A stretch of DNA of 64,000 nt from contig DASZRT010000151.1 of assembly GCA_035549075.1 (NCBI GenBank), positions 26,693 through 90,692 on the forward strand, in the 5' to 3' direction. Position numbers and translations under genes: made by a program. The notes under the pieces were generated by a model that did not search any database, was not told where the DNA came from, and was given only the letters and a program-made list of their open reading frames with translations. This document shows, piece by piece, positions 1 to 64,000 of this stretch. Source of the DNA: Polyangia bacterium (GTDB taxonomy: Bacteria > Myxococcota_A > Polyangia > Fen-1088). How positions within the stretch are numbered: position 1 is the first letter of the stretch; every line of letters starts with the position of its first letter.

Positions 1-1
1 G

Positions 2-1621
2 GAGGGCGACAAGCTGCTCCAGCTCGGCAAGCTCATCAAGGGCCTGCGCCGCCCCGGCATCGTCTACTGCGCGACGGTCAAGGCCGTCGACGAGCTCTAC
101 GTCGCGCTCCGCCACGGCAAGATCCCCGTCGAGCGCTACAACGGCAAGATGACGACCGACGAGCGCGAGAAGTCGCAGGCGTCGTTCATGCAGTCGGGCC
201 GCAAGGTCGTCATGCTGGCGACGAACGCGTTCGGCCTCGGCATCGACAAGCCCGACATCCGCTACATCATCCACTACCAGATGCCCGGCTCGCCCGAGGC
301 GTACGTGCAAGAGGCCGGTCGCGCGGGCCGCGACGGCAAGCCGGCGCGCTGCGTGCTGCTCTTCCAGCCCGACGACATCGCCATTCAAGAGCACTTCTTG
401 AAAGAGGCGCACCCGACGAAGGCGCAGGCGCGCATGGTGGCCGAGGGCCTCTACGCGTGGAGCGACGAGGGCAAAGAGGTCTCGGTGCGCGACCTCGCGA
501 TGTCGCTCGCGCTGCCCGAGCGCCGCGTGCGCGTCATCTTGTCGGTGCTCGAGGCGATGGGCGTCGCGCGCGAGATCAAGGCCGCGCGCTGGGAGGGCGT
601 CGAGCCCAAGCCCTCGCGCGAGCAGATCGACAAGGCCGCGTCGGTGTTCGTCGCTCGGCAGATCTCCGATCGGCGGCGCCTCAACGATCTGCTGAAGTAC
701 ATGAACACGCAGCGCTGCCGCGTGCAGATGATGCGTGCGTACTTCGGCGAGCCCGAGGGCGACAAGTGCGGCATGTGCGACTCGTGCGCGGGCCTCGACA
801 GCGAGGTGTTCGACACGAGCGCCGACGATCGCCGCACGGGCCTGCACGCGGCCACCGACTTCCACGCGCGCCCGCGACGGCGGCGACGCGGTCGCGGCGG
901 CGCCGAGATGCCGGCCGTGGCGAATCAGCCGAGGCCCATGTCGGTGCCGGCGGCGGCGCGCCCGATCGTCTTCGAGTCGCAGATCCCGAGCGACGTCCCC
1001 GCGGCTTTGCCCGCTTGGGTGTTGCCGCCCGCCGACGAGCGCGAGCGCACGCTCGACGCGAGCGCGTGGGACGACGCGGTCTCCGCAGAGGCCTTGGCCG
1101 GCGAAGTTCTTCACGACGACGCCGACGCGTGGCTCGCCGAGATCATCGCCGCGAGCGCGCCGGCCGACGTGCCCGCGGCCACGAGCGGCGTCGAGGTTCT
1201 CGACGTGGCCCCGACGGTGAGCGAAGCGCCCATCGACGGCGTTCCCGTCGCGACCGAGGCCGATCCGTTCGCCAACGGTTGGTCCGCCGTGCGCGACGCC
1301 AACATCCGTCCGTACGTCGAGTGGCGCCCGTCGGTGTCCGTGTCGCTGCCCGCGCTACAAGCCCGGCCGGCGCAGCACGGAGCAAACGGGCAACACGGCC
1401 AAGGCGGTCGCCCCCAGCAGGGCCACCACCAGCAGCAGGGCCGCCACGGCGGGAACGGGAACGGCCGCGGCGGGAACGATCGCGGCGGCGGCAACGACCG
1501 CAACGGCCGTCGCAACAAGCGTCGCGGCCGCGACCGCGATCGCGGCAACAACAAACGCGACTTTCGCGATCGCGACCGTGGGCCGCGCCTGCCGGGCTTT
1601 TACAACCCAGGCGGCGACTAG
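2..1621 (+). CDS. recQ: RecQ-family ATP-dependent DNA helicase, C-terminal part (5' end lies outside the window). Carries a Zn-binding/RQC-like region followed by a long Ala/Pro-rich and RGG/RD-repeat disordered tail.
   Basis: Frame 2 reads continuously from position 2. Helicase motifs V/VI are present (MLATNAFGLGIDKPDIRYIIHY, QEAGRAGRDG), then CGMCDSC. The C-terminal 80 aa are G/R/N/D-rich (GRGGNDRGGGNDRNGRR...). High GC3. Confidence 0.85.
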   Translation, partial: EGDKLLQLGKLIKGLRRPGIVYCATVKAVDELYVALRHGKIPVERYNGKMTTDEREKSQASFMQSGRKVVMLATNAFGLGIDKPDIRYIIHYQMPGSPEAYVQEAGRAGRDGKPARCVLLFQPDDIAIQEHFLKEAHPTKAQARMVAEGLYAWSDEGKEVSVRDLAMSLALPERRVRVILSVLEAMGVAREIKAARWEGVEPKPSREQIDKAASVFVARQISDRRRLNDLLKYMNTQRCRVQMMRAYFGEPEGDKCGMCDSCAGLDSEVFDTSADDRRTGLHAATDFHARPRRRRRGRGGAEMPAVANQPRPMSVPAAARPIVFESQIPSDVPAALPAWVLPPADERERTLDASAWDDAVSAEALAGEVLHDDADAWLAEIIAASAPADVPAATSGVEVLDVAPTVSEAPIDGVPVATEADPFANGWSAVRDANIRPYVEWRPSVSVSLPALQARPAQHGANGQHGQGGRPQQGHHQQQGRHGGNGNGRGGNDRGGGNDRNGRRNKRRGRDRDRGNNKRDFRDRDRGPRLPGFYNPGGD

Positions 1622-1657
1622 CGGTCACGCACCAGCGTTCCGATCTTTCACAGGGCG

Positions 1658-1679
1658 GCGCGGCGCGCCCGCGCCGCGC
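1658..1679 (+). terminator. GC-rich hairpin downstream of the recQ stop (about a 10-bp stem, no U-tract)
   Basis: cgcggcgcg..cgcgccgcg are self-complementary immediately after the TAG at 1619-1621. Confidence 0.3.
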
Positions 1680-1691
1680 GCGGGGTCTTCG

Positions 1692-1707
1692 TGGCACGTC
1701 GCTTGAT
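1692..1707 (+). promoter_or_regulatory. Sigma-54 (-24/-12)-like element TGGCACG-N4-TTGA upstream of the 1720 lipoprotein gene
   Basis: gTGGCACGtcgcTTGAtacg closely matches the TGGCAC-N5-TTGC consensus. The window contains a sigma-54 enhancer-binding protein (29726..31138). Confidence 0.3.
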
Positions 1708-1719
1708 ACGAGCCGCGGC

Positions 1720-2184
1720 ATGCGTTCAGCGAAGATCTTGGTGTTGGGCGTCGCGCTCGGCGGGTGCGGCACGTCGGTGACGGTGACGCGGCTGCGTGAA
1801 AGCGACGCCGTCGGCCACCTGCGGCCGTCGCAGGTCGAAGTGTTCGCGAGCGGCCCGCCCGCGCGCCCGCACGACGACGTCGCCGTCCTCGACGCCGAAC
1901 AAGTCGAGGGTGGTGACGACACGCGCGCCTTCATCGGCGCGCTGCAATCACGCGCCGCCGAGCTCGGCTGCGACGCCATCGTCCTCGGCGGCCGCACCGA
2001 TCACGACGGCGCGCCGCTCGGCTCGGCCTGGCGCCTGGTCGATCCCGGCCGAGCGACGATGAGCGCCACCTGCATCGTCTACCGCGACGCCCGCGAGGAA
2101 ACCGTCGGTTCGTTCGACCGCCCGATCTCCACGCATCGCCGAATCGCCTCGAACCAACGCGTCGACGGCGAAGACCCGCGCTAA
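1720..2184 (+). CDS. Small lipoprotein, hypothetical (154 aa)
   Basis: An internal ATG of the 457..2184 ORF gives MRSAKILVLGVALGGCGT (signal peptide with an LGGC lipobox). The N-terminal part of the track ORF is an Arg-rich out-of-frame read of recQ. Confidence 0.7.
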   Translation: MRSAKILVLGVALGGCGTSVTVTRLRESDAVGHLRPSQVEVFASGPPARPHDDVAVLDAEQVEGGDDTRAFIGALQSRAAELGCDAIVLGGRTDHDGAPLGSAWRLVDPGRATMSATCIVYRDAREETVGSFDRPISTHRRIASNQRVDGEDPR

Positions 2185-3164
2185 GGGTTGGCTTTGACCC
2201 AGGCGGCGAAGCGCGCGATGCCGTCCTCGATCGCGACGCGCGGGGCGTAGCCGAGCGCGCGGCCCACGATCGACACGTCGGCCAGCGTGCGCTTCATGTC
2301 GCCCGGCTGCTCGGGCTTCCATTCGATGATGGGCTTCTTGCCGAGCGAATCCGAGAGCAGCTCGACGAGGCCGAGCAGCGTCGTCGTGCGCGAGCCGCCC
2401 AAATTGTAGATGCGGAAGTCGGGGGCGCCCTTCCCTTGCTGGCCCATCTGTTGGTCGATGCTGGCGACGACGCCGTCGATGATGTCGTCGATCCAGGTGT
2501 AGTCGCGCGACGTGCTGCCGTCGCCGAACAGCTGGATCGGCTTACCCGCGAGGATGTGGCGCGCGAACTTGTGGATCGCGAGGTCGGGCCGCTGGCGCGG
2601 GCCGTAGACGGTGAAGAAGCGCAGGCACGTCACGTCGAGCGCGTAGAGGTGGTGCGCCGTGAAGAGCTGCAGCTCGCCCGCGCGCTTTGTAGAAGCGTAC
2701 GGCGACAGCGGCTTGAGGCAGAGGTCGGTCTCTTTGAACGGCGGATCGCTGTCGCCGCCGTAGACCGACGACGACGACGCGAACACGAGGCGCGTGACGC
2801 CCGCGGCGCGCGCCGCCTCGGTGAGGCGCGTCGTGCCGAGAAGATTCACGTCGACGTAGCGCGCCGGATCCTCGAGCGACGGCCGCACCCCCGCGAGCGC
2901 CGCGAGGTGCACGACCGAATCGAACTTCGCGCCCAAAGGCGAAGAAGAAAAAGCCCGCCCGAGATCCGCCGTCGAGCGCAGATCGCCTTCGATCAGCGAG
3001 AAGCGAGGCGAGGCGCGCAGCCCCGCGAGGTTCCGCTCTTTGACGTCGCGTCCGTAGAACGCGTCGAAGTTGTCGAGGCCCACGACCTCGTCGCCGCGCG
3101 CGACGAGGCGCTCGGAGAGGTGAGAGCCGATGAACCCGGCGGCGCCGGTCACGAGGATGCGCAT
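2181..3164 (-). CDS. NAD-dependent epimerase/dehydratase (UDP-sugar / UDP-glucuronate 4-epimerase-like SDR)
   Basis: MRILVTGAAGFIGSHL Rossmann motif and an extended-SDR YxxxK region; 327 aa; high GC3. Confidence 0.9.
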   Translation of the reverse strand: MRILVTGAAGFIGSHLSERLVARGDEVVGLDNFDAFYGRDVKERNLAGLRASPRFSLIEGDLRSTADLGRAFSSSPLGAKFDSVVHLAALAGVRPSLEDPARYVDVNLLGTTRLTEAARAAGVTRLVFASSSSVYGGDSDPPFKETDLCLKPLSPYASTKRAGELQLFTAHHLYALDVTCLRFFTVYGPRQRPDLAIHKFARHILAGKPIQLFGDGSTSRDYTWIDDIIDGVVASIDQQMGQQGKGAPDFRIYNLGGSRTTTLLGLVELLSDSLGKKPIIEWKPEQPGDMKRTLADVSIVGRALGYAPRVAIEDGIARFAAWVKANP

Positions 3165-3188
3165 GGCCGCTCCAAAATAACCCGTCCG

Positions 3189-3941
3189 TCAGGCCGGCGC
3201 GCGCAGGTGCAGCAGAAACTCGACGTTGCCCTTGCCGCCCGTGATGGGCGAGACGGTGTCGCCGCGCGCCTCGTAGCCGAGCTCGACGGCGGCGGCGCGC
3301 ACCTCGTCGAGCGCCCGCGCGCGCGCCGCCTCGTCACGCACGATGCCGCCCTTGCCGATTTTCTCGCGCCCCACCTCAAACTGCGGCTTGACGAGCGCGA
3401 CGACGGGAGCGCCCGGCTTCGCAAAGACGATGAGCGCGGGCAGCACGAGCTTGAGCGAGATGAACGACACGTCGATGACGACGAGGTCGACGCGCGCCGG
3501 CAGCAGATCGGGCGGGGCGAGGCGGATGTTCACGCGGTCGAGCACCCGCACGCGCGCGTCCGAGGCGATCTTCCAATCGAGCTGCCCGTGCCCCACGTCG
3601 ACGCACGTGACGTGCGCCGCCCCGCGCTGGAGCAGGCAGTCCGTGAAGCCGCCCGTCGACGCGCCGACGTCCAGCGCCGTCAGCCCACGCGGGTCGACGC
3701 CGAACGCGTCGAGCGCGTGCGCGAGCTTGAGCCCGCCGCGCGACACGTACGGCATGGGCGCCGACCGCAGCCGCAGCTCCGCGCCCTCGTCGACCAAATC
3801 GCCCGCCTTTTCCACGGGCCGGTCACCCGCGAGCACCTCGCCCGCGAGGATGAGCGCCCGCGCCTTCTCGCGCGACGGCGCGAGCCCCTGCTCGACGAGC
3901 GCGAGGTCCGCGCGCGTCCGACGCGGCTTGGCGGAGGCCAT
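3189..3941 (-). CDS. tlyA: TlyA-family rRNA 2'-O-methyltransferase (hemolysin A-like)
   Basis: S4-like N-terminus (RADLALVEQGLAPSREKARALILAGEV) and FtsJ-like MTase core (LDVGASTGGFTD). ATG at 3941; an alternative TTG start lies at 3947. Confidence 0.9.
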   Translation of the reverse strand: MASAKPRRTRADLALVEQGLAPSREKARALILAGEVLAGDRPVEKAGDLVDEGAELRLRSAPMPYVSRGGLKLAHALDAFGVDPRGLTALDVGASTGGFTDCLLQRGAAHVTCVDVGHGQLDWKIASDARVRVLDRVNIRLAPPDLLPARVDLVVIDVSFISLKLVLPALIVFAKPGAPVVALVKPQFEVGREKIGKGGIVRDEAARARALDEVRAAAVELGYEARGDTVSPITGGKGNVEFLLHLRAPA

Positions 3942-4027
3942 GGGCAATCTTTAGAAGAGGTGGGTTGCAAAGTCGATCGCCCTGCGTAGAATGCAGCCGC
4001 GGTCGACGCTCCGGCGTCCACCGTGAT

Positions 4028-4103
4028 GGGGCTTTAGCTCAGCTGGGAGAGCGCCTGAATCGCACTCAGGAGGCCGACGGTTCGATCCCGTTAAGCTCCA
4101 CCA
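4028..4103 (+). tRNA. tRNA-Ala (anticodon CGC)
   Basis: Cloverleaf folds: acceptor GGGGCUU/AAGCUCC with a G3:U70 wobble (the Ala identity element), anticodon loop AUCGCAC, T-loop GGUUCGAUCC, encoded CCA end. Confidence 0.85.
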
Positions 4104-4142
4104 TCATCTCAAGTTTCGGCTCCGCCTCCCGATGCGCGGGCC

Positions 4143-5387
4143 GTGCGCCCATTCTTCGGGTTGGTCCTGGTGGCGGCGGCTGCGTTCACGCTCGGTGCCT
4201 CCTGCGGCGGTAAGGGTTCCGCCGCGGGTGAATGCACGGCGGCGGCGGACATTTCGGCCGGCAAGCTCCGATGCATGGACGAGCTCGCGACCTGCGGCTC
4301 GGTGACGGTCAACATGCTCGCCGGGGGCCTCACGTGCACGTACCCGTGTGGCACGTGCACGCCGGACGAGCGCTGCGACACGATGGACGACGTGGTCGAG
4401 GGCGGCAATGAGACGGGTGTCTGCGTCCCGCTCGACGAGCCGGACGCGTCGGTAGACGACGGCGGCGACGAGGACGCGTCGGAGCCGAACGACGCGCCGA
4501 CCAACACCTCGCCGGACGCGCCGACCGACACGCCCGTCGACCAAGCGATGACGAGCGACGCGGCCGGCGACGCGCCGGTCTCGCCGCCCTCGCTGTGCAC
4601 CGCGGTGCCGGTGCGGGCGCTCTCGATCCCCGACAGCTACAGCGGGACGCTCTCCGGCCCCAGCAAGATCGCGACGAGCAACTGCTGGGGCCAGGTCACG
4701 AGCGGCCCCGACGACGTGTTCACGCTGCACCTCGATCAGGCGACGGGCGTCGAGATCCACGCGCAGCTCGAGCCGGTGGCGTCGATCACCGACCAGACGA
4801 TCGTCGTCGGCGTCCGCAAGAAATGTGCGGACGGCGGCGGCGAGCTCGTCTGCAACGTCCATCGCAACCAAGGTACCGGCGCGCTCGTCCACACGATCCT
4901 GCAGCCCGGCGACTACCTCGTGACCGTCGATACCTTCACGGTGAGCCAGGACGGCGGCGCGCCGCCCTCGTCGGCGGCGTACTCGCTCACGACGTCGAAG
5001 TTCGACTTCCCACCCAACGTCGCATGCGCGCAGGCCGTCGAGGTCACGAACGGTCAGATGCTGACGAGCCAGGACGCCTCGGCCGGCGTCGACGATCTCT
5101 CGCGCTGCGACCGCCTCGTCACGGCGAAGGTCATCTACTACAAGGCCACCGTGCCCGCGGGGCAGACGCTCATGGTGAAGAGCACGGGCCGCAGCGCCGT
5201 GCGCATCCTCGCGTCCTGCGACGCGGCGACCTGCCTGACCGAGGCGAAGGACAACGGCACCTCGATGGGCGCGACCGCGACGTGGACCAACGCCGGCGCC
5301 GCGCCCACGACGGTCTTCATCGCGCTCGGCGCCTTCGACGCCTCGACGAGCGCCAGCTACGACATCTCCTTCGCGATCGCGCCCTGA
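4143..5387 (+). CDS. Secreted Cys-rich protein with an acidic Asp/Pro linker and two pre-peptidase C-terminal (PPC)-like beta-sandwich repeats; hypothetical
   Basis: GTG start. Signal peptide MRPFFGLVLVAAAAFTLGASC. Two repeats of ~110 aa share GTLSGPSKIATSNCWGQVTSGPDDVFTLHL and VTNGQMLTSQDASAGVDDLSRCDRLVTAKVIYYKATV. Confidence 0.75.
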   Translation: MRPFFGLVLVAAAAFTLGASCGGKGSAAGECTAAADISAGKLRCMDELATCGSVTVNMLAGGLTCTYPCGTCTPDERCDTMDDVVEGGNETGVCVPLDEPDASVDDGGDEDASEPNDAPTNTSPDAPTDTPVDQAMTSDAAGDAPVSPPSLCTAVPVRALSIPDSYSGTLSGPSKIATSNCWGQVTSGPDDVFTLHLDQATGVEIHAQLEPVASITDQTIVVGVRKKCADGGGELVCNVHRNQGTGALVHTILQPGDYLVTVDTFTVSQDGGAPPSSAAYSLTTSKFDFPPNVACAQAVEVTNGQMLTSQDASAGVDDLSRCDRLVTAKVIYYKATVPAGQTLMVKSTGRSAVRILASCDAATCLTEAKDNGTSMGATATWTNAGAAPTTVFIALGAFDASTSASYDISFAIAP

Positions 5388-5440
5388 CGTAAACCTCGTC
5401 GCGCCGCGACGCTCACAGAGCGGCGTTATGATCCGCGGCG

Positions 5441-6337
5441 ATGCCTGAACCGCGAACCGATCGCGCGCGCGGCGCCCTGTTCGGCCTCGCCGTCGGCGAC
5501 GCGCTCGGGACGACGCTCGAGTTCGCGAGGCCGGACGTTCCGTCATTTCCGACGCGGCTCGAGGGTCCTCATCGAACCATCACGGGCGCCGGGCCGTTTC
5601 GGTTGACGGCCGGCGAGGTCACCGACGACACGCAGATGGCTTGCTGCCTCGCGGCCTCGCTCACCGAGCGCGACGCGTTCGATGCGAGCGACGTTCTCAG
5701 TCGGTACAAGCGGTGGAGCCTCGTTGCGTTCGACGTCGGCCTTCAAACGAGGGCGGCGCTCTCGTTCGCCGCCGACGGCGGGCGCGCCGTGTGGGAGCGG
5801 CGAACGGGCGAAAAGCCGGCCGGCAACGGCAGCTTGATGCGGACGGCGCCGATCGGCGTGCGCTTCGCCGAAGACGACGACGCCCGCGTCGCCACGTCGT
5901 GGGCCGATTCGTCGCTCACGCACTTCGACCCGCGCTGTCTCTTCGCGTGCGTCGCCTTCAACGGCGCCGTCGCGGCCGGCGTGCGGGGCGCATCGACGGT
6001 CGAGATGCTCGCCGCGGCCACGCACGATCTCGAAGCCGCGCGCGCACGGTACGTCAAAGCTCGCTCACACATTCGCGCCGAGCTCACGAGCGGAGCGCGC
6101 GCCATCGCCGACGATCTCCGCTTCGCCGAAGCGCCCGATCCTCATCTCGAAAGCGTCTCCAGCGAAGGCGGCCTCGACCGCGGCGGCGACGCCGACACCA
6201 ACGGCGCCATCACCGGCGCGCTGCTGGGCGCGCGCCACGGCGAGAAGGCGATCCCCGCCACATGGCGCGATCGCGTTCTAAACGCGCGCGGGCTGGAGCC
6301 TCGGTACCACCCGCGCGTGTTGCTCGAGATGATTTAG
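5441..6337 (+). CDS. ADP-ribosylglycohydrolase family protein (DraG/ARH-like)
   Basis: ALFGLAVGDALGTTLEF N-terminal motif and C-terminal GGDADTNGAITGALLGARHG motif typical of ADP-ribosyl hydrolases. Confidence 0.85.
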   Translation: MPEPRTDRARGALFGLAVGDALGTTLEFARPDVPSFPTRLEGPHRTITGAGPFRLTAGEVTDDTQMACCLAASLTERDAFDASDVLSRYKRWSLVAFDVGLQTRAALSFAADGGRAVWERRTGEKPAGNGSLMRTAPIGVRFAEDDDARVATSWADSSLTHFDPRCLFACVAFNGAVAAGVRGASTVEMLAAATHDLEAARARYVKARSHIRAELTSGARAIADDLRFAEAPDPHLESVSSEGGLDRGGDADTNGAITGALLGARHGEKAIPATWRDRVLNARGLEPRYHPRVLLEMI

Positions 6338-6537
6338 GTGCGCCCGTGCGGAGGCGGGGGTGCGCTGGGCTGCTCGTCGCCTTCGCACTCTTCGAGCTTT
6401 TGTAGGTCCTTCTTCGGAATGAGCGCCGCGAGCGTCGTCCCGTACCGGGTGACCTTGATCCGTTCGCCTTTCGCCGTGCGCTCGATGAGCGCCGCGAAGT
6501 CCTTTCGCGCTTTCGCCGCCTGAACTCTTTGAGCCAT
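6334..6537 (-). CDS. Phd/YefM-like type II antitoxin-fold protein (67 aa), orphan
   Basis: KDFAALIERTAKGERIKVTRYGTTLAALIP matches the Phd/YefM N-terminal fold. It overlaps the convergent ADP-ribosylglycohydrolase gene by 4 bp. No toxin gene is adjacent. Confidence 0.55.
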   Translation of the reverse strand: MAQRVQAAKARKDFAALIERTAKGERIKVTRYGTTLAALIPKKDLQKLEECEGDEQPSAPPPPHGRT

Positions 6538-6701
6538 GACGGAAAGCTGGGTCGCGCTTTCGACACGTCAATGTGCGCAACACGGGGCCTGTCGGTAACC
6601 GCAGAAATAACGCCACCCGCAGTTGACATGGGCGAGTGCCAAACACATCTTGTACAAGAACTCGGGACTGTGTCGGTCTCGACTTCGAGGGAGGCCTCCA
6701 C

Positions 6702-7088
6702 ATGACTTCTTCCGTGGGCACGATTCTCCTCGTCGAAGACGACTTCGTCCTCCGCGCCGCGCTCGCCGAGCTGTTCACCAGCGAGGGTTATTCGGTCGCC
6801 TGTGCCGCGAACGGGCTCGAAGCGTTCGCGCTGCTCAGCAACAAAGCGATGCCGAAGCCGTCGGTGATCGTCCTCGATCTCATGATGCCGTACATGGACG
6901 GGATCGAGTTCCGCGCGCTCCAGCGCTCGTTGCCGTCGGTGTCGGACGTGCCGGTCGTCGTCATCACGGCGAACGGCAGCGTCGCCGTCGAGGCCGAGCA
7001 GCTCGCCGTCGCGCGCACGATGTTCAAGCCGGTCAACAGCTGGCGGCTGCTCGACGCCGTCCGCGAGCTCGCGCCCGCGGCGGCATGA
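6702..7088 (+). CDS. Single-domain response regulator (CheY-like receiver)
   Basis: GGGAGG RBS 8 nt upstream of ATG 6702. ILLVEDD...VLDLMMPYMDG...VVVITANG receiver motifs. Confidence 0.85.
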   Translation: MTSSVGTILLVEDDFVLRAALAELFTSEGYSVACAANGLEAFALLSNKAMPKPSVIVLDLMMPYMDGIEFRALQRSLPSVSDVPVVVITANGSVAVEAEQLAVARTMFKPVNSWRLLDAVRELAPAAA

Positions 7089-7795
7089 TGGCGTCCGAGC
7101 GTGCACGCGCCGCCGCGCTCGTGCCCGTGGACGTCTCGCTGCTGAGCCACGTGCTGCTCACCCCGCTGTCGGGGATCGTCATGTGGTGCCAGATGCTCGA
7201 GCGCCAACCGCAGCTGCCGCCGACGGTCAAGCGCGGGCTGCACGCCATCGACCACGGCGCGCGCGCGCAGGTCGCGATCCTCGAGAACCTCGTCGAGATG
7301 AGCCGCCTCCACGCGGGCGATCGCGAGCTCCATCGCACGCGCGTCGACGTCGTCGCGGGCGCGCACGACGTCGTCGCTCAGGCGACGAGCGCCGCCGAGC
7401 CTCGAGGCGTGCTGCTCGTGTTCGCGGGGCCGGCGGCGCCGTGCTTCGTCGAAGGTGATCCGGCCCGGCTGCGCTGCGCGCTCCGCAACGTCGTCGACAA
7501 CGCCGTCGCGGCTTCGTCCGACGGGGGGCGCGTCGAGGTCACCGTCGAAGAGACCGTGAACGGCGTCGTCTTCAGCGTCGCCGACGCCGGCAGCGGCCTG
7601 ACGCCCGCGACGTGGGCACGGCTGCTCGTCCTCGGTGACCTGCGCGAGGCGCGCGCGGCGCGGCGACACGGCGGCCTCGGCCTCGGCTTGCCCATCACGC
7701 GCCACCTCGTCGACCTTCACGGCGGCACGCTCGTGATGAGACCAAACACGCCGCGCGGCTGCCAGGTCGTCATCACGCTGCCGCGCGCGCCCTGA
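7085..7795 (+). CDS. Sensor-less histidine kinase (HisKA + HATPase_c only, 236 aa)
   Basis: ATGA start/stop overlap with the response regulator. H-box SHVLLTPLSGI, N-box NVVDNAV, G-boxes DAGSGL / GLGLGL. No TM or sensor domain. Confidence 0.8.
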   Translation: MMASERARAAALVPVDVSLLSHVLLTPLSGIVMWCQMLERQPQLPPTVKRGLHAIDHGARAQVAILENLVEMSRLHAGDRELHRTRVDVVAGAHDVVAQATSAAEPRGVLLVFAGPAAPCFVEGDPARLRCALRNVVDNAVAASSDGGRVEVTVEETVNGVVFSVADAGSGLTPATWARLLVLGDLREARAARRHGGLGLGLPITRHLVDLHGGTLVMRPNTPRGCQVVITLPRAP

Positions 7796-7836
7796 GCACC
7801 GTTGCGCAAGGTCGCGCGCGCGACCATGTTGGCGAC

Positions 7837-8595
7837 GTGCACCCCGCGCTGCGAACCACCGCGCACCGCCCCTGGCCGCTGCCGCGCGGGCCGTGGCGCA
7901 TGCGGCAGAGCTGGCGCGATCTCTTGTTCGCGCACTGGCCCGTGCCGGCGTCGCGCCTTCAACCGCTCGTCCCGCCCGGGGTCGCGATTCAAGAGCACGA
8001 CGGCACGTCCTGGGTCGGCGTCGTTCCCTTCCGTATGGCGGGCGTGGCGGCGCGCCCGCTGCCCGACGTCCCTGGGCTGTCGGCGTTCCCCGAGCTCAAC
8101 CTGCGCCTCTACGTCGAGGTCGCGGGACGCGCGGGCGTCTGGTTCGTGAGCCTCGACGCCGCGAGCCGCGCCGCCGTCTGGGCCGCGCGCCGCTTCTTCC
8201 ACCTGCCCTACTTCCACGCCGACATGACCGTCCGAAACCAAGGCATCCGCGTCGAGTACCGGAGCGTGCGGCGAGACGTCGCAGGCCCCCGTGTTGCGTT
8301 CGTTGGCTCGTACGGACCGACCTCGACCGTGTTCGAAGCGCGTCGCGGATCGCTCGAGCACTTTCTCACCGAACGTTATTGCCTCTTCGCGCGCGCACCC
8401 GACGGAACGTTGTTGCGCGCCGACATTCACCACGCGCCGTGGCCGATGCAAACGGCGGAAGCCGAGATCGTCGAGAACACGATCGCCGCTGGTCAGGGGA
8501 TCTCCGTACCGCTGGGGCCTCCCGCGCTGCTGCACTTCAGCCGTCGGCTCGACGTCGTCAACTGGCTGCCGGTGCCAGCGGCTGCGGCGGATTGA
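7837..8595 (+). CDS. DUF2071 (YqjF-like) family protein
   Basis: The 252-aa protein has characteristic WRDLLFAHWPV and LRLYVE motifs; coding-like composition. Confidence 0.7.
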   Translation: MHPALRTTAHRPWPLPRGPWRMRQSWRDLLFAHWPVPASRLQPLVPPGVAIQEHDGTSWVGVVPFRMAGVAARPLPDVPGLSAFPELNLRLYVEVAGRAGVWFVSLDAASRAAVWAARRFFHLPYFHADMTVRNQGIRVEYRSVRRDVAGPRVAFVGSYGPTSTVFEARRGSLEHFLTERYCLFARAPDGTLLRADIHHAPWPMQTAEAEIVENTIAAGQGISVPLGPPALLHFSRRLDVVNWLPVPAAAAD

Positions 8596-8628
8596 CGCAG
8601 GCTGATCGGACAATCGAACGGATTGGGC

Positions 8629-8643
8629 TGCACAAACTGTGCA
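8629..8643. promoter_or_regulatory. Perfect inverted repeat TGCACA-AAC-TGTGCA about 115 nt upstream of the LuxR-type regulator gene; candidate operator
   Basis: 15-nt palindrome in the 8596-8757 intergenic region. Confidence 0.3.
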
Positions 8644-8757
8644 GACCAGCTTGTTCCGCCTGCGCCCGCCACGCGTAAACACCAGAAATCACGCGGCGCG
8701 CTGGCGTGGCCGTCATGGAACACCGCTTGCTGAACGTAGCGGCGGGGGGACCTGACG

Positions 8758-9003
8758 ATGACCGTGACCAACGTGATTTTCGACCCAGCGCCTGTGCCTG
8801 CCGCCGCACCGACCGAGCCGCCCGAGCCGCCGATGCTCCTCCGGCCGCTCAGCCCACGTGAGAGCCAGATCGTTCAAATGCTCGATCAAGGCCGAACGCC
8901 GAAGGAAGTCGCCTTCGAGCTCGGCATCGCCAACGCGACGGTGCGGGTCCTGCTGTCGCGCGCGGTGAAGAAGGGCAGCCGCCCGCGCCGGGTTACCCGG
9001 TAA
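8758..9003 (+). CDS. Small LuxR/GerE-type HTH transcriptional regulator (81 aa)
   Basis: LSPRESQIVQMLDQGRTPKEVAFELGIANATVRVLLSRAVKK matches the LuxR C-terminal HTH. The 3' end overlaps the convergent cysK by 11 bp. Confidence 0.7.
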   Translation: MTVTNVIFDPAPVPAAAPTEPPEPPMLLRPLSPRESQIVQMLDQGRTPKEVAFELGIANATVRVLLSRAVKKGSRPRRVTR

Positions 9004-9928
9004 CGCGGCGGGCGAGGTCGGCGAAGACGGCGTTGTTCGCGTAGCGCTCGCCGCCATCCGGCAGCATGACGACGATGCGCTTGCCCCGCAGCTCGGGGCG
9101 CGCCGCGAGCGAGAGCGCGGCGTGCAGCGCGCCGCCGCTCGACATACCAGCCGAGATGCCCTCGCGACGCGCGAGGGAAAGCTGCGCGCGTACGGCCTCT
9201 TCCTCGGTGACGGCGACGACCTCGTCGATGACGGCGCGGTTGAGGATCTCGGGGACGAAGCCGGCGCCCAGGCCAGGCAGGTGGTGCGGCCCGGCCGCGC
9301 GGCCCGACAGCACGGCCGCGCCCGCGGGCTCGACGGCGACGACGCGAACGCCCGGCTTGCGGGCCTTGAGCACCTCGCCGACGCCCGTGATCGTGCCGCC
9401 CGTGCCGACGCCCGCGACGAAGACGTCGACGTCGCCGCCCGTGTCGGCCCAGATCTCTTCGGCCGTCGTGCGCCGGTGAACCTCGGCGTTCGCGGGGTTT
9501 CGGAACTGCTGCAGCATGACCGCGCCCGGCGTCGCGGCGACGAGCTCTTCGGCCTTCTTGACGGCCTCGCGCATGAGCGAGCCCGGCGTGAAGACGATGG
9601 TGGCGCCGAGCATGCGCAGGAAGCCGACGCGCTCTTGCGAGATGTGCTCGGGCATCGTGAGCGTGAGGGGGTAGCCCTTGGCGGCGGCGACGAACGCCAG
9701 CGCGATGCCGGTGTTGCCGCTCGTCGGCTCGACGAGCGCCGCGCCCGGCTTCAGCACGCCGCGCTTCTCGGCGTCTTCGATGAGCGCGGCGCCCACGCGA
9801 TCCTTGACGCTGCCGCACGGGTTGCGCGCCTCGAGCTTCACGAGGACGCGCGCGCCGCGCGTGTCGAGGCGGCGCAGCTCGACGAGCGGCGTGCGGCCGA
9901 CCGACTGGACGACGTCCGAGAAGAGCAT
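8993..9928 (-). CDS. cysK: Cysteine synthase A (O-acetylserine sulfhydrylase)
   Basis: PLP-lysine motif SVKDR, GNTG glycine loop, GTGGTITG; 311 aa. Confidence 0.95.
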   Translation of the reverse strand: MLFSDVVQSVGRTPLVELRRLDTRGARVLVKLEARNPCGSVKDRVGAALIEDAEKRGVLKPGAALVEPTSGNTGIALAFVAAAKGYPLTLTMPEHISQERVGFLRMLGATIVFTPGSLMREAVKKAEELVAATPGAVMLQQFRNPANAEVHRRTTAEEIWADTGGDVDVFVAGVGTGGTITGVGEVLKARKPGVRVVAVEPAGAAVLSGRAAGPHHLPGLGAGFVPEILNRAVIDEVVAVTEEEAVRAQLSLARREGISAGMSSGGALHAALSLAARPELRGKRIVVMLPDGGERYANNAVFADLARRVTG

Positions 9929-9973
9929 GGTTCCATCTTACTATCGCCGTGGGCGCACGGTACGCTCGCGGCG

Positions 9974-10561
9974 GTGAAACCCGTCGCCGTCGCCATGGCC
10001 GTCGCGCTCTCCGCGATGACGGCGGCGTGCGCGCCCGCCGTACAGAGCGCGACGGTGAAGGTCGCGTCGGAGCCCGTGCGCGCCGCCGACGACGCCGTCG
10101 TCGTCGTGATCGTCCAGCCCGAGTCGCGGCTGCGCTCGGTCGGTATTCTCGATGGGCGAGGTCAACTGGTCGCGCAGCTCGACGATCGCTCGCACGCCGT
10201 CGTGCACGTAAAGGAAGGACCCACGGTGCTCTACGCCGTGCGCGAGAACGACGTCGCGTCGGTCGATCGCGTCGAGGGCACGCTGGTCCCCGGCCGCGTC
10301 TACTACGCCATCGTCGGCGAGCGGCCGGGCGGCGTCTCGTTCGAGGTGTTGAGCCCGCGCTCGCCGGGCGGCCGCTGGGCGCACAAGGACGACTACCTTC
10401 GTTCGACGCCCCGGCTCGCCCTCGACGGCGACAAGGTCGGCCGCGTGATGAACGAGCTCGGCGATCCCGACGCCATCGTCCAGGCCGGCGAGGCCGCCGC
10501 CAGCAAGATGACGCCCGCCGCGACGGCGTCCCACACCTTCCAAGAGAACGACGGCTACTGA
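9974..10561 (+). CDS. Lipoprotein, hypothetical (195 aa)
   Basis: A GTG start gives MKPVAVAMAVALSAMTAAC (lipobox). The upstream part of track ORF 9122..10561 is antisense to cysK. Confidence 0.65.
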   Translation: MKPVAVAMAVALSAMTAACAPAVQSATVKVASEPVRAADDAVVVVIVQPESRLRSVGILDGRGQLVAQLDDRSHAVVHVKEGPTVLYAVRENDVASVDRVEGTLVPGRVYYAIVGERPGGVSFEVLSPRSPGGRWAHKDDYLRSTPRLALDGDKVGRVMNELGDPDAIVQAGEAAASKMTPAATASHTFQENDGY

Positions 10562-10682
10562 GGTGACGGGCGTCATTCCCGCGAAATAGCTCAGAATTCC
10601 TCAGGGCGCCTTCGCTGCATCGGCCAGCGATTCCGTGCCTGGTACGCCAAGGGCCATCGTCTATGTCTCCCGTACGGAGGTG

Positions 10683-12458
10683 ATGATGTCCCGAGGAATC
10701 ACGTCCACCTGCGTCGGTCTTGGCGTCGCCTTGGCCCTCGCTGGGTGCACCGGTACGATAGGCGGCTCGCCCGGCGCGGGTCGGCAGCCCGGCCAGAACG
10801 GCGGCGGTCCCGGCAGCGGCGGCACCGTTGGCTCGACGGGGGCTGGCGGAACGATCGCCGGCGCCGGTGGCACCATCGGGACGGGCTCGGGCGGTGGGGC
10901 CCCGGCGTCGTGCTCGGCGGCCGCGCCCGATCCGGGCGACACGCCCCTCGCGCGCCTCACGCAGGAGCAGTACCTCAACACGCTTCACGACCTCTTCGGC
11001 AACATCAACCTCACCTCGATCTTCCCCACGTCGCAGAGCGCCTCGCAGTTCGGGCTCGCGCAGGCCGACGTCGACGGCTCCGACCTCGACAAGTACCAGC
11101 GCGCCGCCGAGCAAGTGGCCGCCGCCGTCGTCGCCGACAAGAACGCGATGGCCAAGATCGCGCCGTGCACGGCGACCGCGGCCGCCGATCAGCGCACGTG
11201 CGCGAAGACCTTCTTGCAAAACTTCGGCACGAAGATCTACCGCGCGCCCATCGACGCCGCCGACTTCGATCGCCACCTCGCGCTCTACGACGCGGGCTCG
11301 CCCAACGGCGGCTACGCGCACGGCATCGAGCTCATGTTGCGCGGCATGATGCAGGCGCCGCGCTTCCTCTACCGCGTCGAGCTCGGCACGGCCGAGGCCG
11401 TGGGCCCGACCGCCGTGAAGCTCTCGGGCTACGAGCTCGCCTCGCGCCTGTCCTACACGCTGTGGAGCACGGGCCCCGACGACGCGCTCTTCGCGGCGGC
11501 CGCGGGCGGCAAGCTCGCGACGGCGGCCGACGCGCAGGCGCAGCTCACGCGCATGCTGGCCGATCCGCGCGGCGCGACGGCCGTGCGCCACTTCCTCGAG
11601 TCGTGGATCCACCTGCCCGATCTCGACAACGTCGCCAAGGACGGGACGCTCTACCCCGAGTGGAACGACGACGTCCGCGGCGCGATGACGACGCAGGCGC
11701 AGAAGTTCTTCGACGACGTGCTCGCGACCAAGGGCGGCACCGTCGCGTCGCTGCTGACGTCGAAGACGGTGTTCGCCAACGGCAAGCTCGCGCCGATCTA
11801 TTCGGCGCAGGCGACGACCTTCCCGACCGACGGCAGCTTCACGAGCAGCGACAAGACCGACGGCACGGCCTCGGGCCTGCTGACGCTGCCGGCGTTCCTC
11901 GCGACGCAGGCCAAGGCCAGCGAGAGCTCGCCGATCTACCGCGGCAAGTTCGTGCGCGAGCAGCTCTTCTGCCAGGAGCTGCCGTCGCCGCCCGCCAACG
12001 TCCCGCAGGCTCCCATGGTGACCCCGGGCGCGTCGACGCGCGACCGCCTCAAGCAGCACGAGAGCGACATGACCTGCGCCACGTGCCACACCCTCATCGA
12101 TCCCGTGGGCCTCGGCTTCGAGCACTACGACGCCATCGGCCGCTACCGGACCGTTGACGGCGGTAAGCCCGTGGACTCGACCGGCAAGCTCACGGGCACC
12201 GACGTCGACGGCGCGTTCGACGGCGTGAGCCAGCTGGGCACGATGATCGCCGCCAGCGCGCAGGTTCAATCGTGTGTCGCCAAGCAGTGGTTCCGCTACT
12301 CGATGGGCCGTGGCGAGCAGGACGCCGACAGCTGCTCGATCAACGCGCTCACGCAAGCCTTCACGGGCGCGGGCGCCGACCTGCGCACGCTGCCCGCGGC
12401 CATCGTCGCGACGCCCGCGTTCCTCTACCGCCGTCCGCTCGCGCAAGGGAGCAACTGA
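10683..12458 (+). CDS. DUF1592/DUF1588/DUF1585-family lipoprotein (so-called Planctomycete cytochrome-c-like) with a single CxxCH-like motif (CATCH)
   Basis: GGAGG RBS before ATGATG at 10683. Lipobox LALAGC. Gly-rich linker. C-terminal CQELPSPP...MTCATCHTLIDPVGLGFEHYDAIGRYR is characteristic of the DUF1585/DUF1588 region. Confidence 0.85.
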   Translation: MMSRGITSTCVGLGVALALAGCTGTIGGSPGAGRQPGQNGGGPGSGGTVGSTGAGGTIAGAGGTIGTGSGGGAPASCSAAAPDPGDTPLARLTQEQYLNTLHDLFGNINLTSIFPTSQSASQFGLAQADVDGSDLDKYQRAAEQVAAAVVADKNAMAKIAPCTATAAADQRTCAKTFLQNFGTKIYRAPIDAADFDRHLALYDAGSPNGGYAHGIELMLRGMMQAPRFLYRVELGTAEAVGPTAVKLSGYELASRLSYTLWSTGPDDALFAAAAGGKLATAADAQAQLTRMLADPRGATAVRHFLESWIHLPDLDNVAKDGTLYPEWNDDVRGAMTTQAQKFFDDVLATKGGTVASLLTSKTVFANGKLAPIYSAQATTFPTDGSFTSSDKTDGTASGLLTLPAFLATQAKASESSPIYRGKFVREQLFCQELPSPPANVPQAPMVTPGASTRDRLKQHESDMTCATCHTLIDPVGLGFEHYDAIGRYRTVDGGKPVDSTGKLTGTDVDGAFDGVSQLGTMIAASAQVQSCVAKQWFRYSMGRGEQDADSCSINALTQAFTGAGADLRTLPAAIVATPAFLYRRPLAQGSN

Positions 12459-13819
12459 TGAGCGCCACCGACACCCGCACCAAATTTTCGCGCCGTCGTC
12501 TGCTGGGTGGCCTCGGCGGCCTCACCGTGGCGCTGACGGCGCCCATCTGGAAGCCGGCGACGACGTTCGGTGCCGCCGCCAAGCCCGCCAAGCGCTTCAT
12601 CGGCGTGTTCTCGGCGAACGGCACGATCCCGCAGTCGTTCTTCCCCAACACGACGGCGCCCGAGTCGACGCTCGCGCTCGGCCCCGAGTGCCGCATCCTC
12701 GCGCCCATGGCCGCCCACAAGAGCCAGATGCTCGTGCTCAAGGGCGTCGACATGGTGTCGACGATCGGCGCCAACCACCCGGGCGGCCCGCACATGAAGG
12801 GCCCGGGCGCGATGCTCACGGGCGGCACGCTGCTGCCCGGCCCGTTCACGGGCTCCGAAGGCCCAGCTGGCTACGCGAACTGCATGTCGGTCGACCAGCT
12901 CATCGCGACCCGCCTTGGCACGACGACGAAGTTCCCGTCGCTCGAGTTCGGCGTGCGCATCCAGGGCCAAGAGCCGCTGCGCTACATCTCGTACCGCGGC
13001 GCCAGCATGCCCAACACGGCCGTCGACGATCCGTGGCAGCTCTACAGCCGCATGTTCGCCAACGCGGGCATGACCGACGCGCAGCTCGCGCGCACGATGA
13101 CCGAGCGCCAGAGCGTGCTCGACTTCTTGAAGGCCGACCTCACGTCGCTCGAGGCGCGCTTCTCGGCGAGCGATCGCGCGCGCCTCGACGCGCACCTCAC
13201 GGGCATCCGCACGATCGAGCAGCAGATGAAGGCGGGCACGCAAGCGTGCGCGACGCCGACGCTGCCGGCGCGCATCGACCCCGAGGTCATGGAGAACTTC
13301 CCGACCATCGCGAAGATCCAGATGGACCTCATGCTGCTCGCGCTCACGTGCGGCATGACCAACGTCGCGACGTTCATGTTCGCCAACGCCGACAGCTGGC
13401 AGTACTACCCGTGGATCGGCATCAACGAAGAGCACCACACGATGTCGCACGGCGACGACAACGACGCCGCGAACGTCGAGAAGCTCGTGCAGATCAACAT
13501 CTGGCACGCGCAGCAGATCAACTACATGCTCGACGGCCTCGCGGCGCACAACGAGGCGGACGGCAGCACGATGCTCGACAACTCGCTGCTGCTGTGGGGC
13601 AACGAGCTCGGCAAGGGCAACACGCACACCTACAAGGACATCCCCTGGATGCTCGCGGGCGGCGTGGGCGGCTCGATGCGCATGGGCCGCTTCCTCCAGT
13701 ACAACGCCCAGCCCCACAACAACCTGCTCGTCTCCGTCGCCAACGCCTTCGGCCTCAGCGACGTGAAGTCCTTCGGCGACCAGTCCGTCTGCACCGGCGC
13801 CTTGGGCAACCTCACCTGA
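12458..13819 (+). CDS. DUF1552-family protein with a twin-arginine signal (obligate partner of DUF1592)
   Basis: TGATG stop/start overlap with the upstream gene. SRRRLLGGLGGLTVALTA Tat motif; 453 aa. Confidence 0.85.
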   Translation: MSATDTRTKFSRRRLLGGLGGLTVALTAPIWKPATTFGAAAKPAKRFIGVFSANGTIPQSFFPNTTAPESTLALGPECRILAPMAAHKSQMLVLKGVDMVSTIGANHPGGPHMKGPGAMLTGGTLLPGPFTGSEGPAGYANCMSVDQLIATRLGTTTKFPSLEFGVRIQGQEPLRYISYRGASMPNTAVDDPWQLYSRMFANAGMTDAQLARTMTERQSVLDFLKADLTSLEARFSASDRARLDAHLTGIRTIEQQMKAGTQACATPTLPARIDPEVMENFPTIAKIQMDLMLLALTCGMTNVATFMFANADSWQYYPWIGINEEHHTMSHGDDNDAANVEKLVQINIWHAQQINYMLDGLAAHNEADGSTMLDNSLLLWGNELGKGNTHTYKDIPWMLAGGVGGSMRMGRFLQYNAQPHNNLLVSVANAFGLSDVKSFGDQSVCTGALGNLT

Positions 13820-13822
13820 GAC

Positions 13823-14375
13823 CGATCGGGCTCGCTCGCTGCCGCTCGCCTCGCGATGCGGGGCGACACGGGCTCGCTTGCTTCGCAAGCATCGCGGCTC
13901 GTCTCCGGTCGCTGGGCTGGCCGTGTTTGGGGATGCGTCCGCGCTCCGCGGCTCGGGCGGGCCCGACACGGCGCCAGCGGGTGTGAGGACGAAGGGGCCC
14001 TGGAAGCTCCGCGCGGCCGAGTCCCCGAACCCCTCCAGCACTGCACTCGCTACGTTCTGCCGTCGAAGTCAGGCAGGGCTCGCCGATGTTCGAGCCGCGC
14101 GCTCCAATTGTGGCGGTATCGGCCGACCTTCGAAGGCGAGACGTAGAAAGCGCGAGCGGACGGGTTTGGGGATGCGGCTGGGCGGAGCTTCCAGGCCCCT
14201 TCGACCTCACACCCGCTGGCGCCGTGCCGGGCCCGCCCGAGCCGCGGAGCCCAGACGCATCCCCAAACCCGGCCAGCCCAGCGACCGGAGACGAGCCGCG
14301 ATGCTTGCGAAGCAAGCGAGCCCGTGTCGCCCCGCATCGCGAGGCGAGCGGCAGCGAGCGAGCCCGATCGAATTG
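13823..14375. repeat. Large imperfect inverted repeat with arms 13823-14012 and 14183-14375 (about 90% complementary) around a ~170-bp spacer carrying a third partial copy of the TTTGGGGATGCG core; REP/MITE-like or structured-RNA element
   Basis: The reverse complement of 13823-13905 matches 14293-14375 almost exactly (terminal CGATCGGGCTCGCTCGC). Mirror-image ORFs on both strands translate to near-identical peptides (MLRKHRGSSPVAGLA...). An internal GCTTGCttcGCAAGC hairpin is present. Confidence 0.75.
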
Positions 14376-14415
14376 TGATTGACGGCGACCTGGGCCAGAG
14401 GCACCATGTCAAAAG

Positions 14416-15084
14416 ATGAATCGCCGTTCAGAATCTGAAATCGCGAAGGCAAATCTTCGCGAGCGCATTCGGGAGACGACCGTCCAGGCGATTCTCGACG
14501 CGGCCGAAGAGGTGTTTGCCGACGCGGGCCTTCACGCGGCGCACATGGGTGAGATCGCCGCCAAGGCCGGCACGTCGGTCGGCACGCTCTACAACCACTT
14601 CGAGGACCGCGAGGCGCTGCTGGCGGCGCTCATGGAGGCGCGCCACGCCGAGCTGGTCGCGCGCATCGACGCCGCGCTCGTCGAGAACGCCGGCCGCCCG
14701 CTGCGCGACCGGCTGCGCGGGATTCTGGGCGCGTTCTTCGCCCACTGCGAGGCGCACCGAAAGTTCGTGCTCATCGTCCTGCAGCGCGAGGTGGGGCGCT
14801 ACCACCAGACCTACCCGCAGGCGTGGGCGAAGAAGACGGACGCCATGCGCGACATCCACGCGCGCCTCGGCGACGAGATGAAGACCGGCGTCGCCGAGGG
14901 CTCGCTGCGCCCCGAGGCGCTCGACCTCGCGCCCACGTTCTTCCTGGGCATGATGCGCGCGCTCATCATCCGCGACGTCGTGCTCGAGCCGGGCGCCGAC
15001 GCGGCCGCCGACGTCGATCGCCTCATGGACATGTTCTTTCACGGCGTCGGCCCGCACGGCGCGCACCGGGAGGCGGCGGCGTGA
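14416..15084 (+). CDS. TetR/AcrR-family transcriptional regulator
   Basis: N-terminal HTH (ILDAAEEVFADAGLHAAHMGEIAAKAGTSVGTLYNHF); 222 aa. Confidence 0.9.
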   Translation: MNRRSESEIAKANLRERIRETTVQAILDAAEEVFADAGLHAAHMGEIAAKAGTSVGTLYNHFEDREALLAALMEARHAELVARIDAALVENAGRPLRDRLRGILGAFFAHCEAHRKFVLIVLQREVGRYHQTYPQAWAKKTDAMRDIHARLGDEMKTGVAEGSLRPEALDLAPTFFLGMMRALIIRDVVLEPGADAAADVDRLMDMFFHGVGPHGAHREAAA

Positions 15085-16685
15085 GCGTCGCGGCGACCTT
15101 CGCAGCGCCGGTCGCGCGCGCGCCCGTCAACAAGTGGCTCGTCACGCTGTCGGTGACGTTCGGGACGCTCATGGGCGCGATCGACACGTCGATCGTCGCC
15201 GTCGCGACGCCGCACCTCACGGGCGCGCTCGGCGCCACCGTCGAGGAGATGACCTGGGTGACGACGGGCTTCGTCATCGCGACGGTCGTCGTCATGCCGC
15301 TCACGGCGTTCCTCGGCCGCTTCTTCGGCCAGAAGCGCGTCTATCTGTTTTCGCTGGGCCTCTTCGTGCTCGGGTCGGCGTTGTGCGGCCTCGCGCGCTC
15401 GCTGCCCATGATGGTCGCGTGCCGCGCGCTGCAGGGCCTGGGCGCCGGCGCGCTGCAACCGACCGAGCAAGCGATCTTGCGCCAGACCTTCCCGCCCGAA
15501 GAGCAAGGCATGGCGATGGCGCTCTTCGGCCTCGCCGTCGTCGTCGGCCCGGCGGCCGGCCCGGCGCTCGGCGGCTACATCCTCGACAACTTCGCCTGGC
15601 CGTGGATTTTCTACATCAACCTGCCCATCGGCATCCTCGGCATCTTCATGGTGACGCGGTTCGTGCACGAGCCCGACGACATCCGCCGCGAGAACAAGGC
15701 GCGCGCCGAGCAGCAGCGCAAGAACCTCGACTGGCAGGGCATCGTGCTCATGACGGTCGGCCTCGCGTCGCTGCAGTACGTGCTGGAAGAAGGCAGCCGC
15801 AACGACTGGTTCCAGTCGACGACGATCGCCGTCATGTCGTTCGTCGCCGTGTTCGTGCTGGCGGCGTTCATCATCCGCGAGCTCACGGCGCCCGTGCCCG
15901 CCGTGGCGCTCGACCTGTTCAAGGACCGCGTGTTCCTGTCGGGCACGGTCATCGGCGCGATGATGTTCGCGATCCTCATGTCGATCACCTTCCTGCTGCC
16001 GCTGTTCATGCAGCAGCTGCTGGGCTTCCCCGCGCTCGACTCGGGCGTCGCGCTCATGCCGCGCGCGCTCGCGATGATGATCGGCATCCCCATCGTGGGG
16101 CGGCTCTACAACAAGGTGCAGCCGCGCATCCTCGTGATCCTCGGCGTCATCCTCGTGTCGACGAGCGCCGTCCTCATGTCGCGCTACACGCTCGCGACCA
16201 GCTCGCACTCCGTCGTCCTCGCCATCATGATCCAGGGCTTCGGCTTCGCGTCGCTGTTCGTGCCGCTCACGACGGTCGCGCTCGCCGGCATCCCGCGCTT
16301 CCGCCTCACCGACGCGACGGGCCTGAACTCGCTCGTGCGGCAAATCGGCGGATCGATCGGGCTCGCGGCGTTCGCGACGCTGCTGCCCCACTTCGTCGCG
16401 GCGGCGCGCTCGGGCCTCGCGGCCCACGTCGATCCGGGGCGGCCCGAGGTCGCGGCGCGCCTGCAGATGTTGCAAGGGGGCCTGCAGACGCGCGGGCTCA
16501 GCACGGGCGCCGCGCGCGAGGCCGCGCTGCGCATCGTCGACGGGACGCTGTCGATGCAGTCGTCGGTGCTCGGCTTCGAGCGCATGTTCCTCGTCGCCGG
16601 CCTCGGGTTCCTGCTCGTGATTCCGTTCGCGCTCTTCCTGCGGCGGCCCAAAGGCACGCCGGCGCCCAAAGTCGATTTGCACTGA
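15081..16685 (+). CDS. emrB: MFS drug efflux transporter, DHA2 / EmrB-QacA family (14-TMS type)
   Basis: GTGA overlap with the tetR stop. Motifs LGRFFGQKRVYLFSLGLFVLGSALCGLA and GLGAGALQP; 534 aa. Confidence 0.85.
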   Translation: MSVAATFAAPVARAPVNKWLVTLSVTFGTLMGAIDTSIVAVATPHLTGALGATVEEMTWVTTGFVIATVVVMPLTAFLGRFFGQKRVYLFSLGLFVLGSALCGLARSLPMMVACRALQGLGAGALQPTEQAILRQTFPPEEQGMAMALFGLAVVVGPAAGPALGGYILDNFAWPWIFYINLPIGILGIFMVTRFVHEPDDIRRENKARAEQQRKNLDWQGIVLMTVGLASLQYVLEEGSRNDWFQSTTIAVMSFVAVFVLAAFIIRELTAPVPAVALDLFKDRVFLSGTVIGAMMFAILMSITFLLPLFMQQLLGFPALDSGVALMPRALAMMIGIPIVGRLYNKVQPRILVILGVILVSTSAVLMSRYTLATSSHSVVLAIMIQGFGFASLFVPLTTVALAGIPRFRLTDATGLNSLVRQIGGSIGLAAFATLLPHFVAAARSGLAAHVDPGRPEVAARLQMLQGGLQTRGLSTGAAREAALRIVDGTLSMQSSVLGFERMFLVAGLGFLLVIPFALFLRRPKGTPAPKVDLH

Positions 16686-16713
16686 ACCACGCCCAACAAG
16701 AAGCACAAACAAC

Positions 16714-17958
16714 ATGGAAACAGCTCGCCAAACCACGGATCTCCCCAAGGCCGAACCCGCCGTCGCCGTCGTGCCGGCCGCCGCCGCCGCGCCCAAGCGC
16801 AAGCGGCGCCCGTTCGTCATCCTCGGCGTCGTCGCCGCGATCGCGCTCGTCGCCGTGGGCGGCTACGCGTTCGCGACGCACGGGCGTGAGACCACCGACG
16901 ACGCGCAGGTCGCCGCCGACGTCGTGCCGGTGGCGGCGCGCGTGAGCGGCCAGGTCGCGAAGGTGCACGTGCACGAGAACCAGTGGGTCAAGCGCGGCGC
17001 GCCGCTCGTCGACCTCGACGACGCCGATCTCCAGGCGCGCATGCAGCAGGCCGACGCCGAGCTCGCGACGGCGCGCGCGCAGGCGCAGGCCGCCGACGCG
17101 CAGGTGCAGATCGTCGACGCGACGTCGAAGGGCGGCCTCGCGGGGGCGCGCGCGGCGCTGTCGGGCTCGGTGGCCGGCGTCGGCACGGCCGAGGCGCAGC
17201 TCGCGAGCGCGAAGGCCGCGGCGGCGCGCGCCGACGCCGACCTCAAGAAGGCGGAGCTCGACCTCACCCGCGCGCGCACCTTGCGCCAGGCGGGCGCCGT
17301 CCCGCAGCAGCAGCTCGACACGGCGCAGATCGCCTTCGAGGGCGCGACGGCGGCCAAGGCGCAGGCCGACGCGCAGGTCGCCTTCGCGAGCGACGCGCGC
17401 GTGAGCGCGCAGAGCCGCGTCGGCGAGGCGCGCGGTCGCGTCGATCAGAGCACGCCCGTCGCGCCGCAGATCGCGGCGGCGCGCGCCGGGGCCGCGCTCG
17501 CGGCCGCGCGGGTGCGCAGCGCCGAGGCCGCGCTCGCGCTCGCCAAGCTCCAGCTCAGCTACGCGCACGTCGTCGCGCCCGCCGACGGCTTCGCGTCGAA
17601 GCTCTCGGCGCACGAGGGCCTGCTGATCTCGATCGGCATGCCGCTCGTCGAGCTCGTGCCGTCGGACACGTACCTCGTCGCCAGCTTCAAGGAGACGCAG
17701 ATCGGCCGCATGCGCCCCGGCCAGCCGGCCGAGGTCGAGATCGACGCGTTCCCGGGCCAGAAGTTCGAGGGCAAGCTCGAGAGCCTCGCCGGCGGCACGG
17801 GCGCGACCTTCTCGCTGCTGCCCCCCGACAACTCGACCGGCAACTTCGTCAAGGTCGTGCAGCGCGTGCCGGTCCGCATCTCGTGGACCTCGGCGCCGCC
17901 GGCCGACGTCGTCCTGCGCCCCGGCCTGTCGGCCGACGTCACGGTCGACACCCGCTAG
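16714..17958 (+). CDS. emrA: HlyD/EmrA-family membrane fusion (secretion) protein
   Basis: N-terminal TM segment, biotinyl-lipoyl-like VVPVAARVSGQVAKVHVHENQWVKRGAPLVDLD, long coiled coil; 414 aa. Confidence 0.85.
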   Translation: METARQTTDLPKAEPAVAVVPAAAAAPKRKRRPFVILGVVAAIALVAVGGYAFATHGRETTDDAQVAADVVPVAARVSGQVAKVHVHENQWVKRGAPLVDLDDADLQARMQQADAELATARAQAQAADAQVQIVDATSKGGLAGARAALSGSVAGVGTAEAQLASAKAAAARADADLKKAELDLTRARTLRQAGAVPQQQLDTAQIAFEGATAAKAQADAQVAFASDARVSAQSRVGEARGRVDQSTPVAPQIAAARAGAALAAARVRSAEAALALAKLQLSYAHVVAPADGFASKLSAHEGLLISIGMPLVELVPSDTYLVASFKETQIGRMRPGQPAEVEIDAFPGQKFEGKLESLAGGTGATFSLLPPDNSTGNFVKVVQRVPVRISWTSAPPADVVLRPGLSADVTVDTR

Positions 17959-18043
17959 CCGGGTCTGCTCCTCGGGTGCGGTGAAACGTCGCACCTGACG
18001 GGGCTTTGCGGGCGGTGCCCTCGCCCACTAAAATAGGCGGCCG

Positions 18044-19594
18044 ATGGACGACCAGAGCTTGCCCGCCGACGACGAGGAGGCCACCCTCCCCGCCGGAGCC
18101 AAGCTCGGAAAATACCAGGTCGTCCGCTTGCTCGGCGCGGGCGGCATGGGCGCGGTTTACGAGGCCGTACACACCGAGATCGGCAAGCGCGTCGCCGTCA
18201 AGACGCTCGCGCCGCAGGTCGCGGCGATCCCGGGCGCGCGGCAAAGATTTTTGCGCGAGGCGCAGCTCACCTCGCGCCTGCGCCACCCCAACATCGTCGA
18301 TCTCTCCGACATGGGCACGGAGGGGCGCGTCGCTTACCTCGTCATGGAGCTGCTCGCGGGCGAGGATCTCGCGGCGCGCCTCGAGCGCACGGGTCCGATG
18401 GTGCCGCGCGAGCTCGTCGACCTGACGCTGCCCGTGTGCTCGGCGCTCGTCGCCGCGCACGAAGCCGGCATCGTCCATCGCGACCTCAAGCCGCAGAACA
18501 TCTTCCTCGCCAACCAGCCGCAGGGCGTGCAGCCGAAGGTGCTCGACTTCGGCATCTCGAAGAGCGCCGACACCGACGCGTCGTCGTCGCTCACGAGCAC
18601 GGGCTCGGTCATCGGCACGCCGCACTACCTCGCGCCCGAGCAGATCAAAGACGCGCGCACGGCGAGCGCCGCGAGCGACCAGTACGCGATCGGCGTGATC
18701 CTCTACAAGTGCCTCACGGGCGACAACCCGTTCGAGGGCGACAGCATCTTCGCCGTGCTGCAGGCGATCGTCACGCAGCGGGCCGTGCCCGTGGGCGAGC
18801 GGCGCGCCGGGCTGCCGCCGGGCCTCGACGCCGTCGTCGAGCGCGCCATGAACCCGCTGCCGTGGGAGCGTTACCCGTCGGTACGCGAGCTCGGGCGCGC
18901 GCTGATTCCGTACGCGTCGCCCAAGGCGCGCATGATCTGGGAGGACACGTTCGCGGCGGGCGCGGCGACGGCCGAGCCGCCGCCCGAGGCGCGGCAGAGC
19001 CACACGATGCCCATGCCGACGCCGCAGCCGAGCGTCGTGCGCAAGCCGCAGTCGTTCTCGACGGCGAAGTCGCGGCTCGACTCGGGCACGTTGCGTCCGT
19101 CGGGAGACCTCGGGCTCGAGACGGACGTCGATGGCCTCGCGCCGTCGCGCTCGCGCCCGCGCATGATCGCGGGCATCGTCGCCGGCGCCGGCATCGCCGT
19201 CGCGGGGTTCTTCTTGTTTGCGCGCGGGTCGGGCGCGCCACCGCCGACGAGCGAGACGGTGAAGCCCGTCGCCGCGAGCGCCGCGCCGGCTCCGGCTCCG
19301 CCCGTGACGCCACCACCCGCACCGGCCGCCGTCGTGCCGGCGACGCCACCACCCGCCGCCGTCGCGCCGGCGACGCCGAAAGAAGAGCCGAAGGCGGAGC
19401 CCGAGAAGGCCGCCGTCGAACCGAAGATCGAAGAAAAGGTCGAAAAGAACGAGCCCGCGAGGTCGGCGCCGTCTTCGTCGTCGCACAAGCACGCGACGCC
19501 GCGCCACGCGCCGGCGCGCGGGAAGACCGAAGCGCCGACGACCGCACCGGCACGCCCGGCTCTGAACCCGAACGGCTCGCCCGTCATCGACTGA
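18044..19594 (+). CDS. Ser/Thr protein kinase with a C-terminal TM segment and a Pro/Ala-rich extracytoplasmic tail
   Basis: Kinase subdomains: GAGGMGAVYEA, VAVK, HRDLKPQNIFL, DFGISK, GTPHYLAPE. TM segment IAGIVAGAGIAVAGFFLF. Confidence 0.9.
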   Translation: MDDQSLPADDEEATLPAGAKLGKYQVVRLLGAGGMGAVYEAVHTEIGKRVAVKTLAPQVAAIPGARQRFLREAQLTSRLRHPNIVDLSDMGTEGRVAYLVMELLAGEDLAARLERTGPMVPRELVDLTLPVCSALVAAHEAGIVHRDLKPQNIFLANQPQGVQPKVLDFGISKSADTDASSSLTSTGSVIGTPHYLAPEQIKDARTASAASDQYAIGVILYKCLTGDNPFEGDSIFAVLQAIVTQRAVPVGERRAGLPPGLDAVVERAMNPLPWERYPSVRELGRALIPYASPKARMIWEDTFAAGAATAEPPPEARQSHTMPMPTPQPSVVRKPQSFSTAKSRLDSGTLRPSGDLGLETDVDGLAPSRSRPRMIAGIVAGAGIAVAGFFLFARGSGAPPPTSETVKPVAASAAPAPAPPVTPPPAPAAVVPATPPPAAVAPATPKEEPKAEPEKAAVEPKIEEKVEKNEPARSAPSSSSHKHATPRHAPARGKTEAPTTAPARPALNPNGSPVID

Positions 19595-19604
19595 CGCCCG
19601 TCAG
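19591..19604. terminator. Short hairpin CTGACG-cc-CGTCAG containing the stop codons of both convergent genes
   Basis: Palindrome spanning TGA (19592-19594) and TCA (19601-19603). Confidence 0.25.
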
Positions 19605-20995
19605 GGCGCGCAGCTCGGCGCTGGTGAAGGCGCCGCCATGAGCGCCGCGTGCGCCTTGGCGTCGGCGTCGGCCGGCGCGAGCCCGTCACCGAGCTGTGCG
19701 GCGACGATCGTGCGCCACACGAGCTGAAGGTCCGTCGCCGTGCCCATCGGACAGAGCGTCTTCGCGCGCGCGGCGATGGCGTCCCACTCCATCTTGAGCA
19801 AGCCGGCGGCGTCCAGCTTCTGTTCGACGCGCTCGCTGTAGGTCTTCACCTCGAACGCGAGGTATTCGGGGAAGAGCTGACCGTCGCCCGCGTACGATCG
19901 ATACACGGCGCCGAGCGGCTCGGGATCACCGGGGCAGCCGTCGAGCTTGGCGTCGACGTATCCTGGCTGGATCGTCCCCGACGCGTGACCGACGGTGACG
20001 GCCGCGTCGTAGGCCGAAGGCGCGGGGCACTTCGCGAGCGCGGGCAGCGGGTGCCAGCCCGAGGCGTCGTTGCCGGCGATCGTGCAGTCGAGGCAGCCGT
20101 CGACGGCGAGCCCCCAGCGCGCCATGCCCTCGAACACGTTGTCGCGCAGCGTGACGCCCGAGATCGTCGTCGTCTTGCCGATGACGTGCAGCCCCGCCGT
20201 GAGGCCCGTGCCCAGGTAGCGCGGCGACGTCGCCGTCACGCGGTTGCCCGAGACGACGACGCCCGTGTGATCGGCCACGATGGCGTCGCCGACGTTGATG
20301 CCCGAGAACGCGCTCGTCTTCTCGAGCGTGACGACGTTGTCGCTGATCGTCGTGCCCGCGCCGCCGTAGTAGACGATGCCGACGGCCGAGGGATCGTGGA
20401 TCTGGTTGCGCGCGATCGTCGTGTGCGAGCAGGCGATCGAGACGCCGTCGGTCCAGTGTCCGCCGGCGTCGTGCGGGCGCGACGCGCTCTCGACGACGTT
20501 GTCGGTGACGATCGACGAGTCGCACGGCTCGATGAGGTGCAGGTGCGTCCAGCCGGGCGCGTCGGTGAACGAGCAGCCGACGATCGAGTAGCCGTCGCCG
20601 GGGCCGATCTCGACGAGCGCCTGCGAGTCCTGCGTGCCCAGCACGCGTCGGTTGCCGTCGAAGCGCACCGACGCGAGGTGAATGTCGCTGCCCGAGCCGC
20701 GCACGGCGCCGCTCGAGCTGATGGGGAAGTCGGCGCCGAGACGAATCGTCGCCATCTCCGTCGGGTCGGAAGGCAGGCCCGCCGTGAAGAGCGTGAGCCC
20801 TTGGCGCAAGACGAGCAGCTGCGACAGCACGATCTCGGCGCGCGGGCACAAGAGCACGGTCTTGCGCGCGTCGATCGCCGCCTGCAGATCGGCGCCCGTG
20901 CCCGTCGCGAGGCAGTCGGTGCCGATGTACTTCGTGTCGCCGTGGCACGCGGGCACGAGCGTCGCGAGCGCAAAGACGAAGACCGCGAGCTTCAT
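19601..20995 (-). CDS. Secreted right-handed parallel beta-helix (pectin-lyase-fold) protein
   Basis: The start was re-set to an internal ATG, giving MKLAVFVFALATLVPACHG (signal peptide). The beta-helix repeats are GxxxxxNxIxxN-like (SIVGCSFTDA, TIARNQIHD, TISDNVVT, VVSGNRVTA, TLRDNVFEG). The upstream 88 codons of the track ORF are Arg-rich and overlap the upstream gene. Confidence 0.8.
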   Translation of the reverse strand: MKLAVFVFALATLVPACHGDTKYIGTDCLATGTGADLQAAIDARKTVLLCPRAEIVLSQLLVLRQGLTLFTAGLPSDPTEMATIRLGADFPISSSGAVRGSGSDIHLASVRFDGNRRVLGTQDSQALVEIGPGDGYSIVGCSFTDAPGWTHLHLIEPCDSSIVTDNVVESASRPHDAGGHWTDGVSIACSHTTIARNQIHDPSAVGIVYYGGAGTTISDNVVTLEKTSAFSGINVGDAIVADHTGVVVSGNRVTATSPRYLGTGLTAGLHVIGKTTTISGVTLRDNVFEGMARWGLAVDGCLDCTIAGNDASGWHPLPALAKCPAPSAYDAAVTVGHASGTIQPGYVDAKLDGCPGDPEPLGAVYRSYAGDGQLFPEYLAFEVKTYSERVEQKLDAAGLLKMEWDAIAARAKTLCPMGTATDLQLVWRTIVAAQLGDGLAPADADAKAHAALMAAPSPAPSCAP

Positions 20996-21936
20996 GGCAG
21001 CGGCACCGCGAGGCCGAGCGCCGCCGTGACCGACACCGGCGCGGGCGAGAACACCGTGCTCTGCGCGCCCTCGATCGCGAACGTCGGGCGCTCGAACGCG
21101 GCGGCGCCCTCGATCGTCGCGACGAGCGCGAGGTGCGACGACAGCCGGCGCTCGGCGCCCGCGCCGAGCCACGCCGTCTCCCACCACGCCGTCGCGCCGT
21201 TGGTCTCGGCGACGCCGACGCCGTTCGCGCGCGTGCGGTCGACGTCGCCGCCCGCGCACAGGCGCGCGCGCCAGCGGCCGCGCTCGGTCCAGCCGCAGAG
21301 GCCCGCGCCGAACGAAAGCAATTCGAAATCGCCGCCCGCGCCCGCGCCACCGACGGTGGCGCGCGTGCTCGCCGGGAAGATCGTGCCACGCGCGACGAAC
21401 GCGAGGTGCTCACCGCCGAGCGTCGCCTCGACGCGCGCGCCGAGCGCAGCGTGCGGCAACGCGCCGAGCGCCGCGACGCCCGACGCCGCGAGCGCGCCGC
21501 GCACATTCATCGGAGGCGGGGACGCGGGCGCTTCGATCACGGGCGCGAAGCCACCGCCCGCCTGACCGCGTTCGATCGCTGGCGCGTCGTCGGCGGCCGA
21601 GTGCTCCTCGACGGTCACGAGCGCCGCGATGACGAGCCCCAGCGTCGCCCACCGCTCGGCCGGCGCGTCGTTGGCGCGGAACGACAGATCGCGACGTACG
21701 GGCGCGCGCGCGGGCTCGCTGGGATCCGCCAGCTCGACGGTCGCCGCGCCGTCACCCGCGGACGCGACGCGCGCTTGCCAGCACGAGGCGCCGCGATCGG
21801 CGGACTCGGGCAGAACGATGCGGCAACGGCCGACGCCGAGGATCTCGCTGCAACGTCGCTCGAGCGCGGCGCGCGGCGCGTCGGCGGCGACTGGTCCGGC
21901 GATCTCGACGGCTACACAGGCCTGGGGCGCGACCAT
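20992..21936 (-). CDS. Hypothetical membrane-anchored protein (314 aa) cotranscribed with ECF sigma/FecR
   Basis: ATG at 21936 with a GGAGAGG RBS, 12 nt after the FecR stop. One TM segment (WATLGLVIAALVTV). The C-terminus is beta-strand-like (alternating hydrophobics). Confidence 0.55.
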   Translation of the reverse strand: MVAPQACVAVEIAGPVAADAPRAALERRCSEILGVGRCRIVLPESADRGASCWQARVASAGDGAATVELADPSEPARAPVRRDLSFRANDAPAERWATLGLVIAALVTVEEHSAADDAPAIERGQAGGGFAPVIEAPASPPPMNVRGALAASGVAALGALPHAALGARVEATLGGEHLAFVARGTIFPASTRATVGGAGAGGDFELLSFGAGLCGWTERGRWRARLCAGGDVDRTRANGVGVAETNGATAWWETAWLGAGAERRLSSHLALVATIEGAAAFERPTFAIEGAQSTVFSPAPVSVTAALGLAVPLP

Positions 21937-21947
21937 CCTCTCCAGGA

Positions 21948-22985
21948 TTATCGCGGATGCACCGGCGTGCCGCCAACCTCGCCCTCGATGCCGGCGCGAA
22001 CGGCGCCGAGGTTGGCGCGCGCTTGTTCCGACAGCGGTCCGCGCGGCGCGCGCGCGAGCAGCTGTTGGTAGAGGCGAGCCGCCGCGGCGCCGCGGCCCGC
22101 GCGCTGCGCCTCGAGCGCCTGTTGGAAGAGCGCGTTCTGCGCGCGGAGGTCGCTCGGACGATCCACCGGACGCTCGATCACGCGCGGCGCGACGGCGATC
22201 TTGCGCACGTGCGCCGCTTCGACGGGCGCCGGCGCCGCGGCCACGGGCGCCTCGCAGCCCCACGTCTGCCCCGGCGCGACCATGTGGGTCTCGCCGCTCG
22301 CGAACACGGCGACGAGGCCCTCCTGCACGCGCACGCACGTCGCGGGCACCGAGCCCGGGTGCAGCTCGACGTCGAACTCGGTGCCGCGCACCTGCACGTC
22401 GGCGTCGGGCGTGAGGACATGAAAGCGCTGGCCCGCGTGCAGCTTCGTCACCTTGAGGTGCGCGCGGCCGCGCAGCAGGTTCACGGCCTCGATCGCCGGC
22501 GCGCCCGCGACCTCGGTGTTGGCGGCGACGACGGTGCCGACGCGCGACGCGGGCGCGAGCGTGAGCGTCGCCGTGTTGGCGAGCTGCACGCGCGTCGCCT
22601 CGTCGGCCGGCGCCTCGAGCGCGCCCGCGCCGAGCCCCGAGGCCTCGCCCGTGCGCAGCGTGCGGCGCGCGACGCCGTCCTCGAGCCAGAGCGTGCCGTC
22701 GAGCACCGCGACCGTCGCCGTGCGCGACGGCGCGACGCGCGCGCCCGGCGCGACGAGAATGATGGCGGCCGCCGCGCTCGAGACCGCGGCGAGCGTGAGC
22801 GCCGTGCGGCGCACGAAGCGCAGGCGGCGCGTGCGCACGTGAACGCGCGCGGCGTGCGCGCGCAGCTGCGGCACGACGCGCGCGCGGCGCGATGAACGAT
22901 CTCGCGCCGGCGGGCCCCCCGCCGGCAACGCATCGACGTAACGCGCGAGCGTCACGCGCGTGTCCTCCCCCTCACCCGCGTCCAT
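21948..22985 (-). CDS. FecR-family anti-sigma factor (TM + FecR domain)
   Basis: TM segment LTLAAVSSAAAAIILVA. FecR signature GQRFHVLTPDADVQVRGTEFDVEL. It overlaps the ECF sigma stop by 14 bp. Confidence 0.85.
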   Translation of the reverse strand: MDAGEGEDTRVTLARYVDALPAGGPPARDRSSRRARVVPQLRAHAARVHVRTRRLRFVRRTALTLAAVSSAAAAIILVAPGARVAPSRTATVAVLDGTLWLEDGVARRTLRTGEASGLGAGALEAPADEATRVQLANTATLTLAPASRVGTVVAANTEVAGAPAIEAVNLLRGRAHLKVTKLHAGQRFHVLTPDADVQVRGTEFDVELHPGSVPATCVRVQEGLVAVFASGETHMVAPGQTWGCEAPVAAAPAPVEAAHVRKIAVAPRVIERPVDRPSDLRAQNALFQQALEAQRAGRGAAAARLYQQLLARAPRGPLSEQARANLGAVRAGIEGEVGGTPVHPR

Positions 22986-23619
22986 TCTGCTTCTCCTTTT
23001 TCGCGATGAAATCTAGGACGTCTTTGCGCCCGCGCACGAGGCGCGACTGAGCGGCGGCGACGGTGACGCCCGTGAGCGACGCGATCTCCGTGAGCTCGTG
23101 CCCCATGATGTCGTGCAGGATCACGGCCTCGGCGCGCGTGCGGTTGACGGTCGCGAGCGCGCCCAGCAGGCGCTCGACGCGGCGGCGCGTCTCGGCGAGG
23201 CGCTCCGGCGTGCGTCCCTCCTCGGCGACGAGCTCGAGCGCCGCCGGACCCGCGGCGCGGTCGAACAGCTTCCGCTCGCGGGTGCGCGCGCGCATCGTGT
23301 CGATCGCCAGGTTCTGCGTGACGAGCGTGGCCCACGAGCGCAGGCTGCAGTTGTTGGCGAAGCGGTTCTGGACGATCGACGTGATGACGCGCTCGAGCGC
23401 CTGCTGCGCGAGATCGTCGCGCTCGAGATCGCCCGGCCCCATCAACCGGTAGAGCACGGCGTCGACGACGTCCTCGACGCGGTCGTAGACGACCTCGGCC
23501 GCCCACGCCTCGCCCGACGCGAGCGCGCGGCAGAGCTCGGCGTCGGTGAGCGAGCTGCCGCGCGGCGCGCCCGCCGCGCCGGCTGGCCCGCTCGGCGGAC
23601 GTGCCTTGAACAAGGCCAT
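22972..23619 (-). CDS. ECF (group IV) sigma-70 factor
   Basis: An internal ATG at 23619 gives a 215-aa protein with region 2 (VYDRVEDVVDAVLYRL..DLAQQALERV) and region 4 (ILHDIMGHELTEIASLTGVTVAAAQSRLVRGRKDV). Confidence 0.85.
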   Translation of the reverse strand: MALFKARPPSGPAGAAGAPRGSSLTDAELCRALASGEAWAAEVVYDRVEDVVDAVLYRLMGPGDLERDDLAQQALERVITSIVQNRFANNCSLRSWATLVTQNLAIDTMRARTRERKLFDRAAGPAALELVAEEGRTPERLAETRRRVERLLGALATVNRTRAEAVILHDIMGHELTEIASLTGVTVAAAQSRLVRGRKDVLDFIAKKEKQNGRG

Positions 23620-23711
23620 ATCAGATACGATAGACGCCCCGGCGGCGCCGGGCAGGCAGGAAATCATGGCGTCAAAATCGTGGCGCGCGGCGGCGGCGTG
23701 CGTTGTCACGA

Positions 23712-26351
23712 TCATGGGCCCGCGATCCCCAGCGTGTTGGTGGTCCCCAGCTTCTTGACGCCCTGGTTCGGCGTGCCCGTGACCACGGACCAGGTGAAGC
23801 CGTCGAGCGGCTTCGAGGCGCGCTCGACGACGTAGACGCCGCCCTTCTGCGTGTCGAACGTGAGCGTCACGCTCGACGACGACGTCACGTCCGTGCTCGT
23901 CGCCGTCGCGCCCGCGCCGACGATCTTGCGCACCTTCACCGCCGTCGCGCCCCACGGGTTGATGACCGTCGCCGAGCCGCCGAGCTGGCTCAGGAGCCCG
24001 ACGTACTTGATGTCGCCGCCTTCGCGCTCGCTCGTGACGAGGAAGCCGCCGCGCGCCGCGAGCGTGAATCGTGTCACGAGGCCCGTGTCCTTCGGCAGCG
24101 CCGGGAACACGCGGATCCTGCCGTCGTAGCTCTGCAGCAGCGACTCGTTCATCACGCACAGGTGCACGCCCAAGTATTCGAACACCCCGTTCGTGTTGTT
24201 GGTCATGCCGTTCGGGTAGCTCTGGTAGTTCTTCAGCATCGTCTTCATGCCGGCGTTCGCGTCGTCGCCGAGGCCGAGGCGCGCGGCCTGGATCGCGTCG
24301 TTCGACCACACGTTGCCGTAGGGAAAAGGCCGCGCCTTCCAGCTCGCGAGCGCCATCGCGTAGTCGGGCGCGTCGATGCCCGTGACGTCGTAGGGCCACA
24401 GCAGCTCGCCCACGATGTTCTCGTTGTTGCGCGTCTGCGAGATCGGCGGCTCGTGCGGCAGGTACTTCGTGCCGTCGTTCGGGTACGGCGTGAGGTTGTC
24501 GAGCACGTCCTGCCACTGCGGCCGCAGATCGGCGTCGACGCCCAGCGACTGGCTGGTCTTGATGGCGACGGGGAAGAGCTGCCGCACGGCCGCGAGATCG
24601 GTGAGCGCGTTCTTCACGTGCCAGTACGTCTCGTGCGCGTTCGACGACAGCATGACGTACTTGCCCGAGCCCGCGTCCTTCGTGAGCTTCTTCACGTAGA
24701 ACTTCGCGACGTCGCGCATGAAGGGGTACGCCGTGTTCTTCAAATAGTCGGCGTCGCCCGTGTACGCGAACTGCGCGTACATGTTCATGGCGGCCTCGGT
24801 GGCCGTCGTGAAGATGTCGTTCGTGTATTCGGTGTTGCCGTCGGCGTTGCCGTTCCAGCCCATGGTCTCGGGCACCCAGAGGCCGTCGAAGCCGAACCGG
24901 CTCTTGGTGAAAGCTTCGAGCGCGGGGACGTTGCGGCTGTACAGCTTGTTGAACGGCGCCATGACGTCGGCGTGGTTCGACGCGAGGAACGAGTTGTAGA
25001 CGTCGCGCTGGTTCCAATACCAGTAGCCGTTGCTCCACTTCGTCTTGTCGGCCGTCGCGCGCTCGACGCCGTTGATGAAGTGGAACGGGTAGTTGCCGAA
25101 CCCGCCCGCGGCGATCATCTCCGTCGCGAGGAAATACACGTTCTCGAGGTAATCGGCGTCGCCGGCGGCGTTCGAGTATTGAACGAACGAGCGGCGCCAG
25201 AACGCGTGCCAGAAGTCCTCGTAACCAGCGAACGTCGTCGCGTAGGTGGCCTGCTTCGTGCGCGCGAGCGCCGCCTTCGCCTCGCCGACCGAGTCGTTGC
25301 CCGCGGCGTTCAGGCGCGACGAGCACGCGATCCAGATCGTGTAGCTCGCCGAAGGCGTGATCGTGAGGCGCACGGCGCTCGCGCTGGGCGACGACGTCGT
25401 GAAGGCCGCGCCCTCGACGGTGGCGGCGAGCGTGTAGCCGAACTCGTCGGGATCGGCCTGCCCGCGCGACAGGCCCGCGCTGTCGGCCTCGGCGTAGGTC
25501 GTGACCTTCTTCCACGTGTCGAGGTTGCGGACGTTCCAGTTCGACAGCGTCGAGAGATCCCACAGCGAGAGATCGACCGTCGCGCTCGTGACGCCCGCGC
25601 GGCCGTCGACGACGTGGATGCCGATGACCTCTGAATTCGGCGCGCCGATGACCGTGACGGTTCGGGCATCTTTGCTGGCTTCGCTGCCGTACTTCGTCGA
25701 CACGACGCCGTCGTACAGCGCGAGCCGCTGCTGGAACGCGCCGCCGCCCGAATCAATCGCCGGGTTGGTGTTGAACGCCACGAGGCCGCCCGCGTAGGCG
25801 GATTGCTCGGAGATGTCGACGTTCGACACCTGCATCGAAAGGCCGTTCTCGCTCCACACCATCGCGCCCGTGCGGCCGTTGCCGACGGTGAGGCCGTAGA
25901 GCGAGTTCGTGTTCGGCTTGGCGTAGACGAGGTCGTGCTTGGGCAGGTACGCCGCGTAGTCGACGTTGAGCACGCCCTTCGCCGTGTCGAACGCGTGGCC
26001 CGTGGGCCCGTCGACGACCGTCGTCGGCGGCGCGCTCGTGGTGCCGCCTGAGCCGCCGGTTGCGGTCGCACCACCGGTCGCAGACCCGCCCGCGCCGCCG
26101 ATCGACGACACGCCGCCAGATCCGCCGGCATCGGACGTTCCGCCCGTCGCCGTCGCGCCTGCGTCTCCACCCGTCGCCGTCACGCCGCCGGTGCCTCCCG
26201 ACGTGCCCGCTACCGCGCCGCCCGTACCCGCTGAACCCGAGCTACCGCCCGTCGCATTCGGCCCACCATGACCGCTCGACGAGCACGCGCCCAGCGCCAG
26301 CGCCAACACGGCGCCCGCTCGAAACGTTCGGCCAGAAAAGAAAGTCCACAC
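23712..26351 (-). CDS. Large secreted lipoprotein (879 aa) with a Gly/Thr/Ser linker and a putative glycoside-hydrolase-like catalytic region; function unassigned
   Basis: Lipobox LALALGAC, about 100 aa of GGT/GGS linker, then a long aromatic-rich domain (NGYWYWNQRDVYNSF, FGFDGLWVPETMGWNGN) suggestive of a carbohydrate-active enzyme. Confidence 0.7.
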   Translation of the reverse strand: MWTFFSGRTFRAGAVLALALGACSSSGHGGPNATGGSSGSAGTGGAVAGTSGGTGGVTATGGDAGATATGGTSDAGGSGGVSSIGGAGGSATGGATATGGSGGTTSAPPTTVVDGPTGHAFDTAKGVLNVDYAAYLPKHDLVYAKPNTNSLYGLTVGNGRTGAMVWSENGLSMQVSNVDISEQSAYAGGLVAFNTNPAIDSGGGAFQQRLALYDGVVSTKYGSEASKDARTVTVIGAPNSEVIGIHVVDGRAGVTSATVDLSLWDLSTLSNWNVRNLDTWKKVTTYAEADSAGLSRGQADPDEFGYTLAATVEGAAFTTSSPSASAVRLTITPSASYTIWIACSSRLNAAGNDSVGEAKAALARTKQATYATTFAGYEDFWHAFWRRSFVQYSNAAGDADYLENVYFLATEMIAAGGFGNYPFHFINGVERATADKTKWSNGYWYWNQRDVYNSFLASNHADVMAPFNKLYSRNVPALEAFTKSRFGFDGLWVPETMGWNGNADGNTEYTNDIFTTATEAAMNMYAQFAYTGDADYLKNTAYPFMRDVAKFYVKKLTKDAGSGKYVMLSSNAHETYWHVKNALTDLAAVRQLFPVAIKTSQSLGVDADLRPQWQDVLDNLTPYPNDGTKYLPHEPPISQTRNNENIVGELLWPYDVTGIDAPDYAMALASWKARPFPYGNVWSNDAIQAARLGLGDDANAGMKTMLKNYQSYPNGMTNNTNGVFEYLGVHLCVMNESLLQSYDGRIRVFPALPKDTGLVTRFTLAARGGFLVTSEREGGDIKYVGLLSQLGGSATVINPWGATAVKVRKIVGAGATATSTDVTSSSSVTLTFDTQKGGVYVVERASKPLDGFTWSVVTGTPNQGVKKLGTTNTLGIAGP

Positions 26352-26440
26352 GCGTCGTTACCGTCGAGTCCGTTCGCTGGATAGACGACGCGGACGACCC
26401 GCGGCAGGCACGAAACGAGGCCTGTTTCCCGCGGTTTTAC

Positions 26441-27376
26441 TCAGTCTTCGAGCTGCACGCGCAACGCGTAGACCAGATACGTGCGGGCGAGTGGGCCTGT
26501 CCACAGCCACGGCGGCAACAGCTCGGGGGTGCCGACCTCGGCGAGGATCGGGCGCACGACGGTGGGGTTCGCCGCGTAGTAGGCGGCGCCCTTCGCGACG
26601 ACGTCGTCGAGGACGCGGGCGAGGTCGGCGTCGGGAGGCAGCTCGTCGAGCGGATAGAAGTTCGACGACACGACGTCGCTCGCGAAGAGCGCGGTGCCAC
26701 CTTCGGCCGTGAGGCTCACGAGCGTCGACAGGTGCGTGCGCAGCAGCGCGTGGCGCGCGGCCTCGAGAGTGGGGTGGCGATCGCCGAGCGCCTCGCGCAG
26801 CGCGAACGCCATCTGCGTCATCACGCACGCCGAGACGACGACGTCGAACGGCCCGGGCAGCCGCGCGATGAGCCCGTCGAGGGTGGCGCCCGCGACCTCT
26901 TCCAGCTCGGCGGCGTCGGGCGGCGCGCGCCGCCAGCGCGCGAGGCGGCGCGCCGACAAACCCGAGAGATCGACGTCGCCGTGACGATGCAGCCGCGCGC
27001 GTACGGCGGCTTCGGGCCGCGCGACGGCGCGCGCGAGCGCCTTGCCGTCGAGGTCGACGAGGTGGATCTCCGCGAACGCGGCGTCGCCGGCGAGCGCCGC
27101 GAGATCGAGATCGTTGCACGCGCCGGCGCCGAGCACGCACAACCGCCCGCCGGGCCGCGCGAGCTGCGCGCGCACGGCCGCCGTGAAGCGCGCGCGGTGC
27201 GCGGCGTAGAGCTGCCAGTCGTCGATGGTCGCAGTCTGCGCGCGCGGGCTCAGAACTGCGACCAAAACCGCCACGTGCCGACGGTGCTCATCGGGACCTG
27301 CGGCGAGTGGCCGAGCCCCGTCGTGGGGCACCACACGACGGGGAAGCCCGGCAGGCAGCCTTGATACTCGACGCAC
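26441..27376 (-). CDS. Putative class I SAM-dependent methyltransferase-like protein; start uncertain
   Basis: CVLGAGACNDLDL (motif I-like), EIHLVDLD (motif II-like), DVVVSACVMTQM (motif IV-like). The first ATG of the ORF overlaps the upstream esterase gene by 126 nt, so the true start is probably internal or non-ATG. Confidence 0.45.
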   Translation of the reverse strand: MRRVSRLPAGLPRRVVPHDGARPLAAGPDEHRRHVAVLVAVLSPRAQTATIDDWQLYAAHRARFTAAVRAQLARPGGRLCVLGAGACNDLDLAALAGDAAFAEIHLVDLDGKALARAVARPEAAVRARLHRHGDVDLSGLSARRLARWRRAPPDAAELEEVAGATLDGLIARLPGPFDVVVSACVMTQMAFALREALGDRHPTLEAARHALLRTHLSTLVSLTAEGGTALFASDVVSSNFYPLDELPPDADLARVLDDVVAKGAAYYAANPTVVRPILAEVGTPELLPPWLWTGPLARTYLVYALRVQLED

Positions 27377-28395
27377 ACCGACGGCGTCTTCGGATCACCG
27401 TCCCAATCGTAGGGCTTGGTGTCGGTGCCGCACTTGTTGATGGCGAGGATCCGGTCGCGCGCCATCTCGCCGCCCGCGATCGGGTTCATCGTGTCGGTCG
27501 TGTCGTGCATCATCATCGCGGCGACCGGCCCGCTGCACGCAGGGATGCCCGGCGGCAAGCCGCCCGTCGTGTTCGCCTGCGCCCGCAGCGTCACGCTGCC
27601 GCGCGCGCAGCCGATCAAGTTCGACAGCCACGAGCCGCTGCTGTGGCCGATCAAAAAGACGCGCGCCTCGTCGACGCACGTGAGGCCCTCGACGTCCTTC
27701 AGGACCTGGTCGTAGTACGGCACCTCGGGCGAATTCGGGTTCATTGTGTCGAAGCAGCCGCCGCCGTAGAGCATGCCGCTGTTCTGCGAGTCCTTGGAGC
27801 GCAACGCGACGAGGATCGCGTCGCCCTTCGTCGCCTGCTCCATCGGGTACGGAATGCTGCCGTCGCAGCCGTGCGCGAGGAACACGAGCGGGTACGCGCG
27901 CGTCATGTCGTAGCCCGTCGGGAGGCGGAGATCGTAGACCCGCGTCGAATTCGTGACCGTGTGGCGCACGTAGCTCGCGAACGCCTGCGCCGGCACCTTG
28001 TTGCAACCGAGGCTGGGCATGGGCGGCGGCTTCGTCATGAGGCCGCCGTCGCCAGCGCCGCCTTCGGGCGCGCCGCCGTCGGAGCCGTCGACGCCCGCGT
28101 CGGCCGTCGCGCCGCCAGCTCCGCCCGGAGCGCCGGCGACGGACGAGCCTCCGGTGCCACCGCCTTCGGTCATCTGACCGCCCGCGCTCGAGGTCGAACC
28201 GCCGCCGCCCGAACCGCCGGGGGCCGCCGTCGCGCCGCCGGCTCCGCCGATGCCGTTCTTGGGCGCTTCACTGGCGGCGCACGCCGCCAGCGAGAGGACG
28301 AGGACCGCGAACGACCAAGGAAAGCCACCAAAATGAAACGACTTCGAGGGGGGCACGCCAGGGTCTAGACGACGGAAAAGCCGCCCGGCAGGCAT
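27250..28395 (-). CDS. Secreted alpha/beta-hydrolase: PHB-depolymerase/feruloyl-esterase-family lipoprotein with a Gly-rich linker
   Basis: Lipobox LSLAAC, GGxGG linker, VFLAHGCDGS oxyanion region, and a LIGHSSGSWL GxSxG nucleophile. Confidence 0.8.
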   Translation of the reverse strand: MPAGRLFRRLDPGVPPSKSFHFGGFPWSFAVLVLSLAACAASEAPKNGIGGAGGATAAPGGSGGGGSTSSAGGQMTEGGGTGGSSVAGAPGGAGGATADAGVDGSDGGAPEGGAGDGGLMTKPPPMPSLGCNKVPAQAFASYVRHTVTNSTRVYDLRLPTGYDMTRAYPLVFLAHGCDGSIPYPMEQATKGDAILVALRSKDSQNSGMLYGGGCFDTMNPNSPEVPYYDQVLKDVEGLTCVDEARVFLIGHSSGSWLSNLIGCARGSVTLRAQANTTGGLPPGIPACSGPVAAMMMHDTTDTMNPIAGGEMARDRILAINKCGTDTKPYDWDGDPKTPSVCVEYQGCLPGFPVVWCPTTGLGHSPQVPMSTVGTWRFWSQF

Positions 28396-28662
28396 TCGTC
28401 GACGGAATCACGAGCGTCAACGACGTGACGTCGCATCACCAGCTTCCGTCAACCCGTTCGCGGAATCGCGCCGTCGCCTCGTGAAAAGACGGGCGCCACA
28501 TTTCGTCAACCGCCCTTGGAATGACGTGGTCAACGCCGTTCTCGGCGATGGCGTTCTTTCGTCGACAGGCGCTTCGGGCGTGAGCGCCCAGCCACCTCGC
28601 TAGGTAGCCGGCCCGCGGCCGACCTGCGGCGCATCTTCCCTGCATGCTACCCTTGCGGACGC

Positions 28663-29631
28663 ATGTCGCGGGCGAGCCGCACCGGTTGGAGCCGACGCGA
28701 GGCCGTGACGGCGCTCGCAGGCGCGGGCGTCGCCGTCGGTTGCGACAAGCTGTGGCACGCGCCGACGAAATCGCTCGCGGCGGCTTCGCGCGAGCGCGAG
28801 GTCGTCAACGTCGTCGACGCGCAGCCGACGATCGAGGGCGCGGGCGTTCACCTGCGGCGCTCGCTCGGGTCGCGCGCGCTGCCGCTGCTCGATCCCTTCC
28901 TCATGCTCGACGAGTTCCACTCGGATCGTCCCGAGGACTACCTGCCCGGCTTCCCGAGCCACCCGCACCGCGGCTTCGAGACGGTGACGTACATGCTCGA
29001 GGGCGCCGTCGAGCACCGCGACAGCCTCGGCAACCACGGCCACCTGGGCCCGGGTTGCGCGCAGTGGATGACCGCCGGCCACGGCATCATCCACTCGGAG
29101 ATGCCGGTCGAAGAGCGCACGAGCCCGCGCATGTGGGGCTTCCAGCTGTGGGTCAACCTGCCGGCGGCGAAGAAGCTGATCGCGCCGCGCTATCAGGATC
29201 TGCCGCCCGCGCGCATCCCCGAGGTCGACGTCGACGACGGCCGCATCCGGCTCGTCGCGGGAACCATCGGCGGCGCGGTTGGGCCCGTCAGCGGCATCGT
29301 CACGGCGCCGCAGATGTTCGAGGTGAAGCTCGGGCGGCGCGGCTCCGTGCGCCACGACGTGCCCACGTCGCACAACGCGTTCGTCTACGTCTTCGACGGC
29401 GAGGCGCAGCTGGGACCGGCGCGCACGAAGGTCGGCGCGGGCCAGCTCGCCGTGCTCGGCCCGGGCGAGCGCCTCGTCGCGCGCGCCGAGACGTCGGCGC
29501 GTTTGCTCTCGTTCGCGGGCGCGCCCATCGGCGAGCCCGTCGCGCGCTACGGTCCGTTCGTCATGAACACCGAGGACGAGCTGCGCCAGGCCGTCGACGA
29601 CTACCGCTCGGGCCGCCTGACCTTGCTCTGA
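28663..29631 (+). CDS. Pirin-family bicupin (quercetinase-like) with a Tat-type signal
   Basis: SRREAVTALAGAGVAVGC Tat/lipobox-like leader. Pirin metal-ligand motif HPHRGFETVTYMLEG...H. Confidence 0.85.
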   Translation: MSRASRTGWSRREAVTALAGAGVAVGCDKLWHAPTKSLAAASREREVVNVVDAQPTIEGAGVHLRRSLGSRALPLLDPFLMLDEFHSDRPEDYLPGFPSHPHRGFETVTYMLEGAVEHRDSLGNHGHLGPGCAQWMTAGHGIIHSEMPVEERTSPRMWGFQLWVNLPAAKKLIAPRYQDLPPARIPEVDVDDGRIRLVAGTIGGAVGPVSGIVTAPQMFEVKLGRRGSVRHDVPTSHNAFVYVFDGEAQLGPARTKVGAGQLAVLGPGERLVARAETSARLLSFAGAPIGEPVARYGPFVMNTEDELRQAVDDYRSGRLTLL

Positions 29632-29649
29632 TCGCGCGCGCGATCAGAG
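29626..29649. promoter_or_regulatory. Perfect 24-bp palindrome CTCTGATCGCGCG|CGCGATCAGAG overlapping the pirin stop codon; terminator or EBP/operator site
   Basis: Exactly self-complementary 24-mer, 77 nt upstream of the sigma-54 activator gene. Confidence 0.4.
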
Positions 29650-29725
29650 CAAGGGTCCGTCGCCCATCCGCGGGAGAGTCCGTCGTCCGTTGCCGCGTAC
29701 GCCCGCGATCGACTAACGTCGATGC

Positions 29726-31138
29726 GTGCCGCGCGTCTCGTGGTCGGGGCCGTCGCCTGGAACCAAGCTGCGGGCCGCGCTCGCGGCCGAGGGGCTCGAG
29801 ATCGGCGCCGAACCGGACGCGATCCTGATCGTCGCGACGCGTCCGCGCGCGGCTGCGCCCAACCCTCCCCCTCGCGCGCCCTGGCTGTGGCTCGCGCGCG
29901 GCGCCGTCTCGCCCGAAGACGCGGCCCTCGCGATCGATCGCGGCGCCTACGACGTCGTCGACGGCGACGCGCCCGATGCGGCGGCGCGCCTCGCGGCACG
30001 CGCCCGCGAGCTCGCTTCGCCCGAGGCGCCCATGCCCGACATGTCGCGCTTCGTCGCCGAGAGCGAGGCCGCGCGCGCCGTGCTCCGCCAGCTCGCGCGC
30101 GCGGCCCGCACGTCGATGCCCGTGCTGCTCACGGGCGAGACCGGCACGGGCAAGGAGGTCGCCGCGCGCCTCGTCCACGAGTGGTCCGATCGGCGCGCGC
30201 GCCGCTTCATCCCCATCAACTGCGCCGCGATCCCCAACGAGCTGCTCGAGGCCGAGCTGTTCGGCTACGCCAAGGGCGCGTTCACGGGCTCTGTGCGCGC
30301 CTACGAAGGCCAGCTCGCCGCCGCCGAGGGCGGCACCGTCTTCCTCGACGAGGTCGACGACACGCCGCTGCCGTTCCAAGTGAAGCTGCTGCGTGTCCTC
30401 GAGGACCGCGTCGTCACGCGCGTCGGTGAGAACACGTCGCAGGTCGTCGACTTCCGCATCCTGGCGGCGACGAACCGCGACCTCGGGCCGCTGTGCGCCG
30501 CGGGTGCGTTCGGGTCCGATCTCTACGAGCGGCTCGCGATCGTCTCGGTGCGCCTGCCGCCGCTGCGCGAGCGCCTCGCCGATCTGCCCGCGCTCGCCCT
30601 CCACATGATCGCCCGCTTCTACAAAGAAGAGCCCGCGGCGAAGGCGCGCCACGACGTCGGCGCCGTGTCCGACGCCGCGCTCGCGGCGCTGCGCGCGTAC
30701 CCCTGGCCCGGCAACATCCGCGAGCTGCGCAACGTGATCTTCGAGGCGCTCGTCGACAAGCGCGCGGGCGACGAGCTCTTGCTCGGCGATCTCCCGCGCC
30801 GCGTGCGACGACCGCCCGCGTCCCGCGCCGAACGGGACGCCGACGTCGTCGACGCGGCCGCGATCCGCCGCGCCGTCGACGAGAACCGCTTCGATCTCGG
30901 ACGCGCGCGCGAAGCGCTCGAGCGCGCCGCCGTCGAGGCCGCGCTCGCGCGCGCCGGAAACGCCGCGGCGGCGGCCGGCCTGCTCGGCCGCGTGGGCCGG
31001 GGCGCCGCCGCCGATCCCGGCGGCACCGTGCGCGCGATGATGCGGCGGCTCGGCGTCGCGCCCGAAGATCGCGCGCCGGCCGCCACACCACCGACTAGCT
31101 CTTCGCGTTCGAAGACGAAGCGCCGCCGTTCCCGTTAG
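29726..31138 (+). CDS. Sigma-54-dependent transcriptional activator (AAA+ EBP with GAFTGS and a Fis-type HTH) carrying a non-receiver N-terminal domain
   Basis: Walker A GETGTGKE, GYAKGAFTGS, Walker B VFLDEVDD, R-finger region, C-terminal HTH (AAAAAGLLG). The N-terminal ~130 aa lack the receiver Asp motifs. Confidence 0.85.
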   Translation: MPRVSWSGPSPGTKLRAALAAEGLEIGAEPDAILIVATRPRAAAPNPPPRAPWLWLARGAVSPEDAALAIDRGAYDVVDGDAPDAAARLAARARELASPEAPMPDMSRFVAESEAARAVLRQLARAARTSMPVLLTGETGTGKEVAARLVHEWSDRRARRFIPINCAAIPNELLEAELFGYAKGAFTGSVRAYEGQLAAAEGGTVFLDEVDDTPLPFQVKLLRVLEDRVVTRVGENTSQVVDFRILAATNRDLGPLCAAGAFGSDLYERLAIVSVRLPPLRERLADLPALALHMIARFYKEEPAAKARHDVGAVSDAALAALRAYPWPGNIRELRNVIFEALVDKRAGDELLLGDLPRRVRRPPASRAERDADVVDAAAIRRAVDENRFDLGRAREALERAAVEAALARAGNAAAAAGLLGRVGRGAAADPGGTVRAMMRRLGVAPEDRAPAATPPTSSSRSKTKRRRSR

Positions 31139-32906
31139 CGCCCGCGAGCATGCGCGCCATCAGGGCCTCGGCCAGCCCCGCGCCGCCGCCCGCGCCCGAG
31201 ACGGCGACGTCGGGCACGACCTTGATGTTGCGCTCGCCGACGATGGTCGCGATCTGCATCGCCGTGTAGGCCTCGGGGCCGAGCGCGTCCTTGCCGTCTC
31301 GGTAGGCCTGCGCGCGCGCCGCGCCCAGCGCGCGCGTCGCATCGGCCTGCGCCTCGGCCTCGAGCCGCGTCGCCGCCGCGTTGCCCTTGGCTGCCTCGGC
31401 CGCCGCCTGCGCGTTCTGCGTCGCGATGCGCACCATCTGCTCGCTGCGCACGACCTCGGCCTGCAGCTCGGCGACGGCGCGCTCGCGCTCGAGCTCCTGC
31501 CGCTTCTCTTGCGACTCGCGCTGCACGTCGTACGTCCTCTTGAGCTCGTCGGCGATCTTGCGGTCGGTCTGCGTCTTCATGAGCTCGGGCGGCGGCACGA
31601 TGTCGCCGATGAGCGTGTCGATGCACTCGACGTCGTAGGCCTCGACGGCGCGCCCGATCGCGGCCTTGGCCTCGTGCTGGCGCTGGCTGCGCGCCGACAG
31701 GAAGTCGAGCACGGTCACCTCCTGCGCGCTGTTGCGGAAGTAGTTGCCCACCGTCGGCTGCAAGACGTGATCGACGAGGTTCTGCATCGAGCCGACGCGC
31801 GAGATCACGCGCGGCGCGTTCTTGGCGGCGACGTGGATGATCTGCGCGACGTCGAGCGAGAACGAGAAGCCGTCCTTCGACCGCACGAGGATCGACGACA
31901 AGCGCTCGTCGTATTGATGCGCCTCCGTGCGCTCGGCCCAGTTGAGGACGATGTTGGTCGTCGGCACGAGCTCGACCTTCATGACCTCGGTGTTGAGCGG
32001 GTGCTTGCCGGGCAGCAGCGGCTCGACCCACACGCCCTTGCGGCCCTTCTCGACGAGATCGCCGTGCGTGAAATCGGCGCCCGAGACGTCGACGTGCTCG
32101 CGACCGACGTAGCTGACGACGACGCCGACGTAGCCAATGGGGATCTCGATCATGCGCACGAGCTTCACCTCGACGAACCACGGGTTGAGGTTCCACGAGC
32201 CCGCGAGCAGCACGTCCTCCTGCAGGCCGCGGCACCCGCCCGCGTCGATGAACTTCTGGCCACGCTGGAAGCTGTCGTGGTCGGCGACGGGCGGGCCCGC
32301 GAGATCGCCCGTGGGCAGCGGGCGGCCGTCGAGGACGGTCACGATGCCGACGGCCTCGGCCGGCACCTGGCGCACGCGCAGCGACGTCGCGTCGACGCCA
32401 TGGCGCTGCGCCGAGCGCGTCGTGATGACCTCGAACAGCGCGGGGTTGATGCGGTAGCTGCCGGCCGTGAGGAAGCCGAGCTGGCGGCCGCGCTCGCCGC
32501 CGCGGCGCAGGAAGGCCTCGGCGTCCTGGTAGTCGTTGCACGCGACCTCTTTGCCGAGGATGCGCTCGGCGGGGATGGGCGCGCCGTCAGCGGCGACGAC
32601 GAGGGCGATCTCGCCCGCGGGCACGACGAGCAGCGGCACCTTGACGACGGTGTACTGCCACCGAAACGGGATGAAGTGCCACCCGGGCGCGAGCAGCCGC
32701 GCTTGGTAGCCGGCCTCGCCCGCGAGCGCGACGAGCCGCCCCGACGCGAGCGGCGGCCCGTACTTTTTTACGACGAGGCCCGATTGGTCCTCGCGGATGA
32801 TCCAGGTGCTGCTGAGGATCACGGCGGCGGCGAACATGAGGGCCGCGAAGACGGCGTAGAACCGCCCATCCGAGAGCAGGGACGAGAACAGCGTGGTCAG
32901 TGTCAT
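31095..32906 (-). CDS. SPFH/band-7 flotillin-like protein (YqiK-like) with a long C-terminal coiled coil
   Basis: An internal ATG at 32906 with an AGGAGG RBS gives MTLTTLFSSLL + TM segment. SPFH domain followed by EKRQELERERAVAELQAEVV coiled coil. Its 3' end overlaps the convergent EBP gene by 44 bp. Confidence 0.8.
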   Translation of the reverse strand: MTLTTLFSSLLSDGRFYAVFAALMFAAAVILSSTWIIREDQSGLVVKKYGPPLASGRLVALAGEAGYQARLLAPGWHFIPFRWQYTVVKVPLLVVPAGEIALVVAADGAPIPAERILGKEVACNDYQDAEAFLRRGGERGRQLGFLTAGSYRINPALFEVITTRSAQRHGVDATSLRVRQVPAEAVGIVTVLDGRPLPTGDLAGPPVADHDSFQRGQKFIDAGGCRGLQEDVLLAGSWNLNPWFVEVKLVRMIEIPIGYVGVVVSYVGREHVDVSGADFTHGDLVEKGRKGVWVEPLLPGKHPLNTEVMKVELVPTTNIVLNWAERTEAHQYDERLSSILVRSKDGFSFSLDVAQIIHVAAKNAPRVISRVGSMQNLVDHVLQPTVGNYFRNSAQEVTVLDFLSARSQRQHEAKAAIGRAVEAYDVECIDTLIGDIVPPPELMKTQTDRKIADELKRTYDVQRESQEKRQELERERAVAELQAEVVRSEQMVRIATQNAQAAAEAAKGNAAATRLEAEAQADATRALGAARAQAYRDGKDALGPEAYTAMQIATIVGERNIKVVPDVAVSGAGGGAGLAEALMARMLAGANGNGGASSSNAKS

Positions 32907-33133
32907 GAGGTGACCCCTCCTTGTTGGGTCGCCCCGAGGAGTTGCATCGGCCACACCACCGCGAAGGCCGCGAAAGCCGTGGCTTCCGGCCCGCGTCACG
33001 ACGAACGGACATCATTTTAATGACGCTCACGTCATTTAATTACGCTTCCTGTGTGCGCCGGCGAGGGACGATTGCCAGACGCGGCGCGCGGGCGTTACGC
33101 TCCGGTCTCCGCGGCTTTCCGCGGTGGCGAACG

Positions 33134-34906
33134 ATGACCATGTCGATCTCGTCTGCGGAGCCCGTCTTCACGCGCCGAAGGCGCGCGCGCGTCATGGGAC
33201 GCGTCAACGCGTGGCTCATGCGCTTCCTGCCGGCGCGGCCGCCGCAGGGCGAGGCGCTGCGCCGCGCGCTCGTCACGGCCGCCGTCGCGTGCCTCTTCGC
33301 GATCGTCGCGCCCGTGTACGCGGGGCTGTCGTTCCTGTTCGAAAAGCCGCCCCTCATCTATTACGGACTCGCGATCGAGACGGCCGTCGCGTGCACGGCG
33401 GCGCTGCTGCTCCTCAAGCGCGGCCGCTTCCGGGGGTCGGCGTGGGTGCTCATGCTCGCGGGCACGTCGGCGGTCGTCACGACGGCCGTGCGCGAGGGCG
33501 CGTCGAGCCAAGCCGCCGGCAACCTGGTCCTGCCCGTCGTCATGGCCGTGCTCATCCTCGGCTGGCGCGGCGCGCTCACGATCGGCGTGCCGGGCGTGCT
33601 GCTCATCGGGACGATGGGCGTGCTCGAGCGCGCGGGCCTGTTTCACCCGGCGGCCGAGACGCACGGGCTCGGCGTGTTCGCGATCGTGCAGGTCAGCGCG
33701 GTCATGGTCATGCTGCTCGTGTTCGACGGCGTGCGGCTCGCGCTCGTCGAGGCGCAGCGCGAGCTCGAGGCGCAGCTCGCGCGCGCGCACCGGCTAGAAG
33801 CCGTGGGCCGCGTCGCGGGTGGCGTCGCGCACGACTTCAACAACCTGCTCACGGTGATCCTCGCCAACGCGAGCCTGCTGGCCGAGACGACCCATGATGA
33901 CCCGAGCGTCGCCGACATCCGCGCCGCGGCCCAACGCGGCTCGCAGCTCACGAAGCAGCTGCTCGCCTTCTCGCGCCAGCAGAAGCTCGAGCCGCGCACC
34001 TTCGATCTCGCGGCGCAGGTGAGCGAAGAGCGCGTGCTGCTCGGGCGCCTCATCCCCGAGTCGATCAAGATCGAGGTCGAGCGCCCCCCACACCCCGTGT
34101 GGGTCCACGCCGATCCCGGGCAGATCTCGCAGGTCGTGCTCAACCTCGTCGTCAACGCGCGCGACGCCATGCCGGGCGGCGGGCGGCTGCACATCACCGT
34201 CGCGCGCGCCGACGAAGAGCGCGTGCGCCTCGAGGTGCGCGACACGGGCGTCGGCATGGATCCGCACACGCTCGAGCGCGCGTTCGAGCCGTTCTTCACG
34301 ACCAAGGGCGCCGTGGGCACGGGCCTCGGGCTCGCGACGGTGCATGGCATCGTCACGCAGAGCGGCGGCCAGATCCGCGTGCGCAGCGGCGTGGGCGGCA
34401 CGACGTTCGAGGTGACGTTGCCCGCGGGCGACGGCGCCGACGAGCCGACGCGCCAGAGCAGCGGCGAGCTGCCCATGCTCCGCCGCAAGATGATCCTGCT
34501 CGTCGAGGACGACCCAGGCGTGCGCGCGGCGACGGCCAGGCTGCTCAAGGCGCTGGGCCACGACGTCACGGCCTGCGGCGACGTCGCGACGGCGCTCGCG
34601 GCGTGGCGCAAGAGCGGCTCGCGCATCGACCTCATCTTGAGCGACGTCGTCATGCCGAACGGCGGCGGCCCCGAGCTCGTGCGCGCGTTGCCGGCGGGCA
34701 GCGGCGCGCGCGTGCTCTTCATGTCGGGCTACACCAACGACGCGCTCGAGGCGCCCGATCTCGCGCGCATCCCGTTCCTCTCGAAGCCTTTCACGCGCCA
34801 CGAGCTGGCGCGCAAGCTCGAGGAGGTGCTGACCGCGCCCGACCTCGACGACACCTCGGCGCTGCGCCGCGCGCGCGCCGCCAGCGATCCCGTCGAGCGG
34901 TCCTGA
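33134..34906 (+). CDS. Hybrid sensor histidine kinase/response regulator with a 5-6 TM membrane-embedded sensor
   Basis: Hydrophobic N-terminus, HisKA (VAHDFNNLLTVI), HATPase_c (NLVVNARDAM...DTGVGM...GTGLGL), C-terminal receiver (ILLVEDD...DLILSDVVMP). Confidence 0.9.
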   Translation: MTMSISSAEPVFTRRRRARVMGRVNAWLMRFLPARPPQGEALRRALVTAAVACLFAIVAPVYAGLSFLFEKPPLIYYGLAIETAVACTAALLLLKRGRFRGSAWVLMLAGTSAVVTTAVREGASSQAAGNLVLPVVMAVLILGWRGALTIGVPGVLLIGTMGVLERAGLFHPAAETHGLGVFAIVQVSAVMVMLLVFDGVRLALVEAQRELEAQLARAHRLEAVGRVAGGVAHDFNNLLTVILANASLLAETTHDDPSVADIRAAAQRGSQLTKQLLAFSRQQKLEPRTFDLAAQVSEERVLLGRLIPESIKIEVERPPHPVWVHADPGQISQVVLNLVVNARDAMPGGGRLHITVARADEERVRLEVRDTGVGMDPHTLERAFEPFFTTKGAVGTGLGLATVHGIVTQSGGQIRVRSGVGGTTFEVTLPAGDGADEPTRQSSGELPMLRRKMILLVEDDPGVRAATARLLKALGHDVTACGDVATALAAWRKSGSRIDLILSDVVMPNGGGPELVRALPAGSGARVLFMSGYTNDALEAPDLARIPFLSKPFTRHELARKLEEVLTAPDLDDTSALRRARAASDPVERS

Positions 34907-35977
34907 CTACTTCCTGAGCTGGAAGTGATCGGCGTAGACGACGCCGTGCCACTCGGCCGCGCCCGTGCCCGACATCGTGAGGCGGAAGCCCATCGACGTG
35001 ATGTTCGTGAGGTCGCCCGTGTTGAAGGCCGACTCGATGGGGAAGGGACGGAACTCGAGCCATTTGCCGACGGTGATCGGCTTGGTCTGGCTGGCGTTGG
35101 CGAGCAGCAGGCCCTTGTCCTTCGAGACGAGCTCCATCTGCGCCGTCACCACCGCGCCCGCGGGCAGCGCCGGGCCGTCGAGGTAGAGCCAGCCGAGGCT
35201 CGCGCGTCCGACGGCGTTGGTGATGGGCAGGCCCGTGCCCGTCGCCGGGAAGGCGAACTGCGCCTCGCCGCGCATCCCGGCGTCGCTGCCGGGCACGAAG
35301 TCGACGCCCACGGTGAGGTTCGCCTTGTAGCAGTACGGGTGGCACATCTGGACGGCATATCCGGAGAACGCCGTGCCGTAGTTCGTAATCGTCACGGGCG
35401 TCGTCGACGGGTCGTAGCCGGGCGTGAGCTTCTTGACGTTCGTGGCGTAGTTCGACGCGTCGTAGTTGGCGGCGACGTCGAAGTCGATGCCCTGATCTTG
35501 AACGTCGCACTCGCTGAAGTTCGTGTTGATGCGGTTGACGGCGCCCGCGACGTCGTTGGAGATGCACGCGGGCGGCTTGCCCGCGCCGATCGAGCCACCG
35601 CCGCCCGTCGAGCCACCCGTTGCGGTCGTGCCGCCGGCGCCGCCCGTCGCCGTCGAGCCACCGCCGCCCGTCGAGCCACCCGTCGCGGTCGTGCCGCCTG
35701 TGCCGCCGGTCGCGGGCGTGCCACCGGTCCCGCCCGTCGCCGATGAGCCACCGGTGCCGGTCGTACCGCCCGTCGCGGGCGAGCCGCCATCGCCACCGTT
35801 GCTCGAAGGCGGTGGGTTGCCCGTCGAGCCACCCGTGTCGCTCGTGCCGGCAGTGCCTCCGCTGCCTGTGCTGCCGCCCGTCGCGCCGTGGCGCGGCGGC
35901 TCGGAGCTGGTGCACGCACCGATGGCGATGGCCGCGCACGCGGTGAAGACGAACGAACGAGTCTGGGGGCGCGTCAT
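34907..35977 (-). CDS. Lipoprotein with a Gly/Thr/Ser linker and an unassigned ~230-aa Cys-containing C-terminal domain (paralog A)
   Basis: ATG 35977 with an AGGAGAG RBS. Lipobox AIAIGAC. The C-terminal domain is shared with the next gene (ITNYGTAFSGY..CHPYCYKANLTVGVD..EWHGVVYADHFQLR). Confidence 0.8.
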   Translation of the reverse strand: MTRPQTRSFVFTACAAIAIGACTSSEPPRHGATGGSTGSGGTAGTSDTGGSTGNPPPSSNGGDGGSPATGGTTGTGGSSATGGTGGTPATGGTGGTTATGGSTGGGGSTATGGAGGTTATGGSTGGGGSIGAGKPPACISNDVAGAVNRINTNFSECDVQDQGIDFDVAANYDASNYATNVKKLTPGYDPSTTPVTITNYGTAFSGYAVQMCHPYCYKANLTVGVDFVPGSDAGMRGEAQFAFPATGTGLPITNAVGRASLGWLYLDGPALPAGAVVTAQMELVSKDKGLLLANASQTKPITVGKWLEFRPFPIESAFNTGDLTNITSMGFRLTMSGTGAAEWHGVVYADHFQLRK

Positions 35978-35988
35978 CGAAAGCTCTC

Positions 35989-37029
35989 CTAGAGACCGAA
36001 GGGGTATTGGCCGGACGGGTCCTTCATCGCAGCGCCCGTGCGCATCTGCAAGTGATCGAGGTAGACGACGCCGTGCCACTCCATGCCCTTCGGCAGGTTG
36101 GCGGGCGCCGTGATGCGGAAGCCGAGGCCCGTGACGTTCATCGGCACCGTCGGGAACGTCGTCGCATTGATGCCGAAGTACTTGAACTCAGCGTGCTGGT
36201 AGTCGAGCCAGTTCGCGTAGCCGATCGGCTGCGCCTTGCCGGCGACGATGATGCCCGTCGGCGTCTCGATCACCATCTGCGCCGAGATCGTGAACGGCGG
36301 CTTCGTCGGCCCGTCGAGCTGGATCCACGCGAGCGAGTCGCGTCCCACGGCCGTGGGGATCGGCAGGCCGTTGCCCGTCGTCGGGAAGCGCACGATGACC
36401 TCGCCCTGCAGCGCCTTTGCGTCGCCGCCGCCGACGATGTCGACGCCGATCGTGAGCTCTTTGCTGAAGCAGTATGGGCTGCAGTCGTTGATCTCGTAGT
36501 ACCCGAGCGCCGTGCCGTAGTCGGTGATGCGGATCGAGCCCACCGGCTGCGGGTACGAGTACCTGTCCTCGAAGTCGAGGCTCTGCAGCAGGAAGTCGCA
36601 CTCGTTCGTCGGCTTCTGCGAGGGGATCGGCGACGGCTTCTTCACGAGGCACGTCGGCGTGGTGCGGCCGCCGGCGTCGGGCGGAAGCACGAACTCGCCG
36701 TCGGTCGTCGCGCCCGCGTCGGTGTTCGTCGAGCCGCCGCCGCCCGTCGAGCCGCCCGCGCCCGTCGAGCCGCCGCTACCCGTCGAGCCGCCGGTCGAGG
36801 TCGAACCGCCCGTGCCCGTCGAGCCGCTGTTGCCGCCCGTCGACGTCGTGCCGCCCGTGCCCGAATCACCGCCCGTCGACGTCGTGCCGCCCGTGCCCGC
36901 GCCCGTCGTCCCGCCCGTCGCCGATGATCCACCGTTGCCACCCGAGCCACCGCGCGGCGGCTCCGAGCTCGTGCAAGCAACGGCCGCGAGGACGCAAACG
37001 ACCACCAAGCGAACGCCGGACAAACGCAT
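35989..37029 (-). CDS. Lipoprotein with a Gly/Thr/Ser linker and the same unassigned C-terminal domain (paralog B)
   Basis: ATG 37029 with a GAGGAG RBS. Lipobox LAAVAC. ITDYGTALGYY..CSPYCFSKELTIGVD..EWHGVVYLDHLQMR aligns with paralog A. Confidence 0.8.
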   Translation of the reverse strand: MRLSGVRLVVVCVLAAVACTSSEPPRGGSGGNGGSSATGGTTGAGTGGTTSTGGDSGTGGTTSTGGNSGSTGTGGSTSTGGSTGSGGSTGAGGSTGGGGSTNTDAGATTDGEFVLPPDAGGRTTPTCLVKKPSPIPSQKPTNECDFLLQSLDFEDRYSYPQPVGSIRITDYGTALGYYEINDCSPYCFSKELTIGVDIVGGGDAKALQGEVIVRFPTTGNGLPIPTAVGRDSLAWIQLDGPTKPPFTISAQMVIETPTGIIVAGKAQPIGYANWLDYQHAEFKYFGINATTFPTVPMNVTGLGFRITAPANLPKGMEWHGVVYLDHLQMRTGAAMKDPSGQYPFGL

Positions 37030-37122
37030 CAAATGAAATCTCCTCGAACGAAAGATTTCGACTCTCTCACGCGGCTCCGTCGACGGACCGTGCATCCCCT
37101 CGCAAAGAGATGCACCCAATTT

Positions 37123-38406
37123 TCAACGTCGCTCGCGGCCCGTAATGAGGCGCGCGCCGTGTCGAAACCTCACGTACGACCAGAACCAATCGGCCAGCAC
37201 CGACAACCGGTTCTTGAAGTCGATGAGGTACCACAGGTGCACGAACAGCCAGGCGAGCCACGCGACCACGCCCGACATCCGGAGCTTGCCCACCTGCGCC
37301 ACGGCGCGCTGGCGGCCGATCGTCGCCATCGAGCCTTTGTCGAAATAACGAAACGGCTCGCGCGGCTCACCGCGCAGGTCGCGCACGATGGTCGCGGCGA
37401 CGTGGCGTCCCTGCTGCATGGCGACGGGGCTGACGCCCGGCAACGAGCCGCCCGCCGTCGGGAAGCACGCGAGGTCGCCGATCGCGAACACGCGCGGGCG
37501 CCCCGGCAGCGCGCAATCCTCGCCCACGACGACGCGCCCGCCGCGGTCCAGCGGCGCGCCCGCCTCCTTGCTCAACTTGGCCGCGAGCCCGCTCGCGCGC
37601 ACGCCCGCCGTCCATAGAATCGACGACGACGCGATGAGCTCCTCGCCGATCCACACGCCCTGGTCGTCGATGTTGGTGACGCGCACGCCCGTACGGACGG
37701 TCACGCCCAGCTCGGTCAGCGATTCGGCCGCCTTCTCCGACAGGCGCGGATCGAACGTCGCGAGCAAGCGCTCGCCCGCCTCGACGAGGATCACCTTGAT
37801 CCACGACGGATCCAGCGTGCGAAAGTCGCTCTTGGCGATGGGGCGCGCCAGCTCGGCGATCGCGCCCGCGAGCTCGAGGCCCGTCGGGCCGCCGCCGATG
37901 ACGACGAACGTCAAGAGCTTGCGGCGCAGCGCTTCGTCTGCAGCGTCGTCGCCCGCTCCGTGGCGCGCGCTCTCGGCGCGCTCGAGCGCGACCAAGACGC
38001 GACGGCGGATCTCGAGCGCGTCCTCGATCGACTTGAGACTGGGCGCGTGCGCGGCCCACTCGGGGTGGCCGTAGTAGTTCGTCTCGGCGCCCGCGGCGAC
38101 GACGAGAAAGTCGAACGACAGCGACGTCCCGTCGTCGAGCGCGACGGTGCGCGCGTCGAGATCGAAGCCCGTGACCTCGGCCATGAGCACCGAGACGTTG
38201 CGTTCGTCGCGGAACAGCGCGCGGATGGGCACGGCGATCTCGGCGGGGCTGAGCGCCGCCATCGCGACTTGATAGAGCAGCGGCTGAAACAGGTGGTGGT
38301 TGGCGCGGTCGACGATCGTCACGCGCACCGGCGCGTCGACGAGCGCGCGCGCGGCCGCGAGCCCGCCGAAGCCGGCGCCCACGACGACGACGTGTGGCGT
38401 ATCCAT
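37123..38406 (-). CDS. ndh: Type II NADH:quinone oxidoreductase (NDH-2)
   Basis: Two dinucleotide-binding motifs (VVVVGAGFGGL; VIGGGPTGLELAG) and a C-terminal membrane-anchoring helix. Confidence 0.9.
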   Translation of the reverse strand: MDTPHVVVVGAGFGGLAAARALVDAPVRVTIVDRANHHLFQPLLYQVAMAALSPAEIAVPIRALFRDERNVSVLMAEVTGFDLDARTVALDDGTSLSFDFLVVAAGAETNYYGHPEWAAHAPSLKSIEDALEIRRRVLVALERAESARHGAGDDAADEALRRKLLTFVVIGGGPTGLELAGAIAELARPIAKSDFRTLDPSWIKVILVEAGERLLATFDPRLSEKAAESLTELGVTVRTGVRVTNIDDQGVWIGEELIASSSILWTAGVRASGLAAKLSKEAGAPLDRGGRVVVGEDCALPGRPRVFAIGDLACFPTAGGSLPGVSPVAMQQGRHVAATIVRDLRGEPREPFRYFDKGSMATIGRQRAVAQVGKLRMSGVVAWLAWLFVHLWYLIDFKNRLSVLADWFWSYVRFRHGARLITGRERR

Positions 38407-38407
38407 C

Positions 38408-39160
38408 TCAGGCCGCCATGCGACGCCGGAACGCGCGCATGCGCCCGCTGCCGGAGCGCAGCTCGCGGTAGAGCACGCCGCGGAACACCATCGCGTAGTG
38501 CACGAACACGATGAGCACCGGGATCTTCCAGTACGGATTCCCTAGGATGAGCGCGAGCACCCCCTGCGCCGACGCGAGCTCGGACAGCTGCGTGAGCACC
38601 TGGCCCGGCGAAGACAGCGACAGCGTGCCCGTCGCCCAGAAGAAGACGAAGGCCAGCACGAGGTTCGGCGCGAACCACGCCACGGGGTGCTCCATGACGA
38701 AGCTCGCCGATTCTTTGAAGGCCGCGAACGAGCGCCCGTCGCCGTTGTAGATGACCTCGGGCAGCGCGTTGAGGAAGATCGCGATCGCGAGCTGCACGAT
38801 CCCGGCGACGGCGACGGCGTTGTCGCCGGCGCCACGCTCGATGGGCCCGAGCACGAGGCTCACGATCCACATCGCGAAGAAGACGCTCATGACGTCCCAG
38901 ATCGCGCGCATGCCCGACTTGAGATCGCGGAGGCGGATCGGCTCGCCCGCGACGACCGACGCGAGCAACGACAAGTAGCCGGCGCACAGCGCCGCCGACA
39001 CGAATCCGAGGATGAGGCTGCCGATGATCCCGAGCGGCGCGAGCATCTTGGCGGCGACGATGAATGCGAGCGTGTAGACGGGGATCGAGACGGCGGCGAG
39101 CCACCCGCGCGCGGCGCGGCGCAGGGAGAGGACGCCGACGTCGGCGAGTTGGCGGAGCAT
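38408..39160 (-). CDS. Integral membrane protein, hypothetical (about 6 TM)
   Basis: Stop/start adjacent to ndh (TGA..ATG, 1-nt gap); multiple hydrophobic helices. Confidence 0.65.
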   Translation of the reverse strand: MLRQLADVGVLSLRRAARGWLAAVSIPVYTLAFIVAAKMLAPLGIIGSLILGFVSAALCAGYLSLLASVVAGEPIRLRDLKSGMRAIWDVMSVFFAMWIVSLVLGPIERGAGDNAVAVAGIVQLAIAIFLNALPEVIYNGDGRSFAAFKESASFVMEHPVAWFAPNLVLAFVFFWATGTLSLSSPGQVLTQLSELASAQGVLALILGNPYWKIPVLIVFVHYAMVFRGVLYRELRSGSGRMRAFRRRMAA

Positions 39161-39243
39161 GCGCGAAGCCTATCTCAGAAGGGCCGTGCGTCGAATCACG
39201 TGAACGAAGAAGACCTTGTCACCGGCAGAGCGCGCAGGAATAG

Positions 39244-40380
39244 TTGCAAGTCGCGGTGTTCAAGGCCTCTCGCATCGCTCTGATCGCGCTGATCTCGCTC
39301 GCGTGCTCGGGTGCCGGCAACCCCGGCACGGGAACCGGCGGCACCGGCGGCGTCGCCGACACCGGTGGAAGCGCCGACACGGGCGGTGCGCCCGCGACCG
39401 GCGGCAGCGGCGGCGCGCCCGCGATCGGCGGCACCGGCGGCGCTCGCGACCCCCTCGACACGGCGCCGTGGCGGCCGCTCTCGATCACGGCGACGAAGGG
39501 CCTGCACCAACACATGGTGTTCGGCGAGACCTACGTCGGCGTCGACACGCGAGCCGCGAAGATGGCCGGCAAGCTGGTCGTCGATCTCGGCGTCGACCAA
39601 GGCACGTACCTGCCGTGGCTCGGCAAGCGCGGCTTCCACGTGTTCGGCGTGAAGTTCTATCACTGCCAGCACATCGACAATTGGAGCGCGCCCTACGGCC
39701 GCGATTACCCGACGAACTGCCGTTTGCAGACGTTCGACGGCATGGCGCGCGGCGGGGCCGAAAACGACGCCAACGGCAACGTCACCGCCACCAACAACAT
39801 CGCGTACAAGATCAAGACCGGCCTCGCGATGCTGCACGCGTCGTACCCGCAGGAGGATTGGGGGTACTTTCTCAACCAAGACGGCTCGGTCCGTTGGTCC
39901 GACGTCGCGATGACGGGTTACTCGCACGGCGCGCAGACGGCGGCGATGCTCGCGCACTACGTACGCCTCTACCGCGTCGTCTCGCGCTCGGGCCCGCGCG
40001 AGAACAACTGTGGCAACGGCGCGCTCGTGGGCGCCTACGATCCGAACAACCCACCGTTCAAAGCCAACTGCGACATGAGCCAGTGGGGCTCGTGGGAAGA
40101 CGTTCCGTTCGTCACGCCCGTCGAGCGCGTGTTCTCGTTCGCCGGCACGATGGACACGCAGTTCGGCGACGACATGTGGAGCTGCGATCACATGAAGTAC
40201 GTCGGGCTGCCCTTCGACGTCTCGAACACGGCGCCGCCGTACGACGGCCTGACCTACGACGGCTCGCACCGCTTCATCAGCAGCGAGGGCCACACCGCCT
40301 TCGACTCGAAGCCGAGCGAGCTCCAAGCCGAGAACGCCGCCTTCGGCGTCCTGCCCGAGAACCTGAACCCCAATTTCTAG
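39244..40380 (+). CDS. Secreted lipoprotein with a Gly-rich linker and a putative alpha/beta-hydrolase (GYSHG) domain
   Basis: Lipobox ISLACSG. GxSxG nucleophile-elbow-like MTGYSHGAQTAAML. Cys-rich. Confidence 0.7.
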   Translation: MQVAVFKASRIALIALISLACSGAGNPGTGTGGTGGVADTGGSADTGGAPATGGSGGAPAIGGTGGARDPLDTAPWRPLSITATKGLHQHMVFGETYVGVDTRAAKMAGKLVVDLGVDQGTYLPWLGKRGFHVFGVKFYHCQHIDNWSAPYGRDYPTNCRLQTFDGMARGGAENDANGNVTATNNIAYKIKTGLAMLHASYPQEDWGYFLNQDGSVRWSDVAMTGYSHGAQTAAMLAHYVRLYRVVSRSGPRENNCGNGALVGAYDPNNPPFKANCDMSQWGSWEDVPFVTPVERVFSFAGTMDTQFGDDMWSCDHMKYVGLPFDVSNTAPPYDGLTYDGSHRFISSEGHTAFDSKPSELQAENAAFGVLPENLNPNF

Positions 40381-41870
40381 TGCGGCAGGCGCAGCGCGAG
40401 CATGGCGTCGATCGTCGATTGAGGGACTTGCGACGGCAGGCCCGGCAACAGCGTCGCGATGGAGGCCGGCACGGCGTCCGGGTGAACGAGCGCGAGCTGC
40501 ACGGTGCGCGAGGCGACGTCGTACAGCGCGATGAAGTAGCGGTACCCCGTCGCGGGGCGGCGGAACGCCGCGCCCACGCTCGTCTTGTTGACGACGGCGC
40601 CGGCGGCGGCTTCGGTGTTGCCCGTCTTCTTGTTGACGAGGTCGACGGACGCCGGCAGCGCCGAGACGTCGCACTTCGTGCCGCACGGGCCCTCGCCCAC
40701 GTAGCCACCGTAGCCGAAGAAGTTGGTGCTGATGATGTCGAGGTTCTTCGAGGTGTTCTTGTCGTTGACGACCTCGAAGGCGTTCAGCTGGCCGCAGCCG
40801 TCCCCCGAGTAGTTGGCGGTCGCCGGAGGCACCGGCGGGTACGAGTAACACTGGCACGAGTTGTAGAGGCCTTGGCGCACGAGCTCACCGTGGCTGATGC
40901 CGATCCAAGGCGCGTCGTACCAGCCGTCGGTCGCGTCGTTCTTGCAGTTCTGCGCGTTCGTGATCGCGCCCGATCCGTAGTGCGGCATGGTCGCGAGGAT
41001 GATGAACATCTTCGAGCCCGACCAGCCGTAGTCCTTGCTCTTGCCGGCGCCCGGCGCGGGGCAATACGGATCGCTGCCCGGGCCACAGGGGAACGCCATC
41101 CCCGACGAGACGTCGACGAAGCAGTCGTTGCCGACGACGCCCGTGAGACCGGTCGTGCCAGGCGTCATCGGCCCGCCCGAGAACGTCATGTTCGTCGCGG
41201 CCGTCGGGCTGCGCGCGTCCCACGACGACGCCAGCTTCCATGTGCCCGTGAGGCCCGAGACCGGCTGGTAGACGGCGAACTGCTTGACCAGCATCGGGCC
41301 GCGCAACGACACGGCGAGCTCTTCGTCCCAGGGCGTGAGCTGCGTACCGGTGATGACCTTGTTCGTGAGGCAGCACGTGACGTTGCCCTTGGAGTCGGTG
41401 GTCTTCTGCACGTCGCACGGGCCGACGGCGGGATCGCGTCGCGTCGGGTACATACCGGCGGCGCCGATCATGGGGAAGGTGATCGTAGCGCCGTCGGAGA
41501 CGGGCCCCGCGGCGAGGCCGGGATACGGACCGAGGCCGCCGCCCGCGCCAGGCGCGCCGCCGCTCCCCGTCGCGCCGCCCGAAGCCGTCGTGCCGCCGCT
41601 GCCCGGCGTGCCTCCGCTGCCGGTTGTACCGCCCGGCGCCGTCGTGCCGCCGCCGCCGGTCATGCCCCCGCCGCTCGACGTCGTGCCGCCGCGGCCCGGC
41701 GAGCCGCCGGTGCCACCGCTCGCGTGGCCGCCCGCGCCGCCCGTCGTTCCGCCGCCGCCGGACGATCCGCTGGTGCCGCCGCTGGCGCCCGTCGTGCCGC
41801 CACCGCCGCCGCACGCCGCGAGGCTCAACACGGCTCCCAAGACCATCGCGAGCGTCGTTTGACTTTTCAT
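40377..41870 (-). CDS. Secreted Cys/Gly/Tyr-rich lipoprotein, hypothetical (497 aa)
   Basis: An internal ATG gives MKSQTTLAMVLGAVLSLAAC. About 110 aa of GG(T/S) linker, then a Cys-rich globular domain. Convergent with the previous gene; their stops share CTAG. Confidence 0.7.
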   Translation of the reverse strand: MKSQTTLAMVLGAVLSLAACGGGGGTTGASGGTSGSSGGGGTTGGAGGHASGGTGGSPGRGGTTSSGGGMTGGGGTTAPGGTTGSGGTPGSGGTTASGGATGSGGAPGAGGGLGPYPGLAAGPVSDGATITFPMIGAAGMYPTRRDPAVGPCDVQKTTDSKGNVTCCLTNKVITGTQLTPWDEELAVSLRGPMLVKQFAVYQPVSGLTGTWKLASSWDARSPTAATNMTFSGGPMTPGTTGLTGVVGNDCFVDVSSGMAFPCGPGSDPYCPAPGAGKSKDYGWSGSKMFIILATMPHYGSGAITNAQNCKNDATDGWYDAPWIGISHGELVRQGLYNSCQCYSYPPVPPATANYSGDGCGQLNAFEVVNDKNTSKNLDIISTNFFGYGGYVGEGPCGTKCDVSALPASVDLVNKKTGNTEAAAGAVVNKTSVGAAFRRPATGYRYFIALYDVASRTVQLALVHPDAVPASIATLLPGLPSQVPQSTIDAMLALRLPH

Positions 41871-41891
41871 CGCGACACGAGAGTTTATCGC

Positions 41892-43876
41892 ATGGCCTCG
41901 ATCGCCGACACGAAGCGCGCGCTGGACGCGCGTCACGCGAGCCTCGTCATTATTTCTTCGCTCGCCGTTTCATGCGCGCCCGGGCGCGCCGTCGTCGGCC
42001 TCGAGCGCGGCAACGACGAAGGCGCGGGCGGCAGCGGCGGCGCGACCTTCGATTTGTCGCCGATGCTCGCCGATTGGCCGCGCCTCGCCATCGGCACCGA
42101 GAGCCGCTCGATCTCCAGCTTCGATCGCGCCGGCGGCAACGACGACGGCTTCTCGGGTCGTTACTCCGAGCTCTACACCGACGAGAAAGGCGAGCACGTC
42201 ATCGTCGACGTCGGCGGCCCAGGACGCCTCAACACGCTCTGGTTCACGAGCGCCGTGAGCGGCACGGCGCCGCTCGGCCTCGGCCGCCTGCGGTTCTACG
42301 TCGACGGCGCGACGACGCCCACCTTCGAAGCGGACGCCGATCGCCTGTTCGCGGGCCAGGTCGCCGGCTTCCCGCGCGCGCTCGTGTTCGACAACCGCCG
42401 CAGCACGGGCGGTTTCGTCTCATACGTGCCCGTCACGTTCCGCTTCGGCCTGCGCGTCACGACCGAGAACAAGCCGGCTTTCTACAACGCGCAGATCGAC
42501 TCGTTGCCGGCCGACGCCGTCGTCGAGAGCTGGTCACCCGACGCGGATCTCACGAACGCCCTCGCGTCCTTCGGCGCCGGCTCGACGACGAGCGGAGACG
42601 AACCGAGCGACGACGAGGTCACGCTCGACAACGAGCGCGACGGCCCCGGCCTCGTGACGCGTCTGACGTTCTTCCCTTCCGGTTCACCCTCGGCGGCCGA
42701 GCTGCGCGCCGCGCGCGTGCGCATCTTCTGGGAAAACGAAGCGCACCCCAGCGTCGATGGCCCCGTCGACGCGTTCTTCGGCAGCGGCCTCGGCGTCGCG
42801 CCCGTCGCCTCGGCGGCGTTCGAGATGTCGCCCGCCCGTTTCGTGAACCGCGTGCCCATGCCGTTCTGGCGCCACGCGCGCGTTCAACTCACGGGCGTCG
42901 CGGGACGCCTCTTCTTGCACGTCGTCGAAAATCCCTACGACGAGTCTCACACCGCGCATTTGCACGTCACGTGGCACGAAGAGCGGCCCACGACGTCGCC
43001 CGACGACTTCGAGTACGTGACCTTCACGGGCGCCGGCAAGCTCGTCGCCACCGTGCTCACCGTCGAGCCGCCCGATGCCGCGCGCGACAAGCAATGGTGG
43101 GAAGGCGACCTGCGCTCATCGGCCGACGGCCGTCGCACCCCCGGCATTCAAGGCACGGGTTACGAGGACGACCACTTCGGCGGCTGGAGCAACGAGTTCT
43201 TCTCGACACCGTTCTCGCTGCCGCTGTCGGGCGAGCCCGCGGCGCACATCCTCGATCGCAACGGCCAGTACAACGGCGACGTCACCATGTACCGCGTGTG
43301 GCCGGGCATCCCGTTCCTCGGCGAGCTTCGCCACAGCGTCGAGCACGGCGACCAGAACGGCCGCGCCGTGAACGAATCGGCCGCGACGTTCTTTTACGGC
43401 GAGCCGCGATCGTGGCTCGTCACGTCCGACACGCTGGACCTGTGCGACGCCGACGCGCGGACGGCGCATGGCTTCATGCCCTTCGGACAGACGCGGCTCG
43501 ACACGCTCACGAGCCGCTTCGAGGGCCGCGACCCGACGCCCATCACGCACTGCCACCTCGCGCAGTCGAACACAGTGACCTTCAAGCTCGCCGTGCCGGC
43601 CACCAACGAAGGTGTCTACCTGCGCCGCTGGTTCGATCAGGCGACGGGCCCGCAGGCCGCGGTCGTCTCGGTCGACGGCGAATTCGTCGAGGTGTGGTCG
43701 ATCGCCGAGACGAACGCCTCGGCCAATTGGGCCGAGCGCGATTTTTCCTGCCGAAAAGCTTCACGGCGGGCAAAACGACGATCGAAGTGAGCCTCTCGAC
43801 CGAAACCGACATGGGCCTCGTCGCCTGGGACGCCGCTCGCTACCAAGCCGTCGCCGTCGTGCCGCCCGCGCCGTAA
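41892..43876 (+). CDS. DUF2961 (GH172-like) family protein with an apparent frameshift in a T5 run near the 3' end (frame 0 up to ~43745, frame 2 thereafter); possible pseudogene or sequencing error
   Basis: Frame 0 (track ORF ending 43790) gives a coherent protein up to ...ASANWAERDF, then junk (SCRKASRRAKRRSK). Frame 2 continues with protein-like FLPKSFTAGKTTIEVSLSTETDMGLVAWDAARYQ to the stop at 43876. Adding one T to ttttt (43742-43746) would join the two frames. Confidence 0.7.
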
Positions 43877-43933
43877 ACGACGAAGCCACGACGTCGCACC
43901 ACGCGCTCGGTGAACCGTAGTACAACACGCGGC

Positions 43934-45235
43934 ATGTCGGCCACCGATGGAATGGCGAGCAGCGCGCTCGATCGCGCCCGAAGCAAAGCCTTTTGGCACC
44001 TGCTGCCGCTTTGCTTCTTTTGCTACGTCCTCAGTTACGTCGATCGAACCAACATCTCGATCGCCAAGTTGACCATGAAGGGCGACCTTCCCTGGTTCAC
44101 CGACAAGGTGTTCGGCGACGGCTCCGGTTTGTTTTTTCCCGGCTACGTCGTGCTCGCGATCCCGGGCGCGCTCATCGTCGAGCGGTGGGGCGCGCGCAAG
44201 CTCATCACGGGCTCGATGGTCTGCTGGGGCATCGTGGCCGGCGCGATGGCGTTCATCAGCTCGCCGCTTCAGTTCTACGTGTTTCGTTTCTTGCTGGGCG
44301 TCGCCGAGGCCGGCTTCTTCCCGGGGATGATCGTGTTCCTCACGCACTGGTTCCCCACTCGCGATCGCGCGCGCGCGACGGCGACGCTCATCATCGCCAC
44401 CCCGTTCTCGCAGATCGTGAGCCCCAAGCTCTCGGGCGCCATGTTGCACATGGACATGCTCGGCCTCAAAGGCTGGCAGTGGATGTTCATCAACTGGGCC
44501 GTGCCCGCCGTGGTCCTCGGCGCGCTCATCCTGTTGCTGCTTCCCGACCGCCCCAGCGAGGCCCGCTGGCTGACGGCGGAGGAGCGCGACGCGCTCGAGC
44601 AAGAGCTGGCTCGCGAACGTCTCGCGCGCGCGGGAAAACAAAAGATGAAGGTGCTCGAGGCGCTCACACACCCCAAGGTGCTGTTGCTCGCGCTCGCCTA
44701 CTTCCTGGCCGTTTCGGCCAATTACGGCCTCGAGTTCTTCCTGCCGACGATGTTGAAGGACTGGTACAAGCTGCCGCTCGACACCATCACGTGGCTGCTC
44801 ATGCTGCCGCCGGCCGCGGCCTTGACGGGACAGCTCTTCGCGGGCTGGCACTCGGACCTGCGCAAGGAGCGGCGGTTGCACACCGTGGTTCCTCTGCTGA
44901 TCGGCGCGGTGACGCTCGTGCTCGTGAGCCGCACGCAAGGAGCCCTCGCGCTCACGATGGCGTGCTTCGTGTTGGCAGCGGCTGGCATCAAGTCGTACCA
45001 ACCGTCGTTCTGGGCGCTCCCGCCCCTTCTGTTGTCCGAGGCGGCGGCGGCCGGAAGCATCGGCTTCATCAACGCGATCGGAAATCTGGGCGGTGCTTTT
45101 GGTTCGTCCATGATGGGACGAGTCCGAACCGCAACGGGGTCATACGGTGGAGGATTGACTGTCCTCTCCGTGGCCATGTTGGCGTCGGCCGCGATCATCT
45201 TTTTCATCGGCCTCGGAAAGCGGACCGAGTCGTAG
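43934..45235 (+). CDS. MFS transporter, anion:cation symporter family (hexuronate/aldonate/sugar-acid type)
   Basis: 12 TMS. Motifs LSYVDRTNISIA and GAMAFISSPLQFYVFRFLLGVAEAGFFPG. ATG 43934; an alternative in-frame GTG start lies at 43910. Confidence 0.85.
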   Translation: MSATDGMASSALDRARSKAFWHLLPLCFFCYVLSYVDRTNISIAKLTMKGDLPWFTDKVFGDGSGLFFPGYVVLAIPGALIVERWGARKLITGSMVCWGIVAGAMAFISSPLQFYVFRFLLGVAEAGFFPGMIVFLTHWFPTRDRARATATLIIATPFSQIVSPKLSGAMLHMDMLGLKGWQWMFINWAVPAVVLGALILLLLPDRPSEARWLTAEERDALEQELARERLARAGKQKMKVLEALTHPKVLLLALAYFLAVSANYGLEFFLPTMLKDWYKLPLDTITWLLMLPPAAALTGQLFAGWHSDLRKERRLHTVVPLLIGAVTLVLVSRTQGALALTMACFVLAAAGIKSYQPSFWALPPLLLSEAAAAGSIGFINAIGNLGGAFGSSMMGRVRTATGSYGGGLTVLSVAMLASAAIIFFIGLGKRTES

Positions 45236-45263
45236 GCCGCGGCGGATCGCCGCGTCTCGCAGA

Positions 45264-45316
45264 AAGAACGTTCCGGAAATCGTTCTTCTGCGTTTGATTG
45301 GCCCGCTCGTGTATAA
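45264..45316 (+). promoter_or_regulatory. Candidate promoter/operator: inverted repeat AGAACG-TTCCGGAA-atCGTTCT followed by a TATAAA box ~33 nt before the start codon
   Basis: TATAAA is an AT island in 70%-GC DNA. A GGAGGA RBS lies 8 nt before ATG 45350. Confidence 0.35.
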
Positions 45317-45349
45317 AGAAGCGGCCACAACGGAGGACACCGCCTTTCC

Positions 45350-45739
45350 ATGTCGAACATTCAGTCAATCGTTGAAGATTTCGCCAATGAGCTGAGCGCG
45401 CTCATCGAAGAGCAGGTGCTCACGCGCGCGCGCGCCGCCGTCTCAGCCGCGCTCGGCGGCGCCGCCCCCAAGCGGGGCCCGGGCCGTCCCCCGAAGGCCG
45501 CCAAGCTGCTGTCCGCCGTGGGCGTCGCGCCCGGCCGCAAGAAGCCGCGCAAGAAGGCGCCGCCGCAGCTCTGCCCCGTCCCCGGTTGCAAGAACAAGGC
45601 GGCCCCGATCTTCGGCATGGTGTGCTCCGCGCACAAGGACGTGCCCAAGGCGAAGATCAGGGAGTACCGCGAGGCACGCCGCGCCAAGAAGGAAGGCAAG
45701 AAGCCGAAGGGCCGCAAGGCCGCGGCCGCCAAGGCATAA
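45350..45739 (+). CDS. Small basic AT-hook (HMGA-like) DNA-binding protein with a C2CH zinc-knuckle-like motif (129 aa)
   Basis: KRGPGRPPKAAK and PGRKKPRKKAPP AT-hook-like motifs. CPVPGCKNKAAPIFGMVCSAH. Lys/Arg-rich C-terminus. Confidence 0.75.
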   Translation: MSNIQSIVEDFANELSALIEEQVLTRARAAVSAALGGAAPKRGPGRPPKAAKLLSAVGVAPGRKKPRKKAPPQLCPVPGCKNKAAPIFGMVCSAHKDVPKAKIREYREARRAKKEGKKPKGRKAAAAKA

Positions 45740-45821
45740 AGGGCGCGGCGACGGCTCGCGGGCCGCGCCGAGCCCGTCGGGCGCTTGCACGGGAGCCGAA
45801 TTCCCTTTAACAATAAGGGCC

Positions 45822-46583
45822 TTGGCTCAGTCTCACAAAAGCTACAACTACTCGAGGAGCCATCGTCTCCTCGAGATTGTCGGCATCGCGGGCCTGTTCA
45901 TCCTGCTCGCCTACGTCGCCGTCCGCCTCGTCATGGGCGTGTCGACGATGTCACAAGGGCTCGCCGTCCTCGGGACCATCACGGTCGGGTATTTCCTGAC
46001 CGACTTCATCTCGGGCTTCGTGCACTGGGCGGGCGACACGCTCGGCAGCGAGACGATGCCGATCATCGGCGCGACGTTCGTCAAACCCTTCCGCTTCCAC
46101 CACGTGGACCAGAAGGACATCACGCGCCACGACTTCATCGAGACGAACGGCAACAACTGCATCCTGTCGTTGCTGCTCATGCTCCACGTCGCGATCCTCA
46201 TGCCGCGCTCGCCGGGCTTCTTCTTCTATTACGGCGCGCTCATGTTCTCGATCGCGCTGTTCACGCTGGGCACGAACCAGTTCCACAAGTGGGCGCACGC
46301 CGAGCCCGAGACGTTGAGCCCCGTCGTGCGCGGTCTTCAGCGCGCGGGCCTCATCCTCTCTCCCGAGCACCACACGACGCACCACACGGCGCCGTACGAG
46401 ACTTACTACTGCATCACGCACGGCATGCTGAACCCGCTGCTGGCGCGCATCCGCTTCTTCCGCCACGCCGAGCGCTTCTTCCAGACGGTGTGGCCGTCGC
46501 TGCTGTACCTCGACGAGCGCGTGAAGTTCGAGGCCGCCAAGCGCGCCGCCGAGGCGCCGGCGCCGACGGCGCAAGCCGGCTGA
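45822..46583 (+). CDS. carF: CarF/TMEM189 (Kua-domain) family membrane lipid desaturase homolog (plasmanylethanolamine desaturase-like)
   Basis: Four TM helices and clustered His boxes (FVHWAGD, FRFHHVD..RHD, HKWAH, HHTTHH, ITHG) as in the Kua/TMEM189 family. Confidence 0.55.
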   Translation: MAQSHKSYNYSRSHRLLEIVGIAGLFILLAYVAVRLVMGVSTMSQGLAVLGTITVGYFLTDFISGFVHWAGDTLGSETMPIIGATFVKPFRFHHVDQKDITRHDFIETNGNNCILSLLLMLHVAILMPRSPGFFFYYGALMFSIALFTLGTNQFHKWAHAEPETLSPVVRGLQRAGLILSPEHHTTHHTAPYETYYCITHGMLNPLLARIRFFRHAERFFQTVWPSLLYLDERVKFEAAKRAAEAPAPTAQAG

Positions 46584-46666
46584 CGACCTGACGCTCGTGT
46601 GACGCTCCTCCGGGCGCCATGTGCGCCTTCAGGCGACCACGGCCTCCTGCCGATGCTCCGCCTTCG

Positions 46667-47203
46667 ATGAGGCGCTTCGCCACGCCCCGAAGGCTCGCGG
46701 CCCTCGCCGCGGCGATCGCCGTCTCGGGCCTCGTCGGGTGCGCGACGGCGCCGCCGCCCGCGCCGCCGTCGTCGCCGAGCGCGCTGCTGGGCGCGCCGCT
46801 GCCGGCGTTTCGAAGGTCGACGCTCGGTGGGGCGACGTCGTTCGACACGACGACCGTCGGGCCGCGCCTGCTCGTCGTCGACTTCTTCGCCTCTTATTGT
46901 GGGCCCTGCCAGCGCGCGTTGCCCGCGCTCGAATCGCTGCACGCGTCGCGGCCCGACGTCGCCATCGTCGGCGTCTCGCTCGACGACGACGAGCCGCACG
47001 CCGCGCGCGTCGTCGCGCGCCACCACCTCACCTTCCCCGTCGTCCTCGACGGCGGCCACACGCTCGCGGGCAAGTTCCGCGTGACCGAGCTGCCCGCGGC
47101 CTTCGTCGCCGATCGCGGCGGCCGCGTCGTCTGGTCGGCGGGCCCCGGCGCCGCCGAGAACGCGCTGCCGACCGCCGTCGCGGCTCTCGAGAGCGCGCCG
47201 TGA
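46667..47203 (+). CDS. TlpA/ResA-like thiol-disulfide oxidoreductase lipoprotein (thioredoxin fold, CGPC)
   Basis: An internal ATG gives MRRFATPRRLAALAAAIAVSGLVGC. CxxC motif in FFASYCGPCQRALP. Confidence 0.8.
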   Translation: MRRFATPRRLAALAAAIAVSGLVGCATAPPPAPPSSPSALLGAPLPAFRRSTLGGATSFDTTTVGPRLLVVDFFASYCGPCQRALPALESLHASRPDVAIVGVSLDDDEPHAARVVARHHLTFPVVLDGGHTLAGKFRVTELPAAFVADRGGRVVWSAGPGAAENALPTAVAALESAP

Positions 47204-48474
47204 GCGCACGCGGACTTCTCGCCACGACGCTCGCGCTCGCCTCATGCGCATGGTCGAGCGGGCCGCGGGGCGCGCGCGCGATCCTACCGACGGCGCCAGC
47301 CGAGCTCGGCAAGTGCCGCGTCGCCGCGAGCCAATCGAGCCCGCTCGTCACCGAGTGGCCCGCGTCGGAGAAGGCGAACCTCGAGGTGCTCTCGCGCAGC
47401 GGCGCCGTCGCCGTCGCGTACTCGGGCTGCAGCCTGCGCGTGCTGCCCGAGTGCCGCGTGCGCGGCGGCTACCGCTGGCAGCGCTCGACGCCCGCGACCG
47501 ACTCGCTGCAGATCAACGACAGCGACGATCTCTACGCGAAGCTGCCGCTCGGCGCGGCGTCGCTCGAGGGCGAGCTCAAGCGGGCCGGCCAGCTGGGCGT
47601 CAAGACGGTCGTCTCGGGCCAGCTGCGCCTCGTCGACGCGAGCCTGAGCGACGTGCCCGCCGACGGCGCGTGCGCGCAGGCGACGCACCTCGTGACGGCG
47701 ATGTCCGTCGGCGCGTTCGAGCTCACGGCGGGCGGCTCGCGCGAGGGCAGCGCGAACGCGAGCGTCACGACGTTCGGCGAGGCGAAGCTCGACAGCCAGC
47801 GCGCCGTCGAGCAGCTGCGCTCGGCCGGCGACTTCGCGGCGTGCGCCGCCGCCACCGACGAGAGCCCCAACGCCAACTGCGCGTCGCCCGTGCAGGTGTT
47901 CCTCACGCCGCTGCCCGGCCGCGCCGCCGAAGAAGGTCCGCCCGGCACGGTGAAGGTCGACTTCCTCTCGGCGAACCCGTCGAGCCGCTGGGACGTGTAC
48001 GCCGACGACCAAGTCATCTGCACGACGCCGTGCGCGCGCTTCGTGCACCCCGCGCACCCCGTGATGCTGCGGACGCGCGACGACGGCTTCTTCTGGTCGC
48101 ACCCCGACAAGGTCGAGGTCGCGAGCTTCCTCGCGTACCCCGACGCTCACTTGCAGCTGCAAGCACACCCCACGTCGCGCGGCGAGCTCTCGACGGGCAT
48201 CATCTTCACGACCTTCTCGGGCGCCGCCATCATGTCGGGCGCCGCGCTCATGGGCGTCGGCTGCAGCAGCTCCGATCACCGCGCGATGTGCACGGCCGGC
48301 ATCATCTCCGGCGGCGTCGGCGCCGTCGGCCTCGCGGGAAGCCTGTGGCTGTTGTTCGACGCCATGCCGAAGGCGGAGATCGCGCCGTACACGGAGGGTG
48401 GATCGTTGATGGCGCGGCGGGGATCCGACTTTCGTTGGCACCTCTCGCCCGGCGGGGCATGGGGCACGTTCTAG
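47200..48474 (+). CDS. Lipoprotein, hypothetical (424 aa), translationally coupled to the TlpA-like gene
   Basis: GTGA overlap with the upstream stop. LALASCAW lipobox. C-terminal predicted TM/amphipathic segment (GIIFTTFSGAAIMSGAALMGVG...GLAGSLWLLF). Confidence 0.65.
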   Translation: MSARGLLATTLALASCAWSSGPRGARAILPTAPAELGKCRVAASQSSPLVTEWPASEKANLEVLSRSGAVAVAYSGCSLRVLPECRVRGGYRWQRSTPATDSLQINDSDDLYAKLPLGAASLEGELKRAGQLGVKTVVSGQLRLVDASLSDVPADGACAQATHLVTAMSVGAFELTAGGSREGSANASVTTFGEAKLDSQRAVEQLRSAGDFAACAAATDESPNANCASPVQVFLTPLPGRAAEEGPPGTVKVDFLSANPSSRWDVYADDQVICTTPCARFVHPAHPVMLRTRDDGFFWSHPDKVEVASFLAYPDAHLQLQAHPTSRGELSTGIIFTTFSGAAIMSGAALMGVGCSSSDHRAMCTAGIISGGVGAVGLAGSLWLLFDAMPKAEIAPYTEGGSLMARRGSDFRWHLSPGGAWGTF

Positions 48475-48484
48475 AAAGAACGAC

Positions 48485-49069
48485 CTAGACCATCGTCACG
48501 TCCGTCAGCGCGCCGTCCGCGAACACCGCGCGGAACACCGCGGTGTTCGCCAGCGGCGGCGGCATCGCTCCCGTCGCGCGCGCGACGAGCGCGCGGATCG
48601 AGCCGCCGTGGCTCACGACGAGCACGGCGCCGTCACCCTCGCCGTCACGCGTCTCCCCGGCGCGGGCGACGGCGGCCTCCATGCGGCGCCCCAGCGCGTC
48701 GTGCGCCTCGGCGCCGGGCGGCACGCGGCTCACGTCGGCGCGGTAGGCGGCCCAGTGCTCCGGATGTCGCGCCTGACACTCGTCGCGCGTCAGGCCTTCG
48801 AACAAGCCGAACGAGCGCTCGCGCAGATCGCGATCGACGACGAGCGGGCCCGCGCCGAGGATCGCGCGCACGATCTCCGCCGTCTCTCGCGCGCGCAGCA
48901 AGTCGCTCGTGTGGACGCGCGCGAAGACGGCACCGCGTAGCTTCTCGGCGAGCGCGCGCGCCTGCGCCCGGCCCGCGTCGTTGAGCGCGACGTCGGTGTG
49001 GCCTTGCCACCGCCCGTCGCGGTTCCAGTCGGTCTCGCCGTGTCGCGCGAGGTAAAGGACGCGTCCCAC
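48485..49069 (-). CDS. Histidine phosphatase family protein (phosphoglycerate-mutase-like)
   Basis: A GTG start 3 nt after the marR stop gives MGRVLYLARHGETDWN (RHG catalytic motif); the second His lies in VVSHGGSIRAL. Confidence 0.8.
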   Translation of the reverse strand: MGRVLYLARHGETDWNRDGRWQGHTDVALNDAGRAQARALAEKLRGAVFARVHTSDLLRARETAEIVRAILGAGPLVVDRDLRERSFGLFEGLTRDECQARHPEHWAAYRADVSRVPPGAEAHDALGRRMEAAVARAGETRDGEGDGAVLVVSHGGSIRALVARATGAMPPPLANTAVFRAVFADGALTDVTMV

Positions 49070-49074
49070 GCGCG

Positions 49075-49554
49075 TCAGCGTTTCGCTGCTTCTTCGGCGA
49101 GGCGCTCCTCGAGCACGGCCGAGAGCGCTTCGGCGAGCCGGCGCCGCGTCTCCTCGGGCAGCGCCGTCACGGCGCGCGGCGTCTCCATCGTCCGCGCCCA
49201 CAGCTTCTCTCGCAGGTGACGGCCCTTGTCCGTCAGCACGAGCACCTTGATGCGCCGATCGGTCTCGTCGGCGCGCCGCGCGGCGAGGCCGCGCGCCTCG
49301 AGCTTGTCGACGATCCCCGTGATGTTCGAGGCGTCGCAGGCGAGCTCTTCGGCGAGCGCGCTCATGGGCACCGGCTTCTCGGGATCGATCGAGCGGACGG
49401 CGTGGCCCTGCATGGGGGTCAGGTCGAACTCCGCGCACATCGCGACCCACCAGGACTTCTGACTGAGCAGAAACTCGATCATCACCGGCCAACAGTCGTC
49501 GGCCGACAGCTTCTTCACCCGATTTCGCCGGGGATTTTTGAGCTTGTCATCCAT
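49075..49554 (-). CDS. MarR-family transcriptional regulator
   Basis: Winged-helix core LAEELACDASNITGIVDKLEARGLAARRADETDRRIKVLVLTDKG; 159 aa. Divergent from the RND operon. Confidence 0.9.
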   Translation of the reverse strand: MDDKLKNPRRNRVKKLSADDCWPVMIEFLLSQKSWWVAMCAEFDLTPMQGHAVRSIDPEKPVPMSALAEELACDASNITGIVDKLEARGLAARRADETDRRIKVLVLTDKGRHLREKLWARTMETPRAVTALPEETRRRLAEALSAVLEERLAEEAAKR

Positions 49555-49579
49555 CCGCAGCTAATACTTTCACACAACT

Positions 49580-49625
49580 TAATAATTGACAACTTCAATC
49601 TTTATCGAATACGAATACCATCGCT
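49580..49625. promoter_or_regulatory. AT-rich divergent promoter/operator region between marR and the RND operon (TTGACA -35-like hexamer; ATTGA-N5-TCAAT partial palindrome; tandem CGAATA repeats)
   Basis: About 35% GC in a 70%-GC genome. TTGACA at ~49586-49591. GAGG RBS before ATG 49654. Confidence 0.4.
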
Positions 49626-49653
49626 TCACACCCACTGACCAATGAGGTCCGTC

Positions 49654-50760
49654 ATGAGAGTCCGTCCGTCGAGCTTCCTCGCGCACCCGCTTCCGCTCTT
49701 GCTCGCGCTCCCGCTGGTCATCTTCGAGGCGGGCTGCCACAAGTCGTCGGCCGAGGCGGCGCCGACCGAGGCCAAGCCGGAGGCCTCGGCGCCGGTCGCC
49801 GTCAAGGCGTTCGAGGTCCGCGAGCTCAAGGTGCCGCGCACGCTCACGCTCTCGGGCTCGCTCATCGGCTCGGAGGAGGCCAAGGTCGCCGCGGGCGCCG
49901 CGGGCAAGGTGCTCGCGACGTACGTCGAGCGCGGCGCGGTCGTCCACAAGGGCGCTTTGCTCGTGAAGCTCGACGCGCGCACGCTGGGCGCGCAGGCCGA
50001 GGAGGCGTCGGCGCAGGTCGAGTCGCTCAAGGCGCAAGCGGCGCAGGCGCAGCTCGACTGCGCGCGCACGCAGCAGATGTTCGACAAGGGCGCGATCTCG
50101 AAGGCCGAGTACGATCGTCAGCACACGGCCTGCACGACCTCGAAGTGGTCGGTGTCGGCGGCCGAGGCGCGCAAGACGCTCACGGCCGAGGCGCTGCGCG
50201 ACACCGAGATCCGCGCGCCCTTCTCGGGGATGATCGTCGAGCGCTTCGTGAGCGCCGGTGAGTACGTGCAGCCGGCGACGCCCGTCGTCGAGCTCGTCGA
50301 CGTCGACGCCCTCCGCGTCGAGCTCACGGTGCCCGAAGCCGACGTCGCGCAGGTGCGTCAGGGCATGCCCATAGACTTCCACACGGCCGCCAACGACGAC
50401 GGCCCCGCCTACCACGGCAAGATCCGCTACGTCGGCCCGTCGGTGCGCGAGAAGACGCGCGACGCCGTCGTCGAGGCCGCCGTCGAGAACCAGGGCCACG
50501 ATCTGCGCCCCGGCATGTTCGTGCAGGCGCACCTCGCGCTCGGCGTGCAGTCGCTGCCGGCCGTGCCCGCGGCCGCCGTGCGCACCGAAGGCTCGCTCAA
50601 GCACGTGTTCGTCGTGCAGGACGGCCGGCTCGAGGATCGCCTCGTCCAGGTCGCCGACGTCGTCGACGGGCACGTGCCCGTCTTGAGCGGCCTCAAGGCC
50701 GGCGAGAAGATCGCCGCCGAGGCCACCCCCGAGCTGCGCGACGGCGCGAAGGTGCAGTGA
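49654..50760 (+). CDS. RND efflux periplasmic adaptor (membrane fusion protein, AcrA/HlyD family) lipoprotein
   Basis: Lipobox FEAGC, biotinyl-lipoyl hairpin, beta-barrel and MP domains; 368 aa. Confidence 0.9.
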   Translation: MRVRPSSFLAHPLPLLLALPLVIFEAGCHKSSAEAAPTEAKPEASAPVAVKAFEVRELKVPRTLTLSGSLIGSEEAKVAAGAAGKVLATYVERGAVVHKGALLVKLDARTLGAQAEEASAQVESLKAQAAQAQLDCARTQQMFDKGAISKAEYDRQHTACTTSKWSVSAAEARKTLTAEALRDTEIRAPFSGMIVERFVSAGEYVQPATPVVELVDVDALRVELTVPEADVAQVRQGMPIDFHTAANDDGPAYHGKIRYVGPSVREKTRDAVVEAAVENQGHDLRPGMFVQAHLALGVQSLPAVPAAAVRTEGSLKHVFVVQDGRLEDRLVQVADVVDGHVPVLSGLKAGEKIAAEATPELRDGAKVQ

Positions 50761-50767
50761 GGCCGCC

Positions 50768-53700
50768 ATGCAGTGGCTCGCATCGATCTCCGTTCGCCGC
50801 CCCGTCTTCGCGACGGTGATGATCCTGACGATCCTCGTCGTCGGCATCGTCGGCTACAAGCAGCTCAACGTCGACCGCTTCCCCAACGTCGACTTCCCCA
50901 TCATCTCGATCATCACGACGCTCCCCGGCGCCGCGCCCGAGGAGGTCGAGACCGAGCTCACCGACAAGATCGAGGAGGCCGTCAACACGCTGGGCGGCAT
51001 CGAGGAGCTCCGCTCGACCTCGACGGAGGGCGTCTCGCAGGTCTTCGTGACGTTCACGCTCGACAAGAACGTCGACACGGCCGCGCAGGACGTGCGTGAC
51101 CACGTGAGCCTCGTGCTGCCCGACCTGCCCGAGGGCACGAAGCCGCCCGTCATCAGCAAGCTCGACCCCGACGCCGCGCCCGTGCTCTTCATCGCCATGG
51201 AGTCGAAGATGGCGAACCGCGAGCTCACCGAGCTCGCCGATCACGAGGTGCGCCAAGCGCTCGAGAGCATCGAGGGCGTCGGTCAGGTCACGATCGTCGG
51301 CGGCCGCAAGCGGCAGGTCCAGGTGTTCGTCGACCCCGTGAAGATGCGCGCCGCGGGCATCTCGGCGACCGAGGTCCAGCGCGCCATCGTCTCGCAGAAC
51401 GTCACGATCCCGGGCGGCGCGATCGAGACCGGCCCGCAGCGCCTCACGTTCCGCGTGCGCGGCCGCATCCAGAACGTCGCGGGCGTCGGCGACGTCATCA
51501 TCCGCAACGTCGACAACCACCCGATCCTCGTGCGCGACGTCGCGACCGTCGTCGACGGCGAGGAGGAGGCCGAGACCGCGGCGAGGGTCAACGGCGTGCA
51601 GTCCGTCGTCCTGTCGATCCGCAAGCAGTCGGGCGAGAACAGCGTCGCCGTCGTCGACGCGCTCCGCGAGCGCATGAAGGAGCTCGAGAAGACGCTGCCC
51701 AACGACACCCACCTGCGCGTCATCCGTGACAACACCGAATCGACGCGCACGTCGGTCGACGCCGTGCGCGAGCACCTCATCTTAGGCGCGATCTTCGCGT
51801 CGCTCGTCGTCCTCGTGTTCCTCGGCCACTTCCGCAGCACGATCATCGCGGCGCTCGCGATCCCGACGTCGATCATCGGCACGTTCATGGCGATGTGGCT
51901 CATGGGCTTCACGCTCAACGTCATCACGCTGCTCGCGCTCGCGCTCGCCGTCGGCATCGTCATCGACGACGCCATCGTCGTGCTCGAGAACATCTTCCGT
52001 TTCATCGAAGAGAAGCGCATCCGCCCCATGCCGGCCGCGATCTACGCGACCAAGGAGATCGGCCTCGCCGTCCTCGCGACGACGCTGTCGCTGCTGGCCG
52101 TCTTCCTGCCCGTCGCGTTCATGAACAGCATCCCGGGCCGCTTCCTGCGCAGCTTCGGCCTCACGATGGGCGCCGCCATCGCGATCTCGCTGTTCGTGAG
52201 CTTCACGCTCACGCCCATGCTCGCGTCGCGCTGGCTGCGCGTGAAGACGGGCGCCGACGGCCACCACGACAAGGGCCCATTCGAACGGCTCGTCGACGTG
52301 TTCTACCGGCCCATCGAGCGCCTCTACATGAAGGTGCTCGGCTACGTCATCGACCGCCGCTGGATCGTCGTCGTCGCGTCGATCGCGACGCTGGGATCCT
52401 GCTTCCCGCTCGTCCAGAAGGTGCCGAAGGGCTTCATCCCCAAGAACGACGAGGCGCAGTTCGAGATCACGATCCGCACGCCCGAGGGCACGAGCCTCGC
52501 GTCGACCGAGCTCACCGCCGAGCGCGTCGCGCGCGAGGTGCGCGAATGGCCCGAGGTCACGGCCACGAACGTCACGATCGGCGACAACGCCACGAAGACG
52601 CCCAACCTCGCGTCGGTCTTCGTGCGCCTCGTGCCGCCCGACCAGCGCAAGCTCACGCAGGATCAGCTGCAGGACAAGGCGCGCAAGGAGATCGTCACCA
52701 AGCTCCCGAAGGACTGGCGCGTCTCGGTGCTCGCCGTCGCGGCCTTCGGCGGCGGCGCGTTCAGCACGGCGACGGTCCAGTACGTCTTGACGGGCCCGTC
52801 GCTCGAGAAGCTCGGCGAGTACGCCGACGCGATCTCGAAGAAGCTCAAAGCGGTGCCGGGCGCCGTCGACGTCGACACGTCGATGATCACGGGCAACCCC
52901 GAGGTCGTCGCCGTCGTGAACCGGCGCAAGGCCGCCGACCTCGGCGTCAACGTCCTCGACGTGTCGGCCGCGGGGCAGATCCTCGTCGGCGGCCTCAAGG
53001 TCTCGCGCTACGAGGAGAAGGGCCGCGAGTACGACATCCTCGTGCGTGCCGAGGACAAGTTCCGCTCGAGCCCCGAGGCGCTGTCGCTGCTCACCGTGCC
53101 CTCGTCGAAGCTCGGCACCGTGCCGCTGCTCGACGTCGTCGACCTCAAGCGCGACGAGAGCCCGTCGAAGATCGACCGCATCGCGCGCCAGCGCCAGGTG
53201 ACCTTCCTCGCCAACACGACGCCCGGCGTCGGCGCCGGCGAGGTCGGCTCGGCGCTCGAGAAGATCGTCGCCGACATGCACCTGCCGGCCGAATACCGCT
53301 TCGCGCCGTTCGGTCAGTCGAAGGAGCTCAAGCGCACGGGCGGCGCCTTCATCCTGGCCTTCGGCATGGCCTTCATCTTCATGTACCTCATCCTCGCGGC
53401 GCAGTTCGAGTCGTGGCTCCACCCCATCACGATCCTGCTGGCGCTGCCGCTCACGGTGCCGTTCGCGCTCTTGTCGCTGCTGATCTTCGGGCAGGCGCTC
53501 GACATCTTCACGATGCTGGGCATTCTGGTGCTCTTTGGGGTTGTCAAAAAGAACTCCATCCTTCAGATCGACCACATCAATCATTTGAGAAAAGAGGGCA
53601 TGAGCCGCCGCGACGCGATCCTCCACGGCAACCGAGACCGTCTCCGTCCGATCTTGATGACCACGCTGGCGTTCGTCGCCGGCATGGCGCCGCTCGTGAC

Positions 53701-53965
53701 GTCGAAGGGCATCGGCGCCGAGTTCAACCGCGCGACGGCCGGTCCCGTCGTCGGTGGGCAGATCCTGTCGTTGCTGCTGACGTTGCTCGCGACGCCGATC
53801 GCTTATTCGTTGTTTGATGACCTGTCGGGCTTCGTGCGGCGCAAGCTGGGCCTCAAGGACCGTCCCGACTCCGAGACGGGCGCGAGCGAAATCATGCCGC
53901 CGCCCGATGTGATCCCCAATGTCCATGACGGCCACGCCGTCCGCACTGCCGAGGTGACTTCGTGA
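50768..53965 (+). CDS. RND multidrug efflux pump, HAE1/AcrB family (1065 aa)
   Basis: N-terminal MQWLASISVRRPVFATVMILTILVVG. 12 TMS with two large periplasmic loops; conserved TM4/TM10 regions. Confidence 0.95.
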   Translation: MQWLASISVRRPVFATVMILTILVVGIVGYKQLNVDRFPNVDFPIISIITTLPGAAPEEVETELTDKIEEAVNTLGGIEELRSTSTEGVSQVFVTFTLDKNVDTAAQDVRDHVSLVLPDLPEGTKPPVISKLDPDAAPVLFIAMESKMANRELTELADHEVRQALESIEGVGQVTIVGGRKRQVQVFVDPVKMRAAGISATEVQRAIVSQNVTIPGGAIETGPQRLTFRVRGRIQNVAGVGDVIIRNVDNHPILVRDVATVVDGEEEAETAARVNGVQSVVLSIRKQSGENSVAVVDALRERMKELEKTLPNDTHLRVIRDNTESTRTSVDAVREHLILGAIFASLVVLVFLGHFRSTIIAALAIPTSIIGTFMAMWLMGFTLNVITLLALALAVGIVIDDAIVVLENIFRFIEEKRIRPMPAAIYATKEIGLAVLATTLSLLAVFLPVAFMNSIPGRFLRSFGLTMGAAIAISLFVSFTLTPMLASRWLRVKTGADGHHDKGPFERLVDVFYRPIERLYMKVLGYVIDRRWIVVVASIATLGSCFPLVQKVPKGFIPKNDEAQFEITIRTPEGTSLASTELTAERVAREVREWPEVTATNVTIGDNATKTPNLASVFVRLVPPDQRKLTQDQLQDKARKEIVTKLPKDWRVSVLAVAAFGGGAFSTATVQYVLTGPSLEKLGEYADAISKKLKAVPGAVDVDTSMITGNPEVVAVVNRRKAADLGVNVLDVSAAGQILVGGLKVSRYEEKGREYDILVRAEDKFRSSPEALSLLTVPSSKLGTVPLLDVVDLKRDESPSKIDRIARQRQVTFLANTTPGVGAGEVGSALEKIVADMHLPAEYRFAPFGQSKELKRTGGAFILAFGMAFIFMYLILAAQFESWLHPITILLALPLTVPFALLSLLIFGQALDIFTMLGILVLFGVVKKNSILQIDHINHLRKEGMSRRDAILHGNRDRLRPILMTTLAFVAGMAPLVTSKGIGAEFNRATAGPVVGGQILSLLLTLLATPIAYSLFDDLSGFVRRKLGLKDRPDSETGASEIMPPPDVIPNVHDGHAVRTAEVTS

Positions 53966-55260
53966 AGACCCTTCTCAAGACGACCGCTCTGGGTGTTTTT
54001 CTGGTGACCGCGCCGGCGTTGGCTCAGACCGCGCCGAGCGACGGATCTGAGCTCTCGTTCGATCAAGCCCTGGCGCTCGCGCGCAAGAACAACCGCGCCG
54101 TCAAGGTCGATCGCGCGCAGCTCACCGCGGCGCAGACGGCGACAGAGACGGCATGGTCGTCGCTGCTGCCGACGATCGCGGCGCAGGGAAAGTACACGCG
54201 CAACTACAAGCAGGTGGAGTTCCCGGCGGGCACGTTCGGGCCGAAGGGGCTGCTCCTCCAGCCGACCAACCAGTTGGACGGAACGATCAGCGCGACGCTG
54301 CCGTTGATCGCGCCCGCGGCCTGGGCCGCGCTCAAGTCGGTGCAGGCCAACGTCGACTCGGCCGAGGCGAACTTCGCGGCGCAAGAGGCCGATCTGCTCG
54401 TCCAGGTGGCGCAGACGTACCTCGCCGCCGCGGGTACCGACGAGCTCGTCACGGCGCGCCAGTCGAGCCTGAGCGTCGCGCGCGCGACGCTCAAGGACGC
54501 GGAGGTGCGGCTGGCCGCGGGCTCGGTCACGAAGGTCGACGTCGACCGCGCCGAGGTCGCCGTCGTCCGCGCCGAGCAGGCGGAGCGCGAGGCGCTCACC
54601 GCGCGCGAGCGAACCTACCGCGGGCTCGGGACGCTCCTCCAGTCCAACGTCCAGAAGGTCAGCACGACTTTCCCGACGGCGCCCGCGCCGGACGCCAACG
54701 ACGTCCAGACCGCGCTGCACCTCCGCCCCGAGTTCCGCGCGCTCGAGATGACGGCGCGCTCGGCCGATCAGGAAGCCAATGCGCGCGCTTGGCTCTGGGC
54801 GCCGAGCATCTCGGCCTTCGGCAACGCGCGCAAGTTCAACTACGACAACTTCGCGCTGGATCGCTACTCGTGGGCAGCCGGTGCTCAACTCGACTGGCTG
54901 CTGTTCGACGGCGGCTCGCGCGACGCGGCCCGACACCAGGCCAACGCGCGCGCCGCGGCGGCGCGCGAGCAGGCCTCCCTCTTCGGCGACACCGTGCGCG
55001 ACGATCTCGCCAACACGTCGGCTGACCTGCGCACGAAACGCGAGGCCGTCAACGCCGCGCAGAAGTCGGCGGCGCTGTCGCAAGAGTCGCTCGACCTCAT
55101 TCGCACGCAGTACACGGCGGGCACGGCGACGCAGCTCGACCTGCTGCAGGCGCAGGACGCCCTCGTGAGCGCGAACATCGCGCTCGTCCAGGCGCACTTC
55201 GACGTCGCGGCCGCGGACCTCGCGTTTCGCCACGCCGCGGGCACGTTCCCGCCTAAGTAG
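53962..55260 (+). CDS. Outer-membrane efflux protein (TolC/OprM-like OMF)
   Basis: GTGA overlap with the RND stop. Signal peptide LVTAPALAQ. Duplicated alpha-helical/beta-barrel repeats; 432 aa. Confidence 0.9.
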   Translation: MKTLLKTTALGVFLVTAPALAQTAPSDGSELSFDQALALARKNNRAVKVDRAQLTAAQTATETAWSSLLPTIAAQGKYTRNYKQVEFPAGTFGPKGLLLQPTNQLDGTISATLPLIAPAAWAALKSVQANVDSAEANFAAQEADLLVQVAQTYLAAAGTDELVTARQSSLSVARATLKDAEVRLAAGSVTKVDVDRAEVAVVRAEQAEREALTARERTYRGLGTLLQSNVQKVSTTFPTAPAPDANDVQTALHLRPEFRALEMTARSADQEANARAWLWAPSISAFGNARKFNYDNFALDRYSWAAGAQLDWLLFDGGSRDAARHQANARAAAAREQASLFGDTVRDDLANTSADLRTKREAVNAAQKSAALSQESLDLIRTQYTAGTATQLDLLQAQDALVSANIALVQAHFDVAAADLAFRHAAGTFPPK

Positions 55261-55295
55261 AACGAGAGGCAACGGGGCACGACGGAGCGCTCATC

Positions 55296-56129
55296 GTGCC
55301 TCCCTCGCTGATAGCGCCCGAGCTCGCGCGCGCGATCCTCGCGAGCTCGGGGCCGATCGTTTTCCTCACGGGCGCCGGGGTCTCCGCCGAGAGCGGCGTC
55401 CCGACGTTCCGCGGGCCCGAGGGCTACTGGCGCGTCGGATCGCGCAACTATCAGGCGACGGACCTCGCGACGGCCGAGGCCTTCGCGCGCATGCCCGACG
55501 AGGTCTGGCGCTGGTACCTCTACCGTCGCGGCGTGTGCCGCGCCGCCGAGCCGAACGCCGCGCACCTCGCGCTCGTCGAGGCCGAGCGGCGCTTCGGCGA
55601 GCGCTTCCTGCTCGTCACGCAGAACGTCGACGGGTTGCACGCGCGCGCCGGCAACACGGCCGCGCGCACGTACCGCATCCACGGCGATCTCGATCTGTGC
55701 CGCTGCGCCGACGGCTGCGCGCCGGCCGTGCGGCCCATGCCCGCTGCGATCGCGGTGGCGTGGGCCAAGGATCGCGTGCTCGACGACGACGCACGCGCCG
55801 CGCTCCACTGCGACTGCGGCGCGTGGCTGCGCCCGCACGTGCTGTGGTTCGACGAGGCGTACGACGAGCCGCTCTTTCGTTACCTCTCGGCGCGGCGCGC
55901 AGCCGGTGCGGCGGCCGCGCTCGTCGTCATCGGCACGAGTGGCGCGACCAACTTGCCCGCGCAGATGTGCGCGATCGTCGCCGCGCGCGCGGCGCCGCTC
56001 ATCGTGGTCGATCCCGATCCAGCGGCCTACGGCGCCGTCGCGGGCCGAGGCACGCGCGGTGTCCAGATCGTCGGCGGCGCCTGCGCCACCGTCCCCCCGC
56101 TCGTCGACGCACTCCTCGCGGCCGCCTAA
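55296..56129 (+). CDS. cobB: Sir2-family NAD-dependent protein deacylase (CobB-like)
   Basis: GAGVSAESGVPTFRG, QNVDGLH, zinc-ribbon cysteines CRC..C / CDC, GTSGA. Confidence 0.85.
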   Translation: MPPSLIAPELARAILASSGPIVFLTGAGVSAESGVPTFRGPEGYWRVGSRNYQATDLATAEAFARMPDEVWRWYLYRRGVCRAAEPNAAHLALVEAERRFGERFLLVTQNVDGLHARAGNTAARTYRIHGDLDLCRCADGCAPAVRPMPAAIAVAWAKDRVLDDDARAALHCDCGAWLRPHVLWFDEAYDEPLFRYLSARRAAGAAAALVVIGTSGATNLPAQMCAIVAARAAPLIVVDPDPAAYGAVAGRGTRGVQIVGGACATVPPLVDALLAAA

Positions 56130-56143
56130 CCACCTCTCATCAT

Positions 56144-56666
56144 CCGTCACCTCTCGCCGGAGGATCCTCCTTTTGTCGGGCGGCGGGCGCTCGCGGGAAC
56201 GGGTCCTGCCGCTGCGGGGTCCTCCCCGCTGAGTCTTTTTCCCTCGTTCACCGTCGTGGTTCTGATGCTCTGATCAACCGGCAGCTGATCCCCATGGACT
56301 GCCTCGGGAAAAAGCCTCATCGGGGTCCCCCCCCTTCGCGTCACCCGTTCCCGCTCGCTTCCCGCCGCCGGCACGACGAACCCGATCCCGCCAAACTGGA
56401 TGCGGCCATGACGGACCTAAATCGGGACGATCGGGTCGTGTTGTCGGCGGGGTGTAGCCCGTGGAACGGGTGGCAGTGAGGGAAGGGGCCCGCTGAAGCT
56501 TTTTTTCGCGAGTCCATGGGGATCCGTCCGCTCGCAGCGACGAGCACGAGTCCCTCGAGGCCCGAAAAAAAGTTCAGTGGGAAGGGATCGCCGAGCTGAC
56601 AGGACCCGTTCCGCGGGATGCACCCCGCCCTCACCCGGAGAACCGTCCGCAGGCGAGAGGTGACGG
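56144..56666. repeat. ~520-bp noncoding element: two diverged head-to-head inverted copies (~250 bp each) of a unit, bounded by perfect 15-bp terminal inverted repeats (CCGTCACCTCTCGCC / GGCGAGAGGTGACGG). Multiple internal hairpins; lower GC with A/T runs. MITE-like or structured-RNA candidate.
   Basis: Shared ordered blocks in both arms: GGAACGGGTCCTG, GATCCCCATGGACT, GAAAAA(A)AGCnTCAnCGGG, CACCCGTTCC. The 12-bp palindrome GGAGGATCCTCC is present. There are four copies of GGAACGGGT, in both orientations. The ORFs in this interval lack coding periodicity. Confidence 0.65.
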
Positions 56667-56681
56667 AAGACGAGAGCCTAG

Positions 56682-57326
56682 TTAGCGCACCAAGTGGACG
56701 TTGAACATGGGCGTTTGCAGCGCGCCCATGAGGCGCACCCACAGGATCACGAACATCTCCTGGCCGCGCGCCGCCGAGAGATCGCCGAGATCGTGGACGG
56801 TCTTCCAGCCGAACCAGCCCTCGAGGATCTCCTTCACCTTGCCCTTGGCGCCCGCGTCGTTGCCGCACAGGAATGCGTCGTGCGCGCCCGCGAGGAGCGA
56901 CGGGTTCACCATGAGCTTGCAGTTCATCGTGTTGAGCGCCTTGACGACCTTCGTCTCGGGCAGCGCGCGCTGGATCTGCTCGGCCAGCGAGTCGGTGTTG
57001 GCGACCGACAGCGACGGCGGCATGCCCTTCGAAAAGTCGAGCGGGTTCGTGACGTCGATCAGCACCTTACCGGCGAGGCCCTTCGCCGCCGCTTGCGTCG
57101 CCGGGAGCGCGCCCACGCCCGACGTGCAGTTGAACGCCAGCTCGCCGAAGGCCGCGGCGTCGGCGAAGGTGCCCTGCGAGGCCTTCGGGCCCGCCGCCTT
57201 CACCCACTCGGCCGCCTTCGCGTTGTCGGCGGTGCGCGAGCCCATCTTCACTTCGTGGCCGAGCTCCACGAGCTTCGTCGCGATGGTGTTCCCGACCATT
57301 CCCGTTCCGAGAACTGCGATTTTCAT
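56682..57326 (-). CDS. NAD(P)-binding oxidoreductase of the F420_oxidored / NADPH-dependent F420 reductase (Npd)-like family
   Basis: MKIAVLGTGMVGNTIATKL Rossmann motif; 214 aa. Confidence 0.8.
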   Translation of the reverse strand: MKIAVLGTGMVGNTIATKLVELGHEVKMGSRTADNAKAAEWVKAAGPKASQGTFADAAAFGELAFNCTSGVGALPATQAAAKGLAGKVLIDVTNPLDFSKGMPPSLSVANTDSLAEQIQRALPETKVVKALNTMNCKLMVNPSLLAGAHDAFLCGNDAGAKGKVKEILEGWFGWKTVHDLGDLSAARGQEMFVILWVRLMGALQTPMFNVHLVR

Positions 57327-57368
57327 GTGGCGCCTCCGTGCGCGACTCTAGCGCAGTAAGATGCCGGC

Positions 57369-57887
57369 ATGATCGTGAGCACCATGTCGATGTTGGGGGC
57401 GTGGTTGACGACGGCCGCCGCGCCCGCGCCCGGCAAGCTCGCGCCGGCGACGAGCCACGAGATGACCGACGCGATCGTCGCCGTCAACAAGGCGCTCGGC
57501 CTCGAGAGCTGGCCCGCCCAGGGGGTCAAGCCGTGCGTCGATCGCGGCGGGCAAGGCGTGCTCGCGAAGAACGTCACGGCCGACGACGCGCGCAAGTGCG
57601 CCGCCGCCGCCGTCGAGAAAGGCTTCCCCTCGCTCGGTCCGTCGTTCGCGCTCGCGATCCTCATGAGCGAGATCGGCCCCATCACGGTGATCGCGCTCGG
57701 CACCGGCGACGCCGCGGGCTGGGGCGCCTACTCGTGCGATCCGACGCGCACGTGCAAGCCGATGAAGATCAACCCCGACAACAAGTGGGGCAAGCGGCTC
57801 GACGAGCGGCGCGCGAAGGCGTGCGCGGATGCGACGACGGTGTGGCTACCGGCGGGCGCGAGAGTTTGCGACGCGGTCGCGAAGTGA
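57369..57887 (+). CDS. Small secreted Cys-containing protein, hypothetical (172 aa)
   Basis: Signal peptide MSMLGAWLTTAAAPAPG; strong GC3 periodicity; 6 Cys. Confidence 0.6.
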   Translation: MIVSTMSMLGAWLTTAAAPAPGKLAPATSHEMTDAIVAVNKALGLESWPAQGVKPCVDRGGQGVLAKNVTADDARKCAAAAVEKGFPSLGPSFALAILMSEIGPITVIALGTGDAAGWGAYSCDPTRTCKPMKINPDNKWGKRLDERRAKACADATTVWLPAGARVCDAVAK

Positions 57888-57890
57888 CGC

Positions 57891-58343
57891 TCAGCTCTCG
57901 AGCTGCTTGACGAGCTTCACGGGCGCGATCGCGCGGTAGCTCTCTTCGATCCACGCTTCGAGCAAATCGAGCGGTGGTTTGTCGCCGGCGGCGAAGCGCG
58001 CCGTGACCCAGCCGCTCTTGCCGAGGCCGTAGCCCGTCGGCGACGCGAACGGGAGTGTCAGGGCGATGGACGCCGAGCGCGGCAGCTTCGCCGACAATCC
58101 GAAGCCGCCGTCGGTCGCCGATGTGCCCATGAAGACGAACACCTTCTTGTTCACCTTGACGACGCGATCGCCCCAGGGGAACTCTTCGACGGCGCCTGGC
58201 AGCGACAGCGCGTAGGCGCGCAGCTTCGCTTCGGCGTCACCGCCCGCGGGCACCTTCTTCGCGACGCGAGGCTTCGCTTTCGGCTTGGGCGTCTTCGATC
58301 TCGGGTTGGGCTTCGAAGACTTCGCCTTCACCTTCGTCGCCAT
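57891..58343 (-). CDS. MmcQ/YjbR (DUF419)-family putative DNA-binding protein with a histone-H1-like Lys/Pro/Ala-rich N-terminal tail
   Basis: An internal ATG 4 nt after the purL stop gives [30 protein letters not shown], followed by the YjbR core ([21 protein letters not shown]). Confidence 0.7.
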
Positions 58344-58347
58344 CGCG

Positions 58348-61300
58348 TCATCCCACCCAGGCGCGCGCGTTGCGGAACATGCGCATCCACGGGCTGTCGT
58401 CGCCGGTCCATGCGCGAGGGCGCCACGACAGCTGCACGTTGCGGAACACGCGCTCGGGGTGCGGCATGAGGATCGTGACGCGACCGCCGGCCGCCGTGAG
58501 CGCCGTGACGCCGCCGGGCGAGCCGTTCGGGTTCTCGGGGTAGCGCTCGGTGACGTGGCCGCGGTGATCGACGAAGCGCGCCGCGACGGCGCCCGCGCGC
58601 TCGAGCGCCGCGAGGTCGTCGGGCGACGCGAACTCCGCGCGGCCCTCGCCGTGCGCCGTCGAGATCGGGATGCGCGAGCCCTCCATTCCGGCGAAGAAGA
58701 TCGAGTCGCTCTTGTCGATCGCAACGAGCGGCAACCGGGCTTCGAACTGCTCGCTGCGGTTGCGCACGAAGCGCGGCCACCGCGCGGCGCCCGGGATGAG
58801 CTCCTTGAGGTTCGACATCATCTGGCAACCGTTGCAGACGCCCAGCGAGAACGTGTCGGGCCGCGCGAAGAACGCCGAGAACGCCGCGCGCGCGCCCGCG
58901 TGGAAGAGGATCGACTTCGCCCAGCCCTCGCCCGCGCCGAGGACGTCGCCGTACGAGAAGCCACCGCACGCGGCGAGCCCGCGGAACGACGCGAGGTCGA
59001 CGCGGCCCGAGAGCACGTCGGTCATGTGCACGTCGACGGCCTCGAAGCCGGCGCGATCGAACGCGGCCGCCATCTCGATCTGGCCGTTGACGCCTTGCTC
59101 GCGCAGGATCGCGACGCGCGGCCGCGACGTCACGCCGACGGTCTTCACGTCGTCGAGCGAGAACGTGAGATGCGCCGAGCGTCCCGGATCGGCGGCCTCG
59201 TGGTGCGCCGCGCGCTCTTCGTCGGCGGACGCGGCGTCGTCGCGCAGGCGCTGGATCGCGTGCGTCGTCTCCGACCACGCCGCGCGCAGGAACGTCAGGT
59301 CCTCGTCGAGGCGCACGCGGTGCTCGCCCTGACGAATTTGCACGCGGCCGCCGGTCACCGGGCGCGCGACGTCCGTGACGGCGTCGCCGAGGCCGTGCTT
59401 CGCGAACACGGCGCGCACGCGCTCCACGTCGCCCGCGCGCACCTGCACGACGGCGCCCAGCTCTTCGCTGAACAGCGCCGCGACGGCGTCGGCGTCCTCG
59501 GGCAGATCGACCTCGAGGCCCGTGCCGCCCGCGAACGCCATCTCGACCAGCGTCACGAACAAGCCGCCGTCGCTGCGGTCATGGTACGCGAGCAGCGCGC
59601 CCGCGGCGTTGAGCTCTTGCACGGCCGCGAAGAAGCCGGTGAGGCGCGCCGGATCGTCGAGGTCGGGCGGCGCGTCGCCGAGCTGGCCGTACACCTGCGC
59701 GAGGCACGAGCCGCCGAGGCGGTTCTTGCCGCCGCCGAGATCGACGAGCAGCAGCTCGGTGTCGGTGACGTCGACGTCGCCGTCGGCGCGCAGCTCGGGC
59801 GTGAGCGCGCGGCGCACGTCGGTCACGGGCGCGAACGCGCTCACGACGAGCGACAGCGGCGCCGTCACGCTCTTCTTCTCACCTCGATCGTCCCACACCG
59901 TGCGCATCGACATCGAGTCCTTGCCGACGGGGATCGCGATGCCGAGCGCGGGGCAGAGCTCGACGCCCACGGCGCGGACGGCGTCGTAGAGGCGCGCGTC
60001 CTCACCGGGATGGCCCGCGGGCGCCATCCAGTTTGCCGAGAGCTTCACGTCGGACAGCTTGGCGACCGGCGCGCTCGCGAGGTTCGTGAGCGCCTCGGCG
60101 ACGGCCATGCGCGCCGACGCCGCGGCGTCGAGCAGCGCGAGCGGCGAGCGCTCGCCCATCGCCATCGCCTCGCCCGTGTAGACGTCGAACGCCGTCGCCG
60201 TGACGCCGGCGTCGGCGACCGGCACCTGCCACGGGCCCACGAGCTGATCGCGCGCGACGAGGCCGCCCACCGTGCGGTCGCCGATCGTGATGAGGAAGGA
60301 TTTGTCGGCGATCGTCGGCAGGCGCAGCAGGCGCAGCGCCGCCTCGCGCACGTCGAGCGACGCGGCCTCGAACGGCACGCGCTTGGCGGCGACATGCGCG
60401 GCGTTGCGGGTCATCTTCGGCGGCTTGCCGAGCAGCACGTTGAGCGGCATCTCGATGGGCCGCCGCGCGAGCAAGGCGTCGTCGACGCGCAGCAGGCCGT
60501 CTCCGGTGGCGTGGCCCACGACGGCGAACGGGCAGCGCTCGCGCGCGCACAGCGCCTCGAACTCGGCCAGGCGCTCGGGCGCGAGCGCGAGCACGTAACG
60601 CTCCTGCGCCTCGTTGCACCACAGCTCGAGCGGCGACAACCCCTGCTCGTCGCTCGGCACCTTGCGCAGGTCGAACGTCGCGCCGCGCCCGCTGTCGTTG
60701 ACGAGCTCGGGCAACGCGTTCGACAAACCGCCCGCGCCCACGTCGTGGATCGACACGATCGGGTTCGCGTCGCCGCGCGCCCAGCAGCGGTCGATGACCT
60801 CCTGGCAGCGCCTCTGCATCTCGGCGTTGTCGCGTTGGACCGACGCGAAGTCGAGGTCCTCTTCCGACGCGCCCGACGCCACCGACGACGCCGCGCCGCC
60901 GCCGAGGCCGATGAGCATCGCCGGCCCGCCCAACACGATCACGGGAGCGCCCACTGGGATCGTGCCCTTCTGCACGTCCGACGGGCGCACGTTGCCGAGG
61001 CCGCCCGCAAGCATGATGGGCTTGTGGTAGCCGCGCACCTCGGTGCCGCCGCCGGGCAACGGGCTCTCCACTTCGAACGTTCGAAAATAGCCGGCGATCG
61101 CCGGACGCCCGAACTCGTTGTTGAAGGCGGCGCCGCCGAGCGGGCCGTCGATCATGATGTCGAGCGCGCTGGCGATGCGCGCGGGTTTGCCATGGTCGCG
61201 CTCCCACTCGCGCACGGCGCCCGGCAGGCGCAGGTTCGAGACCGAGAAGCCCGTGAGGCCCGCCTTCGGCTTCGCGCCGCGGCCCGTCGCGCCCTCGTCG

Positions 61301-62253
61301 CGGATCTCGCCGCCCGAGCCCGTGGCCGCGCCCGGGAACGGCGAGATGGCCGTCGGGTGGTTGTGCGTCTCGACCTTCATCAAGATGTGCACGGGCTCGA
61401 CGTGCGCGCCGTAGACGCCGGTCGACGGGTCGGGGAAGAAGCGACCGCCCGTCGCGCCCTCGATGACGGCGGCGTTGTCCTTGTAGGCCGACAGCACGCC
61501 GCGCGGGCTCGCCTCGGTGCTGCGTCGGATCATCTTGAAGAGCGACAGGGGCTGCGGCGCGCCGTCGACGACGAAGTCGGCGTTGAAGATCTTGTGGCGG
61601 CAGTGCTCGCTGTTCGCCTGCGCGAACATCATGAGCTCGACGTCGGTGGGATCGCGGCCCAGCGTCGCGTAGGCCTCGACCAGGTAGTTGATCTCGTCGG
61701 GCGCGAGCGCCAGGCCGAGCCGCGCGTTGGCGCGCGCGAGCGCGGCGCGGCCGTCGCCGGCGAGCGCGACCGTCGCCAGCGGGCGCGGCCGCTCGGTCGC
61801 GAAGAGCTTCGCCGCCTCGGCCGAGCTCGCGAGCACGGACTCGGTCATGCGGTCGTACAGCGCGCGTCGCAGCGCCGCTTCGTCGTCGACGGCGCCCGAG
61901 ACGGCGTACCAGATGCCGCGCTCGATGCGCCGCACCTTCGCGAGGCCGCAGATGCGCGCGATGTCGGTCGCCTTCGACGACCACGGCGAGATCGTCCCGA
62001 GCCGCGGCACGACGAGCATACGCACGGCGCCCGCCGGATCGGCCGCGGCGCCGAGGCGCGGGCCGTAGGTGAGCAGCCGGTCGAGGACGCCGCGCTCGGC
62101 GGCCGCGAGCTGACCGTCGTCGCCTCCGACGTCGACGAAGTGAGCGAAGCGCGCCGAGAGCGCCGAGACGCGCGGGTTGCGCGCGCGCGCCGCGGCGAGC
62201 CGTTTCTCCAAACGAGCCGGCGTGAAAGCGGGCGCGCCAGCGATTTCGATCAT
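58348..62253 (-). CDS. purL: Phosphoribosylformylglycinamidine synthase, large single-chain type (FGAM synthase)
   Basis: About 1300 aa with N-terminal, central FGAM-synthetase and C-terminal glutamine amidotransferase (GVCNGCQ) domains. The start was chosen at MIEIAG (62253); an alternative ATG lies at 62286. Confidence 0.9.
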
Positions 62254-62307
62254 GTGCCGGCAGCCTGCCAAAGCAGACCGCGACATGCAACGGCGGACCC
62301 TGACCTT

Positions 62308-63147
62308 CTACTTGGTCACCTTCGTCGCCAGCGTCGTCGTCGCGAGGTTGTTCGCGGTCTTGTCGAGCGCCGTCTTGATGTCGCCCGCGAACTGCGCCGT
62401 CGTGACGCCTGGGAGCGGGCGCGCCTTCTGCGCGTAGAGCGTGAAGACGTAGTCGTGCGTTCCGCTCGGCGGGCACGGGCGGATGTAGCCCATCGACTCG
62501 TTGTTGCCGCCGACCTGCATCGCGCCCGACGGATCGGGCGGCGTGTGCGAGGCCTGCGAGACGTCCTCGGGCAGCGCGAACGTGTCGGGCTTGATGTCCC
62601 AGATCGCCCAGTGCGTGAAGCCGTTGGTGTTGTCCTTGAGGACGATCGCGTAGCCGGCCGTGCCCTCGGGGCCCTTGCCCCACATGAGCGGCGGCGACGG
62701 CTTCGAGCCGTTGCCGCTGATGCAGGTGTACTTCATCGGGATCGTGCCGCCCGCCTCGACGACGGTGCTCGTGAGGGCGAAGCCGCCCGCGCCGGCGGAG
62801 GCGTCGGGCGTCGTGCCGCCGTCGCTGCCTCCGGAGGCCGCCGTGCCGCCGGTTCCCGTCGTACCACCGCTCGCCGTCGTGCCCCCGGTGCCCGTCGCGC
62901 CGCCCGTCGCCGTCGTGCCACCCGTGCCCGTGGTTCCACCCGTCGCGCTCGAACCGCCGGTGCCCGTGGTCCCGCCGCTCGCCGTCGTGCCGCCCGTGCC
63001 TCCACTCGCCGTCGTGCCACCCGTCCCCGTCGTGCCACCCGTGCCCCCGGGCGTCGAGCCGCCCGACGAGCAGCCGTAAACAACGAAGGCGCCCGCGAGC
63101 GCCACCACCATCCCGAACGTTTCGGCTTTGTGTCGCAACGTCGTCAT
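62308..63147 (-). CDS. YbhB/YbcL (PEBP/RKIP)-family lipoprotein with a Gly/Thr linker
   Basis: ATG 63147 with a GAGGAG RBS. Lipobox VVYGCSSGG. PEBP core (GYAIVLKDNTNGFTHWAIWDIKPD...YVFTLYAQ). Confidence 0.8.
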   Translation of the reverse strand: MTTLRHKAETFGMVVALAGAFVVYGCSSGGSTPGGTGGTTGTGGTTASGGTGGTTASGGTTGTGGSSATGGTTGTGGTTATGGATGTGGTTASGGTTGTGGTAASGGSDGGTTPDASAGAGGFALTSTVVEAGGTIPMKYTCISGNGSKPSPPLMWGKGPEGTAGYAIVLKDNTNGFTHWAIWDIKPDTFALPEDVSQASHTPPDPSGAMQVGGNNESMGYIRPCPPSGTHDYVFTLYAQKARPLPGVTTAQFAGDIKTALDKTANNLATTTLATKVTK

Positions 63148-63379
63148 CGAGTCTCCTCTCGGCATCGCGGCAGCGTCGCGCCCCGCGCCGGCGGCGATGG
63201 TGCATCCTCGCGCGAGCCGCTGCAACGGGGGGCTGCCTAACCGCCCTGCGACGCGAAAAACCCCGTGGTACTCACGGATCGGAGTTTTCCTGTCGGCGAC
63301 GGCGGCGGCGTTCGGGGGAGCGTCCGCCGCCGGCGCCGCGGGATTTACGGGCCCGCTAACAGGCCGGCCCAACGGGCCG

Positions 63380-64000
63380 TCAAAGGCCCGCTAATGTCCC
63401 GTCGGCGTCGCCGACCTTCACGTTCACGCCCATCGTCGCGATGACGCTCGTGAGCAGGTTCGAGACCTTCGTGTGCGTCGCCGTCGGGAAGAGCAGGTGC
63501 TTGCCGGGCGTGAACATGCCGCCGCCGTGGCCCGCGAGAATCACGGGCATGTCGTCATGGTTGTGGCGATCTCCGTCGGAGATCTCGCTCGAGAAGAAGA
63601 TCGTCGAGTTGTAGAGCATGTCGTTCGCGCCCTCGGGCACGGCCTTCAGCTTGGTCAAGAAGTAGGCGAACAGCTGGATCTCGTAGGTGCCGATCTGCTG
63701 CAGCATCATGAGGTTCGCCGGCATCATCCCGTGGTGCGAGATGTCGTGGTGGCCGCGCGAGATGCCGAGGTTGTTGTAGGTGCGGTTGCTGCCGGCGTTG
63801 CCGAGCATGAACGAGATGATGCGCGTCGAATCGCACTGCATGGCGAGCACCATGAGGTCGCTCATGGCCTTGACCTGCGTCTCGAAGTCCGTCGACGAGG
63901 CGGTCTTCGTCGTCGGCATCGTGCACATCGCCGTGGGCGTCGCGACGGCCGCCTGACGCTCGAGCTCGCGCACACCCGTGAGGAATTGATCGAGCTTCTC
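63380..64000 (-). CDS. Second DUF1552-family protein, C-terminal part (5' end beyond the window)
   Basis: HDDMPVILAGHGGGMFTPGKHLLF...SNLLTSVIATMGVNVKVGDADGTLAGL parallels the C-terminus of the 12458..13819 protein. The stop is at 63380. Confidence 0.75.
   Translation of the reverse strand, partial: EKLDQFLTGVRELERQAAVATPTAMCTMPTTKTASSTDFETQVKAMSDLMVLAMQCDSTRIISFMLGNAGSNRTYNNLGISRGHHDISHHGMMPANLMMLQQIGTYEIQLFAYFLTKLKAVPEGANDMLYNSTIFFSSEISDGDRHNHDDMPVILAGHGGGMFTPGKHLLFPTATHTKVSNLLTSVIATMGVNVKVGDADGTLAGL

Follow-up and report, generated by a model that had tools for sequence, protein, structure and literature searches.

Antitoxins of the Phd/YefM family bind their toxins through a conserved C-terminal segment. 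The paired arrangement is seen in P1 Phd of the Phd-Doc system and in the canonical relatives that form the outgroup of this study, all of them proteins of 73-106 aa whose toxin-binding C-terminus is ordered or foldable and whose genes are directly followed by that of a toxin. Genome surveys also count by the thousands orphan antitoxins, type II antitoxin-family genes without an adjacent toxin; most of those surveyed are young remnants or are carried by mobile elements, and their roles are mostly guessed.

DNA recognition by the family is described for YefM of the YefM-YoeB systems of E. coli and S. aureus. The operator of E. coli yefM-yoeB is made up of palindromes around a 5'-TGTACA-3' core, of which the long (L) repeat, TCATTGTACAATGA, overlaps the -10 element (PMC1802561, PMC4803016), and DNA binding by YefM requires residues R10 and R31 (PMC4803016). 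The S. aureus YefM promoter contains TTGTACAA, and in the crystal of the YoeB-YefM-DNA complex from this organism each YefM dimer reads 5'-TTGTACA-3', with Arg10 contacting a guanine (PMC7544224). For orphan antitoxins, a part in regulation or in anti-addiction has been suggested (PMC7354431).

Here we analyse a Phd/YefM-fold gene without a toxin in a 64-kb stretch of DNA from a Polyangia bacterium, hereafter the window (G+C 70%), the sequence of which is also matched by the Polyangia metagenome-assembled genome GCA_964589105.1. An earlier note on this DNA had described the gene as an orphan antitoxin lying, with possible significance, against an ADP-ribosyl hydrolase gene. The sequence features it listed and the orphan antitoxin fold are borne out and a regulatory role is probable, whereas the juxtaposition with the hydrolase appears incidental.

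Results

The phd-like gene (6334-6537, minus strand) encodes 67 aa, comprising a structured N-domain (residues 1-54) and a basic, low-complexity tail (residues 55-67). It lies tail-to-tail with an ADP-ribosylglycohydrolase (ARH) gene (5441-6337, plus strand, 298 aa), and the two overlap stop-on-stop by the 4 bp that the earlier note had reported, TTAG at 6334-6337, in which the ARH gene stops at TAG and the phd-like gene, read on the opposite strand, at TAA. The overlap contains the two stop codons with one flanking base each, and nothing more. Also as that note had stated, the ARH gene is of an ADP-ribosyl hydrolase type (ADP-ribosylglycohydrolase family, PF03747, E=3.5e-55), the small ORF carries the Phd/YefM N-terminal motif ERTAKGERIKVTRYGTTLAALIP and scores above cutoff for that family (TIGR01552), and its codon usage is acceptable, the position-specific GC showing a coding pattern.

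The small ORF is not a chance antisense frame, because its codon-position GC of 0.69/0.49/0.78 is that of a coding sequence, as against an anti-frame pattern of 0.51/0.69/0.82 in the mirror ORF on the plus strand, because its dN/dS relative to four orthologs is 0.08-0.20 (at saturated dS, i.e. dS of at least 1), and because the exact 67-aa protein is called in three assemblies. An initial homolog search returned 16 homologs of 54-73% identity and a profile search at least 149, in Polyangia-type metagenomes. When 50%-identity representatives were searched exhaustively, 75 clusters came in at E<=1e-10, beyond which the phd-like family merges gradually with the Phd family at large (1550 clusters at E<=1e-3). 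Across 120 sequences the family has an invariant core of R11, G24, R26, K28, R31, T35, D44 and L48. The 67-aa ORF is a real, conserved gene under purifying selection in Polyangia-type bacteria.

Three other assignments were considered and rejected. A mobile origin of the phd-like gene found no backing, as only two distant matches, on Streptomyces megaplasmids, were recovered and the gene is essentially absent from plasmids. An RNA element in or around the locus was dismissed, the Rfam match being at chance level only, as was membership of a defence system, for PADLOC gave no matches for the phd-like gene, the ARH gene or the neighbouring gene of 414 aa.

By profile, the 67-aa protein matches NCBIfam TIGR01552 (phd_fam) with 31.0 bits (cutoff 20.8) and Pfam PF02604 with 27.6 bits (E=2.5e-6), slightly under the gathering score of 29.8. 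An AlphaFold2 run on 16 sequences was too uncertain (pLDDT 62.9) and was repeated with an alignment of 120 sequences, yielding a model of pLDDT 83.9 with a beta-alpha-alpha-beta-beta-alpha arrangement over residues 3-54 and, beyond it, a tail of low confidence. The top 50 Foldseek matches in the PDB are all N-domains of Phd/YefM-fold antitoxins (VapB46, 2odk, P1 Phd, YefM, RelB1), with a probability of about 1.0 and rmsd values of 1.0-2.9 Å save for two full-length alignments at about 9.3 Å; the solved structures closest in sequence are RelB1 (9g12) and Phd (4zlx, 3hs2, 3hry). The model thus assigns the protein to the Phd/YefM fold. Alignment by hhalign to E. coli YefM, the sequence of which was checked against PDB 2a6q beforehand, places R11 and R31 of the window protein on YefM R10 and R31. 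As both arginines map to these residues and are invariant in the 120 family sequences, the DNA-reading apparatus of YefM appears to have been kept; the two proteins share only about 20% identity.

To look for a partner toxin we used 57 genomic and metagenomic loci that contain the protein or one of its homologs, to which three (L061-L063) were then added. No toxin-family ORF of toxin size precedes or follows the phd-like gene in the approximately 50 Polyangia-type loci. In the window itself the space behind the small gene is taken by the 3' end of the ARH gene on the opposite strand and contains no toxin ORF, and the earlier statement that no Doc/RelE/ParE/VapC-like toxin follows is upheld there and in the related loci. 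A wider check for unpaired toxins was confined to the window: Pfam tables covering ~1-41 kb and 56-64 kb hold no toxin family, and tblastn across the whole window, the sole check for the ~41-56 kb stretch that has no Pfam table, gave no toxin-like match with ParE and PIN probes from outgroup loci and with unvalidated YoeB and Doc sequences. The outgroup acted as positive control, since its Phd genes, of 43-49% identity, have a toxin immediately downstream (L010, L011, L056, L057). This is of ParE/RelE type in L010, L011 and L057 and a PIN-like ORF in L056, calls that are Pfam-confirmed for L011 and were judged by eye from sequence for L010, L057 and L056.

The C-terminus tells the same story as the missing toxin. 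Outgroup antitoxins have a long, conserved C-terminal toxin-binding region, whereas in the phd-like family the LExCE motif is followed by 6-43 unalignable residues rich in R/K/A/P/S, with 29% Arg+Lys and a median net charge of +4, which in the AlphaFold2 model are without secondary structure (pLDDT ~60). These comparisons indicate that the family has lost both the toxin and the toxin-binding module. Between the two roles that the earlier note had offered for an orphan antitoxin, the lack of a conserved toxin-binding C-terminus makes anti-addiction unlikely; the regulatory role is the probable one.

The recurrent neighbours of the gene lie on its other side. Divergent from it in the window is a receiver-only response regulator (RR) gene (6702-7088, plus strand, 128 aa; PF00072, E=3.8e-20), whose ATG at 6702 is preceded by a GGGAGG Shine-Dalgarno sequence, and whose stop overlaps by 1 nt a gene for a sensor-less histidine kinase (HK) with HisKA and HATPase_c domains (7088-7795, plus strand, 235 aa). 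Loci with this layout, a divergent receiver-only RR usually followed by a short sensor-less HK, form clade A (the window, L006, L007, L012, L014-L016 and L063), and orthologs of the HK follow the RR in L006, L012-L014, L016 and L063. In clade A' (L004, L005, L047, L049-L051, L053) the RR is again divergent and an ACBP gene lies downstream; in clade C (L008/L039, L031) the RR is convergent, 6 bp past the phd stop; in the single locus L017 an RR-HK hybrid lies upstream on the same strand; and in clade D (L061/L062) two-component genes are found within 3.5 kb. Clade B (~23 non-redundant loci), where a 227-aa membrane-protein gene lies upstream with its stop overlapped by the phd-like gene, and typA is convergent with the latter, has no RR in the DNA available. 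An RR, usually with an HK, thus adjoins the phd homolog in three arrangements, divergent (A, A'), convergent (C) and same-strand upstream (L017), and does so in all clade A loci and in those of clades A' and C with enough sequence. Judged by this synteny the recurrent partner of the phd-like gene is the RR with its HK, not the ARH. Two-component genes are abundant in these genomes, and some of the adjacency could be chance or vertical synteny.

Alignment of the intergenic regions of clade A revealed an invariant TTGTACAA. In the window this 8-mer (6650-6657) is the core of a perfect 12-bp palindrome, TCTTGTACAAGA, at 6648-6659, a candidate operator for one dimer of the Phd-like protein; a search of the intergenic region with an inverted-repeat tool gave nothing, and the palindrome was verified by pattern search and direct reading. 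TTGTACAA occurs once in the 64 kb, against 0.05 occurrences expected from shuffling, and exactly once per locus in 25 loci, beside the phd or the RR gene. It is present in every non-redundant locus of four of the five clades, where the flanking DNA suffices. In clade A it lies 113-151 bp upstream of phd, i.e. 3-45 nt upstream of the RR ATG (7/7 non-redundant loci). It sits right against the phd ATG in clade A' (7/7 loci). In clade C it precedes the ATG of the convergent RR by 43 nt, spaced as in the window, and not upstream of phd, and in L017 ATGTACAA precedes the RR-HK gene. The clade D palindrome is 927 bp distant, flanked by an HTH gene and a gene of unknown function. With one exception (L036), the ~23 clade B loci have no TGTACA in the DNA available and carry a different conserved promoter-like motif in its place, and we therefore rejected an operator common to clade B as well. 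As this clade lacks the RR and, bar L036, TGTACA, the link between operator and RR is not family-wide.

The E. coli YefM L repeat TCATTGTACAATGA has this very 8-mer as its core (PMC1802561), and the S. aureus YefM site read by Arg10 matches it as well (PMC7544224). A second GTAC box 12-18 bp away was sought in the family loci and not found, and the single box in each locus fits one dimer bound without the toxin-mediated bridging known from canonical systems. Outgroup canonical Phd-toxin loci have TGTACA about 23-32 bp upstream of phd, or two boxes 18 bp apart.

Two candidate promoters can be read by eye in the intergenic region. That of the RR-HK operon would consist of TTGACA (6623-6628), a 17-nt spacer and CATCTT (6646-6651) on the plus strand, which would place the RR-HK start site within the palindrome. 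In most clade A and A' loci TTGAC[AGT] stands 20-21 nt upstream of TTGTACAA (25 nt in L014-L016). In clade A' the same TTGAC[AGT]-TTGTACAA layout points at phd, and predicts a leaderless mRNA. The window gene would have its own promoter on the minus strand, made up of TTGACG (6571-6566), a 16-nt spacer, CAGCTT (6549-6544) and, 6 nt on, the ATG; this TTGACN-N16/17-xAxxTT-N6-9-ATG layout recurs in L006, L007, L012 and L016. No Shine-Dalgarno sequence precedes the ATG of the window gene, the mRNA of which would be leaderless or nearly so. A scan of the intergenic region for consensus promoters and terminators gave none at threshold, because the -10 hexamers match at only 3/6 positions.

The ARH gene stands apart from this conserved organisation. 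ARH-type hydrolases reverse toxin ADP-ribosylation in other systems, e.g. Tri1, and the window protein shares with DraG/Tri1-type hydrolases the PF03747 fold family and the metal-site motifs GDALG, TDDT and GGDADTN, with D20, T61-D62-D63-T64, D250, D252 and T253 in invariant columns. Its match to PF03747 is split in two stretches, and it is shorter than its homologs (298 aa vs 340-350 aa), lacking between D246 and R247 a 34-aa core block, ILTQAGFVRVAFRLAFWELLHAPSFEAALIDVVN, that is conserved in 7/7 aligned homologs. The catalytic core thus looks incomplete, with a likely effect on activity. Scores against the equivalog models for DraG (TIGR02662, 126.1 bits) and Tri1 (NF041672, a partial match, 125.9 bits) are far below the respective cut-offs of 337.05 and 490. 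The gene is flanked by that for a 414-aa protein without a Pfam match and by the phd-like gene, and the Pfam-annotated genes (~1-41 and 56-64 kb of the window) provide no context of nitrogenase, T6SS or ADP-ribosyltransferase (ART).

The adjacency of ARH and phd is seen in this genome alone, L001-L003 being copies of the window sequence. The phd-like homolog has no ARH beside it in any of the other ~50 loci, the downstream neighbour being instead ACBP, DUF2071, a membrane-protein gene, a sigma factor, typA or a response regulator. Seen from the other gene, the nearest intact relative of the ARH, at 64% identity, belongs to a NUDIX/NrtR - 2OG oxygenase - ARH - Macro cluster, and neither this nor a second relative examined, in an unrelated context, has a phd gene nearby. 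An ARH-Phd module was rejected, as the pairing is not conserved from either side, and by this comparison the overlap is a coincidence without functional meaning and the ARH is outside the system. The earlier suggestion that the juxtaposition is meaningful, in view of toxins that ADP-ribosylate, is not supported, given the restriction of the adjacency to this genome, the 34-aa deletion and the want of any ART family in the Pfam tables of the window (~1-41 and 56-64 kb), and the link to ADP-ribosylation should not be propagated.

Discussion

Among the closest described proteins is YefM of YefM-YoeB, with which the 67-aa protein shares the N-terminal fold, the equivalents of Arg10 and Arg31, and a TTGTACAA/TGTACA core that, like the YefM L repeat, overlaps a (here putative) -10 region. 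It differs in having no yoeB or other toxin gene and no conserved toxin-binding C-terminus, and in that a single palindrome takes the place of two boxes 12 bp apart and lies, in the window clade, at the promoter of the neighbouring two-component operon and not at its own. The outgroup Phd-ParE/RelE pairs (L010, L011, L057) have in common with the family the AEARKDFA...ITR core, and TGTACA in their own promoters. Neither the downstream toxin of these pairs and of P1 Phd nor their C-terminus is found in the phd-like family. Surveyed orphan antitoxins are alike in lacking a toxin, but here the family is old, conserved and chromosomal, with clades of its own and a truncated architecture, and has a recognisable candidate operator at a signalling operon. 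This conserved, truncated Phd/YefM family of Polyangia, which seems to have retained a YefM-type candidate operator at a two-component operon, is what our comparison adds.

We consider it probable that the protein is a domesticated antitoxin, the dimer of which binds the TTGTACAA palindrome and represses or tunes the RR-HK operon. A Phd/YefM-fold dimer would have lost its toxin and toxin-binding C-terminus and been kept by purifying selection, binding a single palindrome with the TTGTACAA core in which the GTAC guanines would be contacted by the invariant Arg11, in the manner of Arg10 in YefM. The palindrome would overlap the -10/+1 region of the divergent RR-HK promoter, a position from which the bound protein would be a repressor or modulator of the two-component operon, and in clade A' the same site, at phd itself, would give classical autoregulation. 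Against this best reading can be set the position of the window-clade palindrome, which is not at the putative promoter of the phd-like gene as it is in canonical autoregulation. The promoter hexamers are also weak, clade B is without the RR, the clade D palindrome is distant, and another factor could bind.

It is possible, if on balance unlikely, that the protein is functional and TTGTACAA is bound by some other factor or is a mere promoter element, the protein acting instead through protein contact, e.g. with the receiver-only RR, or as a basic DNA/RNA binder. Such a reading would suit the clade B members that have no palindrome nearby and an RR that, without an output domain, needs a partner, and as the palindrome overlaps the putative -10/+1 its conservation could partly reflect promoter function. 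A promoter, however, does not need a perfect dyad of 12-14 bp, and the 8-mer is the same as YefM sites defined by experiment, the arginines that read the bases do not vary, and the canonical outgroup relatives have TGTACA in their own promoters. We give little credence to a more elaborate scheme in which the receiver-only RR has replaced the lost toxin, its phosphorylation state setting the DNA binding of the Phd-like dimer and so tuning TTGTACAA occupancy. This is allowed by the adjacency of the RR in three arrangements together with an operator at the RR promoter; contact would possibly be made through the basic tail, and the Phd-like protein would be the missing DNA-binding output of the two-component system. 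If true, it would represent an antitoxin-style co-repression re-wired to phosphorylation.

An antitoxin acting in trans, which would neutralise a Doc/YoeB/ParE/RelE-type toxin encoded elsewhere or arriving on mobile DNA, is equally improbable. The protein does belong to the Phd family, orphan antitoxins are widely reported and have been proposed as anti-addiction modules (PMC7354431), and the toxin search covered 64 kb of the genome only, but a C-terminus of 6-43 variable, basic, low-complexity residues modelled with a confidence of about 60 is a poor candidate for toxin binding, the chromosomal synteny is stable, the gene is essentially absent from plasmids, and neither the annotated window genes nor the probes reveal a toxin family. 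The gene could also be a functionless leftover, now decaying, of an old toxin-antitoxin operon, which would suit the loss of toxin and toxin-binding tail and the Phd-ParE/RelE pairs that are its closest canonical relatives; a dN/dS of 0.08-0.20 (at saturated dS), a core invariant in 120 sequences from at least five syntenic clades and a conserved own-promoter layout make this very hard to sustain. Least credible of all is a module of Phd-like protein and ARH tied to ADP-ribosylating toxins, an idea largely refuted by the lack of conservation. It has in its favour the 4-bp convergent overlap, the existence of such hydrolases and the partial NF041672 match, to be weighed against an adjacency confined to this genome, two ARH relatives without phd, genes that are convergent, not co-transcribed, no ART among the annotated genes and no PADLOC matches, and an ARH with a 34-aa core deletion that reaches 126 bits where the Tri1 and DraG cut-offs are 490 and 337.

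The preferred reading, a toxin-less antitoxin turned regulator, makes 'type II toxin-antitoxin system antitoxin' a misleading annotation for the phd-like family. The comparative evidence points to one fate for an orphan antitoxin, in which toxin and tail are gone while the DNA-reading residues and the TGTACA operator are kept. If true, this would offer a minimal, one-site and one-dimer model of DNA recognition by the Phd/YefM fold without conditional cooperativity, and would show the repressor of an addiction module turning into an ordinary cellular transcription factor.

The placement of the candidate YefM-type operator, the TGTACA palindrome, differs between the syntenic groups of loci carrying the phd-like gene. 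It ends only 1-3 nt before the start codon of the receiver-only response regulator gene in two clade A loci (L006, 1212-1229; L063, 5877-5894), and equally close to the phd start codon in clade A' (L004, 1303-1314), with no Shine-Dalgarno sequence in either arrangement. This spacing and the missing Shine-Dalgarno sequence imply, from sequence, that these response regulator and phd mRNAs would be leaderless. In clade D (L061, 6261-7651) the palindrome, TTGTACAA, lies 927 bp 3' of the phd-like gene, flanked by an HTH_31 gene and a gene for a 211-aa unknown protein, and a gene encoding an unknown 70-aa product converges on phd. Regulation may have a different target in this clade. Clade B (about 23 loci among L018-L046) has no TGTACA in the available sequence, L036 being the sole exception. 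Here the phd-like gene faces typA/bipA and overlaps the stop of an upstream gene (arrangement exemplified by L026, 669-1546) encoding a highly conserved, multi-pass membrane protein of 227 aa with no Pfam match; 5' of this membrane-protein gene a promoter-like motif, TGGCCAAC...GTGCGACATACTGGGG, is conserved.

The window has a DUF2071 gene (7837-8595) after the histidine kinase gene; in L014 (4270-5136) and L015 (505-1392) such a gene comes directly after the phd-like gene and is convergent with it, which makes DUF2071 a second recurrent neighbour. The next gene in the window (8758-9003) encodes an 81-aa stand-alone LuxR/GerE-type HTH protein, which could be an output of the two-component system. 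Further away, 49 kb from the phd-like gene, an ORF (55296-56129) opening with a GAGVSAESGVPTFRG-type motif appears, by eye, sirtuin-like, a family of NAD-dependent deacylases or ADP-ribosyltransferases. At about 41900-43600 a simple gene picker based on GC3 gave nothing but short ORFs whose codon-position G+C is atypical; L059, the window's own assembly contig, has an end close to this region.

The convergent ADP-ribosylglycohydrolase (ARH) gene of the window (5441-6337) encodes 298 aa, compared with 340-350 aa in homologs, and lacks a 34-aa block conserved in all those aligned. The deletion point lies at about 6176-6181, where codon D246 adjoins codon R247. The metal-site motifs are kept. Since three assemblies carry the same deleted form, the enzyme may be inactive or altered in function. 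Its closest intact homolog (64% identity) is in L064, from the same metagenome sample as L063, within a NUDIX/NrtR, 2OG-Fe(II) oxygenase, ARH and Macro domain cluster (3596-6578). These neighbours suggest ADP-ribose/NAD housekeeping rather than toxin reversal.

Follow-up and report, generated by a model that had tools for sequence, protein, structure and literature searches.

What do two adjoining genes do when their products are described only by domains of unknown function? The question is raised by a gene pair, here called A and B, in a Polyangia (Myxococcota) metagenome-assembled genome (MAG), within the 64,000-nucleotide stretch of DNA that we analysed (the window). A first-pass annotation, made from the sequence alone, had described the pair as a widespread DUF1592/DUF1588/DUF1585 and DUF1552 module with no known function. 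On the last point the literature agrees (PMC5615132), and our search of it found no functional characterisation of DUF1552, DUF1592, DUF1588, DUF1501 or DUF1800.

A translationally coupled gene pair from a large family

10686–12458, forward strand: gene A, 590-residue lipoprotein with the domain order PSD3-PSD5-PSD4-PSCyt3-PSD2 (DUF1587/1595/1592/1588/1585), from Pfam and an independent gene call
12456–12460, forward strand: TGATG junction, with the stop codon of A at 12456–12458, the start codon of B at 12458–12460 and a 1-nt overlap
12458–13819, forward strand: gene B, 453-residue DUF1552/HXXSHH protein with a predicted alkaline-phosphatase/sulfatase-superfamily fold

Gene A has an ATG at both 10683 and 10686, preceded by GGAGG at 10676–10680; an independent gene call begins A at 10686, giving 590 residues and leaving 10683 as the alternative start. 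Scanning with hmmscan, we detected five domains in the expected order, PSD3/DUF1587 (PF07626; 5e-9, 36.9 bits against a gathering cut-off of 23), PSD5/DUF1595 (PF07637; 1e-19, 70.8 bits, cut-off 34.2), PSD4/DUF1592 (PF07631; 5e-38, 130.9 bits, cut-off 23.3), PSCyt3/DUF1588 (PF07627; 4e-31, 107.8 bits, cut-off 27; residues 397–491) and PSD2/DUF1585 (PF07624; 2e-16, 59.9 bits, cut-off 25.8), which place A in the PSCyt3/PSD multidomain family. These domains were reportedly defined by Studholme et al. in 2004. Gene B matches HXXSHH/DUF1552 (PF07586; hmmscan, 2e-78, 264 bits, cut-off 30) and is assigned to that family by this match together with its conserved His/Ser motif. All matches of A, B and a further open reading frame at the window edge lie above the gathering score, bearing out the annotated DUF families. 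Beyond PF07586, B matches no Pfam family even at E ≤ 10 (Sulfatase, Phosphodiest, Metalloenzyme and DUF1501 included), and NCBIfam returned no family other than the DUFs.

The two genes overlap by a single nucleotide in TGATG, as had been annotated, and a Shine-Dalgarno sequence for B (AAGGGAG) lies within A at 12445–12451. The annotation had proposed neighbour conservation as a check, and A was found immediately 5' of B in all testable related loci (74/74 and 12/12; 86/86 in total). Among 75 related loci, the overlap is −4 nt (ATGA) in 54 and −1 nt in 3, and the identities of A and B homologs to the window proteins co-vary (r = 0.95, 69 loci). Because this overlap coupling is conserved (ATGA, 54 of the 75 loci), co-translation of A and B is very likely; the overlap behind the earlier description 'obligately co-expressed' is real, but 'obligately' exceeds what a 1-nt overlap can carry. 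We conclude that A and B form a two-gene operon with coupled translation, whose products make up an extracytoplasmic pair.

The DUF1552 family comprises 10,383 clusters at 50% identity, with some matches labelled Planctomycetota or Verrucomicrobiota, in line with the wide distribution claimed for it, and myxobacterial copies occur in the cultured Sorangium cellulosum strains So ce56 and So0157-2 and in Hyalangium. The pairing of PSCyt3/PSD2-5 and DUF1552 genes in Planctomycetes and Verrucomicrobia is already in print (He et al. 2017, PMC5615132, Text S1 and Fig. S7b), with near-equal PSCyt3 and DUF1552 counts per genome across 19 MAGs (supplement of the same paper). The window pair, being adjacent, on one strand and with the PSCyt3 gene first, belongs to this two-gene module and is an unremarkable representative of a very large pair of families that had been catalogued before. 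It shares the six Pfam families, the gene order, adjacency, near 1:1 copy number and predicted export of the published pair, and differs from it in its host, a Myxococcota MAG, and in lacking both fused domains (CBM or protein-interaction) and sulfatase neighbours.

A is a predicted monoheme lipoprotein

10686–10748, forward strand: predicted lipoprotein signal peptide of A, with the lipobox L-A-G-C21 at its end (from sequence)
10749–10895, forward strand: Gly/Thr-rich, predicted disordered tether of A, residues 22–70 (from sequence; pLDDT <50 at residues 20–70)
12057–12089, forward strand: predicted heme-attachment motif H458-x5-C464-A-T-C467-H468 in the PSCyt3 domain (from sequence and conservation)

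The N-terminus of A (MSRGITSTCVGLGVALA-LAGC, with the cysteine at residue 21) fits the criteria for a lipoprotein signal (an n-region with positive charge, then a hydrophobic h-region, then the lipobox [LVI][ASTVI][GAS]C), predicting lipidation, and the lipobox cysteine is kept in 30/31 diverse A homologs. Exactly one CxxCH is present, C464-A-T-C-H468 (nt 12075–12089), within the PSCyt3 match; the earlier description of a lipoprotein with a single CATCH motif therefore stands, and the motif is canonical, not merely 'CxxCH-like'. Both the CxxCH and the upstream histidine are invariant in 71 close and 32 diverse homologs. All 73 related-locus homologs that cover the motif carry it, 72 of them in single copy, the exception being a Pseudohongiella homolog (locus L059), to which an additional class I cytochrome c domain is fused (PF13442; 40.6 bits, gathering cut-off 27) that contributes a second CxxCH. 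In bacteria with a cytochrome c maturation system, a Sec-exported CxxCH is normally hemylated. Motif, conservation and Sec-type export together predict a single conserved c-type heme attachment site in A.

The AF2 model of A is mostly alpha-helical (pLDDT 84.5, pTM 0.83) and displays no cytochrome c fold, the class I three-helix fold around CxxCH being absent from it. No solved structural relative of A was found, and a sequence search against solved structures gave chance matches only. Six further cysteines are conserved (C76, C161, C172, C429, C530 and C550); of the histidines only two are conserved across diverse homologs, and of the methionines none.

B is a predicted Tat substrate with a His-rich site

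12458–12580, forward strand: predicted Tat signal peptide of B; its S-R12-R13-R-L-L occupies nt 12488–12505 (from sequence)
12791–12793, forward strand: H112 of B, motif GGPH-MKGPGAMLTG, kept in 130/132 sequences
13433–13450, forward strand: HHxxSH family-name motif of B, H326-H327-T-M-S330-H331 (conservation, 132 sequences)
13595–13648, forward strand: W-G-N382-E383-L-G-x-G-N-x-H390 segment of B, after a core beta-strand

The twin-arginine leader that had been noticed on B (...KFSRRRLLGG...; in full FSRRRLLGGLGGLTVALTAPIW) fits the Tat criteria, S/T-R-R-x-F/L-L/K and after it an h-region of moderate hydrophobicity, predicting export by this route. Across diverse family members R12 and R13 never vary (132/132), and the RR motif occurs in B homologs at 74/75 related loci.

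The predicted structure of B places it in the alkaline-phosphatase/sulfatase superfamily, with a core alpha/beta sandwich of hydrolase/transferase type that superposes at fold level on other superfamily members; its structural neighbours (sulfatases, phosphatases, NPPs, phosphoethanolamine transferases and LtaS) are without exception hydrolases or transferases. Searches of solved structures (PDB) with B and with a B profile gave chance matches only and no sequence relatives, and when the B profile was aligned to E. coli AslA with hhalign, the probability was 0.5%. Six histidines (H112, H246, H327, H331, H390 and H420) and the acidic E383 are nearly invariant among 132 sequences at 33–61% identity: within the family-name motif, H327 is kept in 131/132, H331 in 132/132, H326 in 116/132 and S330 in 115/132, and further on H390 is kept in 132/132, while 120/132 carry an acidic residue (E or D) at position 383.

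As judged from motif and secondary-structure register, H112 appears to sit at the position of the sulfatase C/S-x-P-x-R nucleophile; the register was taken from the E. coli AslA sequence and DSSP of the B model and is one of motifs, not a superposition. The nucleophile-equivalent segment reads GGPHMKGPGAMLTG, and [CS]x[PA]xR occurs there in 0/132 DUF1552 members. Comparison with AslA motifs suggests that the W-G-N-E segment resembles the sulfatase metal-ligand segment 'FTSDNG...GKG'. By the same kind of register, beta1 of B appears to end in S52-A53-N54, at the place of an Asp or Asp-Asp metal ligand in superfamily hydrolases; N is found there in 94/132 and D in only 5/132 sequences. A late core strand appears to be followed by N382-E383, where superfamily hydrolases have an Asp-His/Asn pair. 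Type I sulfatase (S1) was considered as an identity for B and rejected, since the formylglycine motif C/S-x-P-x-R is missing in the family (0/132 members).

A second pair at the window edge

63380–64000, reverse strand: B', a second DUF1552 gene truncated at the window edge, of which the last 206 codons lie inside (from Pfam)

The open reading frame at the edge matches the C-terminal part of DUF1552 (hmmscan, 6e-31, 108.6 bits). Its strand is opposite to that of the first pair, so the 5' end of B' and its partner lie beyond position 64000. A lookup with a PEBP-like protein (one with a PurL protein gave no match) led to contig L080, which equals window positions 61966–64000 at 100% identity over 2035 bp and runs 1696 bp beyond. 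It encodes the full B' (461 aa, 284.7 bits against DUF1552, motif HHDISHH) and, directly 5' of it with a 4-nt ATGA overlap, a PSD4/PSCyt3/PSD2 gene fragment that is the C-terminus of A', a PSCyt3-family partner just outside the window as the first-pass annotation had predicted. The two pairs are old paralogs, with 35% identity between A and A' and 30% between B and B', and the genome thereby holds at least two anciently diverged copies. The PEBP-like lipoprotein gene 3' of B' was rejected as a partner, as it is not conserved in 14 related loci.

Genes around the first pair

No sulfatase, CBM or ECF partner adjoins the pair in the window. Upstream of the pair, Polyangiaceae loci carry an ECF sigma factor as well as a gene for a CBM-like beta-sandwich; as core third genes, the ECF sigma factor, a TPR protein and the beta-sandwich protein were rejected, for they recur upstream only in a related Polyangiaceae subset and are absent here. 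An upstream 188-aa open reading frame (9995–10561) has no Pfam match and was likewise rejected as a conserved third gene, having no homolog in related loci.

A candidate periplasmic oxidoreductase and its alternatives

The explanation that we favour, tentatively and at somewhat below an even chance, is a membrane-tethered periplasmic two-subunit enzyme made of a Tat-exported metallo-subunit and a monoheme redox partner, the redox role being what we infer. A would be exported through Sec, anchored by lipid at C21, and would consist of a flexible Gly-rich tether of ~50 residues and a mostly alpha-helical body of 500 residues. B, in which the usual nucleophile motif would be replaced by the His set and E383, would take up a metal cofactor in the cytoplasm, be exported folded via Tat and serve as the catalytic subunit. 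In the periplasm B would dock onto A, which would hold it at the membrane, and the single heme of A would move electrons between the metal centre of B and the respiratory chain, making the pair a periplasmic oxidoreductase on a hydrolase scaffold. Its substrate would probably be an extracellular or periplasmic glycan or ester-type compound, judged by context in other lineages, and the two or more anciently diverged copies in the genome may point to differing substrate specificities.

Electron transfer is supported by the Pseudohongiella fusion of an A homolog with a class I cytochrome c domain. Periplasmic redox subunits that contain a cofactor and have a Sec-exported c-type cytochrome as partner typically leave the cytoplasm by Tat, as in SorAB. 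Other points count against this oxidoreductase: to our knowledge, no member of the alkaline-phosphatase superfamily is a redox enzyme; with two conserved histidines and no methionine in A, a distal heme ligand is not evident; and it is by motif register, not by superposition, that H112 and E383 are matched to catalytic positions. The periplasmic redox or binding systems of which the annotation had spoken are likewise a proposal, and the structural evidence points in both directions, with B having a hydrolase/transferase-type fold with a remodelled His-rich site, and A having no cytochrome c fold in its model. As to the substrate, PSCyt proteins elsewhere have CBM fusions and sulfatases nearby (PMC5615132; PMC3542564), and these, together with the upstream genes of the Polyangiaceae loci, suggest that it is probably glycan-related; the hint is borrowed from other loci and phyla because the window pair has no sulfatase, CBM or ECF neighbour.

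We also consider, as a speculative and rather unlikely proposal, that DUF1552 is a new catalytic class in the alkaline-phosphatase/sulfatase fold, with a His-ligated, redox-active metal centre in place of the nucleophile that is wired via a dedicated monoheme lipoprotein whose fold has no solved relative, so that the pair would be an unrecognised periplasmic oxidoreductase family. If true, this could mean, for example, the oxidative processing of glycans that carry sulfate, phosphate or other decorations, and would explain why paralogous pairs occur by the dozen in Planctomycetes, Verrucomicrobia and Myxococcota.

The same fold can be read without redox chemistry. B could be a metal-dependent esterase or a phospho- or sulfo-transferase with a variant active site, and A an anchoring, substrate-binding or specificity subunit whose heme is structural or sensing, an explanation that we hold unlikely, yet a serious contender. 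The exclusively hydrolase and transferase neighbours of B speak for it, as does the apparent persistence of sulfatase-like motifs (MLTGG against ILTGQ, NSLLLWGNELG against NTLIVFTSDNG); moreover, A is large and multi-domain, far above the size of an electron shuttle, and its homologs gain carbohydrate-binding-like inserts (also PMC5615132). However, B lacks the canonical nucleophile motif and, as judged by motif register, probably also the beta1 Asp-Asp, and the strict conservation of CxxCH (at 34–100% identity), along with the cytochrome c fusion, is hard to explain without electron transfer.

Improbable, in our judgement, is a sensing system in which B would be a pseudo-enzyme, a ligand-binding alkaline-phosphatase fold like the periplasmic domain of PbgA/YejM, and A a heme-based sensor or scaffold, with output to the ECF sigma factor that is adjacent in many Polyangiaceae. 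The many paralogs per genome (PMC5615132) fit enzymes of varied substrates better than sensors. The six or seven nearly invariant His/Glu positions of B look metal-binding or catalytic over all 132 sequences (33–61% identity), and the ECF association is limited to a related subset of loci that does not include the window. Least probable is that the CxxCH of A binds a metal or works as a redox-active dithiol within a helical protein of a new kind, which might load or activate B as, for instance, a metallochaperone or a thiol-disulfide partner: the missing cytochrome-like fold or solved relative, the six further conserved cysteines suggestive of a disulfide-rich periplasmic protein and the metal presumably needed by His-rich B would suit it, but a Sec-exported CxxCH is normally hemylated given cytochrome c maturation, Pfam places the domain among cytochrome-like proteins, the Pseudohongiella fusion brings a true cytochrome c domain, and the use of Tat by B implies cytoplasmic loading, not a periplasmic chaperone.

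Relation to known systems

For the favoured oxidoreductase, the closest model of how such a pair might work is offered by SorAB-type dehydrogenases (sulfite dehydrogenase SorAB), which also combine a Tat-exported cofactor subunit with a Sec-exported heme c subunit, are encoded by adjacent, co-transcribed genes and are periplasmic. Unlike in SorAB, B has no molybdopterin or other known redox-cofactor domain, and A has ten times the size of a class I cytochrome c as well as another fold. Compared with Type I sulfatases and with PafA, NPP, EptA/MCR-1 and LtaS, B has undetectable sequence similarity, lacks C/S-x-P-x-R and a Ser/Thr nucleophile motif, has a histidine at the inferred nucleophile position and adds the HHxxSH motif, a long helical insert at residues 192–297 and an obligate partner with a heme motif.

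A secreted CxxCH protein beside a protein with a twin-arginine signal is also found in the PSCyt1/PSCyt2/PSD1 and DUF1501 module, which differs in its Pfam families, is massively expanded in the phyla of the PSCyt3/DUF1552 pair too and has been proposed to act in electron transport (Kamneva et al. 2012, PMC3542564). The secreted Cbp2D of Cellvibrio japonicus, a proposed electron donor to LPMOs, combines a DUF1587 (PSD3) region with single-CxxCH cytochrome domains and a CBM and would tie the DUF1587 domain set to extracellular redox chemistry on polysaccharides (PMC8981238); the DUF1587 annotation is all that it has in common with A according to that paper, whereas its X158, X183 and X132 domains differ and a DUF1552 partner is not reported.

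DUF1552 alone has ~10,000 clusters at 50% identity; together with its PSCyt3 partner it ranks with the exported protein sets that have expanded most in several environmentally dominant phyla of polymer degraders, and no function has been assigned to them in more than 20 years. To this DUF-only module our analysis adds, as testable hypotheses, a sulfatase/alkaline-phosphatase fold, a His cluster in place of the nucleophile, an invariant Tat signal and a partner with a heme motif. The cultured myxobacterial carriers, Sorangium and Hyalangium, make genetics and biochemistry more feasible than in most Planctomycetes.

A palindrome beside the operon

13823–14370, no strand assigned: 548-nt near-perfect palindrome, beginning 4 nt past the stop codon of B

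The palindrome matches no Rfam family and has no copy in related loci, and a 24-mer from its arm is absent from metagenome contigs. Folded as RNA, it reaches −554 kcal/mol (z −34.7), and it is possibly a 3' hairpin or terminator, or a foldback element.

A translationally coupled gene pair with export signals

The window has a G+C content of ~70%, and two open reading frames (ORFs) at 10.6-13.8 kb on the plus strand show coding-type GC3 values of 0.93 and 0.89. Using Pfam hmmscan, we found that the first (gene A) matches PSD3/DUF1587, PSD5/DUF1595, PSD4/DUF1592, PSCyt3/DUF1588 and PSD2/DUF1585, each above the gathering score, and that the second (gene B) matches HXXSHH/DUF1552 at 2e-78. Together with the match of an ORF at the window edge (B′), this confirmed the DUF families that the first-pass annotation had named for all three ORFs, and a scan of the window for additional members of either family found none beyond them.

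10686-12458, plus strand: gene A, predicted lipoprotein
12458-13819, plus strand: gene B, 453-aa DUF1552 protein
63380-64000, minus strand: B′, C-terminal part of DUF1552 (Pfam hmmscan, 6e-31), cut by the window end

Both proteins of the pair are members of these families and both carry export signals, A beginning with a lipoprotein signal (MSRGITSTCVGLGVALALAGC) and B with a twin-arginine leader (MSATDTRTKFSRRRLLGG...). Candidate start codons of A are the ATGs at 10683 and 10686, with GGAGG in front, and the 590-aa form, which starts at 10686, is the one called in an independent assembly. The A stop codon TGA (12456-12458) and the B start codon ATG (12458-12460) share one base, and the sequence AAGGGAG is found 6 nt 5′ of the ATG. 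A Polyangia bacterium metagenome-assembled genome (MAG) encodes a protein with 100% identity to B, and the A/B locus was also found in assembly GCA_964589105.1.

The NCBI gene model of A (P0121) has 575 aa and begins 15 codons after the ATG at 10686, presumably at a TTG inside the signal peptide (10686-10748); because the start is placed there, the lipoprotein signal is missing from the NCBI annotation, and it is retained in the other assembly's 590-aa call.

The pairing is conserved in related genomes

A genome scan with the B alignment yielded 77 loci, from Polyangia, Sorangium, other Myxococcota, Hyalangium, Oligoflexus and a Pseudohongiella. The locus with the orthologous pair in Sorangium cellulosum So ce56 is NC_010162.1, about 788.8-802.2 kb. 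The expectation that the two genes are kept as neighbours in related genomes held throughout: by tblastn, an A homolog lies immediately 5′ of B on the same strand in 74/74 loci having upstream DNA, the other three of the 77 being cut at B and hence outside this count, and an A-type gene is adjacent upstream in 12/12 testable loci of the B′ subfamily. Of 75 loci, 54 have a 4-nt overlap of A stop and B start (ATGA or GTGA) and three a 1-nt overlap; in the rest the distance is mostly <20 nt. Across 69 loci, the identity of A to the A of the window correlates with that of B to the B of the window (r = 0.95). A and B are translationally coupled and obligately adjacent.

At E<=1e-3, clustering at 50% identity divides the B family into 10,383 clusters. 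He et al. already published the PSCyt3-DUF1552 pairing and tabulated near-equal counts of both families across 19 Verrucomicrobia MAGs (PMC5615132), and a literature search for a functional study of the PSCyt3/DUF1552 module found none. With A and B, a known but uncharacterised module gains one more member, and the occurrence of the pair in a Polyangia MAG is unsurprising; the value of the analysis lies in sharper family-level hypotheses.

Protein A carries a single invariant heme-type motif

The AlphaFold2 model of A, built from 71 sequences (pLDDT 84.5, pTM 0.83), shows disorder in residues 1-70, which comprise the signal peptide and a Gly-rich tether, and a mostly helical body, with no solved structure related to it. 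A contains exactly one CxxCH (C464-A-T-C-H468), which is present in 73/73 related-locus homologs covering the motif. The extended arrangement H458-x5-C464-x-x-C467-H468 is kept without exception in the 71 close homologs and in the 32 diverse ones, at identities as low as 34%. Across the diverse homologs, H458 and H468 are the sole conserved histidines, six further cysteines are conserved, and no methionine is. The motif and the Sec-type export predict that A likely binds heme covalently.

Protein B combines a sulfatase-like scaffold with a histidine-rich site

B has an alkaline-phosphatase/sulfatase-superfamily fold into which helices are inserted at roughly residues 192-297. An alignment of 132 sequences (33-61% identity) shows a conserved histidine cluster; the sulfatase C/S-x-P-x-R motif before the 'MLTG' helix occurs in 0/132 family members.

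Conserved residues of B in the 132-sequence alignment
R12, R13, H331, H390: 132/132
H327, H246, D146, C298: 131/132
H112, C264: 130/132
H420: 121/132
E383 (as E or D): 120/132
H326: 116/132

The register of B relative to sulfatases was obtained by setting the DSSP order of the B model (beta1 46-52, alpha 76-90, beta2 91-98, helix 111-121) against the motifs of E. coli AslA. From this comparison, we infer that H112 would lie at the position of the sulfatase formylglycine precursor, A53-N54 at that of the Asp-Asp, and N382-E383 (NSLLLWGNELG) at that of the Ser-Asp-Asn (NTLIVFTSDNG). On its sulfatase-like scaffold, B therefore carries a remodelled, His-rich site, which is presumably metal-binding. 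In addition, the invariant twin-arginine motif implies export in a folded state, for which cytoplasmic insertion of a cofactor or metal would most simply be the reason.

A possible periplasmic redox complex

Our leading reading, which we hold tentatively, is that A and B form a membrane-tethered periplasmic complex, in which B would be the metallo-catalytic subunit and the heme of A would exchange electrons with it. The further proposal that the alkaline-phosphatase fold includes a new, redox-active class served by a dedicated cytochrome of novel fold is rather doubtful. Somewhat unlikely, too, is that B acts as a hydrolase or transferase with A as a non-redox scaffold; in the Pseudohongiella homolog of A, an extra class I cytochrome c domain (PF13442, 40.6 bits) is fused at the N-terminus, and this fusion argues for electron transfer. 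A PbgA-type module for binding or sensing, without catalysis, appears improbable, and a non-heme metal or thiol role for the CxxCH of A more improbable still.

The Pseudohongiella homolog (L059, MAG OX638378.1, about locus 3400-5960) also contains an unassigned beta-rich insert of ~140 aa between PSCyt3 and PSD2, with CBM-like sequence.

An old paralogous pair at the window edge

The partner of the edge DUF1552 gene, predicted to lie just beyond the window, was found on L080, a 3.7-kb Logan contig with 100% identity to window 61966-64000 that reaches 1696 bp past the window end. Directly 5′ of B′, this contig carries the 3′ part of a PSD4/PSCyt3/PSD2 gene (A′) containing HHMNPCAVCH, and the two genes overlap at an ATGA. 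Full-length B′ has 461 aa, a DUF1552 match at 1.4e-84, the leader KIRRRLFLGG and the motif HHDISHH. A and A′ share 35% identity and B and B′ 30%; the pairs are therefore old paralogs that diverged as a unit and do not stem from a recent duplication.

Next to B′ lies one further gene, on the same strand and 233 nt downstream:

62308-63147, minus strand: PEBP/YbhB-YbcL-family protein (PF01161, TIGR00481), bearing a lipoprotein signal and a long linker rich in Gly and Thr

This gene is not conserved beside B′ homologs in 14 related loci, and its product is hence probably unrelated to B′ as a partner.

Gene neighbourhood

The A/B pair stands alone in the window, with a divergent cysteine synthase-like gene and a 188-aa ORF without assignment upstream, and TetR, MFS and membrane-fusion genes 3′. 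Among related loci, an ECF sigma factor is encoded 5′ of the pair in 34/74, mostly Polyangiaceae and Sorangium; ten loci encode an upstream TPR (YfiO-like) protein, and 14 a beta-sandwich protein with weak resemblance to GH115_C. These genes, situated 1-3.5 kb 5′ of A in the same orientation (loci L006-L074) and absent from the window, may be lineage-specific regulatory and accessory genes; while not universal, they hint at envelope-signal regulation and carbohydrate binding. Elsewhere, PSCyt genes show CBM fusions and sulfatase neighbours (PMC5615132, PMC3542564), and a region annotated as DUF1587 is reported in Cbp2D of Cellvibrio, which is a candidate electron donor to LPMOs (PMC8981238).

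In the second assembly (L001), an 81-aa ORF at 6301-6546 (~ window 8760-9005) matches only sigma-70 region 4 and runs over the end of the cysteine synthase-like gene, which lies two genes 5′ of A; this ORF may be what is left of the Polyangiaceae-type upstream ECF sigma factor, or a spurious gene call.

Other loci in the window

13823-14370: 548-nt near-perfect palindrome, beginning 4 nt 3′ of the B stop codon
19601-26357, minus strand: beta-helix (NosD-like) protein and GH95-like glycoside hydrolase with DUF5703_N
49639-55260, plus strand: complete RND efflux operon (membrane-fusion protein, AcrB-family pump, outer-membrane factor)
55257-56129: Sir2-family gene, after the efflux operon

The palindrome has outer arms of 177 nt that are 97% complementary (87% self-complementarity overall) and is predicted to fold into one hairpin (-554 kcal/mol, z -34.7). 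No second copy was found in the window or in the 77 related loci, Rfam gave no match, and a 24-mer from one arm was absent from JGI metagenome contigs; L001 contains an identical copy. The genes at 19601-26357, between which L001 has an ECF sigma and FecR pair, look like a polysaccharide-degradation cluster, ~6 kb downstream of the A/B pair and with no evident link to it. Finally, 18-nt-periodic GC-rich repeats (26016-26198, 35579-35887, 36694-36939, 41499-41807 and 62791-63075) encode Gly/Thr/Ser/Pro-rich linkers in several genes for predicted secreted proteins or lipoproteins, those of A residues 22-70 included, and such linkers are a tether style common to this genome.

Follow-up and report, generated by a model that had tools for sequence, protein, structure and literature searches.

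Gene Neighborhood and Architecture of the Palindrome

The locus described here lies in a 64-kb window (the whole stretch of DNA that was analyzed) from a soil myxobacterium of the class Polyangia, at the junction between two groups of genes that are encoded on the same strand. The gap between them harbors a large quasi-palindrome, denoted element 1, which starts 3 nt past the stop codon of a DUF1552 gene and ends 45 nt ahead of the start codon of a TetR gene. The features of the locus are as follows:

12455-13819, + strand: upstream gene for a DUF1552/HXXSHH protein, the last of a PSD-DUF1552 pair, with the TGA stop codon at 13817-13819
13823-14370: element 1, the whole quasi-palindrome of 548 bp (CGATCGGG...CCCGATCG), with the symmetry center at 14096/14097
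13823-14036: left arm of element 1, ~214 nt, the outer 101 nt of which (13823-13923) pair perfectly with 14270-14370
14037-14157: central spacer of element 1, 121 nt, non-palindromic and unrelated to the arms or flanks
14158-14370: right arm of element 1, ~213 nt, ending 8 nt before the -35 box of TetR
14379-14407, + strand: putative TetR promoter, with the -35 box TTGACG at 14379-14384, a 17-nt gap and the -10-like CACCAT at 14402-14407
14416-15084, + strand: downstream gene for a TetR/AcrR regulator, the first of a TetR-MFS-HlyD efflux operon, with the ATG at 14416

The inverted repeat is real and far beyond chance. An inverted-repeat search delineates outer arms of 177 nt (13823-13999 and 14194-14370) that are 97% complementary and an inner continuation of 42 nt (13995-14036 and 14158-14199) that is 83% complementary. 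The mismatches in the outer left arm are five in number (positions 13924, 13940, 13942, 13966, and 13989), and the identity between the arms climbs outward, from none in the spacer to 83% in the inner 42 nt, then to the next 76 nt with the five mismatches, and finally to 100% in the outer 101 nt. When aligned with its own reverse complement, the full 548-bp sequence shows 87-88% identity (E about 1e-179), and the free energy of the predicted RNA fold is -554.5 kcal/mol compared with -285.9 +/- 7.8 kcal/mol for shuffled sequences (z = -34.7). Self-complementarity of the spacer is not significant (score of 10 vs. 8.3 +/- 1.8 for shuffled sequences, 68 of 300 of which equal it). The arms, the self-alignment and the fold bear out the large inverted repeat that an earlier note, made from the sequence alone, had placed between DUF1552 and tetR, while refining its dimensions. 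The arms, described there as 190 bp long and ~90% complementary, do exist, with a length of ~214 nt and a complementarity that is graded rather than uniform; the spacer is 121 nt long instead of ~170 bp; and the position holds, with the distances of 4 nt from the DUF1552 stop and ~40 nt to tetR corrected to 3 nt and 45 nt, respectively.

The TetR promoter was assigned from the geometry of the -35 and -10 boxes, and the TetR mRNA is probably leaderless. The same -35/-10/ATG geometry is common to three relatives (L015, L016, and L017) whose upstream regions were compared with the window; in L017, the BLAST homology to the TetR region begins at 14398. Because the relatives share this geometry, the original spacer between DUF1552 and TetR appears to have been ~48 nt long, with element 1 being extra DNA. 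Relatives with the TetR-MFS-HlyD operon have a different, short upstream region that contains no palindrome, and the window lacks a pair of lipoprotein genes that all five relatives carry in divergent orientation to TetR. In the closest relatives, TetR is at most 75% identical, a distance over which intergenic DNA does not align, and the DUF1552-TetR junction is not present among the relatives found. A scenario in which the palindrome replaced four relatives' genes, first drawn from L016 and one more locus, was dropped: the DUF1552 protein encoded there is only 31% identical and represents a paralog. Elsewhere in the window, at least one perfect, GC-rich 34-bp palindrome without a T-run overlaps the stop codon of another gene (29621-29654).

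Internal Repeats of Element 1

Several shorter repeats are nested within the overall symmetry of element 1:

13923-13937, + strand: core motif M, copy 1 (GTGTTTGGGGATGCG), left outer arm
14018-14032, - strand: core motif M, copy 2, degenerate (GGGTTCGGGGACTCG), left inner arm
14162-14176, + strand: core motif M, copy 3 (GGGTTTGGGGATGCG), right inner arm
14256-14270, - strand: core motif M, copy 4 (GGGTTTGGGGATGCG), right outer arm
13827-13882, + strand: two direct 14-mers, CGGGCTCGCT(C/T)GCT, 42 nt apart in the outer arm and mirrored at 14311-14366
14158-14274: local hairpin of the right arm, in which 14158-14183 pairs with 14249-14274 (24 of 26 positions) around a 65-nt loop

The four copies of the 15-nt motif M alternate in orientation and are all located within element 1, with none elsewhere in the 64-kb window; direct reading of the sequence indicates that the motif is not self-complementary. 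The third copy of the core, previously assigned to the spacer, is genuine, and it sits in the inner right arm. The 14-mer has four matches in the window, all of them inside element 1, against 0.46 expected. The occurrence of two such 14-mers in each arm presumably recalls the repeated transposase-binding sites of long terminal inverted repeats. No tandem repeats were detected in element 1.

The local hairpin of the right arm has a counterpart in the left arm (13919-13944 with 14011-14036) in which 19 of the 26 positions are paired; folded individually, the right arm yields z = -5.0 and the left arm z = +0.9. At two motif positions, the changes between the arms are compensatory: the pair 13940C:14015G corresponds to 14179T:14253A, and 13942C:14013G corresponds to 14181G:14251C. 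Each arm's M/M' hairpin stays paired in this way, whereas the cross-arm pairs are mismatched at the same two positions. A rough estimate, obtained without simulation, puts the chance of two covarying positions in element 1 at 0.01-0.02.

A Second Palindrome in the Same Window

The window contains another palindrome of nearly the same size:

56134-56676, no strand assigned: element 2, 543 bp, a palindrome of four alternating ~135-nt units, 77% self-complementary (z = -11.6)

Element 2 is an older palindrome. Between the convergent Sir2 and F420-oxidoreductase genes, it extends from one stop codon to the other and takes up their intergenic gap. Structurally, it represents a palindrome of palindromes, in which the outer quarters pair together and the inner quarters pair together, with weaker similarity across the two pairs, and it encompasses a core motif in four alternating copies. 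Thus, elements 1 and 2 (548 and 543 bp, respectively) both contain four alternating motif copies, start 3-4 nt past a stop codon and fill an intergenic gap. No homology between them was detected by BLAST, nhmmer profiles or global alignment compared with shuffled sequences. Both claims of the earlier note on what it called the 56144 element, namely that it is unrelated in sequence to the one at 13823 and that the two share the same architecture, are therefore upheld, the former by these three comparisons and the latter by the comparable layout of the 543-bp palindrome.

The relative L030 is syntenic with the window on both sides of the element 2 site, at 77-86% nucleotide identity, and its Sir2 and F420-oxidoreductase genes overlap by 8 nt. 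Because the genes overlap at the orthologous site, the ~550 nt present in the window represent a clean, lineage-specific gain. At a third Sir2-F420 locus (JGI 3300056388, contig mfLVXPnc), 852 bp separate the two genes. The comparison for empty sites in relatives, which had been proposed together with the original description, thus identified such a site for element 2 in L030; for element 1, no orthologous DUF1552-TetR junction exists among the relatives found. Element 2 shows no similarity to its own flanks and is accompanied by a possible 5-nt CCTAA/CCTAG pair that is offset by 4 nt on one side. Assemblies often break at repeated or heterogeneous DNA, and two short-read assemblies break inside element 2. 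Six of the nine differences between assemblies fall in the center of this element, with the variant haplotypes located in 56402-56546. The interpretation of these central variants as templated or flipped alleles is unsupported: in all five alignable cases, the base in the window is complementary to its partner whereas the variant base is not, a result without statistical significance.

Search for Additional Copies and Mobility Genes

No second copy of element 1 was detected in the 64-kb window or in 41 kb of relatives' loci. The 19-nt core of M produced 13 single chance hits only in 185,579 GTDB representative genomes, and the terminal 20-mer of element 1 produced 11 chance hits only in the JGI metagenomes. 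BLAST searches of plasmids and phages gave no match for either element, and three scans of viral contigs yielded no extended match. No gene for a transposase, integrase, RAYT or other recombinase is present in the 64-kb window. Element 1 has no similarity to its flanks or to the remainder of the window and therefore was not copied from adjacent sequence. Derivation of an arm from a flanking gene, or of the spacer from a flank or an arm, was rejected as no significant similarity was found, an AATTGTG match between the spacer and the right flank being attributable to chance. The borders of element 1 (GAC/CGATCG...CGATCG/AAT) contain no direct repeat, so that a target-site duplication is possible only if the terminal palindromic CG or CGATCG is itself the duplication. 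The earlier proposal of a family of REP/MITE-like elements is not demonstrated by these searches, which returned no second copy of element 1 or of its motifs in the collections covered and no clear target-site duplication, with the features of REP/BIME lacking as well. A literature search for long palindromic repeats in myxobacteria found nothing specific.

Comparison with Known Repeat Systems

Element 1 matches no known RNA and belongs to no known repeat family, nor is it a gene. With respect to the defining features of MITEs, it is small (548 bp), has no coding capacity and possesses terminal inverted repeats that are perfect for 101 nt, far longer than usual. The Correia/NEMIS elements of Neisseria and the enterobacterial ERIC elements are non-coding, intergenic and bounded by inverted repeats, and often reside near gene ends or promoters; when co-transcribed, their hairpins are substrates of RNase III and alter mRNA stability or read-through. 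Element 1 is likewise non-coding, intergenic and bounded by inverted repeats, and by analogy, its hairpin could have the same RNase III-dependent effect. The Correia/NEMIS and ERIC elements are 100-160 bp long, end in repeats of ~25 bp, are flanked by a defined target duplication (TA in the case of Correia) and number in the tens to hundreds in each genome. Element 1, by contrast, is 548 bp long with arms of 214 nt; a duplication is not evident, and the collections searched contained no other copy.

We know of no established bacterial counterpart family of foldback transposons. The eukaryotic representatives, Drosophila FB and Tetris (PMC4079207), resemble element 1 in having very long arms with sub-repeats, a short non-palindromic middle and no coding capacity, but differ from it in being multicopy, with arms made of tandem sub-repeats and with target duplications. 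The alternation of a short motif in an intergenic mosaic is shared with REP/BIME/REPIN elements, and the arrangement of M, 65 nt and M' recalls a REPIN doublet (PMC3733652). REP units, however, are stem-loops of 20-40 nt with a GTAG or CGTC head that occur in many copies and have a RAYT transposase partner (PMC3733652), whereas motif M forms no stem-loop, has no such head and is found in only four copies, all in element 1, with no RAYT in the window. The identification of element 1 as a REP/BIME/REPIN was rejected: no dispersed short palindromic unit was found, and within the window both M and the 14-mer are confined to element 1.

Template-switch quasipalindromes (PMC8794818, PMC13100816, PMC8604942, PMC7202029) are imperfect inverted repeats whose arms become longer or perfect as one is copied from the other, and they carry clustered compensatory changes. 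Both features are seen in element 1, where mutually compensatory changes between repeat copies are present at two positions; yet the arms of such quasipalindromes are roughly 7-30 nt long, whereas those of element 1 are ~214 nt long and have no detectable local source. Long unstable palindromes, namely SbcCD substrates and PATRRs (PMC7999016, PMC4787754), share with element 1 near-perfect arms of hundreds of base pairs and the potential to form a hairpin or cruciform. These are constructs in E. coli or yeast, or AT-rich human sites known via rearrangements, unlike element 1, which is GC-rich, natural and identical in two bacterial assemblies, with a 121-nt spacer. The instability of long palindromes is expected to decrease with spacer length and with central changes (PMC7999016, PMC4787754).

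Origin of the Palindrome

On the whole, element 1 most resembles a non-autonomous (MITE-like) transposon, or the remnant of such a transposon, its terminal inverted repeats being unusually long. We tentatively interpret it as a foldback, MITE-like insertion that acts passively as a hairpin barrier, a reading that is credible although far from assured. In this Polyangia lineage, element 1 would have inserted into the ~48-nt gap that separates the DUF1552 stop codon from the TetR-MFS-HlyD promoter, arriving by transposition as ready-made foreign DNA; its arms would have been subsequently kept alike by within-element copying (template switching or gene conversion), with the center decaying. An insertion is suggested by how exactly element 1 abuts functional boundaries, with the stop codon 3 nt upstream of it and the -35 TTGAC 8 nt downstream, although no clear target-site duplication is present there. 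In being non-coding, shorter than 600 bp and bounded by terminal inverted repeats, element 1 conforms to the MITE or foldback class, and the two direct 14-mers in each arm, found only in element 1, may point in the same direction, whereas arms of 214 nt and four alternating motifs are atypical of the described bacterial MITEs. Element 2 was gained at a site where L030 has no intergenic DNA, is unrelated to its flanks and breaks two short-read assemblies, all of which is compatible with mobile DNA; yet elements 1 and 2 share no sequence, and accordingly, a transposase acting on common ends is not indicated. Speaking against a mobile element, no further copy of element 1 turned up in the window or at relatives' loci, nor among GTDB representatives, JGI metagenomes, plasmids, phages and viral contigs, and no mobility gene is encoded in the 64-kb window. 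Local templated copying would account at least equally well for the identity gradient and the compensatory changes.

Local copying is central to the main alternative, which we regard as somewhat less probable than an insertion, namely, that the palindrome arose on site without ever having been mobile. In a pre-existing intergenic sequence, a short and imperfect inverted repeat (the 42-nt inner arms with their 121-nt spacer) would have been extended by an inverted copy of ~177 nt through replication template switching or fold-back priming, with later templated copying homogenizing the arms and with the nesting of the four motifs reflecting successive inverted duplications. Template switching homogenizes and expands the arms of inverted repeats (PMC13100816, PMC8604942), and short inverted repeats can seed large palindromes via fold-back priming (PMC7999016). 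The outward-rising identity is the pattern to be expected from an old, short repeat on which a younger outer duplication was seeded, and the two compensatory motif positions match the compensatory changes at multiple bases that have been ascribed to template switching (PMC8794818). However, the documented template-switch expansions involve tens of bases, not about 200 (PMC13100816), and fold-back priming as described yields whole-chromosome palindromes and is not obviously viable within a circular chromosome. The sequence of element 1 is unique in every collection searched, as would befit a local product, and the quarter pairing of element 2 is that expected from two rounds of inverted duplication; conversely, the empty site in L030 together with the lack of flank similarity leaves no local seed from which element 2 could have been copied. 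The boundaries of element 1 also are natural for an insertion into a 48-nt spacer but would be a coincidence for a local duplication.

A scenario that covers both palindromes appears improbable: elements 1 and 2 would be products of a lineage-specific process that makes nested palindromes of a set size at gene ends, with the center acting as a mutation hotspot, in line with the six of nine assembly differences in the center of element 2. Such a process could be iterated hairpin-primed or template-switch doubling during break repair, or else, the two elements could belong to a mobile class that is defined by structure rather than by sequence.

Possible RNA or Regulatory Role

If element 1 is a foldback insertion, its sole effect would be passive. 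A role as a hairpin RNA, terminator or insulator is plausible, judging from its position and stability. A read-through transcript from DUF1552 would form a stem of ~214 bp, at which RNA polymerase would halt or stall and RNase III would cleave. The TetR promoter would thereby be shielded from transcription arriving from upstream; at the DNA level, element 1 would be a potential hairpin or cruciform site. No terminator-like site was predicted between 13600 and 14600, and no T-run follows either arm, so that element 1 does not combine a hairpin with a U-tract as an intrinsic terminator does; termination at a U-less hairpin could still occur. Element 1 yielded no hits against Rfam 15 even at E <= 1, the only Rfam match in the whole window being a tRNA at 4028-4100, and ARAGORN detected no tRNA or tmRNA in it. 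The arm mismatches display no strand-consistent G-U preference, and RNA-level selection on the arms was rejected on this ground. No promoter-like site was predicted in or around element 1, the spacer included. An inverton was also rejected given the spacer without a promoter-like site, the window without a recombinase gene and the same orientation in both available assemblies.

Quite unlikely is the possibility that element 1 is a selected functional unit, either a structured RNA or U-less terminator-insulator for the DUF1552 operon, or a DNA site that controls the TetR operon, in which case the M motifs would be protein-binding sites or the 121-nt segment would be invertible by RecA. Its placement immediately between a stop codon and a promoter, along with the extreme stability of the stem, would suit such a unit, but a 214-bp stem far exceeds the need of any terminator. 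The T-run-less palindrome at the other stop codon (29621-29654) suggests that U-less hairpins may be native terminators in this genome, whereas at element 1 itself neither promoter-like nor terminator-like sites, nor an Rfam match, nor a strand-consistent G-U preference in the arms were found. The regular alternation of the four M copies, confined to element 1 within the window, and the compensatory local hairpins are compatible with selection; against it, there is no conservation, the region upstream of TetR-MFS-HlyD in relatives being short and devoid of a palindrome, and the window encodes no recombinase.

Support from a Second Assembly

Palindromic joins are a known artifact of assemblers and amplification. 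In a second assembly of the same organism (GCA_964589105.1, contig CAZPSI010000050.1), element 1 is identical over the 548 bp, with only two mismatches to the window in 20.7 kb, both outside element 1, and the spacer is in one orientation in both assemblies. An artifact, that is, a chimeric hairpin join or graph mis-traversal of an inverted repeat, is thus highly unlikely. Both assemblies are metagenome-assembled and may derive from the same reads; nevertheless, they agree base for base despite differing contig structures. Furthermore, element 1 is internal, with 13.8 kb and 49.6 kb of unique, well-behaved sequence on either side in the window, and a graph artifact would not make imperfect arms (five mismatches and a diverged inner part) and a unique 121-nt spacer.

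Mirror-Image Open Reading Frames

Element 1 is non-coding. As pointed out in the earlier note, long mirror-image ORFs exist on both strands, and they are indeed an annotation trap:

13878-14378, + strand: spurious mirror ORF, 166 aa
13812-14315, - strand: its spurious twin, 167 aa

The GC content of these ORFs is flat (0.71-0.78 at all three codon positions), whereas GC3 in the flanking genes is 0.91-0.97. Pfam gave no match, a search of 5.8 billion predicted proteins found no homolog and no self-match either, and the annotation of the second assembly calls no gene there. Although long open frames span element 1 on both strands, these are expected by chance in DNA of 72% GC, and that either of them is a true protein-coding gene is exceedingly improbable; this reading was rejected given that codon-position GC, Pfam and the search for protein homologs were all negative.

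Implications

In practical terms, two ORFs of 166-167 aa without a coding signal make element 1 a trap for gene annotation; it also marks sites at which short-read assemblies of this lineage may be interrupted, which happens at element 2. In bacteria, instability is expected of inverted repeats whose arms exceed 200 nt and are 97-100% identical (PMC7999016). Because of this expected instability, element 1, which is natural and stably assembled beside the promoter of a drug-efflux regulator, is a useful test case for how GC-rich bacteria tolerate, create and trim palindromes, and for whether hairpins insulate neighboring transcription units. Should more copies or similar elements be present in the full genome, they would constitute a new foldback-type class of repeats in myxobacteria; if element 1 is truly single-copy, it would be an unusually large candidate product of template-switch palindrome formation.

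Structure of the quasi-palindrome

The Polyangia (myxobacterial) MAG analyzed here contains, between its DUF1552 and TetR genes, a 548-bp quasi-palindrome (element 1), one of several palindromic features of the window.

Palindromes in the window and the putative TetR promoter
7810-7825: perfect 16-bp palindrome GGTCGCGCGCGCGACC, which holds one of two inter-assembly SNPs (7811)
13823-14370: element 1, 548-bp quasi-palindrome with the ends CGATCGGG...CCCGATCG
14379-14416: putative TetR promoter to ATG (about 1384-1421 in L015 and about 5963-6000 in L017, two loci of relatives with the TetR operon)
29621-29654: perfect 34-bp GC-rich palindrome CTTGCTCTGATCGCGCGCGCGATCAGAGCAAG, overlapping the Pirin gene stop codon, with no T-run after it
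54470-54493: perfect 24-bp palindrome inside the outer-membrane efflux (OEP) gene
56134-56676: element 2, 543 bp, between the convergent Sir2 and F420-oxidoreductase genes

The inverted-repeat search delineates main arms of 177 nt (13823-13999 and 14194-14370; 97% complementary) and an inner extension of 42 nt (13995-14036 and 14158-14199; 83% complementary, with a one-base shift). The outermost 101 nt of both arms are perfectly paired, the first mismatch being at 13924; the 177-nt arms have five mismatches, every one of them within the inner 76 nt. The centre (14037-14157, 121 nt) is no more self-complementary than shuffled sequences and resembles neither the arms nor the flanks. Given the gradient of arm identity and a centre unlike the arms, element 1 consists of two ~214-nt arms, with identity climbing outward, and a true 121-nt spacer. 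Aligned with its own reverse complement, the full element is 87-88% identical (E about 1e-179), and a single strand folds into one long hairpin at -554.5 kcal/mol, compared with -285.9 +/- 7.8 for shuffles (z = -34.7). The GC content is 72% versus 70% for the window.

Four copies of a 15-nt core, GGGTTTGGGGATGCG, alternate in orientation along the element (13923, +; 14018, -; 14162, +; 14256, -), the inner-left copy being degenerate; the core is found nowhere else within the 64-kb window. The third copy described in the earlier note is real but belongs to the inner-right arm, not to the spacer. Because the core alternates, each arm contains an inverted repeat of its own; that of the right arm (24 of 26 positions paired, 65-nt loop) folds alone with z = -5.0, and that of the left arm (19 of 26 paired) has no significant fold. 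The four copies covary at two motif positions, as seen in the within-arm pairs 13940C:14015G and 14179T:14253A, and 13942C:14013G and 14181G:14251C; the cross-arm counterparts of both positions are mismatched. Clustered compensatory changes are a pattern ascribed to template switching (PMC8794818), which suggests that copying within the element has been at work. Direct 14-mers, CGGGCTCGCT(C/T)GCT, are confined to the outer arms (two in each, 42 nt apart). No strand-consistent bias toward G-U is seen among the arm mismatches, and hence no sign of RNA-stem selection.

Authenticity, coding potential and copy number

An assembly artefact is very improbable, considering that element 1 lies inside long unique sequence, that its imperfect arms and unique spacer are not produced by assembler hairpin errors, and that it recurs unchanged in a second assembly of this organism (GCA_964589105.1, contig CAZPSI010000050.1), whose 20.7-kb match to the window has two mismatches, neither of them in element 1. 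Mirror-image ORFs exist as noticed earlier (166 aa on the + strand, 167 aa on the - strand) but are non-coding: their GC is flat across codon positions (0.71-0.78) whereas GC3 in the flanking genes is 0.91-0.97, they match nothing in Pfam, a search of 5.8 billion predicted proteins returned no homologue, not even a self-match, and no gene is called there in the second assembly. That either is a real gene is hardly conceivable. Scans of element 1 with Rfam (even at E <= 1), ARAGORN and TRF yielded nothing, and no promoter-like or terminator-like consensus sites were found at it. The sole Rfam match in the 64-kb window is a tRNA gene (4028-4100).

No second copy of element 1 is present in the window, and no relatives were detected in 41 kb of related loci. 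Its 19-nt core gave only 13 single chance matches in 185,579 representative genomes, and its terminal 20-mer only 11 chance matches in JGI metagenomes; plasmids and phages produced no match, and viral contigs no extended one.

Genomic context

Upstream of element 1 is a PSD-DUF1552 gene pair (10635-13819), with the stop codon ending 3 nt before the element; downstream is a TetR-MFS-HlyD efflux operon. Another DUF1552 (HXXSHH) gene (63380-64000) is cut by the right-hand edge of the window, which makes PSD/DUF1552 pairs multicopy in this genome. In relatives with the TetR-MFS-HlyD operon (TetR 66-75% identical), TetR is always transcribed divergently from a pair of small lipoprotein genes, a pair that is absent across the entire window. 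The DUF1552 genes near TetR in some of these relatives were rejected as synteny, being paralogues (31% identity); thus, there is no orthologous DUF1552-TetR junction for comparison among them. The predicted TetR promoter geometry, TTGAC(C/G), 17 nt, CAC(C/A)(A/G)T, 8 nt, ATG, is common to the relatives, and this conserved -35/-10/ATG arrangement implies that the TetR mRNA would be leaderless. The predicted -35 box begins 8 nt past element 1. From the positions of the stop codon and the promoter, the element fills the stop-to-promoter gap, with 3 + 45 nt of non-element sequence remaining. The window encodes no transposase, integrase, recombinase or RAYT.

Element 2 and other repeats

Element 2 is more degenerate than element 1 (77% self-complementary up to its centre, z = -11.6). 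It aligns as four ~135-nt units in alternating orientation, the outer quarters closest to each other and likewise the inner ones. Sequence comparisons bear out the statement of the earlier note that the two elements are unrelated, and the likeness in architecture also holds: they share a size class (548 and 543 bp) and layout. In filling its gap, element 2 begins 4 nt past one stop codon and ends 5 nt short of the other; it resembles neither flank. In the related genome GCA_038325725.1, both flanks are syntenic (77-86% identity) and Sir2 and F420-oxidoreductase overlap by 8 nt. This comparison identifies element 2 as a gain of about 550 nt specific to the lineage; an empty-site comparison of the kind proposed earlier for element 1 thus finds element 2 absent at the orthologous site. 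In the JGI 3300056388 locus mfLVXPnc (Sir2 80% identical), 852 bp with a 229-aa ORF, which has no Pfam match, separate Sir2 from F420-oxidoreductase and may represent another insertion at this site.

The second assembly splits inside element 2 into two contigs (301-bp overlap, six mismatches), and Logan contigs likewise terminate within it. Over about 41 kb, the window and GCA_964589105.1 differ at nine positions, six of them in 56402-56546 and none in element 1. This segment, compared with L031 and L034, covers the middle and right-hand part of element 2; the differences could reflect heterogeneity among strains, a mutation hotspot at the centre of the palindrome, reads derived from further copies or errors at contig ends.

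The window also has four tracts of 18-nt-period direct repeats (GCC CGT CGN GCC ACC-like; 35579-35900, 36694-36940, 41499-41810, 62790-63075), which have no relationship to the palindromes and seem to specify low-complexity linkers, rich in Gly, Thr, Ser and Ala, in secreted proteins or lipoproteins of the minus strand.

Origin of the elements

We tentatively view element 1 as a foldback, MITE-like insertion, a possibility to which we give somewhat less than even weight. Element 2 was cleanly gained where no spare DNA existed, neither element has a local source, both occupy what must once have been tiny spacers, and a small non-coding element with terminal inverted repeats suits this class; these traits cover two of five MITE features considered, so that MITE membership is tentative. 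However, no second copy, clear target duplication or transposase was found in the sequences searched, arms this long and a four-motif layout are unusual, and the two elements lack common ends.

An inverted duplication in place, via template switching or fold-back, seems somewhat less likely, although much is consistent with it: the sequence of element 1 is unique in everything searched, identity climbs outward as from an old short repeat seeding a young outer duplication, the compensatory changes fit, and element 2 has a nested build. Template switching enlarges and homogenizes repeats (PMC13100816, PMC8604942, PMC8794818), and palindromes are seeded by short repeats (PMC7999016). Nevertheless, element 2 has no local seed, the element ends at functional sites would need chance coincidence, and the scale is ten-fold above documented events.

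A selected RNA or DNA function is improbable. The position, together with the CTTGCTCTGATCGCGCGCGCGATCAGAGCAAG hairpin (29621-29654), perhaps an example of how native terminators of this genome are built without a U-tract, makes a terminator or insulator role plausible, but no conservation, covariation or other signal backs selection. Element 1 does not show the defining features tested for REP/BIME, canonical terminators, invertons, Rfam families or genes, so the REP-like identity suggested by the earlier note is not supported; the most fitting label is a long intergenic element of foldback or quasipalindromic type.

Whatever the origin, the effect of element 1 is likely passive. By analogy with Correia/ERIC-type elements, transcripts reading through from the DUF1552 operon would fold into a ~214-bp stem that could block the polymerase and invite RNase III cleavage, and the TetR promoter would be shielded. 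In DNA, the element is a potential replication and recombination hazard, a risk that the 121-nt spacer lessens (PMC7999016). To a specialist, it would be mildly surprising that a bacterial chromosome naturally holds a 214-nt, 97-100% inverted repeat, and element 2, with its matching size and layout and unrelated sequence, adds to the surprise.
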